Positions 1 through 64,000 are shown, numbered from the stretch's first letter. The stretch is 64,000 nucleotides of DNA from Deltaproteobacteria bacterium (GCA_020848905.1 JADLHG010000017.1:15429-79428), one strand, 5' to 3'. The notes: generated from the sequence alone by a model not told the origin. Program-made: numbers and translations.

Positions 1-50
1 ACGAACCTCCCCGCCGCACCGATCCACCCCAACCGCCCGCGTGCGCCCAC
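1..50 (+). repeat. copy of the 5'-flank sequence of the Y1 transposase element (partial, at window edge)
   Basis: nt 1-6 match 43110-43115. The 25-nt block 6-30 is identical to 43129-43153. The 15-nt block 36-50 is identical to 43159-43173. Order and orientation are the same. Confidence 0.7.
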
Positions 51-123
51 GACCGCCCGCCGCCCGCGCCCTCGTCCACCCCCCCCACCACCGCCCGCGC
101 GTCCGCCAGGATCGCGGGTTACA

Positions 124-1098
124 ATGGGCCGACTTCGAACCAGGGCCTCGGGTCCTCGACCGGGAGTGCGCACGGTGAAGTGGTCGTCTCTCCTGCTCCT
201 GGGCTGTCTCCAGCTCGGTTCTTTTCAGCTTGGGTGCCACTGGGTCGTGCCCTATGTCGCGGAGGACGGCGGCAGAGCGCCGCAGGAGGCGAGTGCTTCG
301 CGAGACGAGGGGGCGCAACTTCGTGACGGCCCCCCGCCACCGGCGGACAGCGGCCGCGCGCGGGACGCCTCGACGGGGGAGGGCGGGCCCTGCCGTCTCC
401 CGCACGCCACGAGCAGTCCGAGCTGCGGCATCGCGGCGTGCGAAGCCGGTTGGGGCGACTGCGACGGTCTTGCGGCCAACGGCTGCGAGACGCAGCTCGC
501 CTGGAGCCTGCCACCCACGGACGATACGCACCTTTCTCACGACAACCCGTCGCTCAACTTCGGCGCGTCGCCTGCGCTCCAGTCCACGCTCACCTACAGG
601 GCCCTGCTGCGCTTCGATTCGCGGGCCCTGCCACCGCGGGCGTCCGTGGCACGCGCCGCTCTGACCCTGACGCTCCGGAGTCACGAGGCGGTGGAAGGGG
701 CGTCCTACGCCTTCAGCGTGCACGAAGTGACCGAGGCGAATGCGGCCTGGGTCGAAGGGACGGGGGTGGGGCGAACGGCCGGGGCGGGTGAGCCCTGTTT
801 CGACTACCTGGACTGCGGCCGGCGCGTGCCCTGGGCGGGCGCGGCGGGGCTCGAGAAGGAGGGAGTGGACTATATCGAGGGGCCGTTCGCGACCGTCATC
901 CTCGTGGCGCGGACCGGCCTGACCCATCGCTGGGACGTGTTTCCGGCCCTCGTCGAGCGCTGGCGCCTGCCGGGGGGGAAGAACGCCGGGGTGGTGCTCT
1001 TTCCGCGGACCGGCTTTCACTTCTGGTTCCACTCCAAGGAGGCGGCCCCGGGCTCGCAGCCTCCTCGCCTCGAGGTGACGCTGGAGTGCCGGCCGTGA
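124..1098 (+). CDS. secreted DNRLRE-domain protein with Cys-rich C-x-G-x-x-DCDG-x-x-NGCE module
   Basis: ATG ORF of 324 aa (alternative GTG at 175). Hydrophobic N-terminus WSSLLLLGCLQLG. The motif CGIAACEAGWGDCDGLAANGCETQL is typical of myxobacterial secreted proteins. THLSHDNPSLNFGAS...ALLRFDSRALPPRASVARAALTLTL fits the DNRLRE-domain pattern as I remember it. Confidence 0.6.
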   Translation: MGRLRTRASGPRPGVRTVKWSSLLLLGCLQLGSFQLGCHWVVPYVAEDGGRAPQEASASRDEGAQLRDGPPPPADSGRARDASTGEGGPCRLPHATSSPSCGIAACEAGWGDCDGLAANGCETQLAWSLPPTDDTHLSHDNPSLNFGASPALQSTLTYRALLRFDSRALPPRASVARAALTLTLRSHEAVEGASYAFSVHEVTEANAAWVEGTGVGRTAGAGEPCFDYLDCGRRVPWAGAAGLEKEGVDYIEGPFATVILVARTGLTHRWDVFPALVERWRLPGGKNAGVVLFPRTGFHFWFHSKEAAPGSQPPRLEVTLECRP

Positions 1099-3464
1099 CC
1101 ACCGCCCGGGGACTCGCGCGGCTGCTCGCGGCGCTAGAGGCTCAGCCCATGGCCTCGCTCGCGCTGCTCGCCCGCGTGCGCGCCGCGTGCCGCGCCGCAG
1201 AGGCTTCCGTCCATCGTCGAGGCCGGGAGCGCGACGGCGAAGACCCGCTCGCCTTCCGCGAGCGCCGCGGAGACTACGCGACCTATTTCTCGCGCATGGA
1301 TCGCACGATCCCGATGAAGGTGGGGCAGCTGTTGCCCGTCTTTCCGACGACGGCGGGGAGCCGTCTCTGCGAGATGGGGGCCGGCACCGGGACGCAGGCC
1401 GCCGCGTACGCGGCCTTTCACCCGCAGCTGCTGGTCGTGGCCACGGACCTCGATCCGACGGCGGTGGAGCACGCGCGCGCCGGCTTCGACCTGCCGAACG
1501 TGGCCTTCCTCCAGGCCGACGCGCTCGCCTCGACCTGGCCCGACGGATTCTTCGACGCGGTCGTGGACTCCTCGATGGGACACCACCTCGTGAGCTTCGG
1601 CGGCCGAGGGTTCGACGAGCGAAACATCGAACGCTATCGGGCACTGGTCTTCGCCGCGCTGAAGCCGGGCGGCAAGTACGGCATGCGGGATTTCGTCTCG
1701 CCCAGGTGGCCGGTGCGAGTGGAGCTCGCTCTGCCCACGGCCCCCGGAAGCCGCCCGGGGCCGATCGGGACGCTCTCTCGCGCCGCGCTCTTCGAGGCCT
1801 TCGCGCGGGCTTTCCGTAGCCACGATTTCCCGTCGGGGGTGCCCTTCCGTCGGCGGCCGGTCCGCGAGGCGGGGTGGGCGCGCTACGAGGTCTCGGGCGA
1901 GGGCGCCGCAAACTTCCTTCTGCGAGTGGACTACACCCAGAGCTGGAAGGAGGAGCTCGCCGAGCAATACACCTACCAGACGCTCGCCGAGCACGTGACG
2001 AGTCTGCGCGGCGCGGGCTTTCGCGTGGACTACGCGGCCGAGGTGCACAACCCGTGGATCCTGGCCCACTGGTGGGAAGGGCGAGCCCGCGTGGCGACGC
2101 TCGGAGGGCGCGCGCTCGGGTTTCCTCCGACGAACTTCGTGGTCTACGCCACGCGTCCGGGCCCCGAGACGCCACGTCTCCTCGAGGTTGCGGACGGCGG
2201 GGTGGAGGCGCTCCAGTCGCCGAGCTTCATGCAGCTCGCGGCGCACCGCCACCGTCGCACGGGGCAGGTCTTCGATCTCGTCGAGGTGCCCGGAGTGACG
2301 CACGCCTACTTCCCCTACGAGCGCGACGAGGATCGCGTGTTCCTGTACGTGCTGCACGAAGCGGAGCGTCCGGCCCTGGTCTACTACCAGCGCGAGTCGC
2401 GGCTCAATCAGAGCTACTACGGCGGCTACGCGGCGGAAGGGCTCGCGCAGGTCAGCCCCGAGCAGTCGGACCCGCGCGGTGGCTTCGATCGGACGTTGCA
2501 GCGGAAGGCTCAGGTGCGCCTGGAGGAACGCGTGCTGGAGCGTCTCGCCGTCGAGCGGCGCGCCCCCTTTCTTCCGTCGCCGGGAGCCTCGGACGAGCTC
2601 ATCGTGCCGTGCTACGTGGAGCTCGGAGGTGCGGGCGGGCACCTCTTTTCGCGCGGTCGCATGAAGCGCGTCGAGCTCTCGCAGCTCCTCGCCAGTGCGC
2701 AGGTGGGTGCGCTCCCCGACCCACGCCTCGAGCTCGCCGCGTACACCGTCGGGCGCGCGCTCGGGGTGGCCTGGTCTCCGTGGCTCGGTGCGGAGCTCCC
2801 CCTGGTGCCGGCGGGCGCCCTTCGCGCGCGGGTCGCGGGCTACGCCGCGGCGGCCGGTCCGCGCGCTGCCTCGTTCGTGCCGGCGGGGCGTCCGTCCGGG
2901 TTCGCGCGGCTCGAGCGGGTGGCCTTCGCGCGCCGGCGAGGCGATGCAAGGGAAGCGGAGTCGTCGGAGAGAGTGACCCTCGAGCTTCTCTCGCCCGCGC
3001 CGACCCGGGCCTCGGTAGATACCTACGCGGTCGTGCCGTACGCGCTGGTGCGCGAGGCGCTCCTCGTCGGCCTCGAGCGCCGGGAGCTGCCGGCCTTCCA
3101 GCAGCGCGGGCTCAGCTCGCGCGTCGCGGTGGTGCCGGCCTGGCGCGTGCCCCGTCGCTTCACCGACGGGGCGTCGGCGCGGCGCTGGGCCTCGCGGCGC
3201 CTCGAGGCCGAGTTCGGCGTGCGGGTTCGTGCGCTTCGACCGCTGGGAGAGGGCTACTTCCCCTCCCCGGGGCAGACGCCCGAGCGGGTCACCCCCTTCG
3301 CTGCGGCGGTCGAGCTCGCGGGCGACAGGCCTCGGGGACTGCGCTTCGTGGCGCTCGAGACCCTGCTCGCGGAGCTCGAGGCGATCCCCGACCTGCACAG
3401 CCGCGTGCTCCTCCTGCGCCTGGCCCATGCCACCGGACGGCTCGCGGGTCGCGCTCCGGCGTAG
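1086..3464 (+). CDS. class I SAM-dependent methyltransferase fused to a ~550 aa uncharacterised C-terminal region (two Nudix-like internal repeats)
   Basis: GTG ORF of 792 aa (alternative ATG at 1149); overlaps the upstream gene by 13 nt. CEMGAGTGTQAAAYAAF...LVVATDLDP is SAM-binding motif I plus the acidic loop; LKPGGKYGMRDF is the post-motif. The C-terminal half has two repeats, each ending in F-[LF]-PSPG...VEL-x-G. Confidence 0.75.
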   Translation: MPAVTTARGLARLLAALEAQPMASLALLARVRAACRAAEASVHRRGRERDGEDPLAFRERRGDYATYFSRMDRTIPMKVGQLLPVFPTTAGSRLCEMGAGTGTQAAAYAAFHPQLLVVATDLDPTAVEHARAGFDLPNVAFLQADALASTWPDGFFDAVVDSSMGHHLVSFGGRGFDERNIERYRALVFAALKPGGKYGMRDFVSPRWPVRVELALPTAPGSRPGPIGTLSRAALFEAFARAFRSHDFPSGVPFRRRPVREAGWARYEVSGEGAANFLLRVDYTQSWKEELAEQYTYQTLAEHVTSLRGAGFRVDYAAEVHNPWILAHWWEGRARVATLGGRALGFPPTNFVVYATRPGPETPRLLEVADGGVEALQSPSFMQLAAHRHRRTGQVFDLVEVPGVTHAYFPYERDEDRVFLYVLHEAERPALVYYQRESRLNQSYYGGYAAEGLAQVSPEQSDPRGGFDRTLQRKAQVRLEERVLERLAVERRAPFLPSPGASDELIVPCYVELGGAGGHLFSRGRMKRVELSQLLASAQVGALPDPRLELAAYTVGRALGVAWSPWLGAELPLVPAGALRARVAGYAAAAGPRAASFVPAGRPSGFARLERVAFARRRGDAREAESSERVTLELLSPAPTRASVDTYAVVPYALVREALLVGLERRELPAFQQRGLSSRVAVVPAWRVPRRFTDGASARRWASRRLEAEFGVRVRALRPLGEGYFPSPGQTPERVTPFAAAVELAGDRPRGLRFVALETLLAELEAIPDLHSRVLLLRLAHATGRLAGRAPA

Positions 3465-3530
3465 GAGGTGGGGACTGGAGTCCTCGGCTCCCGCCAGGGG
3501 GCGGCTGGCGGCCTCGCCCCCCCAGGCCGC

Positions 3531-3549
3531 TGTCGCGACAATAATTGTC
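3531..3549. promoter_or_regulatory. overlapping palindromes TGTCGCGACA and GACAAT-A-ATTGTC (three TGTC/GACA half-sites) at an AT-rich island
   Basis: Read directly from the sequence. The following 30 nt (3541-3570) contain only 8 G/C by hand count. The site is intergenic, between the methyltransferase and Fe-ADH-like genes. Confidence 0.4.
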
Positions 3550-3622
3550 TTGAAAAATAAGGCTGTTATGCGCGCGGCAGCCGCGAGCGGTTGGCACGTC
3601 CCTTGGATATTGTCCGGCCCAG

Positions 3623-5191
3623 ATGCTCCGCCCACGCGCTACGTCCAGAGAGGGGCTCGGGTTCACAGGGGCGGGTAGGGGATGGGCCCAAATCGTACTG
3701 CTGTCGGTCGCCCTCCTCGCGAGCGGCCGTCCTGCCTCGGCGTACGAGGGGCAAGGAAAGAGGAAGCGGACTAGTCCCGGCGCCTCGGCGACGGGCTGGA
3801 TCGACGGACACCTTCAGGGCGGGGCGAAGGGAAACGGCTCCCTCGAGGCGCGCAACGCGCTCATGCTCGCCGCGCACGCCTCGATCCTGAGCCGGCAGCG
3901 GCCCGACCCGGCGGAGGTCACGCCTCCTCGCCTGCAGCACAGCCGACGCGGCCTCAAGGCCATCCTGGGCCAGCTCGTGGACGAGCGCACCCTGATCGTC
4001 ACCGACGACTACAACTTCAAGGCGGCCAAGGCCCTGGGCAAAGGGCACGTGCACCTCGTGCAGAGCGATCGCCTCGCGCCGCTCACGCGCGTGCTGGCCG
4101 AGGTCGAATTCGACAACGTCGTGGCCGTCGGGGGGTGCACGGCTCTCGACGCGGGTCGGGCGCTGGCGGGGGAGTCGAAGAAGCTGGTGATGGTGCCGCT
4201 GCTCTCTACCGCGTGCATCAGCGCCAACAAGGCGATCCTCCGCGACGACCGCAAGATCGTGAAGACCTACACGCGCGCTCCGGACGCTACGGTAGTGAGC
4301 TACCCCTATCTGATGGACGGCTCCCCGGAGACCCGCGCTCGGTGGGCGCAGTCCGGCTTCGGCGACCTCTTCGCCAACCTCGGCGCGGCGCTCGACCTGG
4401 CCTACGAGCAGCAGCGCTACAGCCTTCGGGGGGTGCGCGAGAAGGCGGCTCCGACGCTGACCGCGCTGAGCTGGGTCAACACGCGCTTCACCTCCTACGA
4501 CGAGCGAGCGCTGCGGCACCTCGCCGAGTACGTGCACGAGTCCAACGTGCGGGTGATGACGAGCAACGAGCCGCGCCTCGCCGGCGGGGGCGAGCACCAC
4601 GTCTACTACTACCTCAAGCGCCGCTTCGGGACGCGTTACAGCAAGGGAGGCGCGACGCACGGGCAGATCGTCGCGGCCGGGACGCTGATCGCCGCCAAGA
4701 TCTTCGCCGACGAGACCGGCGACCGCCGGCTCTACGAGTCGCTTCGTGCGGCCTACACCAAGCTCGGTCTCCCCGTGGATCGGCCCGCGCTCGAGGCGTC
4801 GGGGATCCGGCACGCCGACCTGCTCGTGGCCCTGCAGGCCGTGAGCAAGTCGCATCCCACGACGGTGCTGGGCCATCACTTCGCCAAGGGCGACTTCTCG
4901 GTGGTGGACGCCGTCTTCACCCCCGAGGTTCAGCCCGTGCGCTCCAAGCGCCAGGTGGTGGCGCGAACTCGGCACCCGCGGAGCCTGCCGCCGATGGAAG
5001 CGGGCCACCGCTCGGGGAAGAAGGGGGACCGCACGCCGCAGACCGAGGCCCAGCTCGATCAGCTCGAGCGTGTCCTCGCCAGGTACCGACGCGGCGGTGT
5101 CGCCGTCCGCACCTTCATGGGAGTCATCAGCTCGGCGCTCGGCGGCGGCGGGGTCATCGGCAACGGACTGGTCGACGATCCGATGCGCTGA
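3623..5191 (+). CDS. Fe-ADH / glycerol-1-phosphate dehydrogenase-like (DHQ-synthase-like fold) protein; function uncertain
   Basis: ATG ORF of 522 aa. VVAVGGCTALDAGRALAGESKKLVMVPLLSTACISANKAIL resembles the GGG-x-x-D ... VPT nucleotide-binding core of this superfamily. The N-terminus looks like a signal peptide (IVLLSVALLASGRPASA). The true start is uncertain. Confidence 0.5.
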   Translation: MLRPRATSREGLGFTGAGRGWAQIVLLSVALLASGRPASAYEGQGKRKRTSPGASATGWIDGHLQGGAKGNGSLEARNALMLAAHASILSRQRPDPAEVTPPRLQHSRRGLKAILGQLVDERTLIVTDDYNFKAAKALGKGHVHLVQSDRLAPLTRVLAEVEFDNVVAVGGCTALDAGRALAGESKKLVMVPLLSTACISANKAILRDDRKIVKTYTRAPDATVVSYPYLMDGSPETRARWAQSGFGDLFANLGAALDLAYEQQRYSLRGVREKAAPTLTALSWVNTRFTSYDERALRHLAEYVHESNVRVMTSNEPRLAGGGEHHVYYYLKRRFGTRYSKGGATHGQIVAAGTLIAAKIFADETGDRRLYESLRAAYTKLGLPVDRPALEASGIRHADLLVALQAVSKSHPTTVLGHHFAKGDFSVVDAVFTPEVQPVRSKRQVVARTRHPRSLPPMEAGHRSGKKGDRTPQTEAQLDQLERVLARYRRGGVAVRTFMGVISSALGGGGVIGNGLVDDPMR

Positions 5192-5232
5192 ACCCGGTCA
5201 CCTCGGCTGCGCGCCTCGCGACGCGGTAGCCG

Positions 5233-5895
5233 CTATCGCGCCTGCGGCGCGACCTTCGGATAGCCAATCGGACGATTGAGGTGGCGCGCCAGGTCGGCGA
5301 CGAGCTGCGGCGACGCGAGGTCCGCGAGCTCACCGCGCCGCGCGGCGACGCGCAGGGCCTCGCGCACGGCCATGGCCTTGGCGGTGCGTTCGAAGAGATC
5401 GTCGACCCGCGAGAGACAGAGGCCCGTCCCGATCAACGCGAGCCCGCTCAGGCTCGCCACCTTGGAGAGCGGCGACTCCGACAGCGAGGACATGAGGCTG
5501 ATCGCCAGGCCGAGCCACGAGGCGTTGAGGACGCGCACGTCCCACGAGATGTGCGGGCGCCGCATGGCGTACCGCTCGTGGACCTCGGGATAGGCGTGGA
5601 TCAGGCGGTCGAGCTCGGCCACGAGGGACTCGCGCTGCACGCGCCTCTCGACGCGCGCGCGTACCCAGCGCTCCTTCAGCAGCAGGAGCTTCTTCTGCGA
5701 GGCGTACGAGAGGCGGCCCCACGTCCGGATGCCGGTGGCGAACGGCCCGCGGCGTGGGCGCGTGGTGCGTGCCGTGCCGCTGGGCCGGAGCTGGGAGCCG
5801 TCGTCGGCGGCCCAGGCCGTGCGTGGTGGCGCGAGGCCCAGCGCGAGGCCAGCGAGGAGGATGAGACACGTTCCCTGTCGCGAAGAGAGATGCAT
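5233..5895 (-). CDS. hypothetical secreted/membrane protein
   Basis: The 319-aa ORF is trimmed to the internal ATG at 5895, which has GGAG 6 nt upstream. Signal peptide CLILLAGLALGLAPPRTAWA. C-terminal hydrophobic stretches (WLGLAISLM, LSGLALIGTGLCL). No domain recognised. Confidence 0.5.
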   Translation of the reverse strand: MHLSSRQGTCLILLAGLALGLAPPRTAWAADDGSQLRPSGTARTTRPRRGPFATGIRTWGRLSYASQKKLLLLKERWVRARVERRVQRESLVAELDRLIHAYPEVHERYAMRRPHISWDVRVLNASWLGLAISLMSSLSESPLSKVASLSGLALIGTGLCLSRVDDLFERTAKAMAVREALRVAARRGELADLASPQLVADLARHLNRPIGYPKVAPQAR

Positions 5896-5917
5896 GGTCG
5901 GCTCCGCGGCGCCCGAG

Positions 5918-5933
5918 AGCAAGGGGCGCGCCA
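5918..5933 (-). promoter_or_regulatory. sigma54-type -24/-12 element TGGCGC-N5-TTGCT
   Basis: The reverse complement of agcaaggggcgcgcca reads TGGCGCGCCCCTTGCT, with GG-N10-GC spacing. Sits 22 nt upstream of ATG 5895. Confidence 0.4.
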
Positions 5934-6190
5934 CGCGGTCCGCACGGCGCGGGACGTCGAGGCGGCCGCGAGTTGTCGCCCTCGCTTGACGGGCGCGGCT
6001 CTGCGGATCTCGGCCAGCCGGTGGATCGAGGCGCCACCGCGCGGCGGAGTGCGACGGGCGTGGGGCGAGCGCGAACCGCGACGTCTCGGATGGACGAAAG
6101 GCGCGCAGTAGCGCGAGCTCGGTCGCGCACCGCGCAGTGAAGTCTCGCCGCGACGCGAGGCGGGCCCGACCGTTGCTATGCGCCCTTCGC

Positions 6191-7108
6191 ATGATGAACG
6201 CGACCTCTCTCGTCTCACGGTCTCTCTGCGCTGGACTACTGCTGGAGCTACTCTCGACGGTGGCGCACGCGCGTCCGCCCCAGGTGCCACCGCGCGTGGG
6301 GCCGTATCAGCTCGCGGCGCAGCCGCTCGGAGCTGGCGGCGTGAGCACGGTCTACCCCGCGGTCGACACGCGCAACGGACAGCAGGTCGCCGTGAAGGTG
6401 ACGGGGTTCGTCGAGCACGCGCGGTCCGAGGCGGAGGTGCTGCGTCGCGTGGGCGCGCCCCCGGGGCAGCGCGCGCTCTTCCCGCGTTACGTCGACTACC
6501 TCGAGGAGCCGGGACGCGCCTACGTGGTGATGGAGGCGCTCCCCGGGCGGTCGCTGCACGACGCGGTTCGTGGCCCGATGCCGGAGGACGCTGTCGTGCC
6601 CATCGTCATGCACGTGCTCCGCGCCCTTCGCACGCTCCACGCGCACGGCTTCGTGCACGGCGACGTGAAGCCGGCCAACGTGATGCTGGACGAGGCGCTC
6701 CGACCGAGCTCCGTGCGGCTCATCGACTTCAACACCACGCGCCCCGTCGGCTGGCGCGGGCCCGAGGGTCCCGGCTACACGCGGGGCTATGCCGCGCCGG
6801 AGCAGTTCGTCTGGCCGCGGGGGATCGACCCGCGCACCGACCTGTACCTCACGGGCGCGACGGCCTTCGCGCTCGTGACCGGCGAGGCGCCCTTCGAAAC
6901 GTCGGTGGGCGCCAGGAACGTGCTGCCGTGGGCGCGGCAGCGGCGCGGCGCACCGCTTCGTCGCAGCGACCACCCGCTCTGGACGGTGATCGAACGGGCG
7001 ATGGAGCCCGACCCCGCACGGCGCTACGCCTCAGCGCAGGAGATGCTCGACGCCCTCCGCCCGCTCGCAGGTCTGCCCCCGCCTCGCCCCACCTCGCTCC
7101 CCAAGTAG
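6191..7108 (+). CDS. Ser/Thr protein kinase (non-RD variant: HGD catalytic loop, DFN instead of DFG)
   Basis: Gly loop LGAGGVSTVY, VAVKV lysine, HGFVHGDVKPANVML, LIDFN, GYAAPEQ. The start could be GTG 6137 or ATG 6191/6194. Confidence 0.8.
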   Translation: MMNATSLVSRSLCAGLLLELLSTVAHARPPQVPPRVGPYQLAAQPLGAGGVSTVYPAVDTRNGQQVAVKVTGFVEHARSEAEVLRRVGAPPGQRALFPRYVDYLEEPGRAYVVMEALPGRSLHDAVRGPMPEDAVVPIVMHVLRALRTLHAHGFVHGDVKPANVMLDEALRPSSVRLIDFNTTRPVGWRGPEGPGYTRGYAAPEQFVWPRGIDPRTDLYLTGATAFALVTGEAPFETSVGARNVLPWARQRRGAPLRRSDHPLWTVIERAMEPDPARRYASAQEMLDALRPLAGLPPPRPTSLPK

Positions 7109-7260
7109 CCGAGATTCCATCGCCCACGCCGTCGACCTGGCCAAACCGGCCACTTGCCTGGCCGGAGCAGTCAACCGCCACCTCGAAAAAAGACGGAGCA
7201 ACTGTGGGAGCCGCGGTGCGTCGGCGAGGCGAGTTCGACAGGTTAGGTGCAAACGACAGG

Positions 7261-7276
7261 TGGCACGTGCGCTGCA
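7261..7276 (+). promoter_or_regulatory. sigma54-type -24/-12 element TGGCAC-N5-CTGCA
   Basis: TGGCACGTGCGCTGCA has GG-N10-GC spacing. Sits 32 nt upstream of ATG 7309 of the LTD lipoprotein gene. Confidence 0.45.
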
Positions 7277-7308
7277 CAAGCCGCGTGAAACCCGTTCGGA
7301 GGAGAGCG

Positions 7309-8130
7309 ATGAAGACGCTACGGCGAGGAGTGTATGCGCTGGCAACCATCGGCGTGCTGGTTGGGTGCGGCGGTGGAACGACGCAGCCGACCCAGGGGGC
7401 GCGGGCCGACGGTGGCGCCGCCGGTTCCGACGGGGGTGGCGGTGTGTGGACCGACGATGCCGGGGGAGATCCGGGGACGACCGGTCCCGGCGAAGAGACC
7501 CCGGGGCCGGGCCCGGCCGCCGACGGTGGCACCGTCGCGAAGGGAGACAGCGGTGGCACCGTCACGAAACGTGACGGGAGCACGGGGGGCAACACGAACA
7601 CGCCGCCCCCGCCCTTTCCGGCCGCGCAGTGCGGCGCGACGGCTACCGTCGTGCTGCAGGAGATGGCGACCGGACAGCCGGACTACGTGGTGCTCAAGAA
7701 CACCGGCGGCGCCCCGGTGGACCTGAACGGCTTTCAGCTCCACTTCGCGGGGATCACCAACAAGCCCACCTCCTACACCTTCAAGGCGAGCAAGATGCTC
7801 GATGCCGGCAAGACGCTCTACGTGGTCGAGTACCAGACCACCAAGCCCGATGAGATCGGCACGGCGGCGAACATCCCCTTCTTCGACGGGCCGCCGAATG
7901 CCGCCAGGCAGAATGCGGTGGCGCTCTACGACACGAGCGGAAAGCTGCTCGACTACCTCGCGATCGGCGCCCCGGCGGTGAGCCTGCCGCAGGGGGCGAC
8001 CTTCACGGCGGTGGCCTGGCCGAGCGGCTTTTTGGCCAAGACGCACTCTTTTCAGCGCACGGGGCAGAAGGGGAGCTGTCCGGGCTTCGACGCGTCGGAC
8101 TGGGGCGCGGCGCCGATCACGCGCAAGTAA
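7309..8130 (+). CDS. lamin-tail-domain (LTD) lipoprotein
   Basis: 3' part of the 650-aa open frame, trimmed to ATG 7309, which is preceded by GGAGGAG. Lipobox IGVLVGC. Gly/Asp/Thr-rich linker. VVLQEMATGQPDYVVLKNTGGAPVDLNGFQLHF is an LTD-like core. Confidence 0.7.
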   Translation: MKTLRRGVYALATIGVLVGCGGGTTQPTQGARADGGAAGSDGGGGVWTDDAGGDPGTTGPGEETPGPGPAADGGTVAKGDSGGTVTKRDGSTGGNTNTPPPPFPAAQCGATATVVLQEMATGQPDYVVLKNTGGAPVDLNGFQLHFAGITNKPTSYTFKASKMLDAGKTLYVVEYQTTKPDEIGTAANIPFFDGPPNAARQNAVALYDTSGKLLDYLAIGAPAVSLPQGATFTAVAWPSGFLAKTHSFQRTGQKGSCPGFDASDWGAAPITRK

Positions 8131-8149
8131 GTTAGGGCCCTCCGTGTCG

Positions 8150-9097
8150 TCAGGCGGCGGCCTGGACGTCGGCGAGAATCGGCTTCGCGTCGGTGCCGTC
8201 CCCCTTCACGCAGCCGAGGTAGGTGAAGGGGTCCTCGAGGACGCGCACGGCAGAGTTGATGCCGTGCCCCGCGGTGAGGCCGTCATCGGCGCGCTCGTCG
8301 TAGGTGAAACGGATCGGCAGGCACTTCTGGATCACGATCTGCCCGTCCTTCACGACCGCCCGCTCCTCGATCCGTCCCACCATCATGAACAGCGACGCAG
8401 TCCCCCACTCGTAGAGGTGGTGGTAGCCCGGGGCCATCCCCACGCTCCCGAGGTTGGCGATGAAGATCGAGCAGTACATGGGGTCGAAGCGAATGAAGGA
8501 ACCGGGGAGGATGTTGTAGTAGTCCATCCAGCGGAAGAGGCGCACGCCGAGCTTGAGCAGGGGACGGGGGAGGCTGGTCAGGAGGTTGTATTCCTTGTCC
8601 GCCGAGGTCACCTTGTCCGAGCGCTCCTCCTTGATACTGCCGTTGATGCGGGCGCAGAGCTGCTCGAAGTTCTCCTCGTCGCGCGCCTCCATCTTGACCG
8701 CTACCAGCTTGGCCGCCTTGTTCAGCTTCTGCCGCTTCATGCTGAAGCTGATCCAGGTGCCCTTGCGCTGGTAGATGCGCTCGCCCTTGGTGAAGCGGTT
8801 CATGCTCGGGTTGTGCTTCATGCCGAACATGCAGGCCGCGACCAGGCAGTGGGTCACGTCGCAGTGGAACTTCGCCTTCGTGGCTTCGAGGTAGGCCAGA
8901 AGCTTCTCCGCGTCGACTACCGTGTCGAAGTACACCACCGACTCGTTCCGCGTGGGCATGATGTGGAACATCATGGTCCGGTAGGGATGGATCCGCGGAA
9001 TGAGCGTGGCGTCCGGGCGCGACGTCTTGAGGTTCAGCAGCACCCACAGCACGAACAGCACCCCGACGACGATGAGGGCAATCAGCATCTTCACCAC
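8150..9097 (-). CDS. membrane-anchored 2-oxoacid dehydrogenase E2 / CAT-fold acyltransferase-like protein
   Basis: 315 aa. N-terminal TM helix MLIALIVVGVLFVLWVLL. The C-terminal segment PIRFTYDERADDGLTAG...VLEDP aligns by eye to the E2 catalytic motif s-DHR-x-x-DG ... le-P. Confidence 0.75.
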   Translation of the reverse strand: MVKMLIALIVVGVLFVLWVLLNLKTSRPDATLIPRIHPYRTMMFHIMPTRNESVVYFDTVVDAEKLLAYLEATKAKFHCDVTHCLVAACMFGMKHNPSMNRFTKGERIYQRKGTWISFSMKRQKLNKAAKLVAVKMEARDEENFEQLCARINGSIKEERSDKVTSADKEYNLLTSLPRPLLKLGVRLFRWMDYYNILPGSFIRFDPMYCSIFIANLGSVGMAPGYHHLYEWGTASLFMMVGRIEERAVVKDGQIVIQKCLPIRFTYDERADDGLTAGHGINSAVRVLEDPFTYLGCVKGDGTDAKPILADVQAAA

Positions 9098-9201
9098 CTC
9101 CCGCCGGGAACAAACGACACAACGCGCGCTGCCGTCAACTCCGAATCGCCGGCCGGGGCTCGCTGGCCTTGCCCTCCCCAGGACGGGCCCGACCGCCTAT
9201 A

Positions 9202-9705
9202 ATGCCGAGAATGAGCCCATTGATCGCACGCACCTGGTTCGCCCAGGATGGATCGCTGCACCTGGCGCTCGCGGGCGCCATCGACGAGACCTGTGACCTC
9301 GAGGCCGCGCTGGCGTCGATCGATCGCGACGTGGTGATCGACGTGTCGGCGGTGGACCGCATGAACTCCGTCGGCGTCCACCGCTGGATCACCACCCTCG
9401 ACCCGCTTTCGCGGCGGCACGCCGTGACGATCGAGGCCTGTCCGTATCCCATGGTGCTCCAGGCGAACGTGGTCGCGAACTTCTTCGGCGCGGCGAAGGT
9501 GGCCTCGTGTCTGGCGCCGTACTTCTGCACCGCCTGCCAGCAGACGCCCATGCTGCAGCTCTCCGCCGAGGAGGTTGGGGAGGCGGGAGGCGGTCCTCCC
9601 GAGAAGCCCTGCCCGAGCTGCGGCGGCGCGCTCACCTTCGACGAGCTGGAGAGCTACTTCGCGTTCCTCGACTCCGCGCGCGGGGCCACGCGGCGGCCGC
9701 GGTGA
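9202..9705 (+). CDS. STAS-domain (anti-sigma-factor-antagonist-like) protein with C-terminal CxxC...CxxC zinc ribbon
   Basis: LHLALAGAIDETCDLEAALASIDRDVVIDVSAVDRMNSVGVHRWI is a STAS-like pattern. The C-terminus carries CTAC...CPSC. ATG at 9202 or 9211. The TGA stop overlaps the GTG of the next gene (GTGA at 9702-9705). Confidence 0.65.
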   Translation: MPRMSPLIARTWFAQDGSLHLALAGAIDETCDLEAALASIDRDVVIDVSAVDRMNSVGVHRWITTLDPLSRRHAVTIEACPYPMVLQANVVANFFGAAKVASCLAPYFCTACQQTPMLQLSAEEVGEAGGGPPEKPCPSCGGALTFDELESYFAFLDSARGATRRPR

Positions 9706-12452
9706 AGGCGACACGGTCGCAGGAGCCGGCGCGCGCCGTGCTGGTGCTGGACGCGGAGGGGGCGGAGGGGCGTCCGCTCGCGGATAGCGTCGAGGTGGCG
9801 GGCTTCCGCTCGCAGGTGGTGCCGGCGTTCGATGAGCTGCAGCGCGCCTTTCGCGACGGGGCGGCTCCCCTCGCGGTCGTGGCCTACGAGGCGCTCTGGC
9901 CCGCACCGCAGCGCGCCCTGCGGACGCTCCGCGAGGTCTGTCCGGCCGCGCGGCTGGTCGTGGCCTACGCCGACGGCTCGCCGAGGATTGGCCTCGGCAA
10001 GCGCCTCTGGTCCGAGGGTCTCATCGACTACTGGGTGTCGCGGTCGGCCGGTCCGCGCGAGTTCGCCAAGCTGCTCACCCAGGCCGCGGCCGACCTGGCG
10101 GCGGACGACTCGGGGGCCACCTCGGAGCGACCGTCGCCCCCCGCAGCCGCCGGCTGGGGCGGAGCGCTGCGAGAGCTGGACCGGCTGGGCCGAGCCCTGA
10201 ACAACACGCGGCGGCTCGACGAGCTCCTGCGCGAGGTCCGGCGGCGGACGCGTTCGCTCGTCGAGGCCTACGTGGTGCAGGTGCTCCTCCACGACGAGAC
10301 GGCCCCCAAGCTCTTCAGCTTCCCCTCGGCACCCGTCCAGCACGAGGTGTCGTGGCGGCTCGTCGAGTCGGCCTGCGCGGCCCTGAGCGGCCATCTCGTC
10401 CGGCCCCTCGACCCGCTCGAGGTGGCGGCGTTCCAGAGCCCGCCGCTCGACGCCGCGAGCTCCGAGGCGGTCTCCGACGCGCTCTCCGCCCCGCCGCTGC
10501 ACGTACCGCTCTTCGCGCAGGGGGTGCTCGTGGGCTGCCTGAGCGTCCTGCCCTTCCCGGGCCGGCCCTGGCAACCCGAGCACGAGGCGCTGATCCGGCT
10601 TCTGGCCCATCAGCTTGCGGCGGCGCTCCGCGGCGTCGAGCTGCTCGCGGCCACGGAGGCCTCGGCCGAGGTGGACGAGCTGACGGGGCTGCGAAATCGT
10701 CGCGCGCTCTCCGCGCTCCTGCCGCAGGAGTGGCGGCGCGCCGAGCGTTTCGGCCTCGACCTCACGCTGCTAGTGATCGACGTCGACCGCTTCGCGGAGC
10801 TCAACGAACGGCTGGGCTATGCGACGGGCGACGAGATCCTGCGGCAGATCGCGACGCTCATCGCGAACCAGCTGCGCACGACCGATCACCTGATACACCT
10901 CGGGGCCGACCGCTTTCTCTGCGTGCTGACGGGCGAGGGACCGTCGGAGGCGGCGGTGGCTGCGGAGCGCGTCCTCCTGACCTTCAAGCAGCATCCGGTG
11001 CTGACCGATTCGCCGCTCGGGCCGGTGCACGTCGCCTGCAGCGCGGCCGTGGCCTCGCGTGCCGTGTCCGCGGCCAGCCAGCCCGAGGAGCTGCTCGAGC
11101 TGGCGGAAGCGGCGCTGCGGCGGGCCAAGGACGCGGGCGGAGGACGAACCGCGATCAGCCCTGCGCCGGCACGTCGGGAGGCCCGGGACACCGAGGAGAT
11201 CCAGATCGACGAGAAGCGCCGCGCCGCTCGCCTCGCCGCGGACCTGCCGGTGCGCTACCTCGAAATACCGGACCTCGAAGGCCACCTGACCGAGGCCCGC
11301 TCGATCAATATCAACGCGAGCGGCATCGCGCTTCTCGACCCGCAGGCGCGCTTGCGTCAGCACCACTACGCCCTGCTCTACGTCGAAGGCGCGCAGTCGC
11401 CGATCCTCGCCCGCGTGGTGTGGACCGCGGACAGCGGCGACGGGCCGAGGTCCGCGGGCCTCACCTTCCTGACCCCGGAGGAGCTCGTTTCGCGCGTGAG
11501 GGCCGTGGAGCGCGTGAGGTCCGCGCCCGTGGCGCTGGTGGTCACGGACAACCCGCGAACCTGGGAGCAGGTCGAGCGGGTGCTCATCGCCGCGCGCTAC
11601 CAGATGCTCGTGCTCAAGAGCGGGATGCCGTTGCCGAGCACCGAGGAGCTCTCGGAGTTCTCCCTGGTCGTGGTGGGGGAGAACGCGCTGCACTCCTGGT
11701 TCGGCGAGCGCCTGGCGGCGGTGCGCCTCCGGCTGCGTGGTCGCGCGCGCATCGTGGTGATCAACGAATCCGAAGACCGCGGGGAAGCGCTCCGGACGAT
11801 CGCTTCACACGAGATTCAGCACTTCGTGGCCCACAGCGACCGCTCCGACGAGGCGCTCTTCGCCACCCTGAACAAGTTGCTCGTGGGCGAGTACTTCGGC
11901 ATGCAGAAGTACCTGCTCTGGGGGACGAGCCCGAAGTCCTGGACCATCCGCAAGCGCGAGGACAAGGAGCAGGTGCTCGACGGGATCCGGCAGGTGGCGC
12001 GCGAGGTCTATTGTCATCCGCGCCTCTCCGACCTGCTCATCGCCGCGCTGGACGAGATGCTGATCAACGCCATGTACGGGGGAGGCGCCCCCGGACGGGA
12101 CGCCCCGGACCGGGTGACCGTGGAGTGCGGCACCGACGGACGCCTGCTGGCCGTCTCGGTGGTCGACGACCGCGGCAACTTCGCCTTCGAAGACCTCTAC
12201 CGGGCCCTCGACCAGGGGCTGTCGCGAGCCGCCGAGGGGATTCCGGGCGGCGCCGCGAGCGCGCGCATCGGTTTCCGGACCATGCTCGACTGTCTGAGCC
12301 AGCTGGCGATCAACGTCGAGCTCGGCCGCCGCACCGAGGTCATCGGCATCGTGGACCTGCGGAAGCCCTTCCGCGAGTACCGGCGGTCGATCCCCACGCT
12401 CGGTCTCTTCACCACGGCCGACAGCAAGAGTGACCCCCCGCAAGAGGGGTGA
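9702..12452 (+). CDS. multidomain signalling protein: pseudo-receiver, GAF, degenerate GGDEF (GADRF, RxxD I-site kept), PilZ, second pseudo-receiver, RsbW/SpoIIAB-like HATPase
   Basis: Trimmed to GTG 9702; 916 aa. DELTGLRNRRAL...VIDVDRFAELNERLGYATGDEILR...RTTDHLIHLGADRF is a GGDEF fold. RRAARL...NINASGIAL is PilZ-like. LIAALDEMLINAMYGG...AVSVVDDRGNF has the N-box/G1-like motifs of anti-sigma-factor kinases. Confidence 0.8.
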   Translation: MKATRSQEPARAVLVLDAEGAEGRPLADSVEVAGFRSQVVPAFDELQRAFRDGAAPLAVVAYEALWPAPQRALRTLREVCPAARLVVAYADGSPRIGLGKRLWSEGLIDYWVSRSAGPREFAKLLTQAAADLAADDSGATSERPSPPAAAGWGGALRELDRLGRALNNTRRLDELLREVRRRTRSLVEAYVVQVLLHDETAPKLFSFPSAPVQHEVSWRLVESACAALSGHLVRPLDPLEVAAFQSPPLDAASSEAVSDALSAPPLHVPLFAQGVLVGCLSVLPFPGRPWQPEHEALIRLLAHQLAAALRGVELLAATEASAEVDELTGLRNRRALSALLPQEWRRAERFGLDLTLLVIDVDRFAELNERLGYATGDEILRQIATLIANQLRTTDHLIHLGADRFLCVLTGEGPSEAAVAAERVLLTFKQHPVLTDSPLGPVHVACSAAVASRAVSAASQPEELLELAEAALRRAKDAGGGRTAISPAPARREARDTEEIQIDEKRRAARLAADLPVRYLEIPDLEGHLTEARSININASGIALLDPQARLRQHHYALLYVEGAQSPILARVVWTADSGDGPRSAGLTFLTPEELVSRVRAVERVRSAPVALVVTDNPRTWEQVERVLIAARYQMLVLKSGMPLPSTEELSEFSLVVVGENALHSWFGERLAAVRLRLRGRARIVVINESEDRGEALRTIASHEIQHFVAHSDRSDEALFATLNKLLVGEYFGMQKYLLWGTSPKSWTIRKREDKEQVLDGIRQVAREVYCHPRLSDLLIAALDEMLINAMYGGGAPGRDAPDRVTVECGTDGRLLAVSVVDDRGNFAFEDLYRALDQGLSRAAEGIPGGAASARIGFRTMLDCLSQLAINVELGRRTEVIGIVDLRKPFREYRRSIPTLGLFTTADSKSDPPQEG

Positions 12453-12467
12453 TAGGCTCGCGCCAGG

Positions 12468-13775
12468 ATGCAGTTCGAGGGGCGCGAGGTTTTCGGGCCG
12501 TACGTGCTGTTGGACCGAGTGGGCGTCGGAGGGATGGCCGAGGTCTTCTTGGCCGCGCTGCGCGACGAGCCCGACGCGCCCTGGGTCGTGGTCAAGCGCA
12601 TCCTCCCCGAGCTCGCGTCGCGCCCGGACGTGGTGGAGATGTTTCTCGACGAGAAGCGGCTCACGTCGCTCCTCGTGCACCCGAACGTGGTGCGGCTGGA
12701 GGACTCGGGGGAGGTGGAGGGGGTGCACTTTCTCGCGCTCGAGTACGTCGATGGCGCCTCCTTGCGGCAGCTGCAGAAGGCGCGGCGTCGCCTCGGACTC
12801 CCCCGCGATCTGGCCTGCTGGGTCGTCTCCGAGGCCTGCGCGGGCCTCGGCTACGCGCACAGCCGCACGCTCACCTACTCGAGTCAGCCGCTGGACCTCG
12901 TCCACCGCGACATCAGTCCGCAGAACATCCTGCTCTCCAAGGCCGGTGCGGTGAAGCTGGCCGACTTCGGCGTGGCCCGGGCGGGCCCGCGACTGTCGCA
13001 GACCTCCCCCGGGCACGTGAAGGGCAAGTACTCCTTCATGTCGCCGGAGCAGCTCTTGCGGCAGCCGCTCGACCACCGCTCGGACATCTTTTCCATCGGG
13101 GCCGTGCTCTACGAGACGACGACCGGAGCGCCGATGGTGCGAGGGAGCAGCCCGCAGGAGATCTGCGACGCGATCCAGCTACGGCGCATCGTCCCGCCGG
13201 AGCAGCGTGTGGCGGACTATCCCCCGGCGCTCGGTCGGGTGGTGATGCGGGCGCTCGAGCCGCGGCCCGAGGACCGCTACGGCAGCGCCGAGGAGCTGCG
13301 GAAGGAGCTCGTCGCCCTCGTCGATCCCGAGCGGGGGAACGCGGAGAAGCTGGCCGAGCTGGTGGTCGCCGCGGCGGCGGGGCAAGGGCTCTCGGGGGTG
13401 TCGAGCGACCAGCTGGACCTCGCAACGGCCAGCGGTGCGGAGGCGGTGGCCAGGCGTTCCTTCTCCTCGCAGCGGTCGGGGTCGGGGCGCGGGGAGGCGC
13501 GCTCCGTGCGCCCGGCGACGGGAGCCACGGCCACCGGACCGCAGCCGCTCCCGACGCGAGCGGAGGCGAAGGCGTGGCAGGCCCCGGAGGAAGAGGAGGC
13601 GGCGCTCCCCACGGTGGATGCCTTCGATGACCTCACGGTCCCCGAGCGGAACCCGGCGGGAGCCGACGCGCCGGTCGCCCGGCGGATGGACTGGCGTCGG
13701 CCGGTGATCTGGCTGGTGGTGGCCGGCGGCGTGATCCTGGTGGCCGTGCTGGTCGCCGGTCGCTTCCTCCTCTGA
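12468..13775 (+). CDS. Ser/Thr protein kinase with C-terminal transmembrane anchor
   Basis: VGVGGMAEVFLA, VVVKRI, LVHRDISPQNILL, KLADFGVAR and SFMSPEQ. C-terminal TM helix VIWLVVAGGVILVAVLVAG. Confidence 0.9.
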   Translation: MQFEGREVFGPYVLLDRVGVGGMAEVFLAALRDEPDAPWVVVKRILPELASRPDVVEMFLDEKRLTSLLVHPNVVRLEDSGEVEGVHFLALEYVDGASLRQLQKARRRLGLPRDLACWVVSEACAGLGYAHSRTLTYSSQPLDLVHRDISPQNILLSKAGAVKLADFGVARAGPRLSQTSPGHVKGKYSFMSPEQLLRQPLDHRSDIFSIGAVLYETTTGAPMVRGSSPQEICDAIQLRRIVPPEQRVADYPPALGRVVMRALEPRPEDRYGSAEELRKELVALVDPERGNAEKLAELVVAAAAGQGLSGVSSDQLDLATASGAEAVARRSFSSQRSGSGRGEARSVRPATGATATGPQPLPTRAEAKAWQAPEEEEAALPTVDAFDDLTVPERNPAGADAPVARRMDWRRPVIWLVVAGGVILVAVLVAGRFLL

Positions 13776-13834
13776 AGGAAGAGCCACCGGTGCCGCGCTT
13801 GCGCGACGTGGGTCGCCGCTGCTAAGCAAGGAGA

Positions 13835-14923
13835 GTGCAAGACCCGTCGCGGCAGAGGGGGCGGTCGCGCCTCGGGAGCATCGCCTCGCGCCTGTCGCCC
13901 GCGCTGCTGGCCGCGGGCGGCCTCGCGCTCTTTCTCTACGTCGTGGGGCGCTCGGGGGTCACCGTCTCGATGCTGCGCGGGGTCGGCCTCGACGCGCTGC
14001 TGGTGCTGGTGGGCGTCTCGGCGGCCGTGATGCTCCTCGATACCGTGGCGTGGACCTTCGCCGTGCGCCACGTGGCGCGGCCGCACTTCGGGCGACTCTT
14101 CGTGCTCAAGCTGGCGGGCGACGCGTTGACCAACGGGCTCCCCGGTGGCGTGGTGCTCGGCGAGCCCTACAAGGCGCTCATGCTGCGCGCCTGGCACGGC
14201 GTCTCGCTGGCCGACAACGCCGCGGTGCTGGTGGTGCTCAAGCTCTGCGTGGCGCTGTCGCAGGTCGTCTTCGTGCTCGCCGGCCTGACGCTCGCCTATC
14301 CCCTGCTGCGCGATCGGTCGCACGAGCTCGTGGGGTTTCACGGCGCGCATCTGGCCGCGCTCGGCCTCACGGCAGGGCTGGTGCTCGTCCTCGGTCTCAG
14401 CCTCTGGTTCTTCGTGCGGGGGAGGTCCTTCGCCGACGTGGCGCGCCTGCTGGCCCTCCTGCCGCTCTCGCCGCTCCGGCGCTTTCTTTCGCGTCGGGCC
14501 GAGGGGATCGCGGCGCTCGACCGTGCGGCCAGCGCGGTCCTCAAGGGCAACCTCCGCAACCTCGCCGTCACCTTCCTGGCCTACGAGCTCGGCTGGTTCG
14601 TGGGGGTAGTGGAGACCTATCTGCTCCTCGGTTTCCTCGGGCTCCCGGCGAGCGTGACCACCGCGCTGGTCATCGAATCGGTCGGCTCGCTCTTCCGGCT
14701 CATCTTCTTCATGTTCCCGTCGGGGATCGGGGGACAGGACGCGAGCTTCCTCGCGCTCTTTCGCCTCTACGGCTTCGGCGTGCCGGCCGGCGGCGCCTTC
14801 GTGCTGCTCAAGCGCGGCAAGGAGGCGGTCTGGATCGCCGTCGGCTTCCTCTTCGTGGCGCTCCTCCGACGGTCCCATCGGGCCGCCGCGAAATCGGCAG
14901 AGCGCGACGGAAGTTCGTCGTAG
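13835..14923 (+). CDS. flippase-like (LPG-synthase TM / UPF0104-type) integral membrane protein
   Basis: GTG start with GGAGAG upstream. About 8 hydrophobic helices. KLAGDALTNGLPGGVVLGEPYKA fits the conserved P-x-GG loop of this family, from memory. Confidence 0.6.
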   Translation: MQDPSRQRGRSRLGSIASRLSPALLAAGGLALFLYVVGRSGVTVSMLRGVGLDALLVLVGVSAAVMLLDTVAWTFAVRHVARPHFGRLFVLKLAGDALTNGLPGGVVLGEPYKALMLRAWHGVSLADNAAVLVVLKLCVALSQVVFVLAGLTLAYPLLRDRSHELVGFHGAHLAALGLTAGLVLVLGLSLWFFVRGRSFADVARLLALLPLSPLRRFLSRRAEGIAALDRAASAVLKGNLRNLAVTFLAYELGWFVGVVETYLLLGFLGLPASVTTALVIESVGSLFRLIFFMFPSGIGGQDASFLALFRLYGFGVPAGGAFVLLKRGKEAVWIAVGFLFVALLRRSHRAAAKSAERDGSSS

Positions 14924-14950
14924 GATGAGCTACGTACCGAGAGGTCCTTC

Positions 14951-15565
<615 letters not shown>

Positions 15566-15578
15566 GGCGCCTCGCCGC

Positions 15579-17132
15579 CTAGATCAGGCCCTTCGTCACC
15601 GCGCGCACCAGCAGGAACTTGAGCCTGGGGCCGACGCCGCGGGGGTCGACCTTCTCGGCGGGGCGAGAGTGGTGCCGCAGGTCGCGCTCGAAGGCCTTCT
15701 GGATCGGCTGGCACGAGTTGCCGCCGCTCAGATGAAAGGCCAGCTCGCGGTTGTTGAGGAAGGCGCTGGCGATCGCGTTCGTGGAGCCGCAGAAGGCGCT
15801 GAGCGTCTTGCCCGCCCCCTTCGTCCGCTTGTGAAACAGATAGACCTTGGCGTGGAGCTGCGTGGTACCGGGCGGAGCGACGTAGACGTGGGCCTGGGCC
15901 CCCATCTTCTGTAGCCGATAGATGCCGTAGACGTCCGGGACGCCCTCGGCGAGCCGTTCGAGGAAGCTCGGTTGCCTGACCTGGAGCGCTCCCTTCGTGA
16001 AGTGCGCGTGCTCCTTGGCGTGCCGCAAGGTGACGGTCTGCCCCGTGGCCTCGAGGGTCAGCTCGCAGGGGAAGGCGGGGCAGGTCACGACGCGGGCGCT
16101 GGGCTCGACGGTGAGCTGGAAGGCCGGGCGGCCTGCCGCGCGGACGGTGACGCGGAGCGCGTGGGTCGCGGTGTTGGTGACGCCGCCCGTGGGGCCGAAG
16201 TAGTTGGTGGGGTCCACGATGGCCCGGATGCGCACGCCACGCTCGCGGATGGCGCGCTCCATCGCGTCGAGGAGCGCGTGGTCCGAGAGGTCCATCATCC
16301 AGAGGTCGAGGCCGTCGCCGCGCTTCAAGCGATCGACCATGCGCACGATGTGATCGTGGGTGGAGTGGTCCAGGGCGTGGGACCGCGTCACGGTGATGTG
16401 CGCCTGGCCGGGCCTCGGCGCTCTCGGGTCGGCGAAGGCTCGCGCGCGAGGCGCTCCGGTCACGAACTCGCGCATCGCGCGACCCAGGCGGCGGGGGACC
16501 TCGCGCCACCGCTCCCGGCCCTGGTGAAAGACCTCGAGGAAGCCCTCGACGGCGGGCCCCTCGATGCGGGTCATGAGGTCTCGGTTGAGGTCGCCGTCGA
16601 AGTTCACTCCACCGGCCCAGGCGATGCGGCGATCGATCACCGTCAGCTTCACGTGGTCCACCGCGATGAGCCGCTTCACGAAGCCGAGCCGGAGGAGCCG
16701 CTTGTCGAAGAAGCGGACGTCGGCCCCGGCGGTCTGCAGGAGCGCCACGAGAGCGGGCTCGGCCTGGCTCTTGTGCAGCGTGACCTGCACCCCCACCCCC
16801 GCGCGGGCGCGCTCGGCCAGGACCTCGGCCACAGCGCGTCCGGGGCTGCCGCTCAGCATGTAGGTCTCGAAGCAGATCTCGCGCTCGGCGACGGCCAGGT
16901 CGCGCAGGATGTCGCGTCGCGCCTTGATCCCCGAGGTCACGTGCGTGACGCGGTTCCCGCCGAAGGTGCGCGCTCCTCGGTCGCCGGGTGCCGCGCTCGT
17001 CGGGGTTGCGGGGCCCAGGGCCATGACGAGGCCGAGAGGCACGAGGAGGGAGAGGGCCCCGCTACGTCCCCGGCGCGAGAGGCGGGGGTGCAGCTTGGGC
17101 ACGGGAACCTGGGCTCCGGGAGACGCTGACAT
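15579..17132 (-). CDS. secreted phospholipase D / cardiolipin-synthase-family protein (two HKD-type motifs)
   Basis: Signal peptide LSLLVPLGLVMALG. First motif HVKLTVIDRRIAWAGGVNFD is HxKxxxxD plus GG-N. Second motif HAKVYLFH...FCGSTNA has His in place of the Asp. Confidence 0.8.
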   Translation of the reverse strand: MSASPGAQVPVPKLHPRLSRRGRSGALSLLVPLGLVMALGPATPTSAAPGDRGARTFGGNRVTHVTSGIKARRDILRDLAVAEREICFETYMLSGSPGRAVAEVLAERARAGVGVQVTLHKSQAEPALVALLQTAGADVRFFDKRLLRLGFVKRLIAVDHVKLTVIDRRIAWAGGVNFDGDLNRDLMTRIEGPAVEGFLEVFHQGRERWREVPRRLGRAMREFVTGAPRARAFADPRAPRPGQAHITVTRSHALDHSTHDHIVRMVDRLKRGDGLDLWMMDLSDHALLDAMERAIRERGVRIRAIVDPTNYFGPTGGVTNTATHALRVTVRAAGRPAFQLTVEPSARVVTCPAFPCELTLEATGQTVTLRHAKEHAHFTKGALQVRQPSFLERLAEGVPDVYGIYRLQKMGAQAHVYVAPPGTTQLHAKVYLFHKRTKGAGKTLSAFCGSTNAIASAFLNNRELAFHLSGGNSCQPIQKAFERDLRHHSRPAEKVDPRGVGPRLKFLLVRAVTKGLI

Positions 17133-17151
17133 GGGTCGTGGACCGGGCTAC

Positions 17152-17167
17152 AGCACGAGCCGTGCCA
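17152..17167 (-). promoter_or_regulatory. sigma54-type -24/-12 element TGGCAC-N5-GTGCT
   Basis: The reverse complement reads TGGCACGGCTCGTGCT. Sits 19 nt upstream of the PLD-family gene ATG at 17132. The leader would be very short and has no SD. Confidence 0.35.
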
Positions 17168-17241
17168 CGGGCCGATCGGCGGGCTTTCAGGGCCTTAGCC
17201 GTGCGACGGGGTCATCGAGCCCCGCCTCACCGGCGTCCCGT

Positions 17242-17579
17242 CTAGCCGCCGGCCATGGGGGCGAGCAGGTAGAGCTCGTCTCCGTCGGCAAGCAGGCGCG
17301 CCCCCTGCTCCGCGAGGGGGCACCGCTCGCCGTTCAGCATCAGGGTGTGCCGGAGGTGCGGGCTCTCGGCCACGGCTTCCGCGAGCGGGACGCCGTGCTG
17401 CGCCCCTTGCGCCACGAGCTCGGCGAGCGTCGTGCCGGGAACCACGGCCAGCGTCTCGTCCACGTCGTACCAGCGTCCGCCGATCGTGCCGCGGATCAGC
17501 ACGTGCACGCGCAGGCGAGGTTCGCTGCCCGGCGCGGACGAACCGGGCGAGCCGGGCGAGGCCTTGCGGCGAAAGAGGC

Positions 17580-17583
<4 letters not shown>
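17242..17583 (-). CDS. MoaD/ThiS-family ubiquitin-like sulfur-carrier protein
   Basis: Ends in the ...LLAPMAGG di-glycine terminus. Beta-grasp-like [12 protein letters not shown]...GDELYLL. The GTG at 17583 overlaps the AOR stop (GTGA). An alternative GTG at 17508 would give about 89 aa. Confidence 0.65.
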
Positions 17584-19685
<2,102 letters not shown>

Positions 19686-19821
19686 GGCGGCATAGTAGCA
19701 CCGAGCTGCCGCGCCGAAAGGGCCCTCGCCCCGTCGCGCGCTCGCGCGGGGCAAACTTGAAGGGGGCCGCCGCGGGGCGTATCGTCGGGGGCACCGTCGT
19801 TCGACAGACAGAGGAGAGGGC

Positions 19822-20958
19822 GTGGAAGCGACCGCGAAGCTGCGACTACTGCAAGTGCTCGTCCGCACGGCCGTCACACGCGGCCGGGACGCGCTCAGCC
19901 ACCGCCTGGGTTTGGCCGCGGGCGCCGGGGACCAGTACGAGGAGGCCTTGAACGACGCGTACGTGCGGCGGGCCTGCGCGACGCTGGGGATCACCCGCCG
20001 CGAGCTCGGCGAGGTGATCGAGCTCGAGTATCGGGGCGCGAAGCGTCGCGTGCACGGCGAGTGGTTCGACATCGACTCGTACGCCACGGGGAAGCTGGCC
20101 AGCGACAAGCCGACCTGTTCGCGGCTCATGCGCGAGGCGGGGCTCCCGGTGCCGGACTTCGCCGCCGTCGAGGCCGGCGACGTGGGTGGGGCCATCGCGG
20201 CCTGCGCGCGCTGGCCGGGGAAGGTCGTGCTCAAGCCCGCCGTGGGGACGGGCGGCGGCCAGGGGGTCACGGCGGGGATCGTCCACGACGACCGCCGGGC
20301 CATTCGCGCGGCGCTGTGGAAGGCCTCGGCCTACAGCCGCTCGGTGATGGTCGAGCGGTTCATCGAGGGAGAGAACTACCGCTTCCTCGTCTGCATGGGG
20401 GAGCTCCTCTCCGTCGTGCGGCGCGTGCCGGCCTCGGTGGTCGGCGACGGGTCGGCCACGTTGCGGGAGCTCATCGACCGCGAGAGCGAGCGACGGCTGG
20501 CCAAGCTCAAGCGCCTCCCCGCGCTCGAGCATCCGATGCTCAACCCGATCCAGGTGGACGCTTCCCTCCTGAAGGAGAACGGCCACTCCATGTCCTCCGT
20601 CGTCGAGAAGGGAGCGCGCGTGCAGTGCCTGCGCGTGTGCAACCGGACCCCGGGCGGCGAGACCTTCGACATCACCTCCGAGGTGCACCCCGAGTTTCAG
20701 GACGTGGCCGTCCGCGCGGCCGAGGCGGTGGGGATCAATCTGGCGGGGCTGGACGTGATCTGCACCGGGGTCGACCGGCCGCTCGCCGCATCGGGCGCGG
20801 CGATCAACGAGATCAACACCACCCCGGGTCTGACGGCGCACTACGAGGTGACCAACACCGAGGCGCAGAAGGACGTGCTGGCGGTGCTGCTCCGCAGGAT
20901 GTTCCCCGCGCTGGCGAGCGCGTCGCAGAGCGTGGCCTCTCAGGCGCCTCCGACGTAG
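19822..20958 (+). CDS. stand-alone ATP-grasp enzyme resembling the G (ATP-grasp) domain of cyanophycin synthetase
   Basis: GTG start with GAGGAGAGGG upstream. [79 protein letters not shown] and [10 protein letters not shown] parallel CphA ATP-grasp motifs. No Mur-ligase-like M domain follows. Confidence 0.8.
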
Positions 20959-22418
20959 ACCAGCGGCGCGAAGCGACCCCCCTTCGAGACGTTGACCACG
21001 AAGTCCGCCGCCGCGCGCGCGTAGGCGCCGCCGAAGGCGCCGTCGAAGGCCCAGGTGTTGACGTTCACGCGCTGCGGGCCGACGAAGAGCGAGGCGTCCT
21101 TGCGCACCGTCGGCCGCTCGTCCTCGCGCATCGGCACGTACTCCTGCGCGACGTAGCGTTGCCCGGGCTCTTGCGCGAGCGCGAGCGCGGCGGCCCAGGT
21201 CGGCTCGTCCACCCCCTGGCCGACCACCACGCCCTCGCCGCCGCAGCCGGCGTCCGGCTTGAGCACGAAGCGGGTGCGGTTTTCGCGCAGGAGGCCAACG
21301 AGCGGCACGCGCTGGCCTTCGAAGAGGACGGCCTCGGGGCGCACGATACGGGTCCAGGGGACGTGGCGTGCGATCGCCTCGTGCTGCGCGTCGGTGAAGA
21401 GGTGGCGGTGCTCCTCGGACTGCATCACGGCCATCACCGCCTTGAGGTCCACGACGTGGGCGCGGAAGGGATTGACCACCCCCACCGTCCCGCGTCGGTA
21501 GGCCTGCACGAGGGCGTGGGGCCCGCGCCCGAGGTAGAGCCGCGAGAGGGCACGGTCGGCGGCGGGGCTTCGCGCGCCCAGTTCGTCGGCCGCCTGGAGG
21601 AGCCGTTCCCGGAGCCGGGCCGGTCGGTCCGCGGCCGGGCGCGTGCGCAGATAGGCGGTCACGTCGTCGCGGTAGGCGAAGTCGATGGGGCGGCCTCGCG
21701 CCGTCAGGCGGTCACCGTCGAGGACGAGCTCCTCGGGCCCCGCGCAGAAGGCGTGCAGGCCCTCGGCCTCGAGGTGCCGCGCGATGAGATTGTGGTCGTT
21801 GGCGAGGGGCCCCTGGCGGTCTACGAGCAGAGCGAGCGCGAGCGGAGCGTCGGGGGCCCGGCCGCGGCTGCGGTTGTATTCCCCCATGGCGCGTCGCAAG
21901 GCCGTCGCGAAGTGCCCCACGAGGCGGTCGGTGGCGAAGCTCCCCCCCGAGGCGAGGGCGGCGTAGAGCGGCGATTGGGGCAATAGCTCGAGCAACCCCG
22001 TGTACGTCCCCATGCCCGAGGGGTCGTCGCAGTTGAACTCCAGGAACTTGAAGGCCCCCGTGGTGGCGTCGAGGATTCCGTCCATGCGCGTGACCACGGA
22101 GGTCCGCGCGTATCCGGGGTTCAAACGGGCGTGAAAGAGGAAGCGCGGCGGGACCTCGAGCTCCTGCGCCACCCGCGGGTCCTCGAAGAAGGCGCGGCCC
22201 ACGCGTTCGATGGCCCCGGCGAGCTGCTCCGTGGCGTGCGCCAGCAGCGGCCGGAGCTCGGCCTCGACGAAGACCGGAAAGAGGCTGCACGGCGAGGTCG
22301 CCAGCTCGACCTTGGCGAAGGCGAGCTGCTCCTCGGGCGAGGCGGAGCGATAGAGTTCGAGCATGCGTCGGTGCGCGTCGTCGGGGGTCGCGATGGGTGG
22401 GGGGCGCATGCCTTCCAT
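20940..22418 (-). CDS. circularly permuted type-2 ATP-grasp protein
   Basis: 492 aa. FKFLEFNCDDPSGMGTYTGL and FVLKPDAGCGGEGVVVG resemble CP_ATPgrasp_2 / glutathionylspermidine-synthase-like proteins. The 3' end overlaps the convergent ATP-grasp gene by 19 nt. Confidence 0.65.
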   Translation of the reverse strand: MEGMRPPPIATPDDAHRRMLELYRSASPEEQLAFAKVELATSPCSLFPVFVEAELRPLLAHATEQLAGAIERVGRAFFEDPRVAQELEVPPRFLFHARLNPGYARTSVVTRMDGILDATTGAFKFLEFNCDDPSGMGTYTGLLELLPQSPLYAALASGGSFATDRLVGHFATALRRAMGEYNRSRGRAPDAPLALALLVDRQGPLANDHNLIARHLEAEGLHAFCAGPEELVLDGDRLTARGRPIDFAYRDDVTAYLRTRPAADRPARLRERLLQAADELGARSPAADRALSRLYLGRGPHALVQAYRRGTVGVVNPFRAHVVDLKAVMAVMQSEEHRHLFTDAQHEAIARHVPWTRIVRPEAVLFEGQRVPLVGLLRENRTRFVLKPDAGCGGEGVVVGQGVDEPTWAAALALAQEPGQRYVAQEYVPMREDERPTVRKDASLFVGPQRVNVNTWAFDGAFGGAYARAAADFVVNVSKGGRFAPLVYVGGA

Positions 22419-22574
22419 TAATACACGACCCGCGCGGCTCCGTTAGGAAACTAACCCCACCGGCAGCGGCGCCAGAGCGCGCGTTCTCGGCGAGCGGCCG
22501 GGCCGCGTGCGGGTGAACCCGCGCCCGCGTGTGATTCTGCGCACCTTGAACTCCGTGGGCGAGGACCGCTCTGC

Positions 22575-22590
22575 TGGTACGCGCCTTGCT
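22575..22590 (+). promoter_or_regulatory. sigma54-type -24/-12 element TGGTAC-N5-TTGCT
   Basis: TGGTACGCGCCTTGCT. Sits 83 nt upstream of GTG 22674 (barrel plus metalloprotease genes). Confidence 0.45.
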
Positions 22591-22673
22591 CTATCTCGGT
22601 CTACGGGAGGGAGCGGAGTTCTTCGAGCCGCGCGCCGTCCTCCTTCGACCCGACGCAAAACGAGAGGTGCTCC

Positions 22674-23714
22674 GTGAGGCAGCATGCGTGCGGAGGTCGC
22701 GTGGTCGCGACCGCAGTGGTGGGGTGTGCCCTCGGCCTGGCCTTCGCGGGCGAGGCCCTGGCCCAGGCGCGGCTCGGAGACGCTGCCGTGGTCTCGAGCC
22801 CGTCCTCGGGGCTGCTCGGACGCTTCAAGGCCTCGGCGCTGCAGCTCACGACCTATCTCGGTACCGGCACCTTCGTTCGCGGCACCTATGCCGATAATCC
22901 GTACGTCAGCGAGGAGCTGGTCTTCTACCCCCGCTTCCGGCTCGGCCAGGGCTTCGACCTGCGGGCGCAGTGGGCGCTCGACTGCGAGCTCACGCAGCCG
23001 GATAACCGCAGCGGCCGACACTGCGCGCCGAGCGACCTGCGCCTCTCCGTCCACCGACCGGAGCTCTACCGCGACCCGTGGCTCAAGGGCCAGCTCAGCG
23101 CCGCCTTTCTCGTCTATCTGCCGACCTCCTCCGAGAGTCGCTTCAACCACACCGTCATGAACCTGCGGGCGCGCGCCGGCTACACGCTCCGTTTCTTCCG
23201 CGAGCGGCTCGAGCTGGCGTACGGCTTCGGCGTCCAGAAGTACCTGCCCACGCAGCGCGTGCGCGGCTACGGCCCCGACAGCGGCCCGCGGACCAGCTCG
23301 GACAACCTGCCCCTCGTCCTCAGCCGCAGCAGCGCCGGTACCGAGGGGAGCGTCGGCTCGGGTGGCGCGCTCAACGACAACTGGCTCTTCGTGAACAGCG
23401 TCAACGTGGCCTTCCACTTCTCGCCGCGGTGGTCGGCGGCCCTCGACTTCGGCCTCTACAACTACGTGCGCTTCTCGGTGGCGGACGCCTTCTCCGACCC
23501 GGAAAAGCTGCGGACGGGCCGGGCCGACTGGACCTCCGGCAGCCTCGAGGTCGCCTACCGGCCTCTCGACCGCGTCGTCGTCGCCGCGGGGGTGGCGAGC
23601 CTGCAACCTGCGCTCACCGCGGACGGGAAGTCCGTTCGCTTTCCGTTCTACGACTTCATCTCCCCGACCAGCAACTTCACGAAGTGGCATCTGACCGCCA
23701 CGGTCACGTACTGA
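22674..23714 (+). CDS. putative outer-membrane beta-barrel protein
   Basis: GTG start with GAGAGG 7 nt upstream. Signal peptide VVATAVVGCALGLAFAGEALAQA. Alternating hydrophobic strands. C-terminal ...HLTATVTY has an aromatic terminus. Confidence 0.5.
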   Translation: MRQHACGGRVVATAVVGCALGLAFAGEALAQARLGDAAVVSSPSSGLLGRFKASALQLTTYLGTGTFVRGTYADNPYVSEELVFYPRFRLGQGFDLRAQWALDCELTQPDNRSGRHCAPSDLRLSVHRPELYRDPWLKGQLSAAFLVYLPTSSESRFNHTVMNLRARAGYTLRFFRERLELAYGFGVQKYLPTQRVRGYGPDSGPRTSSDNLPLVLSRSSAGTEGSVGSGGALNDNWLFVNSVNVAFHFSPRWSAALDFGLYNYVRFSVADAFSDPEKLRTGRADWTSGSLEVAYRPLDRVVVAAGVASLQPALTADGKSVRFPFYDFISPTSNFTKWHLTATVTY

Positions 23715-23730
23715 AGAAAGGGGCCGCACC

Positions 23731-26700
23731 ATGAGAGAGACCTTGGCTGTGGGCAGAAGATGGCTCGCCCTGATGGGTTCGATCGCCGCGCTCGGGCTCG
23801 TCGGCTGCGCCGGCGAGGAGGACATCGACCGGACCCAGCCGAACCGGTTGCCGAAGGCCATGTTCGACGGCACCTGGTACATGCGGAGCACGGTGATCGG
23901 CGTCCCCGCCACCTCGGCCGCCGCCTTCGTGGGCGAGACGGGCGACCTGGAGAAGGTGCGCTGGGAAATCCAGGAGAACTACCTGGTGGCGTACCGGGCC
24001 TACGAGGAGATCCCCGGGATCGATTCGGCCAAGAAGGCGAGCTCGACGGACCCGAAGGGGAACGCGTACCGGGAGAACCCGGTGGCGGTGTTCCGCATCC
24101 AGAGCCACTTCGACGTCAAGCGGGACTACAACCCGATGACGGGGGAGCAGACCAACGTGATCGTCGAGAACTCGACCGATCGCCCCTGGCACGAGCGGCA
24201 GTATATGCGCGTGGACTGGGCCGAGAGCCAGGTGGACCGCCGTCAGTTCAGCAACGTGGCGGGGGACACGATTGGCGCAGGCGCCGTCTTCTACGTGCAG
24301 CAGCACGAGGGGAGCCCGGACGCGATGCGGATCCTCGACCGCGAGGGCCAGCGCGTGAGCCTCGACCGGCTGAGCACGATCGGAGGGACCCTTCCCGAGG
24401 TGGCGTACTTCGACCTCGTGGGGCGCCACGTCCTCGAGCCGGACAAGGTGACCGTTCCCACCGAGGGGGGCGGCTCGCGCAAGGCCAACCTCTGCATCTT
24501 CATCCGCTACGACAGCGCGAACTATCAGACGACGACTTGCGGACCGACGGAGATCAAGGTCCGGACGGCCTTCATGAAGGTCAAACCCTCGACCTACGAG
24601 CCGCTGCCGCTGCCGAATACCGACATGGGGAAGTTCGGCTTCTTTCGTACCGAACGGTATACCTACGATCGCAAGTACGGTTTCACGGAATCGGGGCGCC
24701 TCTATCTCGCTAATCGCCACAACATCTGGGAGACGGCCTACGAGCTGGACCCGAGCGGGGCGCCGGTCCTCAAGGACGGCAAGCTCGTGCCGCTGCCGAT
24801 GAAGCAGAGGGTGCCGAAGCCCGTCACCTACCACCTGAGCCCCGGCTTCCCCTGCGAGATGGTCGGCGCGGCGCAGGCCGTGGCCGGGAGCTGGAACGGC
24901 GCCTTCCGTCGGGCGGTGGCGGTCGCCAAGGGGCTGCTCACCAGATCCTCCGGGGAGACGGACAAGGACCTGGCGAAGGTGCCGAAGAGCGGCGCCAGCC
25001 CGGCGGACCACGTGCCCGACATGTTCCGCCTCGACCTGAACGGCTGGGTGCAGAAGCGCCCCGGCGACGACTTCTCGTGCGCGAACCTCGAGCGCGATAC
25101 CGCGAGGGAGGTGGCCCGGCTCGGAGACCTCAGGTTCAGCTTCCTGGCCTGGATCGCGGACCGTCAGATCACGGGGCCCCTCGGCTTCGGTCCGTCGTCG
25201 GCCGACCCCGAGACGGGTGAGATCGTGGCCGGGATGGCGCACCTCTACGGCGCGGCGCTCGACGAGAAGGCGACGCGGGCGCTCGAGATCGTCCGCATGC
25301 TCAACGGCGACCTGACCCCCGACGTGGCGGTGAGCGCCGACGACGTGCGGAGCTACATCGAGAAGAACCAGGTCCAGATCGACCCGACCCGCATCCCGAA
25401 GGAGGCAGCGGCGCTGAAGGGGGCGGAGGTGCAGAAGCTCTTCGTGACGCCGAAGGTGGCGGCCAAGCTGGACACGATCCGGACGCAGGGCTTCGAGAAG
25501 GCCATTCCCGGGGCCGAGCAGCGCCGCTTCGAGGCGCTCAAGGGGACGGGCCTCGAGCAGGCGCTGGTCGACGAGGAGGTCATCTCCGGGGCGGCGTCCA
25601 CGCTGCTCGCGGGGCTCCCCGTGGCGGCGCGCGACAAACTGCCCAAAGAGGCGCTGGAGGCGCTCTCCCCCCTCAAGTGGGCCTCGCCCGAAGCGCACGC
25701 GCTCGAGCACCTGCGCCGCGAGACGGCCTCGAAGCACTGCATCTGGCTGGCGGAGTTCTCCGACGACTCGGTGGCCGGCCTCGCGCTCGAGGTCTGGAAG
25801 CGGTGGGGCAAGGAGAAGAACTACGAGGCGATGTGGCAGTACCTGCGCGAGCAGCTCTTTCGCGGCGTGGCGGAGCACGAGGTGGGACACACGCTCGGGC
25901 TGCGGCACAACTTCGCCGGCTCGTACGACAGCCTCAACTACTTCAACCGCTGGTGGCAGCTCCGCGAGAAGCCGGACGCCGCGGGCCACGGCGGGCTCAT
26001 CGAGCGCAACGCGCTCTCAACCGACGGCCAGCTCACCTTCGGGCAGCTCCAGAGCCAGTCGATCCAGACCGAGGCGCAGAAGGCCGGCCGCATGCGCGAG
26101 TACCAGTACTCGTCGATCATGGACTACCACGCCAAGTTCAACGGCAAGATCCAGGGGGTCGGGAAGTACGACGAGGCGGCGATCCTCTTCGGCTACGCGG
26201 GGCAGGTGGAGGTCTTCGCCGCGCCGCCGAGCGACGCGAAGCTGGTTCTCCGGCAGCGCAGCACGAGCTGCGACCCGCGCTTCGAGAGCATCCCGAACCC
26301 GGCCTACGCGGCGCCGCTCGAGCAGTGGCACTACAGCTCGCTCTGGAACGTGCTCGGCAAGACCCGCGGCGTGGTGGAGCGGCGCTTCACCCCGTGGGCC
26401 ACGCTGAAGCAGAAGCAGCAGGGGGCCACCGAGGCGTGCAAGAAGTACGTCGCCGCGGGCAAGGGGGCGGCCAAGGACTTCACCCAGCTCAGCGAACCCG
26501 AGCGAGAGCTCGAGGTGCCCTACATGTTCTGCTCGGACGAGTACGTCGACGCGACGGTGAGCTGCCACCGCTGGGACGAGGGGGCGGACCCGCGCGAGAT
26601 CGTGCAGAGCGTGTCGAGCGGCTACAAGAACTACTACTACTTCAATAACTACAAGCGAGACCGCTTCGGTTTCGATCCGCTTATCGCCTACCGCACCATG

Positions 26701-27765
26701 AAAGACCGCTATTTCTCGTACCTGCCCAACATCTACCAGCATTGGCTCTTCCGGGTGGCGAGCTTCGGCCTGGACGATACGACGCTCGAGAACTACTGGA
26801 CTATGGGGACCTGGCAGGGCTTCAACCTGCTCCTCGACGTGGTGTCGCGCCCGCAGTACGGCACCTATTGCCGCGCCGGCGCCGACGGCAAGTGCAACGC
26901 GAGCGGGGCGAGCTGGAAGATGGTGAGCGAGGAGACGGCGCCGACCAAGCAGGAGGGGCACGTGGTGGTGCCGCGCGGCGAGGGGCGGCGGCGCTTCAGC
27001 CGGTTCGATCACCGGTCGGGCTACTACTTCCAGTACCAGACCCTCGAGATGGGGCACTTCTGGGAGTACCTGGCGGCGCTCCAGACCTTGACCACCTCGA
27101 CGGGGACCTTCGTGGGGGTGGAGGTGAGCTCGGACTTCAACCGCTACGTGATTCCGTACTACATCGTCTTCGAGGACCAGCTCACCAAGCACTTCGAGGG
27201 AGTGGTCACCGACAACTACGAGGCCTACGGGCCGCGGGTGGTGAACGGGAAGCTGCAGATGTTGCCGGCGGCCACTTTGCGGCTAAATAACGGCAAAGAG
27301 CTGGACCCGGCCACGGGCCAGGAGATCGCGGTCGAGGCGCGGCAAAATGGCCAGACGGTGAACCTGGACAACTGGTTCTCGGCCAAGATCTGGGCCCTGC
27401 GGGAGGGGATGAGCGAGTTCCGCAGCCGGTACAGCCTGCGCTTCGCGGACCGCCAGATGATCTTTCGGGTCGGAACGGGGGAAGAGGTCAAGGCGGGGGA
27501 GGGGCACGTGCAGGCCAGCTGCACCGACCCGGTGGGGGGACAGATCTACGGCACGCTCCAGGACCCGTCGGCACCGGAGGCGGAGCAGGGGACCGCGGTG
27601 CAGCTCATCGCCCGCTGCCGGCGCGAGGCCGAGGCCTACCTGACGGCGAAGCAGGGGGGTAACGCGACCGCCACCATGCGCGCGCGGTCGGCGCTGAACG
27701 AGACGATCGAGTGGCTGAACTTCCTGCGGTCCTTCTACAAGGTCTACGGACAGAACATGGACTGA
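23731..27765 (+). CDS. large zinc-dependent metalloprotease lipoprotein (met-zincin, HExxHxxGxxH)
   Basis: 1344 aa. Lipobox AALGLVGC. AEHEVGHTLGLRHNFAGS is a zinc-binding motif. Sits 16 nt downstream of the barrel gene. Confidence 0.85.
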   Translation: MRETLAVGRRWLALMGSIAALGLVGCAGEEDIDRTQPNRLPKAMFDGTWYMRSTVIGVPATSAAAFVGETGDLEKVRWEIQENYLVAYRAYEEIPGIDSAKKASSTDPKGNAYRENPVAVFRIQSHFDVKRDYNPMTGEQTNVIVENSTDRPWHERQYMRVDWAESQVDRRQFSNVAGDTIGAGAVFYVQQHEGSPDAMRILDREGQRVSLDRLSTIGGTLPEVAYFDLVGRHVLEPDKVTVPTEGGGSRKANLCIFIRYDSANYQTTTCGPTEIKVRTAFMKVKPSTYEPLPLPNTDMGKFGFFRTERYTYDRKYGFTESGRLYLANRHNIWETAYELDPSGAPVLKDGKLVPLPMKQRVPKPVTYHLSPGFPCEMVGAAQAVAGSWNGAFRRAVAVAKGLLTRSSGETDKDLAKVPKSGASPADHVPDMFRLDLNGWVQKRPGDDFSCANLERDTAREVARLGDLRFSFLAWIADRQITGPLGFGPSSADPETGEIVAGMAHLYGAALDEKATRALEIVRMLNGDLTPDVAVSADDVRSYIEKNQVQIDPTRIPKEAAALKGAEVQKLFVTPKVAAKLDTIRTQGFEKAIPGAEQRRFEALKGTGLEQALVDEEVISGAASTLLAGLPVAARDKLPKEALEALSPLKWASPEAHALEHLRRETASKHCIWLAEFSDDSVAGLALEVWKRWGKEKNYEAMWQYLREQLFRGVAEHEVGHTLGLRHNFAGSYDSLNYFNRWWQLREKPDAAGHGGLIERNALSTDGQLTFGQLQSQSIQTEAQKAGRMREYQYSSIMDYHAKFNGKIQGVGKYDEAAILFGYAGQVEVFAAPPSDAKLVLRQRSTSCDPRFESIPNPAYAAPLEQWHYSSLWNVLGKTRGVVERRFTPWATLKQKQQGATEACKKYVAAGKGAAKDFTQLSEPERELEVPYMFCSDEYVDATVSCHRWDEGADPREIVQSVSSGYKNYYYFNNYKRDRFGFDPLIAYRTMKDRYFSYLPNIYQHWLFRVASFGLDDTTLENYWTMGTWQGFNLLLDVVSRPQYGTYCRAGADGKCNASGASWKMVSEETAPTKQEGHVVVPRGEGRRRFSRFDHRSGYYFQYQTLEMGHFWEYLAALQTLTTSTGTFVGVEVSSDFNRYVIPYYIVFEDQLTKHFEGVVTDNYEAYGPRVVNGKLQMLPAATLRLNNGKELDPATGQEIAVEARQNGQTVNLDNWFSAKIWALREGMSEFRSRYSLRFADRQMIFRVGTGEEVKAGEGHVQASCTDPVGGQIYGTLQDPSAPEAEQGTAVQLIARCRREAEAYLTAKQGGNATATMRARSALNETIEWLNFLRSFYKVYGQNMD

Positions 27766-27844
27766 CGGACCGTTTGGACCTGCTCGGCTCTTCTCCGTCG
27801 CGTCCGAACCGACAGCTACACAGCAGGGCGGCCTTGCCCCGAGG

Positions 27845-29260
27845 TTGGGCTCGGGCGAAGATGCTGCGGTGACGGCAGATAGCGGCGCGACTCTCGAACG
27901 GCGGCTCGGCGTCTTCTCGGCCACGACGATCATTGTGGGCTCGATGATCGGTTCGGGGATCTTCATCGCGCCGTCGATCATGGCCGGGCTGGTGGGGACG
28001 CCGGGGGTCTACCTCGCGCTCTGGCTGGCCGCGGGGGTCTTCACCCTGCTCGGGGCGGTGAGCTACGGCGAGCTCTGCGGGATGCTGCCGCGGGCGGGAG
28101 GACAGTACGTCTTTCTGCGCGAGGCCTTCGGGCCGCTCGTGGCCTACCTCTACGGCTGGACCTTCTTCACGGTGATCCAGACCGGCACCGCGGCGGCGGT
28201 GGCTATCGCGTTCGCGAAGTTTCTGGGGGGCCTCGGGCTCGGCGTAGGGGAGGAGCAGGTGATCTTCTCGGCCGGCCCGGTGACGATCTCCACCGCGCAG
28301 CTCGCGGCGGTGGGGGTCGTGCTCTTTCTCACCTGGGTGACCGGCCGGGGGGTGAAGCAAGGGGCGCTGGTCCAGGACAGCGCCACGGTGCTGAAGGTAG
28401 GCGCCATCCTCGCGTTGATCGTCCTCGGTTTCTGGCTCGGCAAGGGGAGCAGCGCGAACTTCGTGCCGCTGGTCGGGGCGCAGGTGGGCTCGCGCGCCGG
28501 CGAGCTCGGGTTCTGGGCCGCCGTGGGGCTCGCCCTCTCGAAGGCGCTCTTCGCCTACGACGCCTGGAACACGGTGGGGTTCGTGGCGGAGGAGACGCGC
28601 GATCCCGGACGCAATCTGCCGCGCGCGCTGGTGGCCGGCACCTTGCTCGTGACGGTGGTCTATACGGCTATTTGCGCCGTATATCTTTATCTGTTTCCGC
28701 TCGAGCGGATGGCGGGCCTCCCCGAGAACCGCGTGGGCGCCGAGGTGGGGGGGCTGCTCTTCGGGCCGTTCGGCATCAAGGCCGTCTCGGTGGCGGCGCT
28801 GGTCTCCACCTTCGGCTGCCTCAACGGCGTCCTGCTCGGCGGAGGGCGCGTGCTCTACGCCATGGCGCGAGACCGGCTCTTCTTTCGAGGGTGCGCGGAG
28901 GTGCATCCGCGCTTTCACACGCCGGTGCGGGCGCTCTGGGTGCAGGGGGCGTGGACGGCGGTGCTCGCCCTCTCCGGCAGCTACAGCCGGCTCCTGACCT
29001 ACGTCATCTTCGCTTCGACCGCCTTCAACGTGGCCACCGTGGCGGCGGTGCTGGTGCTGCGACGCAAGCTTCCGGAGGCCGAGCGGCCCTACCGCGTCTG
29101 GGGCTATCCGCTGCCGCCGCTCCTCTTCGTGGCGGGGGGGCTGCTCTTTTCGGGCTACATGGCGGTGGGCGACCCCCTGGCGAGCCTGGCGGGGGTGGGC
29201 CTGGTGCTCCTCGGGCTGCCGGCGTATGCGCTCTTCCGCCGACGGGCGACGGTGGCGTGA
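27845..29260 (+). CDS. APC-family amino-acid permease
   Basis: SATTIIVGSMIGSGIFIAPS signature, about 12 TM helices. Start is TTG 27845 or GTG 27869. Confidence 0.9.
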   Translation: MGSGEDAAVTADSGATLERRLGVFSATTIIVGSMIGSGIFIAPSIMAGLVGTPGVYLALWLAAGVFTLLGAVSYGELCGMLPRAGGQYVFLREAFGPLVAYLYGWTFFTVIQTGTAAAVAIAFAKFLGGLGLGVGEEQVIFSAGPVTISTAQLAAVGVVLFLTWVTGRGVKQGALVQDSATVLKVGAILALIVLGFWLGKGSSANFVPLVGAQVGSRAGELGFWAAVGLALSKALFAYDAWNTVGFVAEETRDPGRNLPRALVAGTLLVTVVYTAICAVYLYLFPLERMAGLPENRVGAEVGGLLFGPFGIKAVSVAALVSTFGCLNGVLLGGGRVLYAMARDRLFFRGCAEVHPRFHTPVRALWVQGAWTAVLALSGSYSRLLTYVIFASTAFNVATVAAVLVLRRKLPEAERPYRVWGYPLPPLLFVAGGLLFSGYMAVGDPLASLAGVGLVLLGLPAYALFRRRATVA

Positions 29261-29268
29261 GGGATGCG

Positions 29269-31644
29269 ATGAGGAAATGGCGGGCTCTGGTATGGGTCGG
29301 AGGACTCCTGGGGTGCGGGAGTCCGGGGATCATCGACGGCGATAGAGGGATAGCGGTGGTGGCGGACGCGGCGGTGCGTGGTGACGTTCGGTCTTCCCCT
29401 GACCTGGCCCCCGATCTGCGCCCCGACGAGGGGGCGGACGTGCGGCTTGCTCCGGATGCGGGGGAGGTCTGCACGAAGGCCCTGGCCGACGCGGGAGGGA
29501 GCGCGGACGGCTGCAGCGTGCCGCTTCCTCCGGCGCGGGATCTGCTCGACGAGGCGCTCGGCAAGCTGGGTCTCGACCGCTGCAAGGCCAGCTTCCGCAC
29601 CTACGATCCGACGGTGTATGCGCTCATCTATCCCGCGGACCCCTATCGGTTCCCCTTCTTCGAGCGCACGCACCGCGAGGCGCTCGAGGCCCCTCGCTTC
29701 GCGCGCGCGCTGAGCGCCGAGCTGGACCGTGCGGCCGCGACCGATCGGCCGGTGACGCAGGCGCTGACGGTGGCGGCCCACCATGCCGGCTTTGGCGGGG
29801 CGGTGTGCGTGCCGCCGAGCGACCCGGGGGGGGACCATCCCCTCGGGGCGGCTCTCGTGCGGCTGATCCGGGGGACCGGCGGGACCCCCGACGCGGCGCA
29901 GCTCGAGCGCGAGGCCGACGGGCTGCCGCTCGCCTTTCAGCGCGCGATGGTGCCGGTCGTGGATGCGCTGGGGTATGCCGCCGAGGCCCGCGCGCTGGCC
30001 CTGAAGGACGCGGACATCGGCAAGCCCGGGACGAGCCCGGGGGTCACGCCGGAGCTGGTCTTCACCTACGCGGCCTCGCCGGCGCTGGTCAACCACAGCG
30101 GGTTGATGCTGAACCAGAAGGACCCCTGGGTGCAGAACGTGTTCCAGGGGGGAGCCAAGGGCTTTCAGGTGCAGCACCTCTACCGCGCGGCGGTCCGGCT
30201 CGCGGCGGCGATCGAGGGGGCGAAGCTAGGCCGCTTCGCGGGCCTGGCGATCGCGTTCGTCGTGGACACCCCGATCGGTCGCATCCTCTTTCGGGGGGCC
30301 GAGGACAGCGTGTACGACCCGAGCGACCCGGAGGTCTCCGGGCCGATCGCGCTGCTGCTCGACACCGGGGGGGACGACACCTATCGCATCCCCGCGGGGG
30401 CGAACGTTTCGGTCAAGAACCCGGTATCGGTGGTCATCGACCTGGCGGGCAAGGACACCTACGGCTACGTGGAAGCGCCCTCGCCCCTCGACGGGACCCG
30501 GCTTCCGTCGGATAGCTGGGGCCGCGCGAAGCCGAGCGACCCGAGCCAGGGGGACGGGCCGATCTCGCTCTCGGAGGACGCGCGGCAGGGGGCGGGGCGG
30601 CTCGGCATCGGGCTCCTCTTCGACCTCGGAGGGAAGGCCGACAGGTACAGCTCCCTCCGCATGTCGCAGGGCTTCGGCGCCCTCGGCGTGGGGGTCCTCT
30701 ACGACGACGGCGGCGACGACGTCTATCGCGGGGAAGCGGCGGTGCAGGGAGCGGGCATGTTCGGCATCGGCCTGCTCCTCGACGGCGGGGGCGACGATCG
30801 CTACGAGACGTACACGCTCGCGCAGGGCTTCGCCTACGTGAAGGGGGTGGGCGTGCTCTACGACGCGGCCGGCAGCGACCAGTACCTGGCGAACGTCGGT
30901 GACCCCGCGCAGGGGGGGGACCCGCTCTACTTCTCGCCCCAGCTCCCGGGGACCGGGACCTCCAGCCTCACGCAGGGGGCGGCGTGGGGCCGGCGGGCCG
31001 ACTTCACCGACAAGCTGAGCCAGGCGGGGGGACTCGGCGTGCTGCGCGACCGCGTCGGCGACGATCGCTACCGCACCTCGGTCTTCGGCCAGGCGACGGC
31101 GTACTGGTACGGCACGGGGATCCTCGCGGACGGGGCCGGCAACGACAGCTACGACGGCCTGTGGTACGTGCAGGGCTCGGCCGCGCATTACTCGATGGCC
31201 GTCTTCGTCGATGACGCGGGCGACGACCGCTACGACACGGGGCTCAAGGCGCGGGCCACGTCCCTCGGCGTGGGGCACGATTGCTCCGTGGGGTGGCACC
31301 TGGACCTGGGAGGAGACGACGTGTATCGCGCGCCCTTCCTCTCGCTCGGGGCGGGCAACGACAACGGGCAGGGCTTCTTCGTCAATCGCGGCGGTAAGGA
31401 CTCCTACGCGACGGTGGGGACCACGTCTCTCGGCGCGGCATACCAGAGCGCGACCGCCGGCTGGCGGACCAAGGCCATGACGCTGGGCGTCTTCGTGGAC
31501 ACGGAGGGGGCCGACGTGTACGTGCACGAGGAGAAACCCGTGGACCGCAACGGCAAGAGCTGGCTCTACGGCACCGGCAGCCCGGCCACGACCTACCTCT
31601 TCGGCATCGGGCTCGACGGCACGGGGACGGTGCTCCTGCCCTGA
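29269..31644 (+). CDS. lipoprotein with 12 tandem D-x-x-G-x-D-x-Y repeats (predicted beta-solenoid); function unknown
   Basis: Trimmed to ATG 29269, 8 nt after the permease stop. Lipobox GGLLGC. The C-terminal ~390 aa carries 12 copies of G-[IV]-G-[LV]-L-x-D-x-x-G-x-D-x-Y. Confidence 0.7.
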   Translation: MRKWRALVWVGGLLGCGSPGIIDGDRGIAVVADAAVRGDVRSSPDLAPDLRPDEGADVRLAPDAGEVCTKALADAGGSADGCSVPLPPARDLLDEALGKLGLDRCKASFRTYDPTVYALIYPADPYRFPFFERTHREALEAPRFARALSAELDRAAATDRPVTQALTVAAHHAGFGGAVCVPPSDPGGDHPLGAALVRLIRGTGGTPDAAQLEREADGLPLAFQRAMVPVVDALGYAAEARALALKDADIGKPGTSPGVTPELVFTYAASPALVNHSGLMLNQKDPWVQNVFQGGAKGFQVQHLYRAAVRLAAAIEGAKLGRFAGLAIAFVVDTPIGRILFRGAEDSVYDPSDPEVSGPIALLLDTGGDDTYRIPAGANVSVKNPVSVVIDLAGKDTYGYVEAPSPLDGTRLPSDSWGRAKPSDPSQGDGPISLSEDARQGAGRLGIGLLFDLGGKADRYSSLRMSQGFGALGVGVLYDDGGDDVYRGEAAVQGAGMFGIGLLLDGGGDDRYETYTLAQGFAYVKGVGVLYDAAGSDQYLANVGDPAQGGDPLYFSPQLPGTGTSSLTQGAAWGRRADFTDKLSQAGGLGVLRDRVGDDRYRTSVFGQATAYWYGTGILADGAGNDSYDGLWYVQGSAAHYSMAVFVDDAGDDRYDTGLKARATSLGVGHDCSVGWHLDLGGDDVYRAPFLSLGAGNDNGQGFFVNRGGKDSYATVGTTSLGAAYQSATAGWRTKAMTLGVFVDTEGADVYVHEEKPVDRNGKSWLYGTGSPATTYLFGIGLDGTGTVLLP
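30352..31523 (+). repeat. coding tandem repeats (12 x D-x-x-G-x-D-x-Y units) inside the lipoprotein gene
   Basis: The twelve units are DTGGDDTY, DLAGKDTY, DLGGKADRY, DDGGDDVY, DGGGDDRY, DAAGSDQY, DRVGDDRY, DGAGNDSY, DDAGDDRY, DLGGDDVY, NRGGKDSY and DTEGADVY. Confidence 0.8.
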
Positions 31645-31826
31645 TCGGTGAGTCGCCTCCCACCCCCCAGGTCGGTTGACCGTAGCGCTCCGTTTTGCCA
31701 ACACCCGAATGATCGCAACTCCTTGACGGTTTGACGCTCCCGGGGGGTGTTGCGCGCGACGCATCACCGCTACGCCGGGCCGCGTCGGTCGATGTGGGAG
31801 ATCGGGGACCTTGCGCCGCGTCGGGT

Positions 31827-31842
31827 TGGCTCGCGTCTTGCT
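31827..31842 (+). promoter_or_regulatory. sigma54-type -24/-12 element TGGCTC-N5-TTGCT
   Basis: TGGCTCGCGTCTTGCT. Sits 32 nt upstream of ATG 31875 (Cys-rich lipoprotein). Confidence 0.45.
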
Positions 31843-31874
31843 CATAACGGGCTCAACCCACGCCGAGGACTCCC

Positions 31875-33092
31875 ATGACGAAGCGCCGTCTGAACCTTTG
31901 GGTCGCAATGCTCGGGATGGGGTGCGTCGTTGCGGGCTGCGAGCCCGGCCTCGTCGGTGGAAGGGTGACGCCGGGTCCCGACCGGAACTCGGCGGCGTTC
32001 ACCGCGGAATGCCCCCAGAACGAGACCCAGGGGGAATGCCAAGACCTCGGAGACTTCCGCGCGCCCGGCACCTGCTTCGTCCAGACCTGCGGCGACTACA
32101 ACGGACACCCTTGTCTGCTCAACGGGACGCTCCGGCGAGACGACGCGCTGTGCAAGGAAGGGGGCGCCAAGCCCAACGCCACCTGTAACGCGGCGGGCCA
32201 GTGCGAGGACGGGGCCGCGGCGGCGCCGGAGTGCCCCGCGTCCACGGGCGGCCCGTGCGCTGCGGGAGCGACCTTCGAGCTGGTCTCGGGTACGACGTGC
32301 CACACCCAGACCTGCTACGTCCAGGCGAACGGGGCGAACTGCAAGGGCAAGAGCGTGAATACCGACCACGCGCTCTGCCGCACGGGGGGTGACCCCCGGG
32401 CGACCTGTGGCAGCGACGGGCAGTGCAAGGCCAGCTCCTGCGAGGTTTGCACCTCCGGCCAGAAGAAGTACACGGGGTGCACCTACCAGACCTGCGTCTC
32501 GGACGGCAGCTCCAGCTGCTACGGGGCCTCGAGCTATCAGGACCACGCGAAGTGCGTCACGGAGCTCGGCGACCCGGCGGCGAAGTGCGACAAGGCGACC
32601 AACACCTGCGTGCGGGGGAGCTCGGGCACCTGCTCCTGCGCGGGGATTGCCTGCGGCTCGAAGGACCTCTGCGGCAACACGTGCGTCTCGGGCGGCGGTT
32701 GCTGCAACAACAGCTGCACCGGCATCCAGTGCGGCGACAAGAACGGCTGCGGCAAGACCTGCTACGCGGAGGGCGGGCAGTGCACGCCGCCCCCGGTGAA
32801 CTGCACGCCGACCTGCGCGGGCAAGACCTGCGGCCAGAAGGACTCCTGCGGCCGGAGCACCTGCGCCGCGGGCGTTCCGGTGGGCGGGGGCACCTGCACT
32901 GCGGCTGCGGCGGGCGGCTGCACCGAGGGAACCTGGAAGTGCGAGGCCCGGCTCTGGCTCGGCGCTACCTACCCGGCGGTGCAGAAGTGCGTCGGCGGCA
33001 CCTGGCAGATCTACACCGCCTGCACGAGGGCGGGCCAGGGCTGCTCGGGTTGCGGGCCGAGTTACTCCTCCTCGGCCTGCTCCTGCCATTAG
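31875..33092 (+). CDS. Cys-rich modular secreted lipoprotein
   Basis: Lipobox CVVAGC. Three ~50-aa Cys repeats are followed by three C-x-G-x-x-CG-x-K-[DN]-x-CG-x-x-C repeats. A sigma54-type element lies 33 nt upstream. Confidence 0.7.
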   Translation: MTKRRLNLWVAMLGMGCVVAGCEPGLVGGRVTPGPDRNSAAFTAECPQNETQGECQDLGDFRAPGTCFVQTCGDYNGHPCLLNGTLRRDDALCKEGGAKPNATCNAAGQCEDGAAAAPECPASTGGPCAAGATFELVSGTTCHTQTCYVQANGANCKGKSVNTDHALCRTGGDPRATCGSDGQCKASSCEVCTSGQKKYTGCTYQTCVSDGSSSCYGASSYQDHAKCVTELGDPAAKCDKATNTCVRGSSGTCSCAGIACGSKDLCGNTCVSGGGCCNNSCTGIQCGDKNGCGKTCYAEGGQCTPPPVNCTPTCAGKTCGQKDSCGRSTCAAGVPVGGGTCTAAAAGGCTEGTWKCEARLWLGATYPAVQKCVGGTWQIYTACTRAGQGCSGCGPSYSSSACSCH

Positions 33093-33100
33093 CGAGAAGA

Positions 33101-34252
33101 CTACGGCTTCGGAATCACCCCGTACGCAATACCCGGCGTCGTCTTGTCGTAGGTCTCGATAGCCGTCCCGTCGGGGCGGAAGATGCCGCCGCCGTGGTAG
33201 TTGCCGTCGATGGTGTTGGCGCCGACGAAGTAGCTGCCGGAGTACTTCGCGAAGTCGGACATCATGGTGGTCGGCTTCCAGTACTGGTTCTGCGAGCCGG
33301 TGGCCATCCAGTACGAGGAGAAGAAGGTGATGCGGGGCTTCGAGGCCACGTAGTCGTTCATCAGCTTGAGCGTCTTCTGGCTGCAGGAGCTCTGGCTGAC
33401 CTGGTGCATGGCCCAGATCACACACTGGGCGTCGGCGCAGATGAGCAGCCCGGCCTTGCCGGCGGGGGTCTGGAAGAGGTCGCAGCAGTTCGTGCCCGGG
33501 GTGACGCCCTTCTCGCCGTAAAGGTGGAACTTGAAGTGCACCGCGAGCACGATGCCATCGGGGTTTACCACCACCTCGGTGTTGTAGAGCGCGGCGGTCG
33601 AGCCGGTGCCCACCTGGGTGATCACGTTGAAGACCAGGGTCACCTTCAGGTCGGTGGCGAGCTTGGCCCAGGTGCCGATGACGGTGGCGGACCCCCAGCG
33701 CGGGTCGCCGGCCGGCCGATGCCCGACGCTCGGGGCCAGCTCGGCGTACTTGCCCTGGTCGGGAACCCCCTCGGGGGTGACGATGTGCGTGGCGCCGTTG
33801 CCGGCGGCCTGCTTGACCAGCGCGATGAGGCCGCAGTTCACGTCCGCGCAGCCGCTCACCGAGCTGAAGCTCTTCGGGCCGTACTGGATGGCCGCGACCT
33901 TGATCGACCCGGCGGGGGGCGGTGGCGGCGGTGGACCGGCGTCCGGAAAGACCAGGCTCCCGTCGCGGCGCGGCCCGCTGTCCCGCGTTTGGGGCTGCTT
34001 TCCGTCCGTCAGCCCGTAGTCGTCGGGGCCCGCACCGCCGTCGCTCGCGGCTGAGCCGTCGCGCGCGGCGGGCTTTCCGTCCGAGCGTGTCGTCGAGCCA
34101 TCGGCGGGGCTCGTGGCCGCGTCCTGGCTGACGCCGCCGTCTCCCGTCGCGCCGTCGCTGCTGCAGCCCGGCAGGCCGAGGAGGAGCGCGAAGAGTGCCA
34201 GGCGGCCGGGTCTTCTGCGAGCATGCGTCCGAGGCCACTGGTCTTGCCGCAT
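33101..34252 (-). CDS. carbon-nitrogen hydrolase (nitrilase superfamily) lipoprotein
   Basis: Trimmed to ATG 34252. Lipobox LLLGLPGC. Low-complexity linker ending in PPPPPPP. IKVAAIQYG, IVTPEG (Glu), HFKFHLY (Lys) and LLICADA (Cys) match the E-K-C triad context. Confidence 0.75.
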   Translation of the reverse strand: MRQDQWPRTHARRRPGRLALFALLLGLPGCSSDGATGDGGVSQDAATSPADGSTTRSDGKPAARDGSAASDGGAGPDDYGLTDGKQPQTRDSGPRRDGSLVFPDAGPPPPPPPAGSIKVAAIQYGPKSFSSVSGCADVNCGLIALVKQAAGNGATHIVTPEGVPDQGKYAELAPSVGHRPAGDPRWGSATVIGTWAKLATDLKVTLVFNVITQVGTGSTAALYNTEVVVNPDGIVLAVHFKFHLYGEKGVTPGTNCCDLFQTPAGKAGLLICADAQCVIWAMHQVSQSSCSQKTLKLMNDYVASKPRITFFSSYWMATGSQNQYWKPTTMMSDFAKYSGSYFVGANTIDGNYHGGGIFRPDGTAIETYDKTTPGIAYGVIPKP

Positions 34253-34415
34253 CGTTCGACCTCCAAGGGGCAGGCGCCCTTTCCCGCGTGTTAGCGCGGG
34301 GGAGGCGACCTCGGCAAGCGCTTTGGGCCCGGCCCCATGGCGACAAGGCTCCTCGAGGCGCCTCGACGGGGAGGGCGATTGCGTCACCCATTCGCTGGCC
34401 CTAAGGTGGTTGGCG

Positions 34416-36803
34416 ATGGCGCGTTCTCTGTGGTGCGTTGGGGTGGTCCTGGTAGTGGCGACGTGGCCGTCGTCGCGGACGAGAGGGGCGTCGCCCGAGC
34501 CCTCGGCCGTGGCCATCACCGGCTCCGGCGCGCGGTTCGCAGCGCGGAGCGGAGCTCGGGTCCTCGAGTTCGAGTGGCTCGGTCCCGACGCGCTGCGCTT
34601 GCGACGGGTGGCGGAGGCCGCGTCGAACCGGGCCTCGCCCGAGGGAATGCTTCTTCCCGGGCGCTGGCAGGGGGCCAGAGTTACGGCGCGATCGGACGGC
34701 TCGATCGGCGGAGGCGCGTTCGTCGTGCGGGTTGGCCCGCGCCTCGCCGAGGTCGTGGTGCGCATGGGGTCGCGCTCGCTGCAGCTACGCTTCGCCGGCA
34801 CACCGGCGCGTCCCGCGCTCGAATGGCGGCTCGAGGCCGGAGAACGCCTCCTCGGCCTCGGGCAGCACCGACGCGAGCAGCTCGATCGGCGCGGCGCGAC
34901 CTACGAGCTCTGGAATCAGTTCCAGCCGGGCGGTGGCACGGTAGCCATTCCCTTCCTGCTGAGCTCCCGCGGCTACGGGCTGCTCTGGCACAACGCCTCC
35001 CGCACCGTGGTGGACCTCGGGAACAGCGTCCCCGACCGGGGCTCGTTCCGCCCCCTCGGGGGGGAGCTCGACCTCGTGCTCTTCGCCGGACCGGGCCCGA
35101 AAGAGGTCCTGGCCCAGCTCGGCCGGGCCTGTGGCCGGCCGCCGATGCCCCCCTTGTGGGCCCTCGGCTACCAGCAATCCCGGTACGGCTACGCGAGCGA
35201 GCGTCAGGCGCGGGAGATCGTGGCGGAGTTCCGGCGGCGCAAGCTGCCGCTCGACACGCTCGTCCTCGATCTGGACTGGTTCGGCGGGCAGGAGCAGCTC
35301 GGCGCGCTGCGCTTCGATCGGCGACCCGGACGCTTCCCCACGCCCGAGAAAATGATCGCTGCGTTCCAAAATGTCGGTGTGCGCACCGTGGTGATCAACG
35401 AGCCCTACGTGCGCCCCGACGTGGCCCCCTACCGGGAATTAGATCGCTTGCGCTATTTCGGTCGGGATCGCGGCGGAAAGACGCTGCTCCTCGTCGGGCC
35501 GTGGAACCTGCAGCTCGCGCTCCTGGACTTCACCAGCCCGGGGGCGAGGCGCCACGTCTGGGAGCGGCTGGTCGCGCCGCTTCTCGCCGCGGGGGTGGCG
35601 GGCTTCTGGATCGACCTCGGCGAGCCCGAGGTGCACCCGCCGGAGATGCAGCACGCGGGAGGTCCGGCGGCGCAGGTGCACAACCGCTACAACGCCTCCT
35701 GGGCGCAGGCCTACTACGAGGGGCAGCGCAAGACGCACGGCGATCGGCGCGTCTACCTGCTCGCGCGTTCGGCCGCGGCTGGCATGGCGCGCTTCGGGGC
35801 GGGGGTCTGGACGGGCGATACGGCGCCGCGCTTCGACACCCTGCGCTGGCACTTCTCCGAGGGGCAGCAGATGGGGCTCGGGGGGCCGCCCTACTGGGGG
35901 AGCGACATCGGCGGCTTCTACAAGCACGCGCCGCGGCTCGACGGCCCGCTCTACGCGCGGTGGTTCCAGCTCGGCGCGCTCAGCCCGAACTTTCGCGCGC
36001 ACGGGGACCACCAGCCCCGCGAGCCCTGGGGTTTCGGTCCACGGGTGCTGCGCCTCGCGAGGCGCTTCCTCGCGCTGCGCTACCGGCTGCTCCCCTACCT
36101 CTACGCGCTCGCGCGGCAGGCGCACGAGCGCGGCCTCCCCTACCTGCGGCCGGTGGCGCTCGAGTTTCCCGACGAGGCGGGCGCCTTCACCTTCGACGAC
36201 GCGTTCCTGCTCGGCCCGAGCCTGCTCGCCTTCCCCGTGGCGGGCGCGGATCGCGCGCGGCGGGCGATCCGGCTGCCGTCGGGACACTGGTACGACTACG
36301 CGACCGGCGCGCGGCACGAAGGTCCGACGCTCCTTCACGAGCGGGTTCCGCTCGAGCGGCTGCCCCTCTTCGTGCGCGGGGGGACGCTGCTCCTCGAGGG
36401 CGAGGAGCGTCACAGCACGGGCGAGGCGCGCTGGACCCGGCTCACGGCGCACCTCTACCCGGCGGCGGCGGCGACGGCGAGCTACGAGGCGGAGCTCTAC
36501 GAGGACGACGGCACGAGCTACGCCTACGAGCGGGGCGAGTACGCGAAGACGCCGTTCAGCGTGTCGCAGGCGCCCGGCGAGCTCCGCGTCACGCTTCGTC
36601 CCGGCTCGGGGCGCTTCCCCGAGCGACCTCTCTCGCGGCGCCTCGAGCTCGTGGTGTACGGCAGGCCGCGGCCGCTGGCGGTCCTGCGCGACGGCGGTTC
36701 GCTCCCCCGCTCCGCCGTGCGTCGGGGAGCGCGCGGCGGGTGGGCCATCGCGCTGGGCGAGGTGGGGCAGGACGCGGAGGTGCTGCTGTGCTTCTCCCGT
36801 TAG
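34416..36803 (+). CDS. glycoside hydrolase family 31 (alpha-glucosidase/xylosidase-like), secreted
   Basis: Trimmed to ATG 34416; signal peptide present. LDTLVLDLDWF, GFWIDLGEPE (nucleophile region), WTGDT and FRAHGD are GH31 signatures. Confidence 0.85.
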   Translation: MARSLWCVGVVLVVATWPSSRTRGASPEPSAVAITGSGARFAARSGARVLEFEWLGPDALRLRRVAEAASNRASPEGMLLPGRWQGARVTARSDGSIGGGAFVVRVGPRLAEVVVRMGSRSLQLRFAGTPARPALEWRLEAGERLLGLGQHRREQLDRRGATYELWNQFQPGGGTVAIPFLLSSRGYGLLWHNASRTVVDLGNSVPDRGSFRPLGGELDLVLFAGPGPKEVLAQLGRACGRPPMPPLWALGYQQSRYGYASERQAREIVAEFRRRKLPLDTLVLDLDWFGGQEQLGALRFDRRPGRFPTPEKMIAAFQNVGVRTVVINEPYVRPDVAPYRELDRLRYFGRDRGGKTLLLVGPWNLQLALLDFTSPGARRHVWERLVAPLLAAGVAGFWIDLGEPEVHPPEMQHAGGPAAQVHNRYNASWAQAYYEGQRKTHGDRRVYLLARSAAAGMARFGAGVWTGDTAPRFDTLRWHFSEGQQMGLGGPPYWGSDIGGFYKHAPRLDGPLYARWFQLGALSPNFRAHGDHQPREPWGFGPRVLRLARRFLALRYRLLPYLYALARQAHERGLPYLRPVALEFPDEAGAFTFDDAFLLGPSLLAFPVAGADRARRAIRLPSGHWYDYATGARHEGPTLLHERVPLERLPLFVRGGTLLLEGEERHSTGEARWTRLTAHLYPAAAATASYEAELYEDDGTSYAYERGEYAKTPFSVSQAPGELRVTLRPGSGRFPERPLSRRLELVVYGRPRPLAVLRDGGSLPRSAVRRGARGGWAIALGEVGQDAEVLLCFSR

Positions 36804-36808
36804 GGTCT

Positions 36809-37921
36809 TTAGCGCGCCGCCCGATAGGCGCGGGCGATCTTCTCGAGGAGCAGCGTGTCGCCGCGGGCGTCGTCGAGCCCGGTCTCGGGGCGCGCGCCCG
36901 TCGTCACGCAGTGGTGGAAGTGGTGGAGCTCGGCCCGGAAGGCCTCCTCGTACGAGACAGTGACGGTCCGCTCGGCCAGCGCGCCGTCCTCGACGCTCTC
37001 CACGGTGATGGGCGTGGGAAGGTGGCGGTAGTAGGGGGAGGGGAACGAGATCGTCACGCGCCCTTCGGGGCTCGCGAAGAGCAGCTCCTCCTTGTAGTGA
37101 GGCAGGCCCGGCAGGTAGGTCCACGTCAGCGCGGCGCGCAGGCCTTCGTTCCAGCGCACGAGGGTGTGCATGCAGCGGCCCCCGCGCCAGAACTCGCTGA
37201 AGACCACCTCCTCGGGCTCGCCGAGAATGCCGCGCAAGGCGTTCACGTCGTGGATCAGGCTGTTGAAGAGGAGAAAGGTGGCCACCTGCTGCGGGAGCGG
37301 CGCTTCGGGGCCCACGATGGCGTCGATGCGCTGCCGGGGCGGGCCCTTCACGGCGTACTCGACGAGGCCGTCGGTGGCCTCGCTGTCGGCGAGCGCGGCC
37401 CGGGCCGGGTCGGGGGAGGGCTCGAGGACGTAATGGTCGCGCGCGCGCGCGTCCACCGGGTGCAGCACGTCCACGCGCACGGTGCGCAGGTCTTTCAGGC
37501 GACGAACCTGCTCGCGGGCGTAGCGGTAGCCCGGGTCGTAGCGCTTGTGGTAGCCGACCATCAGCGTGACCTTCGCCCGGGCCAGGGCCGCGGCGACCTG
37601 GTCCACCTCGGCGAGGTTCTCCCCGAGGGGCTTCTCGACGAGGATGTGCTTGCCGGCGACCGCCGCGTCCACGACGGGCTGGGCGTGCGAGCCCCCCGAG
37701 AGGATCAGCACGGCCTCGAGGGGATCGTCGAGCAGGCGGCGGTAGTCGGTGTGCTGCCGTTCCACGCGGTAGCGTCGGCCCACGAGCTCGACCGTCCGCG
37801 CGTCGGTGTCGGCGAGCGACTCGATGGCGAAGAGGTCCGGGCGCTCGGCGAGGAAGGGAAGGTGCATCATCTGGGCGATGCCGCCGCAGCCGATGACCCC
37901 GACGCGCAGTGGCTTGTTCAT
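36809..37921 (-). CDS. Gfo/Idh/MocA-family NAD(P)-dependent oxidoreductase
   Basis: LRVGVIGCGGIAQMMHLPFL Rossmann N-terminus, VLVEKPL motif, and GGAGGAG RBS. Confidence 0.9.
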   Translation of the reverse strand: MNKPLRVGVIGCGGIAQMMHLPFLAERPDLFAIESLADTDARTVELVGRRYRVERQHTDYRRLLDDPLEAVLILSGGSHAQPVVDAAVAGKHILVEKPLGENLAEVDQVAAALARAKVTLMVGYHKRYDPGYRYAREQVRRLKDLRTVRVDVLHPVDARARDHYVLEPSPDPARAALADSEATDGLVEYAVKGPPRQRIDAIVGPEAPLPQQVATFLLFNSLIHDVNALRGILGEPEEVVFSEFWRGGRCMHTLVRWNEGLRAALTWTYLPGLPHYKEELLFASPEGRVTISFPSPYYRHLPTPITVESVEDGALAERTVTVSYEEAFRAELHHFHHCVTTGARPETGLDDARGDTLLLEKIARAYRAAR

Positions 37922-37981
37922 CTGGCTCCTCCTTCGGTGTGGGTCGCGTCGAAAGCGACGATAAGTTCTAGAGCGATAACA

Positions 37982-39634
37982 CTATAAAGCCCCGGCCACC
38001 GCCTGGGCGCAGGCGCGGCCGGAGAGCATGGCACCGTCCACGCCGTGTCCGAAGATCGTGCTGGCCCCCACCAGGTACAGGCCCGGCAGGGAGGTCACCA
38101 CAGGGAATCGGCCGGTGAGGAACTGGTCGGGAGAGTGCTCGAGGCCGTAGCTCGTTCCGCCCGTGGCCCAGGTGAAGCGCGCCTGGGTCAGGGGGCTCGC
38201 CGTCTCCTGCCACACGATCCGCCCGAGCAGCTCCGGCGCCAGCCCGCGCACTGTCGCGAGCATGCGCTCCTCGAGGAGGCGTTTGCGCTCGGCGTAGCCC
38301 GCGGTGCGGCGGTAGGGGCCGCGCGGCGCGGCGTCGGGGGCCCAGGCGGCGGCGCCCCCCGGGGCGATGGTCATGAGCTGCAGGTTGGTCTGTCCCGGCG
38401 GAGCCACGCGCGGGTTGCGCGGGTCCCGAACCGAGGCGAACGAGGCGTAGACCATCGGCCGCTCGGGGAGCTCGCCCGCGTAGCAGGAGGCGTACTGCTC
38501 CTCGAGGCCGTAGCCCGGGAAGAGCCACAGGTTGCAGTTCGGCAGGCCGAGCGCCTCGGGCGGGCGGTCGAGCGCCAGGTAGACCACGAAGAGGGGGAGC
38601 GCCATGCGAGCGCGGGCCAGGCGCGCGGTCAGATCCGCCGGGAGCGCCGTTCCCTCGAGGAGCCCGGTGAGCGTCTGCAAGGCGTCGGCGTTCGAGACCA
38701 CCGCCCGGGCCGAGATGACGCTGCCGTCCTCGAGCAGCACGCCGTGTGCGCGGCCGTTCTCGACGAGAATGCGCCGCACCGGACAGCGGGTGACGACCTC
38801 GCCCCCCGCGGTGTGGATCGCCGCCACGAGGGCGTCCACGATCGCGGGCGAGCCTCCTTCGGGGTAGTAGGCTCCGCGCAGGTAGCGGTCGAGCGTAAGC
38901 GCGTGCATGCCGGCCGAGGCGCGGGACCAGGGGGCGGCGTAGAGGAGGTTCTGCGCGCCGAGCACGTGTCGCAGGCGCGCGCTGGCGCCGAGCGCGTCGA
39001 AGACCTCGCCCAGCGTGCAGTCGGTCCAGCCGCGACCCATACGGCGCTCTAGCGCGTCGGCCTCGGGCATGGGCTCCATGGGCCGGGAGCGGGCCAGGTA
39101 GGCCGGGTCGCCGAGGAGGAGCGGGCGGAGGAGCGCCGAAGGACGCTTGAGCAGCACGAGCTTGGTGAAGGTGCGCCCCATCCCCGAGCGCCTCACGATG
39201 GTTTGCAGGTAACGCACGAAGCTCGCCACGGCGACGCGCTCGTCGGGAAAGGCCTCCTCGAGCCGCGCCTGGTAGCGGCCCCAGTCGGCCGGCACGCGCA
39301 GCGAGAGGTCGGGGAAGCGGAGCAGGTCGAAGGCCTCGGGGTCCATCGGCAGGAAGGTGACGCCGGGAGCGCCCACGTCCTCGAGGATCGAGGGGACGAT
39401 GCCGCCGGGGGCGCAATCGCCGAGGTAGTGGATGCCCACGTCGAAGGCGTAGCGTTTGCGGCGGTGGAAGGTCTGGGCGTTGCCGCCGAGGGCGAAGTGT
39501 TGCTCCGCGACGAGCACGCGCAGCCCCTGGCGGCCGAGCGCCGCCGCTGCGGTGAGTCCGCCCGGCCCGGCCCCGACGATCACGACGTCGTAGCTCGTAG
39601 CTCGGGGCGCGTTGGTGCGATGGGTGCGGTCCAT
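37982..39634 (-). CDS. FAD-dependent oxidoreductase, phytoene-desaturase (CrtI)-like
   Basis: Trimmed to ATG 39634. YDVVIVGAGPGGLTAAAALGRQGLRVLVAEQHFALGGN is the dinucleotide-binding motif. C-terminal GLYLVGASTIFGHG. Confidence 0.85.
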   Translation of the reverse strand: MDRTHRTNAPRATSYDVVIVGAGPGGLTAAAALGRQGLRVLVAEQHFALGGNAQTFHRRKRYAFDVGIHYLGDCAPGGIVPSILEDVGAPGVTFLPMDPEAFDLLRFPDLSLRVPADWGRYQARLEEAFPDERVAVASFVRYLQTIVRRSGMGRTFTKLVLLKRPSALLRPLLLGDPAYLARSRPMEPMPEADALERRMGRGWTDCTLGEVFDALGASARLRHVLGAQNLLYAAPWSRASAGMHALTLDRYLRGAYYPEGGSPAIVDALVAAIHTAGGEVVTRCPVRRILVENGRAHGVLLEDGSVISARAVVSNADALQTLTGLLEGTALPADLTARLARARMALPLFVVYLALDRPPEALGLPNCNLWLFPGYGLEEQYASCYAGELPERPMVYASFASVRDPRNPRVAPPGQTNLQLMTIAPGGAAAWAPDAAPRGPYRRTAGYAERKRLLEERMLATVRGLAPELLGRIVWQETASPLTQARFTWATGGTSYGLEHSPDQFLTGRFPVVTSLPGLYLVGASTIFGHGVDGAMLSGRACAQAVAGAL

Positions 39635-39706
39635 GAGAGGCGAAACCCTAACCTCGGAGCTCCCGGCTTGGCAAACCCGGGCGCGGACGACTATCCTTCC
39701 GCTTCC

Positions 39707-40126
39707 ATGCGAATCGCACCGAGCGCGGCGCCAGCTCGTATCTCGTCTTCGGCCGGCTGGCTCGCTGGCCTCGGGGCGCTGGTGGCGCTTCCGGTAGTCC
39801 TCGCCGCGGCCCTTCCCGTGGCGCCGCGCTGCGTGACGCACGCGCTCTTCGAGCTGCCCTGCCCGGGCTGCGGCCTCGGACGCGGGCTCGCGTCCCTCTT
39901 CGCGCTGGACCTGCCCGGGGCCTGGCGGGCCTATCCCGCGCTCCTACCCCTCGCGCTGCTCTACGCGGCGAGCCTGGTTACGTGTGCCCTGCGGCTGCGG
40001 GGGCACCGCTCGCCGCGGGGGTTTGTTCGTTTCGCCTCGGGCGCCGCCTGGGGCGTCGTCCTCCTGTCGCTCGGCCACTGGGTCGTCGAGCTCGTCCTTC
40101 ACACCTCACGAGGCGGTGCACGATGA
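39707..40126 (+). CDS. DUF2752-family membrane protein
   Basis: Trimmed to ATG 39707. CVTHALFELPCPGCGLGRG is the CPxCG signature of DUF2752. Followed by hydrophobic helices. Confidence 0.7.
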   Translation: MRIAPSAAPARISSSAGWLAGLGALVALPVVLAAALPVAPRCVTHALFELPCPGCGLGRGLASLFALDLPGAWRAYPALLPLALLYAASLVTCALRLRGHRSPRGFVRFASGAAWGVVLLSLGHWVVELVLHTSRGGAR

Positions 40127-40485
40127 ACGGAAGCGCTCCCCACCCGTACGGCGACCCCTACCGCACGCCGGGCCCGCCCGGACCGCCCGCAGGGACCCCG
40201 CTCGACGGGCGCGCCATCGCGAGCATGGTCCTCGGCATCGTGGCCACGGTCCTCTGCTGCCTGCCGCTCATCGGCCCGGCCTGCGGCATCATCGCGATCG
40301 TGCTCTTTTCCCGCTTCAGCGCGGCGAACGCGGCCGCCGGAGGCACGCTGGCGGGCAAGGGGATGGCCATCGCGGGGCTGGTCTGCGGCATCGTGGGCTG
40401 CGTGATCGGACTCATCTACACCCTCTACTGGTTCGTCTGGGGCATGATCCTCGGCGGCGCGGCGCGCATGGTCCCCTGGCGCTGA
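40123..40485 (+). CDS. DUF4190-family membrane protein (Pro-rich N-terminus)
   Basis: ATGA start/stop overlap with the previous gene. AIASMVLGIVATVLCCLPLIGPACGIIAIVL...GKGMAIAGLVCGIVGCVIG is the typical DUF4190 pattern. Confidence 0.7.
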   Translation: MNGSAPHPYGDPYRTPGPPGPPAGTPLDGRAIASMVLGIVATVLCCLPLIGPACGIIAIVLFSRFSAANAAAGGTLAGKGMAIAGLVCGIVGCVIGLIYTLYWFVWGMILGGAARMVPWR

Positions 40486-40590
40486 GCCGGCGCGCCCCTT
40501 CGCGACCCCCTTTCAGGGGGCTGGACCTCCAAGGCGCCTCCGGAGTATGACGACCCCCCTGGGGGCCTTTCATCCCGAGGAGACGTCGCC

Positions 40591-42228
40591 GTGAGACGAA
40601 TCACCTGGCTTGGAGCACTCGCCTTCGCTGCGTGCAGCAGCAGCCCCGCGGCCCCGGACGGTGCGGTCGCGAGCGACGGAGCGCCGCCCGCCGACGGCCG
40701 CGCCAGCGACGGGGGACGAGCTGACGCCGCGCCGAGCGGCGCGATGGCGGTGGGCGAATTCCGCGAGCTCGTGGCCGACGGCCAGGGAGCCATTGCCGGC
40801 CAGCTGCCGACGGCCCCGGGGGCGGAGTACCTGCTCGTCCTCACCTCGTCGAGCCGCGAGGCGCTCAAGCTCTACAGCTACGAGGTGAACGCCGCGACCG
40901 CCAAGCCGATGCAGCCCGCGCCGCCTGCGCCTCCGCTCCCTGCGGCTCCGGCCCCGCGCTGCGACTTCGCGCGCCGCCTCGACGAGGTGCTGAGCACGGC
41001 GAGCGGGCCGATGGCGCGCAAGCCCAGCTACAAGCCCTTCGGTTCGCCCCCGCGCAAGGGAGACAAGCGCAAGTTCCAGCTCCGCGGCGCCACGGGGAAC
41101 CAGGAGATCGAGGCCGAGGCGATCTGGGTCGACGAGGTCGCGGTCTTCTGGATCGACCGCACCACGCAGCCCGCGGCGACGATCGACGAGGCGACGCTCA
41201 AGCAGCTCGCCGACGGCTTCGCGAAGGTGATCGTGCCGCGCGAGCGCATCTACTTCGGCCAGGAGTCGGACGTGAACGGGGACGGGCACATCGCGGTGCT
41301 CATGAGCCCGCTCGTGACCGCCTCGGCCGTGGCCTACGTCTCTCCCTGCGACCTGGTCGATCCGGGCAAGGTGGCCGGCTGCCCGACGAGCAACGGGCTC
41401 GAGCTGGTCTACCTCTCGCCGCCGAGCTCGCTCCAGCCGCCGTACAACACGGCCGCGGCGATGCTCGAGACCATCGCGCACGAGTTCCAGCACGCGATCT
41501 ACTTCTATCGGAAGTACCTCCTCAACGGCACGACGGACAAGAAGGAGAACCCCTACATCACCGAGGGGCTGAGCGGCCTCGCGCAGGATCTGAGCGGCTA
41601 CCAGGCGGGGAACTTCTACGTGGTGCAGGCCACGCTGGCGGCGATCGGCGAGGTGGCGATCCCGAACGTGACCAGCGCGGAGCTCAAGAGCTACGTTCCG
41701 GGCGCCGGGGACGGCATCATGCGTGGCGCGGGGTACCTGCTGCTCCGCTACCTCTTCGACCAGGCGGGCGGAGATGCGATGGAGGCCGACGGCACGCCGA
41801 AGGACCGGGGCGGCATCAAGTGGCTGCGCGCGTACATGGATCGCCCGGCGCTGGGCGACGACAACCTGGACCAGAGCTTCCCGAAGGGCTACGAGGAGCT
41901 CGTGCTCCAGTTCTGGACGGCGATGGCCCTATCGAACCGGGGAACGGACGGCAAGCCCCTCTCCGGGGACGCGCGCTTCAACTTCCTGCCCACCACCAAG
42001 GACCCGGTGACGACGCGGCAGCGCGGCTGCAACCTCTTCACCGTCTTTCACGGGCAGCAGCTCACGGGACCGAAGGTGCAAGGGGTGGCGGCGGCCGACG
42101 GCAAGCTGCGTGCCGGCGGTGCGGAGCTGCTGCGACTCGAGGCCGGCGCGGACGCGAAGACGCTCCAGGTGCAGCTCAAGGTGGAGCCGGCGGCGAAGGC
42201 GCGGCTGCGCGTGGTGCGCGTGAAGTAA
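40591..42228 (+). CDS. secreted lipoprotein, putative zinc metallopeptidase (HEFQH, M30/hyicolysin-like)
   Basis: GTG start. Lipobox ALAFAAC. TIAHEFQHAIYFYRKY contains an HExxH motif. Confidence 0.6.
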   Translation: MRRITWLGALAFAACSSSPAAPDGAVASDGAPPADGRASDGGRADAAPSGAMAVGEFRELVADGQGAIAGQLPTAPGAEYLLVLTSSSREALKLYSYEVNAATAKPMQPAPPAPPLPAAPAPRCDFARRLDEVLSTASGPMARKPSYKPFGSPPRKGDKRKFQLRGATGNQEIEAEAIWVDEVAVFWIDRTTQPAATIDEATLKQLADGFAKVIVPRERIYFGQESDVNGDGHIAVLMSPLVTASAVAYVSPCDLVDPGKVAGCPTSNGLELVYLSPPSSLQPPYNTAAAMLETIAHEFQHAIYFYRKYLLNGTTDKKENPYITEGLSGLAQDLSGYQAGNFYVVQATLAAIGEVAIPNVTSAELKSYVPGAGDGIMRGAGYLLLRYLFDQAGGDAMEADGTPKDRGGIKWLRAYMDRPALGDDNLDQSFPKGYEELVLQFWTAMALSNRGTDGKPLSGDARFNFLPTTKDPVTTRQRGCNLFTVFHGQQLTGPKVQGVAAADGKLRAGGAELLRLEAGADAKTLQVQLKVEPAAKARLRVVRVK

Positions 42229-42306
42229 CGGCGTCTGCCGCGGGTGTGATCCACGATGATCGGTCATGCGCCTTGAGGCGGCCCCACTTCGCCGCCCTCT
42301 CGACGC

Positions 42307-43056
42307 TCAGCGCCCTGGAACTTCGTCGGTACGCAGCCTCCCTCGGAGCTTCCAGCCCGTTTGCAGGAGCCAGGTTCGTGGCTTGCCGACCGTAGGCTCT
42401 CCCGAGGGCGGCACCGGCACGACGTCCTTCCAGCCGCCCTTGAGATAGAGCGCCGAGGAGCACGGGTCGAGCTCGCGCCTGGGCACCCACTTGCCGCGCT
42501 CGACGCAGTGCTTCCGTCGGTTCTGGAGCACGTAGCTGAGGGCGTGCCTTGTCTCGCTGGGCGTGCGCAGGATGCGCTGGTGGTAGCGGTCGGCGAAGAC
42601 CCGCCTGTGCCGCCCGAGGCTATCGTTGAGTCGCCGGGCGAGGCGAATCGCCAGGCCCCTGAGCCCCTTCATCAGGACGTCCCGGTCTTTGGCCTCGGTG
42701 ATGAGGTGGAGGTGGTTCTTCTGGATCGAGTAGTGGGCGAGATTGAGCCCGTGGCGGCCGAGCGCCGCCCGAATTGCGCCCTCGATCACCCGGAGCTGCG
42801 GCTTCGCGCGCAGGTTGGGCAGGTCTGACACGACCTTCATCGTCACGTGCACCGGAAACCGGCTCGCGAGCCGCGGCCGCGCCCGATGCGGCAGCCCGCT
42901 GCCCGGCTGCTTCTTCCGCCCCGCACCCTTCCGCTTCCCGCCCCAGCCCTTCGCCTCCCGCATCGGCAATGGAAGCTGCTTCGCAGAACCCGCCGGAACA
43001 CGCGCGCCCGAAGAGGGGCCATCTCCCGAGGAGGATTTATGTTTGTGTGCCAGCAT
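42307..43056 (-). CDS. IS200-like Y1 (HUH) transposase / REP-associated tyrosine transposase-like protein
   Basis: HVTMKV, YSIQKNHLHLITEA (HUH motif) and FADRYHQRILRT...ALSYVLQN (catalytic Tyr region). ATG 43056 lies just downstream of a canonical sigma70 promoter. The TTG at 43077 sits just upstream of the -10 box (43068-43073), ahead of the predicted transcription start. Confidence 0.8.
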   Translation of the reverse strand: MLAHKHKSSSGDGPSSGARVPAGSAKQLPLPMREAKGWGGKRKGAGRKKQPGSGLPHRARPRLASRFPVHVTMKVVSDLPNLRAKPQLRVIEGAIRAALGRHGLNLAHYSIQKNHLHLITEAKDRDVLMKGLRGLAIRLARRLNDSLGRHRRVFADRYHQRILRTPSETRHALSYVLQNRRKHCVERGKWVPRRELDPCSSALYLKGGWKDVVPVPPSGEPTVGKPRTWLLQTGWKLRGRLRTDEVPGR

Positions 43057-43067
43057 GAATAAGGCCA

Positions 43068-43096
43068 ATAATAGCAAAGCGCTGGTCTGACGTCAA
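43068..43096 (-). promoter_or_regulatory. sigma70-type promoter TTGACG-17 nt-TATTAT for the Y1 transposase gene
   Basis: On the minus strand: TTGACG (43096-43091), a 17-nt spacer, then TATTAT (43073-43068). It lies in an AT-rich island with 41 G+C in the 90 nt from 43031 to 43120 by hand count. ATG 43056 is about 11 nt downstream of the -10 box. Confidence 0.55.
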
Positions 43097-43109
43097 GCGA
43101 TGTCTTTGC

Positions 43110-43173
43110 ACGAACAACACAAACACCCCCTCCCCGCCGCACCGATCCACCCCCGCTCCCCGCGTGCGCCCAC
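43110..43173 (+). repeat. 5'-flank of the Y1 transposase gene, homologous to window positions 1-50
   Basis: See the matches listed for feature 1-50. Relative to copy 1 this copy carries a 13-nt insertion (aacacaaacaccc). Confidence 0.7.
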
Positions 43174-43219
43174 CGCCGCCTGCGCTTTCGCTCTCCCCTT
43201 CGCGTGCGCCCACCGCCGC
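43161..43219 (+). repeat. 19-nt direct repeat cgcgtgcgcccaccgccgc, two copies 40 nt apart
   Basis: 43161-43179 and 43201-43219 are identical, read directly from the sequence. Confidence 0.8.
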
Positions 43220-43401
43220 TCGCGCTGCCCCCCATGACGTCTCGCCCCTCGGCCCAACGCGGGCCCGCACGACGTCGCCCACCACCCGTGGCTAGTGCCA
43301 CCATCGCTCCAGGCACCATTGACCGACGGTCCGCGGTCAGACCCGTTTGTCGTGGGGGCGCTCTAGCCGCCTCCTGGGCCGCCTGGTATCTTCTGCCGGG
43401 C

Positions 43402-44103
43402 ATGACCCCCATCACGATCCGTCATCGAGTCCCTCGCTCTGACCTGGCCTTCGGCGTGCTGCGCGTCGAGGGTGTGGAGGTCGGGGCCGCCCCCACGCCG
43501 CTCTCGCAGGCGCTCGACGCGTGCATCGCGCGTCGAAAGGCCGAGCCGCTCGCGGCGTCCGAGGAGGCGCTCCGGCAGGGCTGCCGCGATGTGCTGCGGA
43601 ACGGCCGCTACAAGCCTACCGGACGAGGCAAGCCCGCGAGCGAGTACCTCCTGCGCGCGGCGACGGCCGAGGACTTCCCCCGCATCAACGGCCCGGTGGA
43701 CGCGAACAACCTCGTCAGCCTCGGCCGGCTGGTCCCGATCTCCGTCTGGGACCTGGATCTGGCCGAGACGCGATGCTTCGAGCTGCGACTCGGGCGGCCG
43801 GGCGAGAGCTACGTCTTCAACGCCGCCGGGCAGACCCTCGAGCTCGAGGATCTGCTCTGCGGCGCTGGTCTCGCCGGGGAGGTGTCGCGTCCGATGGTGA
43901 CCCCCATCAAGGACGGTCTGGCGACGAAGCTCACGCCGGCCTCGACGCGGCTCGCGGGGTGCATCTACTACCCGGTCGAGGTCGGAGGCCGGGCGCAGCT
44001 CGCGGCGGCCACGGAGGAGCTGTTCCGGTGGCTCAGCCTGTGCGGCGCCGACGTGCGCGGCGCCTGGGCCGTGCTCGAACCCGGGGGCGAGGTGAGCCTG
44101 TGA
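43402..44103 (+). CDS. B3/B4 tRNA-binding-domain protein (PheT-related)
   Basis: Trimmed to ATG 43402. RNGRYKPTGRGKPASEYLLRA...PRINGPVDANNLVSLGRLVPISVWDLD matches stand-alone B3_4-domain proteins. Confidence 0.7.
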   Translation: MTPITIRHRVPRSDLAFGVLRVEGVEVGAAPTPLSQALDACIARRKAEPLAASEEALRQGCRDVLRNGRYKPTGRGKPASEYLLRAATAEDFPRINGPVDANNLVSLGRLVPISVWDLDLAETRCFELRLGRPGESYVFNAAGQTLELEDLLCGAGLAGEVSRPMVTPIKDGLATKLTPASTRLAGCIYYPVEVGGRAQLAAATEELFRWLSLCGADVRGAWAVLEPGGEVSL

Positions 44104-44111
44104 GTGGGGCC

Positions 44112-44984
44112 ATGCGTTATCGGATCTACAGCATCGAAGGCAATCGGCAACGTCTCGACGGTGGGGCGATGTTCGGCAACGTGCCGCGGCCGGTCTGGGA
44201 GGGCTGGATCGCGCCGGATGCGCGGCACCGGTTGCCGCTCGCGTGCCGAGGCTTCCTCATCCACGACGAGGAGCGCGACGAACGGATCCTGCTCGAGACG
44301 GGGATCGGCCTCTTCTTCGAGCCGAAGCTGCGCGACCGGTTCGGCGTGGAGGGGACCCGCCACGAGCTGCTCGCGAGCCTCGCGGCCCGTGGAGTGGAGC
44401 CCGAGGCGATCGACCTCGTGGTGCTGTCGCACCTGCACTTCGATCACGCGGGAGGATTGCTGAGCGCGTGGAGGCCTGACGCCCCCTTCGAGCTGGTCTT
44501 CCCGCGGGCGCGCTTCGCCGTCGGGCGGAGGGCCTGGGAGCGGGCGGTGGCGCCGCACGCCCGCGATCGCGCGTCGTTCATCCCCGAGCTACCGGGGCTC
44601 CTCGAGGCGAGCGGCCGGCTGGTCCTCCTCGACGCGGACTTCGGCGGGCTGCTGGGTCCCGAGTTCAGCTTCACGCTCTCCGACGGGCACACGCCGGGCC
44701 TGCTCCTCACGGAGCTCTCAACCCCCGCGGGGACGGCGATCTTTTGCGGGGATCTGATCCCGGGGCTGCCGTGGGTCCACCTGCCGGTGACGATGGGCTA
44801 CGACCGCCATGCCGAGCTGGTGATCGACGAGAAGGCGGCGCTCCTGGCGCGCGCGGCGGAGCGTGGCGCGCAGCTCCTCTTCGCGCACGACCCCGAGGCG
44901 GCGGCGTGCCGGGTCTCGCGCGACGCGCACGGGCGCTATCGGGGCACGGACCCGCTGCCGGTGCTCGACGGTTTCCCGCTGTGA
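44112..44984 (+). CDS. MBL-fold metallo-hydrolase
   Basis: Trimmed to ATG 44112. VVLSHLHFDHAGGL is the HxHxDH motif. DGHTPG follows. Confidence 0.8.
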   Translation: MRYRIYSIEGNRQRLDGGAMFGNVPRPVWEGWIAPDARHRLPLACRGFLIHDEERDERILLETGIGLFFEPKLRDRFGVEGTRHELLASLAARGVEPEAIDLVVLSHLHFDHAGGLLSAWRPDAPFELVFPRARFAVGRRAWERAVAPHARDRASFIPELPGLLEASGRLVLLDADFGGLLGPEFSFTLSDGHTPGLLLTELSTPAGTAIFCGDLIPGLPWVHLPVTMGYDRHAELVIDEKAALLARAAERGAQLLFAHDPEAAACRVSRDAHGRYRGTDPLPVLDGFPL

Positions 44985-45001
44985 CCCGCTGAGCGGCGAA
45001 G

Positions 45002-45496
45002 CTATCGATTGCCGCCGCCCAGCGCCAGGGCGACCAGGGCGGTGTACCCGAGGCTGATCAGCAGGGCAGGAAGCAGAGTGGGCCAGCTCGAGCCCTCGTG
45101 GAAATAGCCGGCGGCGAGGCGTTCGAAGGGGCGACGCACCGCCGCCGCGGCCAGGACCACGCCCAGGCAGGTCAGCGCGGCGAGCACCGCGACCGAGACG
45201 GGTAGCCTCCGCATGAAGGCCAGGAGCGGCGCCGCGACGAGGCCGCTGCCGCTCACGACCAGCAGGAAGGTCAGCGCCCGCCCTCCGTGCCGCCGACCGA
45301 AGCCGGTCCGCGCCAGCACGCTCGCTCCCACGGCGAGGAAGTAGATCTCGGGGCCGAACCAGAGCACCGCGGGGAGCCCCGGTCGCGCGCTGTAGATGAG
45401 GAGCAGCACCGATCCCATCATGAGCAGGGCCACCCCGACGAGCAGGAGGCCCGCTGGGCGACCCGACCCGGGGAGGGGAGGAGTCACCGAACCCAC
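45002..45496 (-). CDS. hypothetical integral membrane protein (4-5 TM)
   Basis: 164-aa ORF that is almost entirely hydrophobic helices. Its GTG start overlaps the NlpC/P60 gene end by 13 nt. Confidence 0.5.
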   Translation of the reverse strand: MGSVTPPLPGSGRPAGLLLVGVALLMMGSVLLLIYSARPGLPAVLWFGPEIYFLAVGASVLARTGFGRRHGGRALTFLLVVSGSGLVAAPLLAFMRRLPVSVAVLAALTCLGVVLAAAAVRRPFERLAAGYFHEGSSWPTLLPALLISLGYTALVALALGGGNR

Positions 45497-46992
45497 GAGG
45501 CACCCGGCCCGGGCCGCGGCACGAGCCTGGCCTGCGATGGTTGCACCGTGGCGCTCGGCAGGCCCCCGAAGACGACCAATCGGGTGATGCGTTCTAGAAA
45601 GCTCCGTCGCGAACCCCCCCGGCCGAGGCTGAGCGAGGTCACCGCGGCGCGGTTCACGCGAACCATCGTCTCGCCCCCGCCCGGGCAGGGGACCAGGTAC
45701 CCGGAGAACTGGTGGAAGGCGAAGAGCTCGCCGCCCTCCCTGCCGAGGTAGAGCATGATGTGCCCGGGGAGGTAGAGCAGCACCACCCCGCGCTCGTTCG
45801 CGGCCTCGATCGCGGCGACCTTGGCGGCGGGGTCGAGCCGCGCCACGTCGATCTGCCGTGGCCCGCTCAGCGCCTGCTGGCGCGAGTTGCGCGGCAGACG
45901 CAGGCCGAAGGTGGCGAAGAGGTCCATGAGGAGGCGCGAGCAGTCGCGGTGGTTACCGGTGCCGCCCCAGCCGTAGGGCGTGTGCAGCAAGCGGAAGGCG
46001 GCCCGGTAGAGTGCCGCGCGCGAGAAGGGGGGCAGCTCGGCGCTCGCGGCGCGCGCCGGGAGGTGCGCCTCGACGAGGCCGGAGGGCGCCGGGGCGAGGA
46101 CGCGTAGCTGCTGCGCCTCGGTACCGAGGAGCGGCAGCGAGAGACCGAGGCCCGCTGCGCCGAGCAGGACCGGGGAGGAACCTGCCGAGAAGACCGCCGT
46201 CCGGTCTTCGTGGACCACGGCGCGCTCGCGGGGGCGGAGGTACTGCTCGAGCTGGTCTCGTCCGAGGGGCGGGGTGAGCGCGGTGGGGTCGACCCATCCC
46301 TCGGCGTAGGTGGACCAGGCGTAGACGAAGCGGCGGCCGCGGCGGAAGACGCGCACCGGCTCGCCGAAGCGGAGCTGGGCGCACTGAAGCTGATCGAAGT
46401 CCGTGTCCCCGGCCTTCTCGTAGAGCGGCTCGGCCGTCGGGTAGCAGCGAAGGGGGCTGCTGCGGAAAGCCACGCGCAGCTCGTCTGTGGGCTCGGCGGA
46501 CGCGAGCTCCGCGCGCAGCTCCTCGAGGAGCGCGGCCCGAGGAGGTCGTCCGTCCGCCTGCACGCGGCGGCCGGCGGCGATGGCCTCGGCGAGGCGACGC
46601 CACTGCTCCGGAAAGTAGCGGGCGAGGTCGCGCGGGGGGAGCGCGGGGGAGAGGAGGTCCCAGCGGCCGAGGGGCCAGCCCCCCTTCGAGAGCTGCTCGA
46701 CGCGACGGTTGTGCGCCTCGAGGTGAGCGGGATCGAGGAGCGCGAGCTCGGGCGCAGACACGCGCGTCAGCCAGTGCTCCGGGACGAGGTGCTCGGGGCG
46801 CTCGAAGGGGAGCACCGGCGGAGCGGGCGCGACGGCCGGGCAGGGGGGGAACTCGGCGCAGGCCCGCGAGGCCGGGCCGCGGGGGCGGCAGCCCGTGGAG
46901 GTGAGCGCGACGAGGAGCGCGAGCGAGGACGCGAGCCCGACCGAACCCCTCGGGGAACGGGGCCAGCTCACGCGAAGGCGGGGGTGGTCCAC
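45484..46992 (-). CDS. NlpC/P60 (C40) cell-wall peptidase lipoprotein with N-terminal accessory domains
   Basis: Lipobox LVALTSTGC. TPYGWGGTGNHRDCSRLLMDLF carries the catalytic Cys; LYLPGHIMLYLG carries the His. The GTG start overlaps the TPR gene end by 25 nt. Confidence 0.8.
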   Translation of the reverse strand: MDHPRLRVSWPRSPRGSVGLASSLALLVALTSTGCRPRGPASRACAEFPPCPAVAPAPPVLPFERPEHLVPEHWLTRVSAPELALLDPAHLEAHNRRVEQLSKGGWPLGRWDLLSPALPPRDLARYFPEQWRRLAEAIAAGRRVQADGRPPRAALLEELRAELASAEPTDELRVAFRSSPLRCYPTAEPLYEKAGDTDFDQLQCAQLRFGEPVRVFRRGRRFVYAWSTYAEGWVDPTALTPPLGRDQLEQYLRPRERAVVHEDRTAVFSAGSSPVLLGAAGLGLSLPLLGTEAQQLRVLAPAPSGLVEAHLPARAASAELPPFSRAALYRAAFRLLHTPYGWGGTGNHRDCSRLLMDLFATFGLRLPRNSRQQALSGPRQIDVARLDPAAKVAAIEAANERGVVLLYLPGHIMLYLGREGGELFAFHQFSGYLVPCPGGGETMVRVNRAAVTSLSLGRGGSRRSFLERITRLVVFGGLPSATVQPSQARLVPRPGPGASWVR

Positions 46993-49900
46993 AGGCCGCG
47001 GTAGAGGCGCGCGAAGTCGTCGGAGACGGCGAAGAGCATGAGGCGCGCCAGGGTGGGGTTCTGCGTCACGTCGGCCGCGGCGAGCCCGGCGGCGCGGGCG
47101 AGCTCCTCGACGGCGACCTTGGGGCTCCGGCAGAGGAGCAGGCCGACCAGGTCGGCGCGTTGGCGCTCCGCGGCGCGGTAGCTGGCCCAGGTACCGGAGG
47201 TGAGACCGGGTCGAGGCGTGTCCTCGAGCTGCTTGCGCACCTTCCGGGGCAGGTGGCGGTGGAGCTGCTTGCGGAGCTGCTGCACCTCCTCGTCGTCGGG
47301 GCGCGGGTTCAACGCGGCGTCGAGCAGCGTGGAGAGGTCGGGGTCGCGCAGCTGCTCGAGGAGCGCGCCAGCGGTCGCGGCGCTCGCCAGCGCGCGGCCG
47401 ACCCAGAAGCGGTAGGCCGGTTCGCTGTGGGCGTCGACGAGCGCGGGGGCCAGGCGCACGGCGACCGGCTGCTGGCCCACGGTGACCGCGGCGCCCGGGC
47501 CGCTCCCGACGCTTACGGCGACCGGGCCGACGCCAAGGCAGGTCGCGAGCCGCGTCGCAGCAGCGACCGCCGGGTGGGTCGACGCGAGGGGGCGTCCCGC
47601 AGGTGGCGCGTAGAGGGGACCCAGGTGCGGCGCGAGCAGCTCGAGGACCTCACGCACCGCGCGGAGCTCGGAGGGTAGCGCGATGCGGGCCACGTCGAGC
47701 GCCCCCGGCGGGAGGACCGCCCCTTCGAGGGAGCGGGCGTGCAGCGCCTCCTCGGGGCCCGCGGCACCGAAGAAGTCGAGCAGGGACCCGGCGCTCGCCG
47801 CGAGCTCCGCGTTGCCGAGCGCGTTCTGGGCGGCGACGAGGCCCCGATAGGCCTCGAGGCGTCCCGGGTCGCGCTGCAAGAGTTTGCGGAAGACGGCCAC
47901 GGCGTTTTCGGACTCGCCTTGCGCGGCGAGAGCCTGACCGTAGAGGAGCTGAGCCTCCTCGTGGTGCGGTTCCGCGTGAAGCGTCTCGCGGAGGTACTCG
48001 AGCGCCCGCGCCGGCTGGCGCGTGTGTTCGAGAAGCAAGCGAGCCACGACGACCCGCAACGGCAGGGCGACCGAGGGGCGCGTGGTGTTCTTGAGCAGCG
48101 ACTCCCCGAGCTCCACGATGCGGGAGAGCTCGTCGCGGGCCCGGTAGGCCTGGAGCAGCTCGGCGAGGGCCGCGGGCTGCATGGCCGCCTGTGCCAGCGC
48201 CTCGGTCTCGTACTGGCGACGGAGGTCGTCGTCGCGGAGACCGCTGCGGGCCACCTCGGCGAGCTGGGACATGGCCCAGACCTGCACGCTGGAGTCGTCG
48301 TCGGCGGCCACCTGTTCGAGGAGCGCGCGCGCCTCGTCCCACTGACCCGAGACGGTGGCCAGCTCGACCATGAGCCGCTTCGCGCCGAGGTCCTGCGGCT
48401 GCTCCTCGATGGCCTGTTCGAGCACGCGCCGAGCCGTCTTCACGTCGTGGAGGTGTCGGAGCCAGACCTCCGCTTGCCGCAGCCGCGCCGTGTGGCGCTG
48501 GTGGGTCTCGGTCGCGACCTTGGCCAGCCGCTCGAGCACGACCGTCGCGTCGGACCAGCGCTGCGTGGCGCAATGCAGGTCCGCGAGGTCCGACAGCGCC
48601 CCCACGTCTTCCGGGCAGAGGGCCAGGTACTCGATGAGCTCGTTGATCGCGCGCGTGGGGTCGTCCAGGTCGTCGCGCAGGATGCGCGCGTGCAGTCGTA
48701 AGAGCTCGGCTCTCTCGCCGGCCTCGGGCGTGGCGCGAATACGGCGAATGTAGAGGCGCGAGAGCTCCGCGTAGTCCTGTCGCAGTCGGAGGAGCCGCTC
48801 GGCGCGGCCGAAGGCCTCCGCGTGGCCCGGCTGCTCGGAGAGGGGCTGGGCCAGGCTGGCCAGGGCGCGGGCCGTGTCGCCCAGGCGCTCGGCCCAGAGG
48901 TCGGCCGCCCGGAGGGCGCAGCTCGTGCGGTTCTCGCCGCTCGCGCTGGCCTTGGCGAGCTGGTCGCAGACCGTGGCGAGCTCGGGCCAGTTGGACTGCT
49001 CCTCGGCGAGCTCCGCGAGGAGGCGGAGGGCGGGGACCGACTGGTCGTCAAGCCGCAGGCACTCCCGTGCGACGCGCGCGGCGGCCTCCGGCTGCTTCGC
49101 CACCACGTACGCCGAGGCGGCCGAGACCAGCCGCTGCGTGCGAACCACCGGGTCGAGCTCTAGGGTGGCCTGGTCGATGAGGACGGCCGCGAGGTCGGCG
49201 TGGCGCCCCGCACGCCAGAGCAGCCGCTCGAGCGCCCACAGCGTGGCCGTGTCGTTCGGGCGGCGATCGTGCGCCGCCAGCGCGGCGTGGAGCGCGTCGG
49301 CAGGTTGCCCCTCGCCGAACTCCAGCAGCTGCGCCGCCTCCAGGAGCAGCGCCACCGCGAGGCCGTCGTCGTTCGCCGCGCGCCCGAGAGCACCCAGCCA
49401 CGCGGCGAGGTCGTCGGCGTGCAGGGTGCGCCGGACGCGCGTCAGATCGGCGGAGAGGCGCGCGCTGCCGAGGACCTGCGCCACGGTCGAATACAGGCCG
49501 AGGTCGGGGGGCTCGTGAAGGTAGAGCTCCCGAACGCGCGCCAGCTCCAGCTGGAGGTGCGCCCTCTCCTCGGTGCCGCGGGTTCGTGCGGCCTGCTCGA
49601 CGAGGTGCTGCGCCAGCTCGTCCCACCGCTCCTGCCGGCGGTAGATGCGGAGGAGTCCTTGGTGCGGGCTCGCCATCTCCGGATAGCGCTGGGCGGCCTC
49701 ACGATAGAGCTGCGTCGCTTGCGTCAGATCCTCCAGATGGAGCTCGGCCACCTCGGCCGCGCGGCAGAGGGCGTCCGCCGCGGAGAGCGGGTCCGTCGAG
49801 GCGACGGCGTAGCGGCGCAGCACCTCCACGAGCTCGCGCCACTGCCCCGCCGACCGCACCAGCGCCTCGACGGCAGAGAGCGCCGGCATGAGCCCCGGAT

Positions 49901-52475
49901 CGTGGGCGAGCGCGCGCGTGTAGGCCTCGACCGCGGCGGGAGCCTGCCCGAGGTGCTCCTGATAGATGCGCCCGATGCGGCACAGGATCGCCCCCGCATC
50001 GCGCCGATCGGGGTCCGTCTCGAGCTCGTGGCGATGGAGGTCGATGAGCTCCTGCCAGCGGCCCAGCCGGTAGTAGATACGCCCCGCGGCGCGGATGGCG
50101 GCCACGTTGCGTGGGTCCTGCGTCAGGACGTCCCGGTAGATGCGCAGGGCCCGGTCGGGCTCCTCCAGAACCATCTCGAGCAGGTCCGCTGCGCGCAGGC
50201 GTCGGGATTGGGCCTCGGTCGCGTCGGTCGTGTCGTCGGCCTGCGCGAGCAGAAGCGCCACGAGGTCGACGGCCCGGCCCGCCTTCTCGTAGAGAGGAAC
50301 GAGCCGCAGCGCGGCCGTCCGCGTCTGCTCGAGACCGCGAGCGCGTTCGAGCGTTTCGATCGCCCGGTCGAGGGCCTGCAAGGGTCCGGCCTGGAGTTGG
50401 GCCAGCTCGAGCAGCAGGTGGTGCCGCGACTTGGGGTCGGTGCTGAGCTCGACGCGCTGCTCGAGGAGCTCGGCGAGGTCGTCGTACCGGCCGAGCTCGC
50501 GGAGGAGCCGGATGAGGCCCCACGCCGCGAGGTGGAGCGTCGGATGGAGCTCGAGCGCGCGTCGGTAGTAGGTGAGCGCCTCTTCCGGTCGTGCTAGGCG
50601 CTGGGTCAGGATCTCCGCCAGCTCGACGCAGCGAACGGCGCGGGCCTCGGCCGACGCCGTGCCCTCGGTCTCGGGGGCGTGGATCGCGAGGAGCGCCTCC
50701 CAGTCGCCGCGGAAGCGGTGGAGCGCGCCGAGCGCCTGCAGGGCAGGGAGGTAGGTCGGCACCGCGGCGAGGGCCTCGCCGTAGGCCGCGATCGCGCCAT
50801 CCACGTCGTGCGCGCGGCTCTCCAGCAGCCATCCGATGCGCGTGAGCAAGGCCGCCCGGCCCTGCGGGTCGGTGACCAGTCCGACGAGGTGCCGAAGCGC
50901 GGCCACCTGGTCGCCGAGCCGCCCCTTCGCCTCGTAGACGTAGGTCAGCCGCTGGACCGCGGCCGGGTCGTCGGGGAGCGTGCGCGTGGCGCGGGCGAGA
51001 TCCTTGGCGGCGGCCTCGAGGTCGCCGGTTCTCTCGACGTGCAGCGCTCCGGCGCGCAGCAGCAGTCTCCCCTCGAGCGTCGCGTCGGAGACCTGCGCGG
51101 CGAGGCGTTCGACGGCGAGGCAGGTGGGGGCCGCGGCGTCGGCACGCTCGTGGAGGCTAACCAGCGCGAGGAGCGCCGGTACGTTGGTAGGGTCGGCCTC
51201 GACGGCTCGCGCGTAGGTAGCTTCGGCCTGGGCGCGCTGGCTCAGCCGCGCCTCGCGCACGCTGCCCGCCTGGTAGAGGTAGAGCGCGCGTTCCTCGGCG
51301 GAGGAGAGCACCTCCGCAAACTGCTCGAGCCGCAGCGCGGCTTCCTCGAAGTGCGCGAGCTCCAGGTGGAGTGCCGCGGCGCTCGAGAGCAAGGGGGCGG
51401 ATCCCGGGTCCAGCTCGAGAGCCCGCTCCACCAGCGCGAGGGCGCTGCGCGCGTCGTGGCGCCGGTACCGCAGGAGGGCCGCCGCTTCCTGGAGCACCGC
51501 GACGCGCGTCTGGGCCTCTCCGCCGAGGGCGGCCTCGCGTTCGCAGAGCTCGAAGGCCTCGTCCACCTCTCCCAGCCGGAGCATGGCCCGGCGCACGAGC
51601 GGTACGAGCCACGGGCTATCCGGCCGGAGCTCGAGCGCCGCGCGCAGGTGCGAGAGCACGAGCGGTCCCTCCGCGCCGGCGCGCTCGGCCGCCGCCGCCG
51701 CCTCGATCCACATGAGCCCGGCGTGCTCCGGTTGCGCCTCGGCCAGCGAGACCGCTTCAGCCAGGAAGAAGCGCCGCGTCAGCTCGAGGCGCGCCGCCTC
51801 GACGAGCGCAGGTTCCGTGGCCCGCGGCGCGGGGGTGGGGACGCGCTGCTCGCGCCGCAGTATCACTCTCGGTCGGGGCGCCAGTCGGTCGCCCGAGACG
51901 ATGCTCACCTCCTCGAGCAGATCCTCCCCTTCGAGGAGCTCGATCTCCTCGGCGCCGGTCAGCGAAAGGCTCAGCACGTCGTCTTCGGTGGGCGCCACGT
52001 CCTCGATCGGAGCACGCCCCGACTCGAGAGAGCCCGCGCCTCCTCCGGTGGCTCTCGCGGCGGATGGGGCGAGGATCGGTCGCGCTCCGCCCGGGAGGCC
52101 GAGCGGGCTCGCCCCCTTGATCGTGGGGGGACCCTTGCTGCTGCTGCGTCCCGTGCGCAGGCCGCCGGTGCGACCCGTCGCGTCTGCCCGCCCGCCGCCA
52201 CGCGCCGCCGCGTCGCCGCCGCGCCGGCCGGTCGCGTCCCCTCGCTGGCCCGGCTTGGCGGTGGTCTCCGCGTCCGCCTTGTCCGACGCAGCTTCGGCGC
52301 TCGAACGCCCGACGGTCCCGCTCGTCACCTCGCGCGTCTTGGGTCGACTCGCCGGGGCTCCCTCTGGCCGGGCCGCGGGAGACTGGCCGCTCTGCGTTTC
52401 GGTCGGCGGCTTGGGAGATACGCCGAGACGCTCCCTGAGCCCGCGAATGTCGTCGTCGCCGTTGCCGTTGGTCAT
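46968..52475 (-). CDS. giant tetratricopeptide-repeat protein (1835 aa) with basic disordered N-terminus
   Basis: Trimmed to ATG 52475. Dozens of 34-aa A-x-x-x-Y/L...A-L-x-x-x-P repeats (for example EALTYYRRALELHP and AVEAYTRALAHDPG). The C-terminal ~300 aa is not TPR. Confidence 0.85.
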   Translation of the reverse strand: MTNGNGDDDIRGLRERLGVSPKPPTETQSGQSPAARPEGAPASRPKTREVTSGTVGRSSAEAASDKADAETTAKPGQRGDATGRRGGDAAARGGGRADATGRTGGLRTGRSSSKGPPTIKGASPLGLPGGARPILAPSAARATGGGAGSLESGRAPIEDVAPTEDDVLSLSLTGAEEIELLEGEDLLEEVSIVSGDRLAPRPRVILRREQRVPTPAPRATEPALVEAARLELTRRFFLAEAVSLAEAQPEHAGLMWIEAAAAAERAGAEGPLVLSHLRAALELRPDSPWLVPLVRRAMLRLGEVDEAFELCEREAALGGEAQTRVAVLQEAAALLRYRRHDARSALALVERALELDPGSAPLLSSAAALHLELAHFEEAALRLEQFAEVLSSAEERALYLYQAGSVREARLSQRAQAEATYARAVEADPTNVPALLALVSLHERADAAAPTCLAVERLAAQVSDATLEGRLLLRAGALHVERTGDLEAAAKDLARATRTLPDDPAAVQRLTYVYEAKGRLGDQVAALRHLVGLVTDPQGRAALLTRIGWLLESRAHDVDGAIAAYGEALAAVPTYLPALQALGALHRFRGDWEALLAIHAPETEGTASAEARAVRCVELAEILTQRLARPEEALTYYRRALELHPTLHLAAWGLIRLLRELGRYDDLAELLEQRVELSTDPKSRHHLLLELAQLQAGPLQALDRAIETLERARGLEQTRTAALRLVPLYEKAGRAVDLVALLLAQADDTTDATEAQSRRLRAADLLEMVLEEPDRALRIYRDVLTQDPRNVAAIRAAGRIYYRLGRWQELIDLHRHELETDPDRRDAGAILCRIGRIYQEHLGQAPAAVEAYTRALAHDPGLMPALSAVEALVRSAGQWRELVEVLRRYAVASTDPLSAADALCRAAEVAELHLEDLTQATQLYREAAQRYPEMASPHQGLLRIYRRQERWDELAQHLVEQAARTRGTEERAHLQLELARVRELYLHEPPDLGLYSTVAQVLGSARLSADLTRVRRTLHADDLAAWLGALGRAANDDGLAVALLLEAAQLLEFGEGQPADALHAALAAHDRRPNDTATLWALERLLWRAGRHADLAAVLIDQATLELDPVVRTQRLVSAASAYVVAKQPEAAARVARECLRLDDQSVPALRLLAELAEEQSNWPELATVCDQLAKASASGENRTSCALRAADLWAERLGDTARALASLAQPLSEQPGHAEAFGRAERLLRLRQDYAELSRLYIRRIRATPEAGERAELLRLHARILRDDLDDPTRAINELIEYLALCPEDVGALSDLADLHCATQRWSDATVVLERLAKVATETHQRHTARLRQAEVWLRHLHDVKTARRVLEQAIEEQPQDLGAKRLMVELATVSGQWDEARALLEQVAADDDSSVQVWAMSQLAEVARSGLRDDDLRRQYETEALAQAAMQPAALAELLQAYRARDELSRIVELGESLLKNTTRPSVALPLRVVVARLLLEHTRQPARALEYLRETLHAEPHHEEAQLLYGQALAAQGESENAVAVFRKLLQRDPGRLEAYRGLVAAQNALGNAELAASAGSLLDFFGAAGPEEALHARSLEGAVLPPGALDVARIALPSELRAVREVLELLAPHLGPLYAPPAGRPLASTHPAVAAATRLATCLGVGPVAVSVGSGPGAAVTVGQQPVAVRLAPALVDAHSEPAYRFWVGRALASAATAGALLEQLRDPDLSTLLDAALNPRPDDEEVQQLRKQLHRHLPRKVRKQLEDTPRPGLTSGTWASYRAAERQRADLVGLLLCRSPKVAVEELARAAGLAAADVTQNPTLARLMLFAVSDDFARLYRGLWTTPAFA

Positions 52476-52575
52476 CCGCCCTCGCCTTGGCCCACCATCA
52501 TAGCAGACAGCCGCGGGGGATCGGCACCTCGGGGGGCCCCGGGCGATGGCGCACCGGACGCCCACGTGCGAGGCG

Positions 52576-53526
52576 CTACGCGCGCTGCTTCGCCGCCTGA
52601 TCGCGCAGCTTCTCGAAGAGGCGCCGCTGCTCGTCGGAGAGGCTGCGAGGGACGACGATCTTGATCTGCGCGTAGAGGTCGCCGTGCGTGCCGTCGCGCT
52701 TCGGCAGGCCCTTGCCGCGGAGCCGCAGGCGCACCCCCGAGGCCTGCCCGGCCGGGAGACTCATTTGCACCTCGCCGTCGAGCGTGGAGACCGCCACCTT
52801 GCCGCCGAGGGCCGCGTCCCAGGCGTCGACCGGCGTCTCCACCACCAGGTCGTCCCCCTCCACGCGAAAGCGCTCGTGCGGCGCGATCTTGATCGTCAGG
52901 TAGAGGTCGCCACGCGTCTCCCGTCCGCCGCCGAGCCCTTGCCCCGCGAGGCGGATCCTTTCCCCGTCGCGGATGCCCTTCGGGATCTTCACCTCGTAGC
53001 GCTTGCGGCCGGTGGGTCCGGTCAGCTCGATCGATCGTTTGGCGCCGTGGAAGGCGTCCTCGAGCTCGACGGTGACGGTGCTCTCGATGTCCTGGCCTGG
53101 TCGGGCTTCTGGCACCTCCTCGCCCCCTCCGCCTCCGAAGAGATCCTCGAGGCGTGGCCCGCGTCGCCCTCGCCGTGGGCGTCCGCCGAAGAGTGTTTCG
53201 AAGAAGTCCGAGAAGTCGGCTCCGCCGAAACCCCCCGGCGCGCCGCGCACGTCCCACTGCGCCCCGCCGTTGCGGAAGTCCGGCGGCGGCTCGAAGGGCG
53301 CACCGTGCTTCCAGTTCGATCCGAGGAGGTCGTAGCGCTTGCGCTTCTCGGGGTCCTTCAGCACCTCGTAGGCTTCGTTGACCTGCTTGAACTTGGACTC
53401 CGCGTCGCCGGCCTTGTTCAGATCGGGGTGGTACGTGCGCGCGAGTCGCTTGTAGGCCTTGGAGATCTCCTCGGGGGGCGCGTTGCGCTTGACCCCCAGG
53501 ACCTTGTAGTAGTCGACGAACTCCAT
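52576..53526 (-). CDS. cbpA: DnaJ-class co-chaperone without zinc finger (CbpA-like)
   Basis: [34 protein letters not shown] is a J domain with HPD. A G/F-rich linker and DnaJ C-terminal domains follow. There are no CxxCxGxG repeats. Confidence 0.9.
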
Positions 53527-53554
53527 GTGCCGCGCTCCCGGGCGGCCCTGCGGA

Positions 53555-56146
<2,592 letters not shown>

Positions 56147-56197
56147 ACGATCCTCCATCGCCCCAGGGATCGTCGTCGTCCCCCGAGCCTCAGGACC

Positions 56198-56226
56198 AAC
56201 GTAGGCACGCTCTTTGCGCCGTCAAG
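56198..56226 (-). promoter_or_regulatory. candidate clpB promoter (CTTGAC-N-TACGTT; sigma70- or sigma32-like)
   Basis: The minus strand reads CTTGACGGCGCAAAGAGCGTGCCTACGTT, about 50 nt upstream of ATG 56146. The -35 half resembles the heat-shock CTTGAA. Confidence 0.3.
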
Positions 56227-56239
56227 CGGCCCGCGCTCC

Positions 56240-57943
56240 TCAGGTCGCCAGCTCCTCGAGGACCAGCTTCAGGCGGGCGGCCCTTTCGGTCTGTCCCATC
56301 AGCGCGGCGAGCTCGTGCTCTTCCTGGACGAGCTGGGTGAAGAGCGCGAGCTTCTCCTTGCCCGGGATGCGCTGCCGGTACTTCTGGCGGGCGGATGGCG
56401 TGGAGAGGAGGAGCATCGCCTCGTCCACGAGCTGCTGGATCTTGGCCGAGGCCGTCGGGTTGGCCTGGTGGGCTGGCGAGCCCGGTTGATGGTCCGCCAT
56501 ACGCCGATGGTAGGCGGGGATCAGCGTGTCCGGGTCGGCGGTGTAGGTCACGCCGAGGCGCTGAAAGGCGTCCTGCACCTCCACGGCGCTCAGGCGCTCC
56601 TGGACCGACTGCGCGGTGGGCGGCCCGCCCGTGTGCGGGTCGAGCGGCAGGTCGAGGGCTCCCCCGGCGATGAGCAGGTGCACGACGCGCATCGTCTTGG
56701 GGCGGCCGAGGACGCTCACCGTGATGGCCTGTCGCAGGGGTCGCAGGCCATCGAAGATGGTGTGGGCGATGCGGCGCGTCTTGTCGTCGGGCACGAGGAG
56801 CTTGAGCTCCTCCGCCGCGTCGGCGCGCAGCAGGGGGTAGCGATCGTTGTACGGCTCGAGGAGCACCTGGAGGTCCTCGAGCCGCGCGCTGCGCAGGATC
56901 TCCTGGGCCAGCTCGACCATCAGGCGAGGCACCGAGACGGGATGGTGCTCGCCCTGCGGCAGCACCCCGGCGGTGAAATCGAAGGTCGCGCCGCTCCAGC
57001 CGAAGAGATCCTGCAGGCGCCGGTAGGTCTGGTGCGCGAGGGCGTGGTTCAGCCGCGCGCTGTCGAGGACCCCCGAGTCCACCATGGCCTGCCCGAGCTG
57101 GGTGCGGTTCGTGCGGGCCCAGCGCATCACGTCCGCGAGCTTGTTCGGCGTGACCAGCTTGGCCTTGAGCAGGATTTGCCCGAGCTGCTCGTCCTCCTTC
57201 ACCGGCGAGACGGTCACCTTCATCGGCACGCCGTTGCGGAACCAGACCGTCTTGGTGAAGACCTCTCCGCGCACCGTGAGCTTGCCGCGCGCGCGGGAGT
57301 GGGCCAGGTAGCGCATCAGGTGCACGAGCGAGGCGCGTTCCGGCGGCGGCTGGGGCGGATGCGAGTCCACCAGACCCGCGAGCGCACCCAGGCCGAGGCG
57401 TCCCGCGAGCTGACCCTTGAGGGGCGGAATGGCGCCGAGCGCGGGGAACTCCCCCGACGGAGGAACGCGATCGAGCGTGCCGCTCCAGAGCGCTTGCCCC
57501 GAGGCCACCTCGACCGCGCCCGTCGGGGCGGACAGACGCTCCACGGCACCCGTGGGCGTGCGATCGGCCGGGGCGTGTCCCGGGTCGCGCGCGGCGGCTC
57601 CGGGGGTGGAGTCGTTCGCGCTCACGATGGGGAAGGTGCCCGATTCCTGAGGTCCCGGCGCCACTCCCGTGAGTTGGTCCGCCAGGCGGCGGAGCGCCGA
57701 CGCCACGTCGGCGGCCACCTGAAGCCCCACGAGCTGTCCCGCCTTGTGGACCACCTCGCCGTCGAAGGGCCCGAGGCGCCTCGTTTCGACGATCACCTCG
57801 AAGCGCAGGTGGCCACGAAGCGCCGGGATCGCGTCGGGCTGCTCGGTCTGGAAACAGAGCGCACCGATCTTCAGGTTGGGTGCCTCGTTCGCCAGCTCTT
57901 GGCGGTGGGCAAACCAGATGATGCCGTCCCGGTACCAGGCCAT
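56240..57943 (-). CDS. DUF4388 / GspE-N-like protein with C-terminal degenerate J domain (HPD replaced by HQP)
   Basis: Trimmed to ATG 57943. GKLTVRGEVFTKTVWFRNGVPMKV is DUF4388-like. LGQILLKAKLVTPNKLADVMRWAR...LGQAMVDSGVL is T2SE_Nter-like. FQRLGVTYTADPDTLIPAYHRRMADHQP...LSTPSARQKYR is J-like. Confidence 0.65.
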   Translation of the reverse strand: MAWYRDGIIWFAHRQELANEAPNLKIGALCFQTEQPDAIPALRGHLRFEVIVETRRLGPFDGEVVHKAGQLVGLQVAADVASALRRLADQLTGVAPGPQESGTFPIVSANDSTPGAAARDPGHAPADRTPTGAVERLSAPTGAVEVASGQALWSGTLDRVPPSGEFPALGAIPPLKGQLAGRLGLGALAGLVDSHPPQPPPERASLVHLMRYLAHSRARGKLTVRGEVFTKTVWFRNGVPMKVTVSPVKEDEQLGQILLKAKLVTPNKLADVMRWARTNRTQLGQAMVDSGVLDSARLNHALAHQTYRRLQDLFGWSGATFDFTAGVLPQGEHHPVSVPRLMVELAQEILRSARLEDLQVLLEPYNDRYPLLRADAAEELKLLVPDDKTRRIAHTIFDGLRPLRQAITVSVLGRPKTMRVVHLLIAGGALDLPLDPHTGGPPTAQSVQERLSAVEVQDAFQRLGVTYTADPDTLIPAYHRRMADHQPGSPAHQANPTASAKIQQLVDEAMLLLSTPSARQKYRQRIPGKEKLALFTQLVQEEHELAALMGQTERAARLKLVLEELAT

Positions 57944-58043
57944 GGCGGTCCGCAGGAGCTCGAGTAGAAGCCCCCTCGTACCATCAGGGTGCCGTGTTTT
58001 CCAGGGGAAAGGGGGAGGGCCGGTTGGGCCCCCGCCACGGCCC

Positions 58044-60311
58044 TCAGCGTGTGCGGCGAGGCGTTCGGCGAACTTCGCGGCGTCGCGTCGCGCGGCCGAG
58101 GTGGAGCAGGCTCGCCAGGGCGAGCAGGAGGGCGGCTGGCCCGGCGCGATCGGCAGCACCTCCTACCGCGCACCCGCCGTGAAGCTTGTCGGGCTGGCCG
58201 GAGGGCGCCGTGGGATCGGTCGGCCAGGGCTCCTCGGGGCGCAGACCCCCCGCGGGAGGCGCGCCGACGGGGGGCGTGCCGACGGGGGCCGGCTTCTCGC
58301 ATTCGCGGGTGTCGCTCGGGTTCGTGTCGTCGCAATCGCGGCAGGCGGGGACGTTGTCGCCGTCGGCGTCCACCGGAGTCACCTGCAGCGCCAGCTCGAG
58401 CGCTCCGTCGGCCGGTCCGCCTTGCCCCGGGTCCGAGAACCAGGCCACGCCGTCCTGCACCAGGTTGAAGTGCTCGGCGTAGGTTCGCGTGCCGCACGAG
58501 TTCGGCGCGGTCACGGTGAAGGTGATGGTCGCGGTGCCGCCGGGCGCGACGACGCCGGTGGGGGCGACGCGCCCCTGTGAGGGCCAGGAGGGGCTGTAGA
58601 AGACGCTCTGCCGGTCCCGCGGCTCGGAGGTGCCGAGGAAGGTTCGGGCGTCCCACGCGCTCGCGCCGTCGTTGCGGTAGGTGACGGTGACCTGCCCGGT
58701 GGCGCCCGCGGCGAGCTGCGCGGGCCCGCGCTTCTCGAGGAGAGTGGCCTTCAGCGCGGGCTTCTCGGGCGGCGGTGGAGGCGGCGCGGTCGTCCCTTCG
58801 ATGGCCACGTGCCACTTCACGCCCATCTGCGACCAGGCGTAGGTGACCTCGCCTCCATTGTAGTTGGGATAGGTGCCGAGGTTCTTGTTCCCGTAGGGAT
58901 CGTTCACGACCAGCGCGCCGCTCTCGGTGTAGCCGCGAACCGCGATGAGGTGACCGGCCCCGGTGAGCGCGGTCGAGAGCACCACCTGCCTTCCCGCGTC
59001 CAGGTGCGCCTTGATGGCGTTGAACGAGGTGCTTCCGGCAAACGTCGTCTTGAGCCCGTGCTTCGTCGCGTAGTCTTGCAGGAGGTAGGCCCACGCCTCG
59101 CCCCCCTTGGTCCCCCAGCCGTACGCGCCCCAGGCCGGCTTGCCGCTCGCGTCGTTTTGCTGTCGGTCGAAGGTCGTGCCGTTGAAGGTGTACTTGCGCG
59201 CGAGGTAGACCCCGTACTCGCTCGTGTGCGCCGAGGGCTCGTTGACCGTCACCGGGTCCGGCGCGAGCAGCCCGTGGGCCAGGATGATCATCAAGGTGGA
59301 GGTGGGGCCACAGGCCCAGCTCCCGTTGAACCCCGGCGGCGCGTCGTACACCTGATGCACGTAGGGCATCGGGAGCACGTTGAAGAGGGCGTCGCGGGGG
59401 GGGAGGAAGAGCTGCGGCGAGGGCCGGAGCTCCGTGCGCTGGGCGCGGGTCTTCAGGTTCACGATGCGGACCGTGCCGCGCCCTTCGAGGGCGTAGCGCA
59501 GCTCGTCGCCGGAACCCGAGAGCTCGATCGGCAACGCGCCGCGCTCCTCTGCGACGAGGCGGTCCGTTCCGTGGTGCAGGTCGAGCAGCCGGAGCTCCAG
59601 GCGCTGCGTGGGGGCCGGGCCGCTCACGACCCGCTCGTCGGTGCGCACGTAGGCGAGCGCGCCCTCGACGAGCGCCGCGCTGTAGACGTGCCCTCGGGGC
59701 TCGAAGCCGGGGAGCTCCTCCACGGTGCCGAGACGCAGGTCGACGCGCGCGGGGCGCGCCTCGGGGAGGTCGCCGGGAGGCCTACGGGTCACGACGAGCG
59801 TGTCGTCGTCGAGCCAGCCGAGGACCTCCGCCAGGTCGCCCGAGGCCACGCGCCGGAGCCGACCGGAGAGGTCGCCGAGCCAGAGCTCTCCCGGCCACGC
59901 GAGCGGCTCGTCCCGTCGCGCCCGGTGCGGAGCCAGGCGTCGCACGACGGCGAAGCGCTCGCCTCCCGGGGCGAAGACCGCACGGCCGAGCTCCTCGCCG
60001 CGCTGGGCGCGGAGGAGCGGCGCGGGGGTGCGGTCGCCTTCCACCCGGAGCAGCGTGGCCCCGCCGTCCTCCCCGTGCTGAATCGTGACGAGCGCCTCCG
60101 AGGTCGAACCCGGTCGAAGGTCGGCCTCGATGCGGTCGAGGAGGGTGCTCGCCACCGCGAGGCGCAGGCGCGCCCGACCCGAGGTGAGCTCCACCTCGCG
60201 GTCGCTCGTCGCGCGGAGCGCGAGGCGCGGCGCTGGAGCCAGCGGGCTCTCCGTGGCCGAGCACGCGAGGAGTCCGCATCCCACGACGAACAGCGCGACC
60301 GAGCGAGGCAT
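58044..60311 (-). CDS. lipoprotein with beta-propeller-like N-terminus, C39-like cysteine peptidase domain, Ig/NBR1-like domain and MYXO-CTERM-type tail
   Basis: Lipobox CGLLAC. SWACGPTSTLMIILAHG and GAGHLIAVRGY...VVNDPYG are the C39_2-like Cys and His. The C-terminus GGCAVGG...PAALLLALASLLHLGRATRRRE fits a Cys, hydrophobic, basic sorting signal. Confidence 0.7.
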   Translation of the reverse strand: MPRSVALFVVGCGLLACSATESPLAPAPRLALRATSDREVELTSGRARLRLAVASTLLDRIEADLRPGSTSEALVTIQHGEDGGATLLRVEGDRTPAPLLRAQRGEELGRAVFAPGGERFAVVRRLAPHRARRDEPLAWPGELWLGDLSGRLRRVASGDLAEVLGWLDDDTLVVTRRPPGDLPEARPARVDLRLGTVEELPGFEPRGHVYSAALVEGALAYVRTDERVVSGPAPTQRLELRLLDLHHGTDRLVAEERGALPIELSGSGDELRYALEGRGTVRIVNLKTRAQRTELRPSPQLFLPPRDALFNVLPMPYVHQVYDAPPGFNGSWACGPTSTLMIILAHGLLAPDPVTVNEPSAHTSEYGVYLARKYTFNGTTFDRQQNDASGKPAWGAYGWGTKGGEAWAYLLQDYATKHGLKTTFAGSTSFNAIKAHLDAGRQVVLSTALTGAGHLIAVRGYTESGALVVNDPYGNKNLGTYPNYNGGEVTYAWSQMGVKWHVAIEGTTAPPPPPPEKPALKATLLEKRGPAQLAAGATGQVTVTYRNDGASAWDARTFLGTSEPRDRQSVFYSPSWPSQGRVAPTGVVAPGGTATITFTVTAPNSCGTRTYAEHFNLVQDGVAWFSDPGQGGPADGALELALQVTPVDADGDNVPACRDCDDTNPSDTRECEKPAPVGTPPVGAPPAGGLRPEEPWPTDPTAPSGQPDKLHGGCAVGGAADRAGPAALLLALASLLHLGRATRRREVRRTPRRTR

Positions 60312-60425
60312 GCGGGGCGAGTCTACGCCCTGGTGGCTCTGGCGGTCAAAGGGTGGCCGCTCTGGTCAGCCCCGGGCGCGGTCGCCCCACGATCTTGCGC
60401 GGGTTTAGCCGCCGGGCGCGCTGGA

Positions 60426-61304
60426 ATGGCCCGTGCAAAAGACACCGCCGTGCGGTCTTCCACCCTCTCGTCGCGGACAGTCCTCGCCTCGCTGCTCCTC
60501 CTCTCCACGCTGGCCTGGGGGCGTGCGCCGCGCCCCGAGCGCAGTCCCGAGGCCACAGAGCGCATCTTCCGCCGGGTCTATCACTTCCAGGCGCAGGGAT
60601 GGCAAGAGGTCCGGCGCGAGGTGGAGGCCCGGTTGCGTAGACCGGCCACCGATCGCCCGACGGCGGTCGCGGCCGTGGTCTACCTCATGGATCACCTGGG
60701 GCTGCGGGTCGGCTCCCGGCGCTACGAGGAGCGCGAGGAGGCGGTCGGCGTGCGGCCGAACGGAGGCGCGCACGCGAGCGGGCCCACCTTCGGGGCGTCA
60801 TCGCTCCACAAGGAGCACGTGCGCGTGGAGGGCGATGTCGTGACGCTGGTCTTCACCGGCAAGGCGGGAAAGCCCTGGCAGAAGGAGCGCAGGGACCCGC
60901 TGCTCGCGGCGGCGCTGCGGGTGTTCCTGGCGCAGCCCGGAGAGCGGCTCTTTCAAGTACCGGGGTGGGACGCGACGCTCGTACCGGTGACGGAGGAGGA
61001 CGTACGCGCCTTCCTCGCGCCGAAGGGCGCGCTCCCCAAGGACTACCGCACCCTTCACGCCAATCGGATCTATCGCGAGAGCCTCGGTCGACAGCTCGCG
61101 GAGGCCCAGGCCGCGTCGGGAGCGCTGCCCGTCATCGACGCGCGCATGAAGGCTCGCGCGGTCAAGGCCGCCGCCACGTTCCTGAACCACGGAGAGGGGA
61201 CCTGCCGCAAGAACTACCTCGACCCGCGCAACCTGGAGGTCGCCACGCTGGACGCGGCGCAGCTCGTCGCCGAGTGGGCTGCGGCGCGGAGCAACGCTAA
61301 CTGA
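60426..61304 (+). CDS. DNA topoisomerase IB (poxvirus/eukaryote type), catalytic domain only
   Basis: Trimmed to ATG 60426. VVYLMDHLGLRVGSRRY, GASSLHKEHV, LVFTGKAGKPW, LPKDYRTLHAN and TCRKNYLDPR (active-site Tyr) parallel bacterial TopIB motifs. The N-terminal domain is missing and replaced by a hydrophobic leader. Confidence 0.85.
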   Translation: MARAKDTAVRSSTLSSRTVLASLLLLSTLAWGRAPRPERSPEATERIFRRVYHFQAQGWQEVRREVEARLRRPATDRPTAVAAVVYLMDHLGLRVGSRRYEEREEAVGVRPNGGAHASGPTFGASSLHKEHVRVEGDVVTLVFTGKAGKPWQKERRDPLLAAALRVFLAQPGERLFQVPGWDATLVPVTEEDVRAFLAPKGALPKDYRTLHANRIYRESLGRQLAEAQAASGALPVIDARMKARAVKAAATFLNHGEGTCRKNYLDPRNLEVATLDAAQLVAEWAAARSNAN

Positions 61305-61413
61305 CGCGCCCACGTTGCGTTCGACGGCGTCCCCTCCTACGCGCTATGCATTTCACGATAAATGATGCAATGAGAGCTCGCCGCGCCGTACGCGAATAGT
61401 GCTTGCTTTCACA

Positions 61414-61431
61414 CCATATATTGGTATATGG
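61414..61431. promoter_or_regulatory. perfect inverted repeat CCATATA-TTGG-TATATGG overlapping a candidate -10 of the AT-hook protein gene
   Basis: Read directly from the sequence. TTGCTT (61403-61408), a 16-nt spacer, then TATATG (61425-61430) gives a plausible sigma70 promoter whose -10 lies in the right half-site. Confidence 0.5.
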
Positions 61432-61461
61432 GTAAGCGATATTCGTTCAAGGAGTCGCTCA

Positions 61462-62100
61462 ATGGATCTTCTCGTCTCCGGCGCTTTCGCCAAGAAACTA
61501 ATGCGGCTGGCCAGCAAGGATAGCCAGCTCACCGTGGCGTTGGCGCAGGAATGGGCGAGCCGCGTCGACCGTCAGGCGCTAACCGCGTATCTGCTGGACG
61601 CCGAGACGGCCGTGCGCTTGCTGGCCGAACGCCTCAAGCAGGACCCCGAGAAGACGCTCGACGAGCTTCAGCGACTCGAGGCGCGGCAGGGCAAGCGGCG
61701 CGCGGCGAGCCGGGGCACCGCAGAGCCGGCGACGGCCTCCGCGCGGCGACGGCGCGGCCGGCCCATCCGCATGCGCCTGAGCGCGAGTCAGCTCGAGGAG
61801 ACCAAGCAGCTCGTGCGGGCCTTCCTGGGGCGGAATCCCTGGGCCAACCGCAAGCAGATCTCCGAGGCCGCGCGCGTTCCCACGCCGGCGCTCTACGCGC
61901 GCATCATGGGTGAGCTGAAGGACGCGGGCGAGATCATCGGCAAGGGCGAGAAGGCCAAGGCGGTGTATGCGTTGAAGGGCACGGGCGCCGGGGCAGGGCG
62001 CGCCGCGAACGGCAAGCCCCGTGGGAAAGGCGCCGCGGCGCCGGCGACCAAGAAGGGTCGGCCGGGTCGGCCGAAGAAGGCGGCTTCGACTACGAAGTAG
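61462..62100 (+). CDS. DNA-binding protein with two AT-hook motifs and a winged-helix-like segment
   Basis: ATG 61462 has AAGGAG 7 nt upstream. RRRGRPIRMR and KKGRPGRPKK are AT-hook cores. RKQISEAARVPTPALYARIMGELKDAGEIIGKGEKAKAVYAL is wHTH-like. Confidence 0.65.
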   Translation: MDLLVSGAFAKKLMRLASKDSQLTVALAQEWASRVDRQALTAYLLDAETAVRLLAERLKQDPEKTLDELQRLEARQGKRRAASRGTAEPATASARRRRGRPIRMRLSASQLEETKQLVRAFLGRNPWANRKQISEAARVPTPALYARIMGELKDAGEIIGKGEKAKAVYALKGTGAGAGRAANGKPRGKGAAAPATKKGRPGRPKKAASTTK

Positions 62101-62191
62101 CCCTCGACCACGACGCAGTCCTTCCCCGTCGGGACCTCAGTTTTCTGACGCGAGCCGGCTCCAAGACACGACAACCATTGCGGCGCGCGAG

Positions 62192-62207
62192 TGGTATGGC
62201 GCTTGCC
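62192..62207 (+). promoter_or_regulatory. sigma54-type -24/-12 element TGGTAT-N5-TTGCC
   Basis: TGGTATGGCGCTTGCC. Sits 33 nt upstream of ATG 62241 (Cys-rich lipoprotein). Confidence 0.45.
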
Positions 62208-62240
62208 TGTGCTAGCGGGCCGAGGAGGCACCGTTTCAGC

Positions 62241-62969
62241 ATGCCCACGCATCGTCGAGTCTCTCTATTGTCCTATGGTGCGCTCTTGCTCGCTGCGGCC
62301 GGCGGATGCGGGGCGCGCAGTCTCACGGAGACCCCTGACGGCGGAGCCGCGGTGACCCGAGACGGCTCGGGGGCTACCGTGGACGGCCAGGCGGGGAGCG
62401 ACGGCGGAGCGCGGCGGGTCGATTCCCGAGGCCCCGTTTCGTCAGGGACCTGCGTTGTCGGCGTGCACGTGGACGACTGCTGCACGCACGCCGTGCCGGT
62501 TCCGCTCTCTCGGCTGAGCACGGACCAGTGCCTCCTTCATTGGCCGCCCGCGAACGTGCCGCAGCCCTGCTTCGACAAGCGGCCGCCGAAGTGCGCGCTC
62601 GTGGACTGTGACTATGTGCCGCCCCCTTCCCGGCTCGCCGGGCCGCTCCCCGGGGGCGCAGGCTGCGCCTTCGTCGACGAGTGCCAGAAGCCGGCCGATT
62701 GCGTGATGGCCATCGACGCGCGGCACTGCTGCGCGTGCCCCCAAGCGGTGCCGGCCGCCCTCTTGAAGGTGAACCCCTGCATCGTCTCGCTGGAGACGAG
62801 CGCCTTCCCGCCGCCCGGGTGCAAGGATGCGTGCATCAACAAAGGGGAGACCTGCGGCGCTTGCCCGCCGGTCGACCGGAGTCAGCTCGCCTGCGCCCGA
62901 TCGGGAACGGATACCCTACGCCGCTGCTATGCCGGAACGCCGCCGCCGGGGGGCGGTCCGGAAATCTGA
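62241..62969 (+). CDS. Cys-rich secreted lipoprotein with an internal duplication
   Basis: Trimmed to ATG 62241. Lipobox LAAAGGC. The module C-V-x-x-[VI]-x(4)-CC...P...C occurs twice. Confidence 0.6.
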   Translation: MPTHRRVSLLSYGALLLAAAGGCGARSLTETPDGGAAVTRDGSGATVDGQAGSDGGARRVDSRGPVSSGTCVVGVHVDDCCTHAVPVPLSRLSTDQCLLHWPPANVPQPCFDKRPPKCALVDCDYVPPPSRLAGPLPGGAGCAFVDECQKPADCVMAIDARHCCACPQAVPAALLKVNPCIVSLETSAFPPPGCKDACINKGETCGACPPVDRSQLACARSGTDTLRRCYAGTPPPGGGPEI

Positions 62970-62979
62970 CCGCCGAACC

Positions 62980-63363
62980 TCACCTGCGAATGATCCCTCG
63001 GCTCGCGCCCCGCAGCACCTCCTTGCCGGCCTGATTGCGGCAAACCACCTCCAGCTCGACGTCGAAGCGATCCGGCGCGGGGTCCGCGCGCAGCACGACC
63101 AGCTCCGCTTCGATGGTGTCGCCCGTAAAGACGGGGCGCAAAAACTCGAAGCGCATCTCTCGCGCGAGGTAGTGCAGCTCGCCGCCGAGCTGCGTGGGGA
63201 GCGCGGCCACGAGGAGCCCGTGGACCATCACGCGCCCTTCGGGGTCGGCCTGCACGTGATGCCGGCCCGTGTCCAGGGTCAGCTCGGCGAAGGCTGCCAC
63301 CTCGGCAGCGGTATAGGTACGGCGGGTGGCGAGGCGCTCTCCGGCGGCGATGGGTCGTGACAT
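62980..63363 (-). CDS. MaoC-family (hotdog fold) dehydratase
   Basis: 127 aa. FAELTLDTGRHHVQ...VHGLLVAA...RPVFTGDTI is typical of the MaoC/R-hydratase hotdog fold. Confidence 0.8.
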   Translation of the reverse strand: MSRPIAAGERLATRRTYTAAEVAAFAELTLDTGRHHVQADPEGRVMVHGLLVAALPTQLGGELHYLAREMRFEFLRPVFTGDTIEAELVVLRADPAPDRFDVELEVVCRNQAGKEVLRGASRGIIRR

Positions 63364-63441
63364 GGCGCGATCATAGCGCGCGCTCTCGACGGCGGTCGAG
63401 CTTTGGACTAATGTCGCCGCTCACACCGAGGAGGTGCACCG

Positions 63442-64000
<559 letters not shown>

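Follow-up and report, generated by a model that had tools for sequence, protein, structure and literature searches.

Can a single polypeptide sense c-di-GMP and pass the signal to a partner-switching kinase? This question is raised by a gene for a 916-residue protein at positions 9702 to 12452 of the 64,000-nucleotide stretch of deltaproteobacterial DNA analysed here, which we call the window (this gene and all features located below lie on the + strand). A preliminary description, made from the sequence of the window, had assigned this protein two putative c-di-GMP receptor sites and a kinase module that would act on a STAS protein encoded upstream. The open reading frame and every motif quoted in that description were present at the expected places; the start codon is a GTG that overlaps the stop codon of the upstream gene (GTGA), and 916 codons are followed by a stop. 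Because a dead c-di-GMP synthase, a PilZ domain, and an RsbW-like domain occur in one protein, with a gene for a STAS/zinc-ribbon protein adjoining, the 916-residue protein probably couples c-di-GMP to a protein-phosphorylation switch. It is probably a sensor-only member of an uncharacterised family from uncultured Myxococcota, and we found no description in the literature of c-di-GMP domains fused to an RsbW-like kinase in one polypeptide.

Architecture and candidate c-di-GMP sites of the 916-residue protein

From the N- to the C-terminus, the protein consists of pseudo-receiver, GAF, GGDEF, PilZ, second pseudo-receiver, and RsbW/SpoIIAB-like GHKL domains. Pfam searches with the protein and 23 full-length relatives (together the 24-member family set), profile searches against the PDB, and Foldseek supported this order, which is the one originally proposed. 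All relatives with the fused architecture came from uncultured MAGs. The N-terminal pseudo-receiver (9729 to 10091) was assigned by weak profile matches: when a profile of the 23 orthologues was searched against the PDB, receivers matched weakly (NtrC1 receiver, E 0.06), and the acceptor Asp of NtrC1 aligned opposite a Glu that is found in 19 of 24 members and is Glu63 (9888 to 9890) in the window protein. The acceptor Asp at the end of β3 was absent from both receiver-like domains (Glu63 and Gly659), as had been claimed for the N-terminal domain. The GAF domain (10209 to 10628, residues 172–309) matched Pfam with E 2e-6 and 28.7 bits against a cut-off of 22.4. This domain and the Ser/Thr kinase encoded by a neighbouring gene would be alternative inputs to the 916-residue protein.

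The GGDEF-fold domain (10665 to 11141, residues 322–480) was recognised by Pfam PF00990 (E 2e-28; 99.5 bits, cut-off 23.8). Its signature is degenerate (GADRF, residues 401–405, 10902 to 10916), Ala being the second residue and Arg the fourth, and the RTTD sequence of the inhibitory I-site (residues 392–395, 10875 to 10886) is intact, with GADRF beginning five residues after Asp395, just as the preliminary description had read it. Assignment as an active diguanylate cyclase was rejected because GADRF lacks Glu at position 4, and assignment as a SiaD-type cyclase (NCBIfam NF038266) was rejected at 95.8 bits against an equivalog cut-off of 290. Arg392 and Asp395 were invariant in 24 of 24 family members, including those with dead signatures. 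Glu was present at the fourth signature position in 15 of 24 representatives, nearly all of which have GGEEF or GGDEF, and the family is ancestrally an active cyclase as judged by sequence comparison. The signature was lost in the clade of the window protein and in at least two other independent lineages, with the architecture and the partner retained, and in one MAG an active paralogue (GGEEF) occurs together with a dead one (EGAQL). The window clade comprises the window protein and three relatives (P0102, P0103, and P0104) with 41–52% identity to it; all share a dead signature, and all keep RxxD, the RxxxR and Gly of PilZ, and the Glu, Asn, Asp, and Gly of the GHKL domain. That the c-di-GMP sites persist alongside a dead signature points to a receptor maintained by selection and not to decay. 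The earlier proposal of sensing rather than synthesis thus holds for the window clade and for the other lineages that lost the signature, and has to be restricted to them because most members keep an active GGEEF.

The PilZ domain (11208 to 11492) was assigned from Pfam matches of orthologues and from conserved motifs. Its RxxxR motif is Arg506-RAA-Arg510 (11217 to 11231), which corresponds to the RRAAR quoted previously, whereas the NASGIA quoted for the second motif (residues 538–543) is two residues out of register: the motif is Asn536-I-N-A-S-Gly541 (11307 to 11324), NxNxxG as compared with the canonical [D/N]xSxxG and with DxSxxG in relatives. Asn538, which replaces the canonical Ser, is common to 4 of 24 relatives; Arg506, Arg510, and Gly541 are conserved in 23 of 24 members. 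Profile searches supported the domain in the family and not in the window protein taken singly, for which Pfam PilZ (PF07238) gave no match at E ≤ 1, although 17 of 24 members matched at E ≤ 0.01 (best E 4.5e-8) and the full-length orthologue P0002 (43% identity) scored 30.5 bits against a cut-off of 22.5. The AF2 model of this region was poor (pLDDT below 50). The missing Ser and the failure to match Pfam alone make ligand binding by this domain less secure than the preliminary description implied. In M. xanthus, however, PixB has no such Ser in its PilZ domain, and c-di-GMP binding by PixB was seen in vitro (PMC8316039).

The receiver-GHKL module and its STAS/zinc-ribbon partner

The second pseudo-receiver (11523 to 11906) was identified by profile and Foldseek matches, in line with the earlier claim. 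Its profile (A7) matched solved receiver domains with E values from 3e-6 to 1e-3, and Foldseek matched it to the CheY-like TadZ and to CheY4. Gly659 (11676 to 11678) takes the place of the phospho-Asp; Of the 24 fused members, 19 have Gly here, and in the wider family 32 of 72 sequences have Asp.

The RsbW/SpoIIAB-like GHKL (Bergerat-fold) domain follows at 11934 to 12416. Its N-box is DEMLINAMY (12051 to 12077, within DEMLINAMYGG, residues 784–794) and its G1 box is VVDDRGNF (residues 820–827, 12159 to 12182); Glu785, Asn789, Asp822, Gly825, and Gly857 did not vary in any of the 72 wider-family sequences. Proteins of the fused subfamily have an eroded G2 box (ASARIGFR, 12255 to 12278, versus GGAGLGLY), with Arg855 in the window protein at the position of the first G2 Gly. 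Gly occupies position 855 in only 3 of 24 fused members versus 63 of 72 sequences in an alignment of mostly stand-alone relatives. This erosion makes kinase activity, as opposed to mere binding, uncertain, and the domain may bind without phosphorylating. Assignment of the fold stood on structural comparison and on the family. Foldseek searches with an AF2 model of residues 501–916 (pLDDT 50–87 in the GHKL region) returned SpoIIAB (1til, 1tid, 1th8), RsbW (6m36, 6m37), SiaB (6kko), and LvrC (9qih), with target-normalised TM-scores of 0.62–0.78 for single-domain SpoIIAB, RsbW, and SiaB chains and of 0.68–0.78, at probability 1.0, for the five SpoIIAB and RsbW entries. HATPase_c_2 matched 17 of 24 family members (Pfam, E ≤ 0.01; best E 5.7e-8), and GHKL proteins were the only PDB matches of the GHKL profile (A8), at E 0.03–0.9. 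The window protein itself fell below the Pfam cut-off (14.5 versus 27.4 bits, E 0.036), so the HATPase assignment made previously stands for the family and by fold, and not by its own Pfam score.

The gene directly upstream (9211 to 9705) encodes a 164-residue protein with a STAS domain (approximately residues 1–100) and a C-terminal four-Cys zinc ribbon, and the STAS protein that the preliminary description placed here was borne out by structure prediction. The AF2 model had a pLDDT of 89.4, and the top Foldseek matches were the anti-sigma antagonists RsfB, SpoIIAA, Haliangium 4hyl, and RsbV; Pfam STAS was below threshold (E 0.07). Ser53 (codon 9367 to 9369), in an N-S-x-G-V motif located by homologue alignment and AF2 secondary structure, lies at the N-terminus of a helix (residues 53–69 of the model), and Ser53 and Gly55 were each invariant in 67 of 67 homologues. 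From motif comparison, we take the position of Ser53 to be that of the phospho-Ser of SpoIIAA and RsbV (DSxGLG; Ser58 in SpoIIAA). The zinc ribbon (CxxC...CxxC, 9526 to 9621) is formed by Cys106, Cys109, Cys134, and Cys137, each of which is kept in 65–66 of 67 homologues.

In 11 of 12 close loci the STAS gene immediately precedes the gene for the large protein, and in two of these its partner is a 300-residue receiver-GHKL module alone. Among 80 remote loci, 46 have the STAS gene no more than 4 kb away, most often as the next gene downstream in the same orientation. Conservation of the gene pair strongly links the STAS protein to the C-terminal receiver-GHKL module as its likely partner. The two-gene unit gave more than 543 matching stretches in species-representative genomes, mostly from Myxococcota and also from Oligoflexia and SAR324, and the same STAS/GHKL pair is widespread without an attached GGDEF domain. 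On the evidence of these gene architectures, the receiver-GHKL module is repeatedly fused to GGDEF, PilZ, and Ser/Thr-kinase domains: GGDEF is fused without PilZ in P0138, P0128, and P0130, PilZ is fused N-terminally in P0110 and P0099 and C-terminally in P0207, and a Pkinase domain is fused to the module in P0179 and to the STAS/zinc-ribbon protein in approximately 10 loci.

Neighbouring genes showed the same associations. A Hanks-type Ser/Thr kinase gene (12468 to 13775; Pfam Pkinase, E 8e-33) begins 16 nt downstream of the 916-residue gene, no terminator-like site was found between the two, and its product may be an associated component encoded in the same operon. Pkinase genes or fusions recur beside the module in related loci, with the kinase encoded immediately upstream of it in at least 9 of 80. 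A cluster of REC-GGDEF-EAL neighbour genes was present in 17 of 91 loci compared, as in locus L104, where such a gene is divergently adjacent. These neighbours, the GGDEF and PilZ fusions above, and the two paralogues in one MAG give independent connections of the module to c-di-GMP. Scanning the genes within approximately 10 kb of the 916-residue gene revealed neither a sigma factor nor a PP2C phosphatase, and neither was a conserved neighbour among the gene clusters common to related loci; both may be encoded in another part of the genome. The RsbW/RsbV-type switch envisaged in the preliminary description is therefore incomplete as seen at this locus.

Comparison with known systems

Among described systems, SiaABCD, HsbR/HsbA/HsbD, and LvrC come closest to the window protein and its partner. 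The C-terminal domain shares the GHKL Ser-kinase/anti-sigma fold of Bacillus SpoIIAB and RsbW, and its gene, like theirs, adjoins one for a STAS partner (SpoIIAA and RsbV in Bacillus) with a conserved Ser at the equivalent loop-helix position. Unlike those proteins, the window kinase domain shares its chain with receiver, PilZ, GGDEF, and GAF domains and has an eroded G2 box, its partner bears a zinc ribbon, no sigma factor or PP2C was found nearby, and both window proteins fall below threshold for the Pfam families concerned (HATPase_c_2 and STAS).

In other partner switches, SiaB phosphorylates and SiaA dephosphorylates SiaC, and HsbR and SypE additionally contain a PP2C phosphatase domain and a receiver that can be phosphorylated. 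Neither HsbR nor SypE is known to be fused to GGDEF or PilZ, and their STAS partners are not known to have a zinc ribbon. SiaABCD of P. aeruginosa (PMC8457831, PMC7647112) resembles the window system in coupling a partner-switch kinase and phosphatase to a GGDEF cyclase, and SiaB matches the window GHKL domain structurally, but the SiaABCD components are separate proteins without PilZ, information flows from switch to cyclase, and SiaC binds the stalk of SiaD, whereas the window GGDEF domain is catalytically dead and no SiaD equivalog. In HsbR-HsbA-HsbD of P. aeruginosa (PMC5085249) and SypE-SypA of Vibrio fischeri (PMC10120452), receiver-containing RsbW-like kinases target a STAS protein with an output beyond a sigma factor, as proposed for the window pair. 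Because SiaABCD and HsbA-HsbD already couple partner switches and c-di-GMP between separate proteins, the claim of novelty survives in a narrower form, for the single-polypeptide fusion.

LvrC of Leptospira (PDB 9qih, PMC13269768) has the same two-domain receiver-GHKL arrangement and ranked first when the model of residues 501–916 was searched with Foldseek (E 8e-9), but overall superposition was poor (TM ~0.3), so the domain folds match and their arrangement does not. The LvrC receiver is canonical and is phosphorylated by LvrB on Asp53 (PMC13269768), whereas the window protein has Gly659 as the acceptor-position residue and c-di-GMP domains fused upstream as inputs. SgmT, as cited in PMC8316039, is an M. 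xanthus histidine kinase and a degenerate-GGDEF I-site receptor; it resembles the window protein in placing a degenerate GGDEF with RxxD on a kinase, but that kinase is not an RsbW-type Ser kinase. PelD and SgmT are I-site-type degenerate-GGDEF receptors, and the window domain, with RxxD five residues upstream of the signature, is a candidate member of this class. PixA has a PilZ domain directly before a receiver, as here, but no output domain (PMC8316039). Finally, c-di-GMP controls an anti-sigma/sigma complex in RsiG-sigma WhiG (PMC7005675), but RsiG has an unrelated fold and no STAS partner.

Competing readings and a proposed mechanism

We considered whether the module could be a classical anti-sigma system, in which the GHKL domain would sequester an unlinked sigma factor, the STAS/zinc-ribbon protein would be the anti-anti-sigma factor that sets it free, and c-di-GMP or another input would merely bias this competition, with transcription and not STAS signalling as the output. 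Among single-domain structures, the anti-sigma factors SpoIIAB, RsbW, and UsfX matched best; LvrC, which ranked first overall, is a proposed receiver-regulated anti-sigma factor (PMC13269768), and the STAS partner resembles SpoIIAA, RsbV, and RsfB. We nevertheless regard this reading as unlikely: a sigma-factor gene is absent from the window neighbourhood and from the clusters common to related loci, where genes for Ser/Thr kinases and c-di-GMP enzymes recur instead, and the partner carries a near-invariant zinc ribbon, which an anti-anti-sigma factor would not require.

Information could also flow in the direction seen in SiaABCD, with unphosphorylated STAS/zinc-ribbon protein activating the GGDEF domain, the GHKL domain inactivating the STAS protein, PilZ and the I-site providing feedback, and the window protein being a dead decoy or scaffold. 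SiaC activates SiaD by direct binding in P. aeruginosa (PMC8457831), and an interaction with the cyclase HsbD is described for the STAS protein HsbA (PMC5085249). Foldseek also matched SiaB, and most family members keep GGEEF along with RxxD. This direction seems quite improbable to us, as the signature was lost in at least three independent lineages that kept the whole architecture and partner, STAS/GHKL pairs lacking a GGDEF domain are widespread, and the window GGDEF domain scores far below the SiaD equivalog cut-off. We give similarly little credence to a pseudo-sensor or scaffold that would bind neither c-di-GMP nor ATP and would be regulated through GAF or through phosphorylation by the neighbouring Hanks-type kinase, for which the STAS protein may also be a target. 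Joint erosion of three motifs in the window clade (GADRF, NxNxxG, and ASARIGFR) would fit this model, as would the closely spaced Ser/Thr kinase gene and the recurrence of Pkinase fusions and neighbours with the module, but conservation across the clade of RxxD, RxxxR, the PilZ Gly, and the GHKL Glu, Asn, Asp, and Gly would not be expected at such divergence were those sites unused.

For the reading that we prefer, a c-di-GMP-gated partner switch, we judge the case to be evenly balanced; we infer that the protein binds c-di-GMP, that it is active as a kinase, and that a target lies downstream. In this mechanism, c-di-GMP made by other cyclases would bind the RxxD I-site, the atypical PilZ domain, or both. 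The resulting change would be relayed through the Asp-less receiver just before the GHKL domain, by analogy with the receiver-Bergerat protein LvrC. Binding of the GHKL domain to the STAS/zinc-ribbon protein, a pairing that genomics shows for the translationally coupled upstream gene, would then be altered, and the GHKL domain would probably phosphorylate Ser53 of its partner. The STAS/zinc-ribbon protein, whether free or phosphorylated, or the GHKL domain once released, would in turn act on a further target.

The majority of the family keeps GGEEF, and each of these proteins would itself produce the c-di-GMP that it senses, giving a self-contained local circuit. More tentatively, and with somewhat more doubt than confidence, we propose that the receiver-GHKL and STAS/zinc-ribbon proteins may form an undescribed sigma-free module that has been connected repeatedly to c-di-GMP domains and Hanks-type kinases, with the GGEEF members as full cis c-di-GMP circuits. 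If so, these members would synthesise c-di-GMP, sense it through their own PilZ domain and I-site, and convert it to Ser phosphorylation of a dedicated STAS protein, and the window protein would be a receptor-only derivative of this circuit.

Domain architecture of the 916-residue protein

The 916-residue protein is encoded on the forward strand by an ORF with a GTG start at 9702 and a stop at 12452, in a window of ~71% G+C; its start codon shares bases with the stop codon of the ORF before it (GTGA). The motifs quoted in the preliminary description all lie in this ORF where they had been placed, and exactly five residues separate RTTD (residues 392–395) from GADRF (residues 401–405), the canonical spacing of an I-site. 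The multidomain ORF is real and non-random; the interpretation first placed on it is supported in part.

In Pfam searches, the protein matched GGDEF (E 2e-28) and GAF (E 2e-6), did not match PilZ, and scored below threshold for HATPase_c_2 (14.5 bits, E 0.036); by the Pfam threshold, its membership of the RsbW family cannot be demonstrated. The proposed PilZ and HATPase_c_2 domains thus exceeded threshold not in the window protein but in its relatives: among 24 full-length representatives of the fused family, PilZ (best E 4.5e-8) and HATPase_c_2 (best E 5.7e-8) were each detected in 17, GGDEF in all 24, and GAF in 7–8. P0002, a full-length homologue with 43% identity, scored 30.5 bits for PilZ, over the cut-off, and 26.7 bits for HATPase_c_2, about at the cut-off. 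NASGIA had been taken as the second PilZ motif, and the orthologue register replaces it with N536-INAS-G541 (NxNxxG). This variant is not disqualifying, because PixB of M. xanthus binds c-di-GMP although it lacks the PilZ serine (PMC8316039). The N-terminal domain has weak receiver similarity (NtrC1, E 0.06), with Glu63 in the acceptor place, where 19/24 members have glutamate.

Assignment of the remaining folds required profiles and AF2 models searched with Foldseek; single-sequence phmmer searches of the PDB with the C-terminal 315 residues and with the STAS protein gave chance matches only. The AF2 model of residues 501–916 had a mean pLDDT of 60.6, with values mostly of 50–87 in the receiver-GHKL part and below 50 in the PilZ segment, which was unusable. 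With this model, Foldseek found LvrC (a receiver plus an RsbW-like domain), SpoIIAB, RsbW, SiaB, and UsfX, and matched the domain before the GHKL domain to CheY-like receivers. A 72-sequence profile of this second receiver-like domain, which has Gly659 in the acceptor place, matched solved receiver domains (E 3e-6 to 1e-3), and a GHKL-only profile matched GHKL proteins alone in the PDB (E 0.03–0.9), with the N, G1, and G2 boxes aligned. Glu785, Asn789, Asp822, Gly825, and Gly857 of the GHKL domain were invariant in 72/72 sequences; Arg855 takes the place of the first G2 glycine in the window protein, and that glycine is seldom kept across the fused subfamily. The architecture is established, and the I-site, the Arg/Gly residues of PilZ, and the ATP-site residues of the GHKL domain are shown to be conserved.

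After the GHKL domain, a short motif, PTLGLF (residues 898–903; 12393–12410), is strongly conserved across the wider family. The C-termini of remote homologues read KSFN[IV]F, and the terminal Phe903 is kept in at least 90% of members. This phenylalanine motif might be a tail for docking or dimerisation.

The STAS/zinc-ribbon partner and the wider module

The gene directly upstream (9211–9705, forward strand) encodes a 164-residue protein whose AF2 model had a pLDDT of 89.4. Residues ~1–100 matched structures of the anti-sigma antagonists RsfB, SpoIIAA, Haliangium 4hyl, and RsbV, as well as MlaB, and a CxxC...CxxC pattern follows in the C-terminal part. Ser53 and Gly55 were invariant across 67 homologues, and each of the four cysteines was kept in 65–66 of them. 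Ser53 begins a helix (residues 53–69) and, by motif equivalence, occupies what we take to be the position of the phosphoserine in the DSxGLG loop of SpoIIAA and RsbV.

The proposed pairing of STAS and putative kinase genes recurs in related genomes. By tblastn, 11 of 12 close loci carried the STAS/zinc-ribbon gene directly before the large gene, and all close loci came from uncultured Myxococcota-type MAGs; in two of the 11 (L010 and L011), its partner was a 300-residue receiver-GHKL module alone. Among 80 remote loci, a STAS/zinc-ribbon homologue was found within 4 kb of the module in 46, in most cases next to it downstream and on the same strand. Both the STAS fold, with its invariant serine, and the tight gene pairing are established. 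At the sole close locus without the STAS/zinc-ribbon gene (L002:9824–10897, protein P0095, GCA_034680565.1), sequence homologous to the PilZ domain's end reaches back ~180 nt before the called start, and this gene may be what truncation left of a fused protein.

Stand-alone receiver-GHKL proteins of ~320 residues have a canonical G2 box (GGAGLGLY) and often an aspartate as receiver acceptor. More than 543 matches were confirmed in GTDB species-representative genomes, mostly from Myxococcota, with some from Oligoflexia (Oligoflexus tunisiensis among them) and SAR324. The module is also fused to GGDEF without PilZ, to PilZ on either side, and to a canonical receiver, an MFS transporter, HisKA-HATPase_c, or Pkinase; its repeated independent fusion to c-di-GMP domains is established. 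REC-GGDEF-EAL genes are shared neighbours of the module in 17/91 compared loci, a second, fusion-independent tie to c-di-GMP. At locus L104, for example, the gene for a 979-residue REC-GGDEF-EAL protein (945–3884, reverse strand) divergently adjoins the stand-alone receiver-GHKL/STAS pair, and a gene for a PilT-like ATPase (1–902, reverse strand), likewise divergent and upstream of the pair and with equivalents in 15 loci, possibly ties the module to type IV pili.

Hanks-type Ser/Thr kinases recur with the module (L096:1667–3928; about 2600–3800 in L101, L130, L136, L146, L147, and L167): they occur within 4 kb of it in 17/80 loci, and in at least 9/80 directly upstream. In ~10 loci a Pkinase protein begins with the STAS/zinc-ribbon domain, and in the homologue P0179 Pkinase is joined N-terminally to the receiver-GHKL module. 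In the window, such a kinase gene (12468–13775, forward strand) begins 16 nt downstream of the 916-residue gene, and its product may be a third component, either as a target of the STAS protein or as an alternative kinase for it. Many PADLOC PD-T4-6 models matched this kinase (12468–13772; best E 4e-63), probably through generic Ser/Thr-kinase homology, and we do not assign it a role in phage defence. PADLOC gave no defence-system match for the receiver-GHKL/STAS pair and has no model for either protein.

A divergent gene just before the STAS gene (8150–9097, reverse strand) encodes a catalytic domain like that of 2-oxoacid dehydrogenase acyltransferases (Pfam E 3e-14); its G+C at codon positions 1 and 2 (0.58 and 0.38) is markedly below that of its neighbours. 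A promoter/terminator scan gave background levels. Farther along, the reverse strand carries a 1865-residue ORF of unassigned function (46968–52565) and genes for DnaJ (52576–53526), ClpB (53555–56158), and a DUF4388 protein (56240–58159). No species-representative genome matches this ClpB at more than 63% identity, so the host is without a close sequenced relative. Such matches spread over many phyla and were uninformative for placement; that the host belongs to Myxococcota is inferred solely from the taxa in which relatives of the 916-residue and STAS/zinc-ribbon proteins occur.

Loss of the cyclase signature

A word-indexed search returned one full-length relative of the window protein, and a genome-collection scan built from the two-sequence alignment, whose patterns were too narrow, returned no match. 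With the C-terminal 321 residues as query, exhaustive searching by HMMER returned 1032 relatives, including ~25 cluster representatives of 865–913 residues with the layout of the window protein. Among the 24 representatives, Arg392 and Asp395 of the I-site were invariant, and position 4 of the GGDEF signature was glutamate in 15, nearly all of them GGEEF or GGDEF. In a neighbour-joining tree, the window protein groups with P0102, P0103, and P0104, a clade in which the signature is dead throughout (xxDRF or xGKKF) and the PilZ variant NxNxxG is shared, and signature degeneracy arose at least three times. From these sequences, the fused family appears to be ancestrally an active cyclase. The earlier reading of c-di-GMP sensing rather than synthesis therefore holds for the window protein, with its dead GADRF, but not for the family, because most representatives retain the glutamate and losses are repeated. 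The MAG JACPVI01 encodes two 900-residue paralogues, one with GGEEF (L006, active) and one with EGAQL (L004:4516–7230, dead), each with a separate STAS/zinc-ribbon gene upstream; an active and a dead paralogue in one genome suggest a division of labour between enzyme and receptor.

A predicted c-di-GMP-gated partner switch

The best-supported reading, to which we give an even chance, is that the 916-residue protein and its STAS partner form a c-di-GMP-gated partner switch. The large protein would bind c-di-GMP and pass the signal through its Asp-less receiver; the STAS partner would then be phosphorylated on Ser53 or sequestered, and a downstream target acted upon. In its working, the pair would resemble RsbW-RsbV and SpoIIAB-SpoIIAA, and the large protein would resemble the receiver-coupled versions LvrC, HsbR, and SypE; with a degenerate GGDEF or PilZ as its predicted c-di-GMP input, it also resembles SgmT and PixA. 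SiaABCD (PMC8457831) and HsbA-HsbD (PMC5085249) would be akin to it in that they, too, tie a partner switch to a cyclase. The large protein has neither a phosphorylatable receiver nor an active GGDEF signature nor the canonical PilZ serine, and it is accompanied by no sigma factor or PP2C phosphatase.

A classical anti-sigma role, to which the partner's structural likeness to anti-sigma antagonists would correspond, is unlikely and would involve an unlinked sigma factor; neither a sigma factor nor a PP2C phosphatase was seen near the 916-residue gene or as a conserved neighbour across related loci. We regard as somewhat less probable still an arrangement in which the switch controls a cyclase, as in SiaABCD; glutamate-bearing signatures prevail in the family, and that of the window protein is dead. 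Equally doubtful is a scaffold blind to ligand, with the GAF domain or the Hanks kinase as its regulator; both lie at hand, and the I-site is invariant.

Among the partners to which Galperin and Chou record PilZ as fused are REC, GGDEF, EAL, HD-GYP, MCP, CheC, and the Ser/Thr kinase Pkn1, and an RsbW-type kinase is absent from their list (10.1101/814665). Literature searches, whose incomplete coverage makes absence no proof, found no PilZ or GGDEF fused to an anti-sigma kinase. Neither the receiver-GHKL module nor the STAS/zinc-ribbon protein has a named NCBIfam family, and no Pfam family covers the pair. The evidence partly supports a partner-switching module with a fused putative c-di-GMP input, in an uncharacterised and mostly metagenomic family.

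Output specificity in c-di-GMP networks ("local signalling") is a question of long standing. The links between c-di-GMP and partner switching already described in SiaABCD and HsbA-HsbD involve separate proteins. A cyclase or I-site, a PilZ domain, and an RsbW-like kinase in one chain, with the gene for a dedicated STAS substrate adjoining, would constitute hard-wired local signalling, and two purified proteins would then suffice to test such coupling directly. The wider module is unexplored: receiver-GHKL and STAS/zinc-ribbon proteins form a large, unnamed gene pair of Myxococcota and relatives, and the repeated presence of Ser/Thr kinases beside or fused to them suggests a new branch of signal transduction in myxobacteria.
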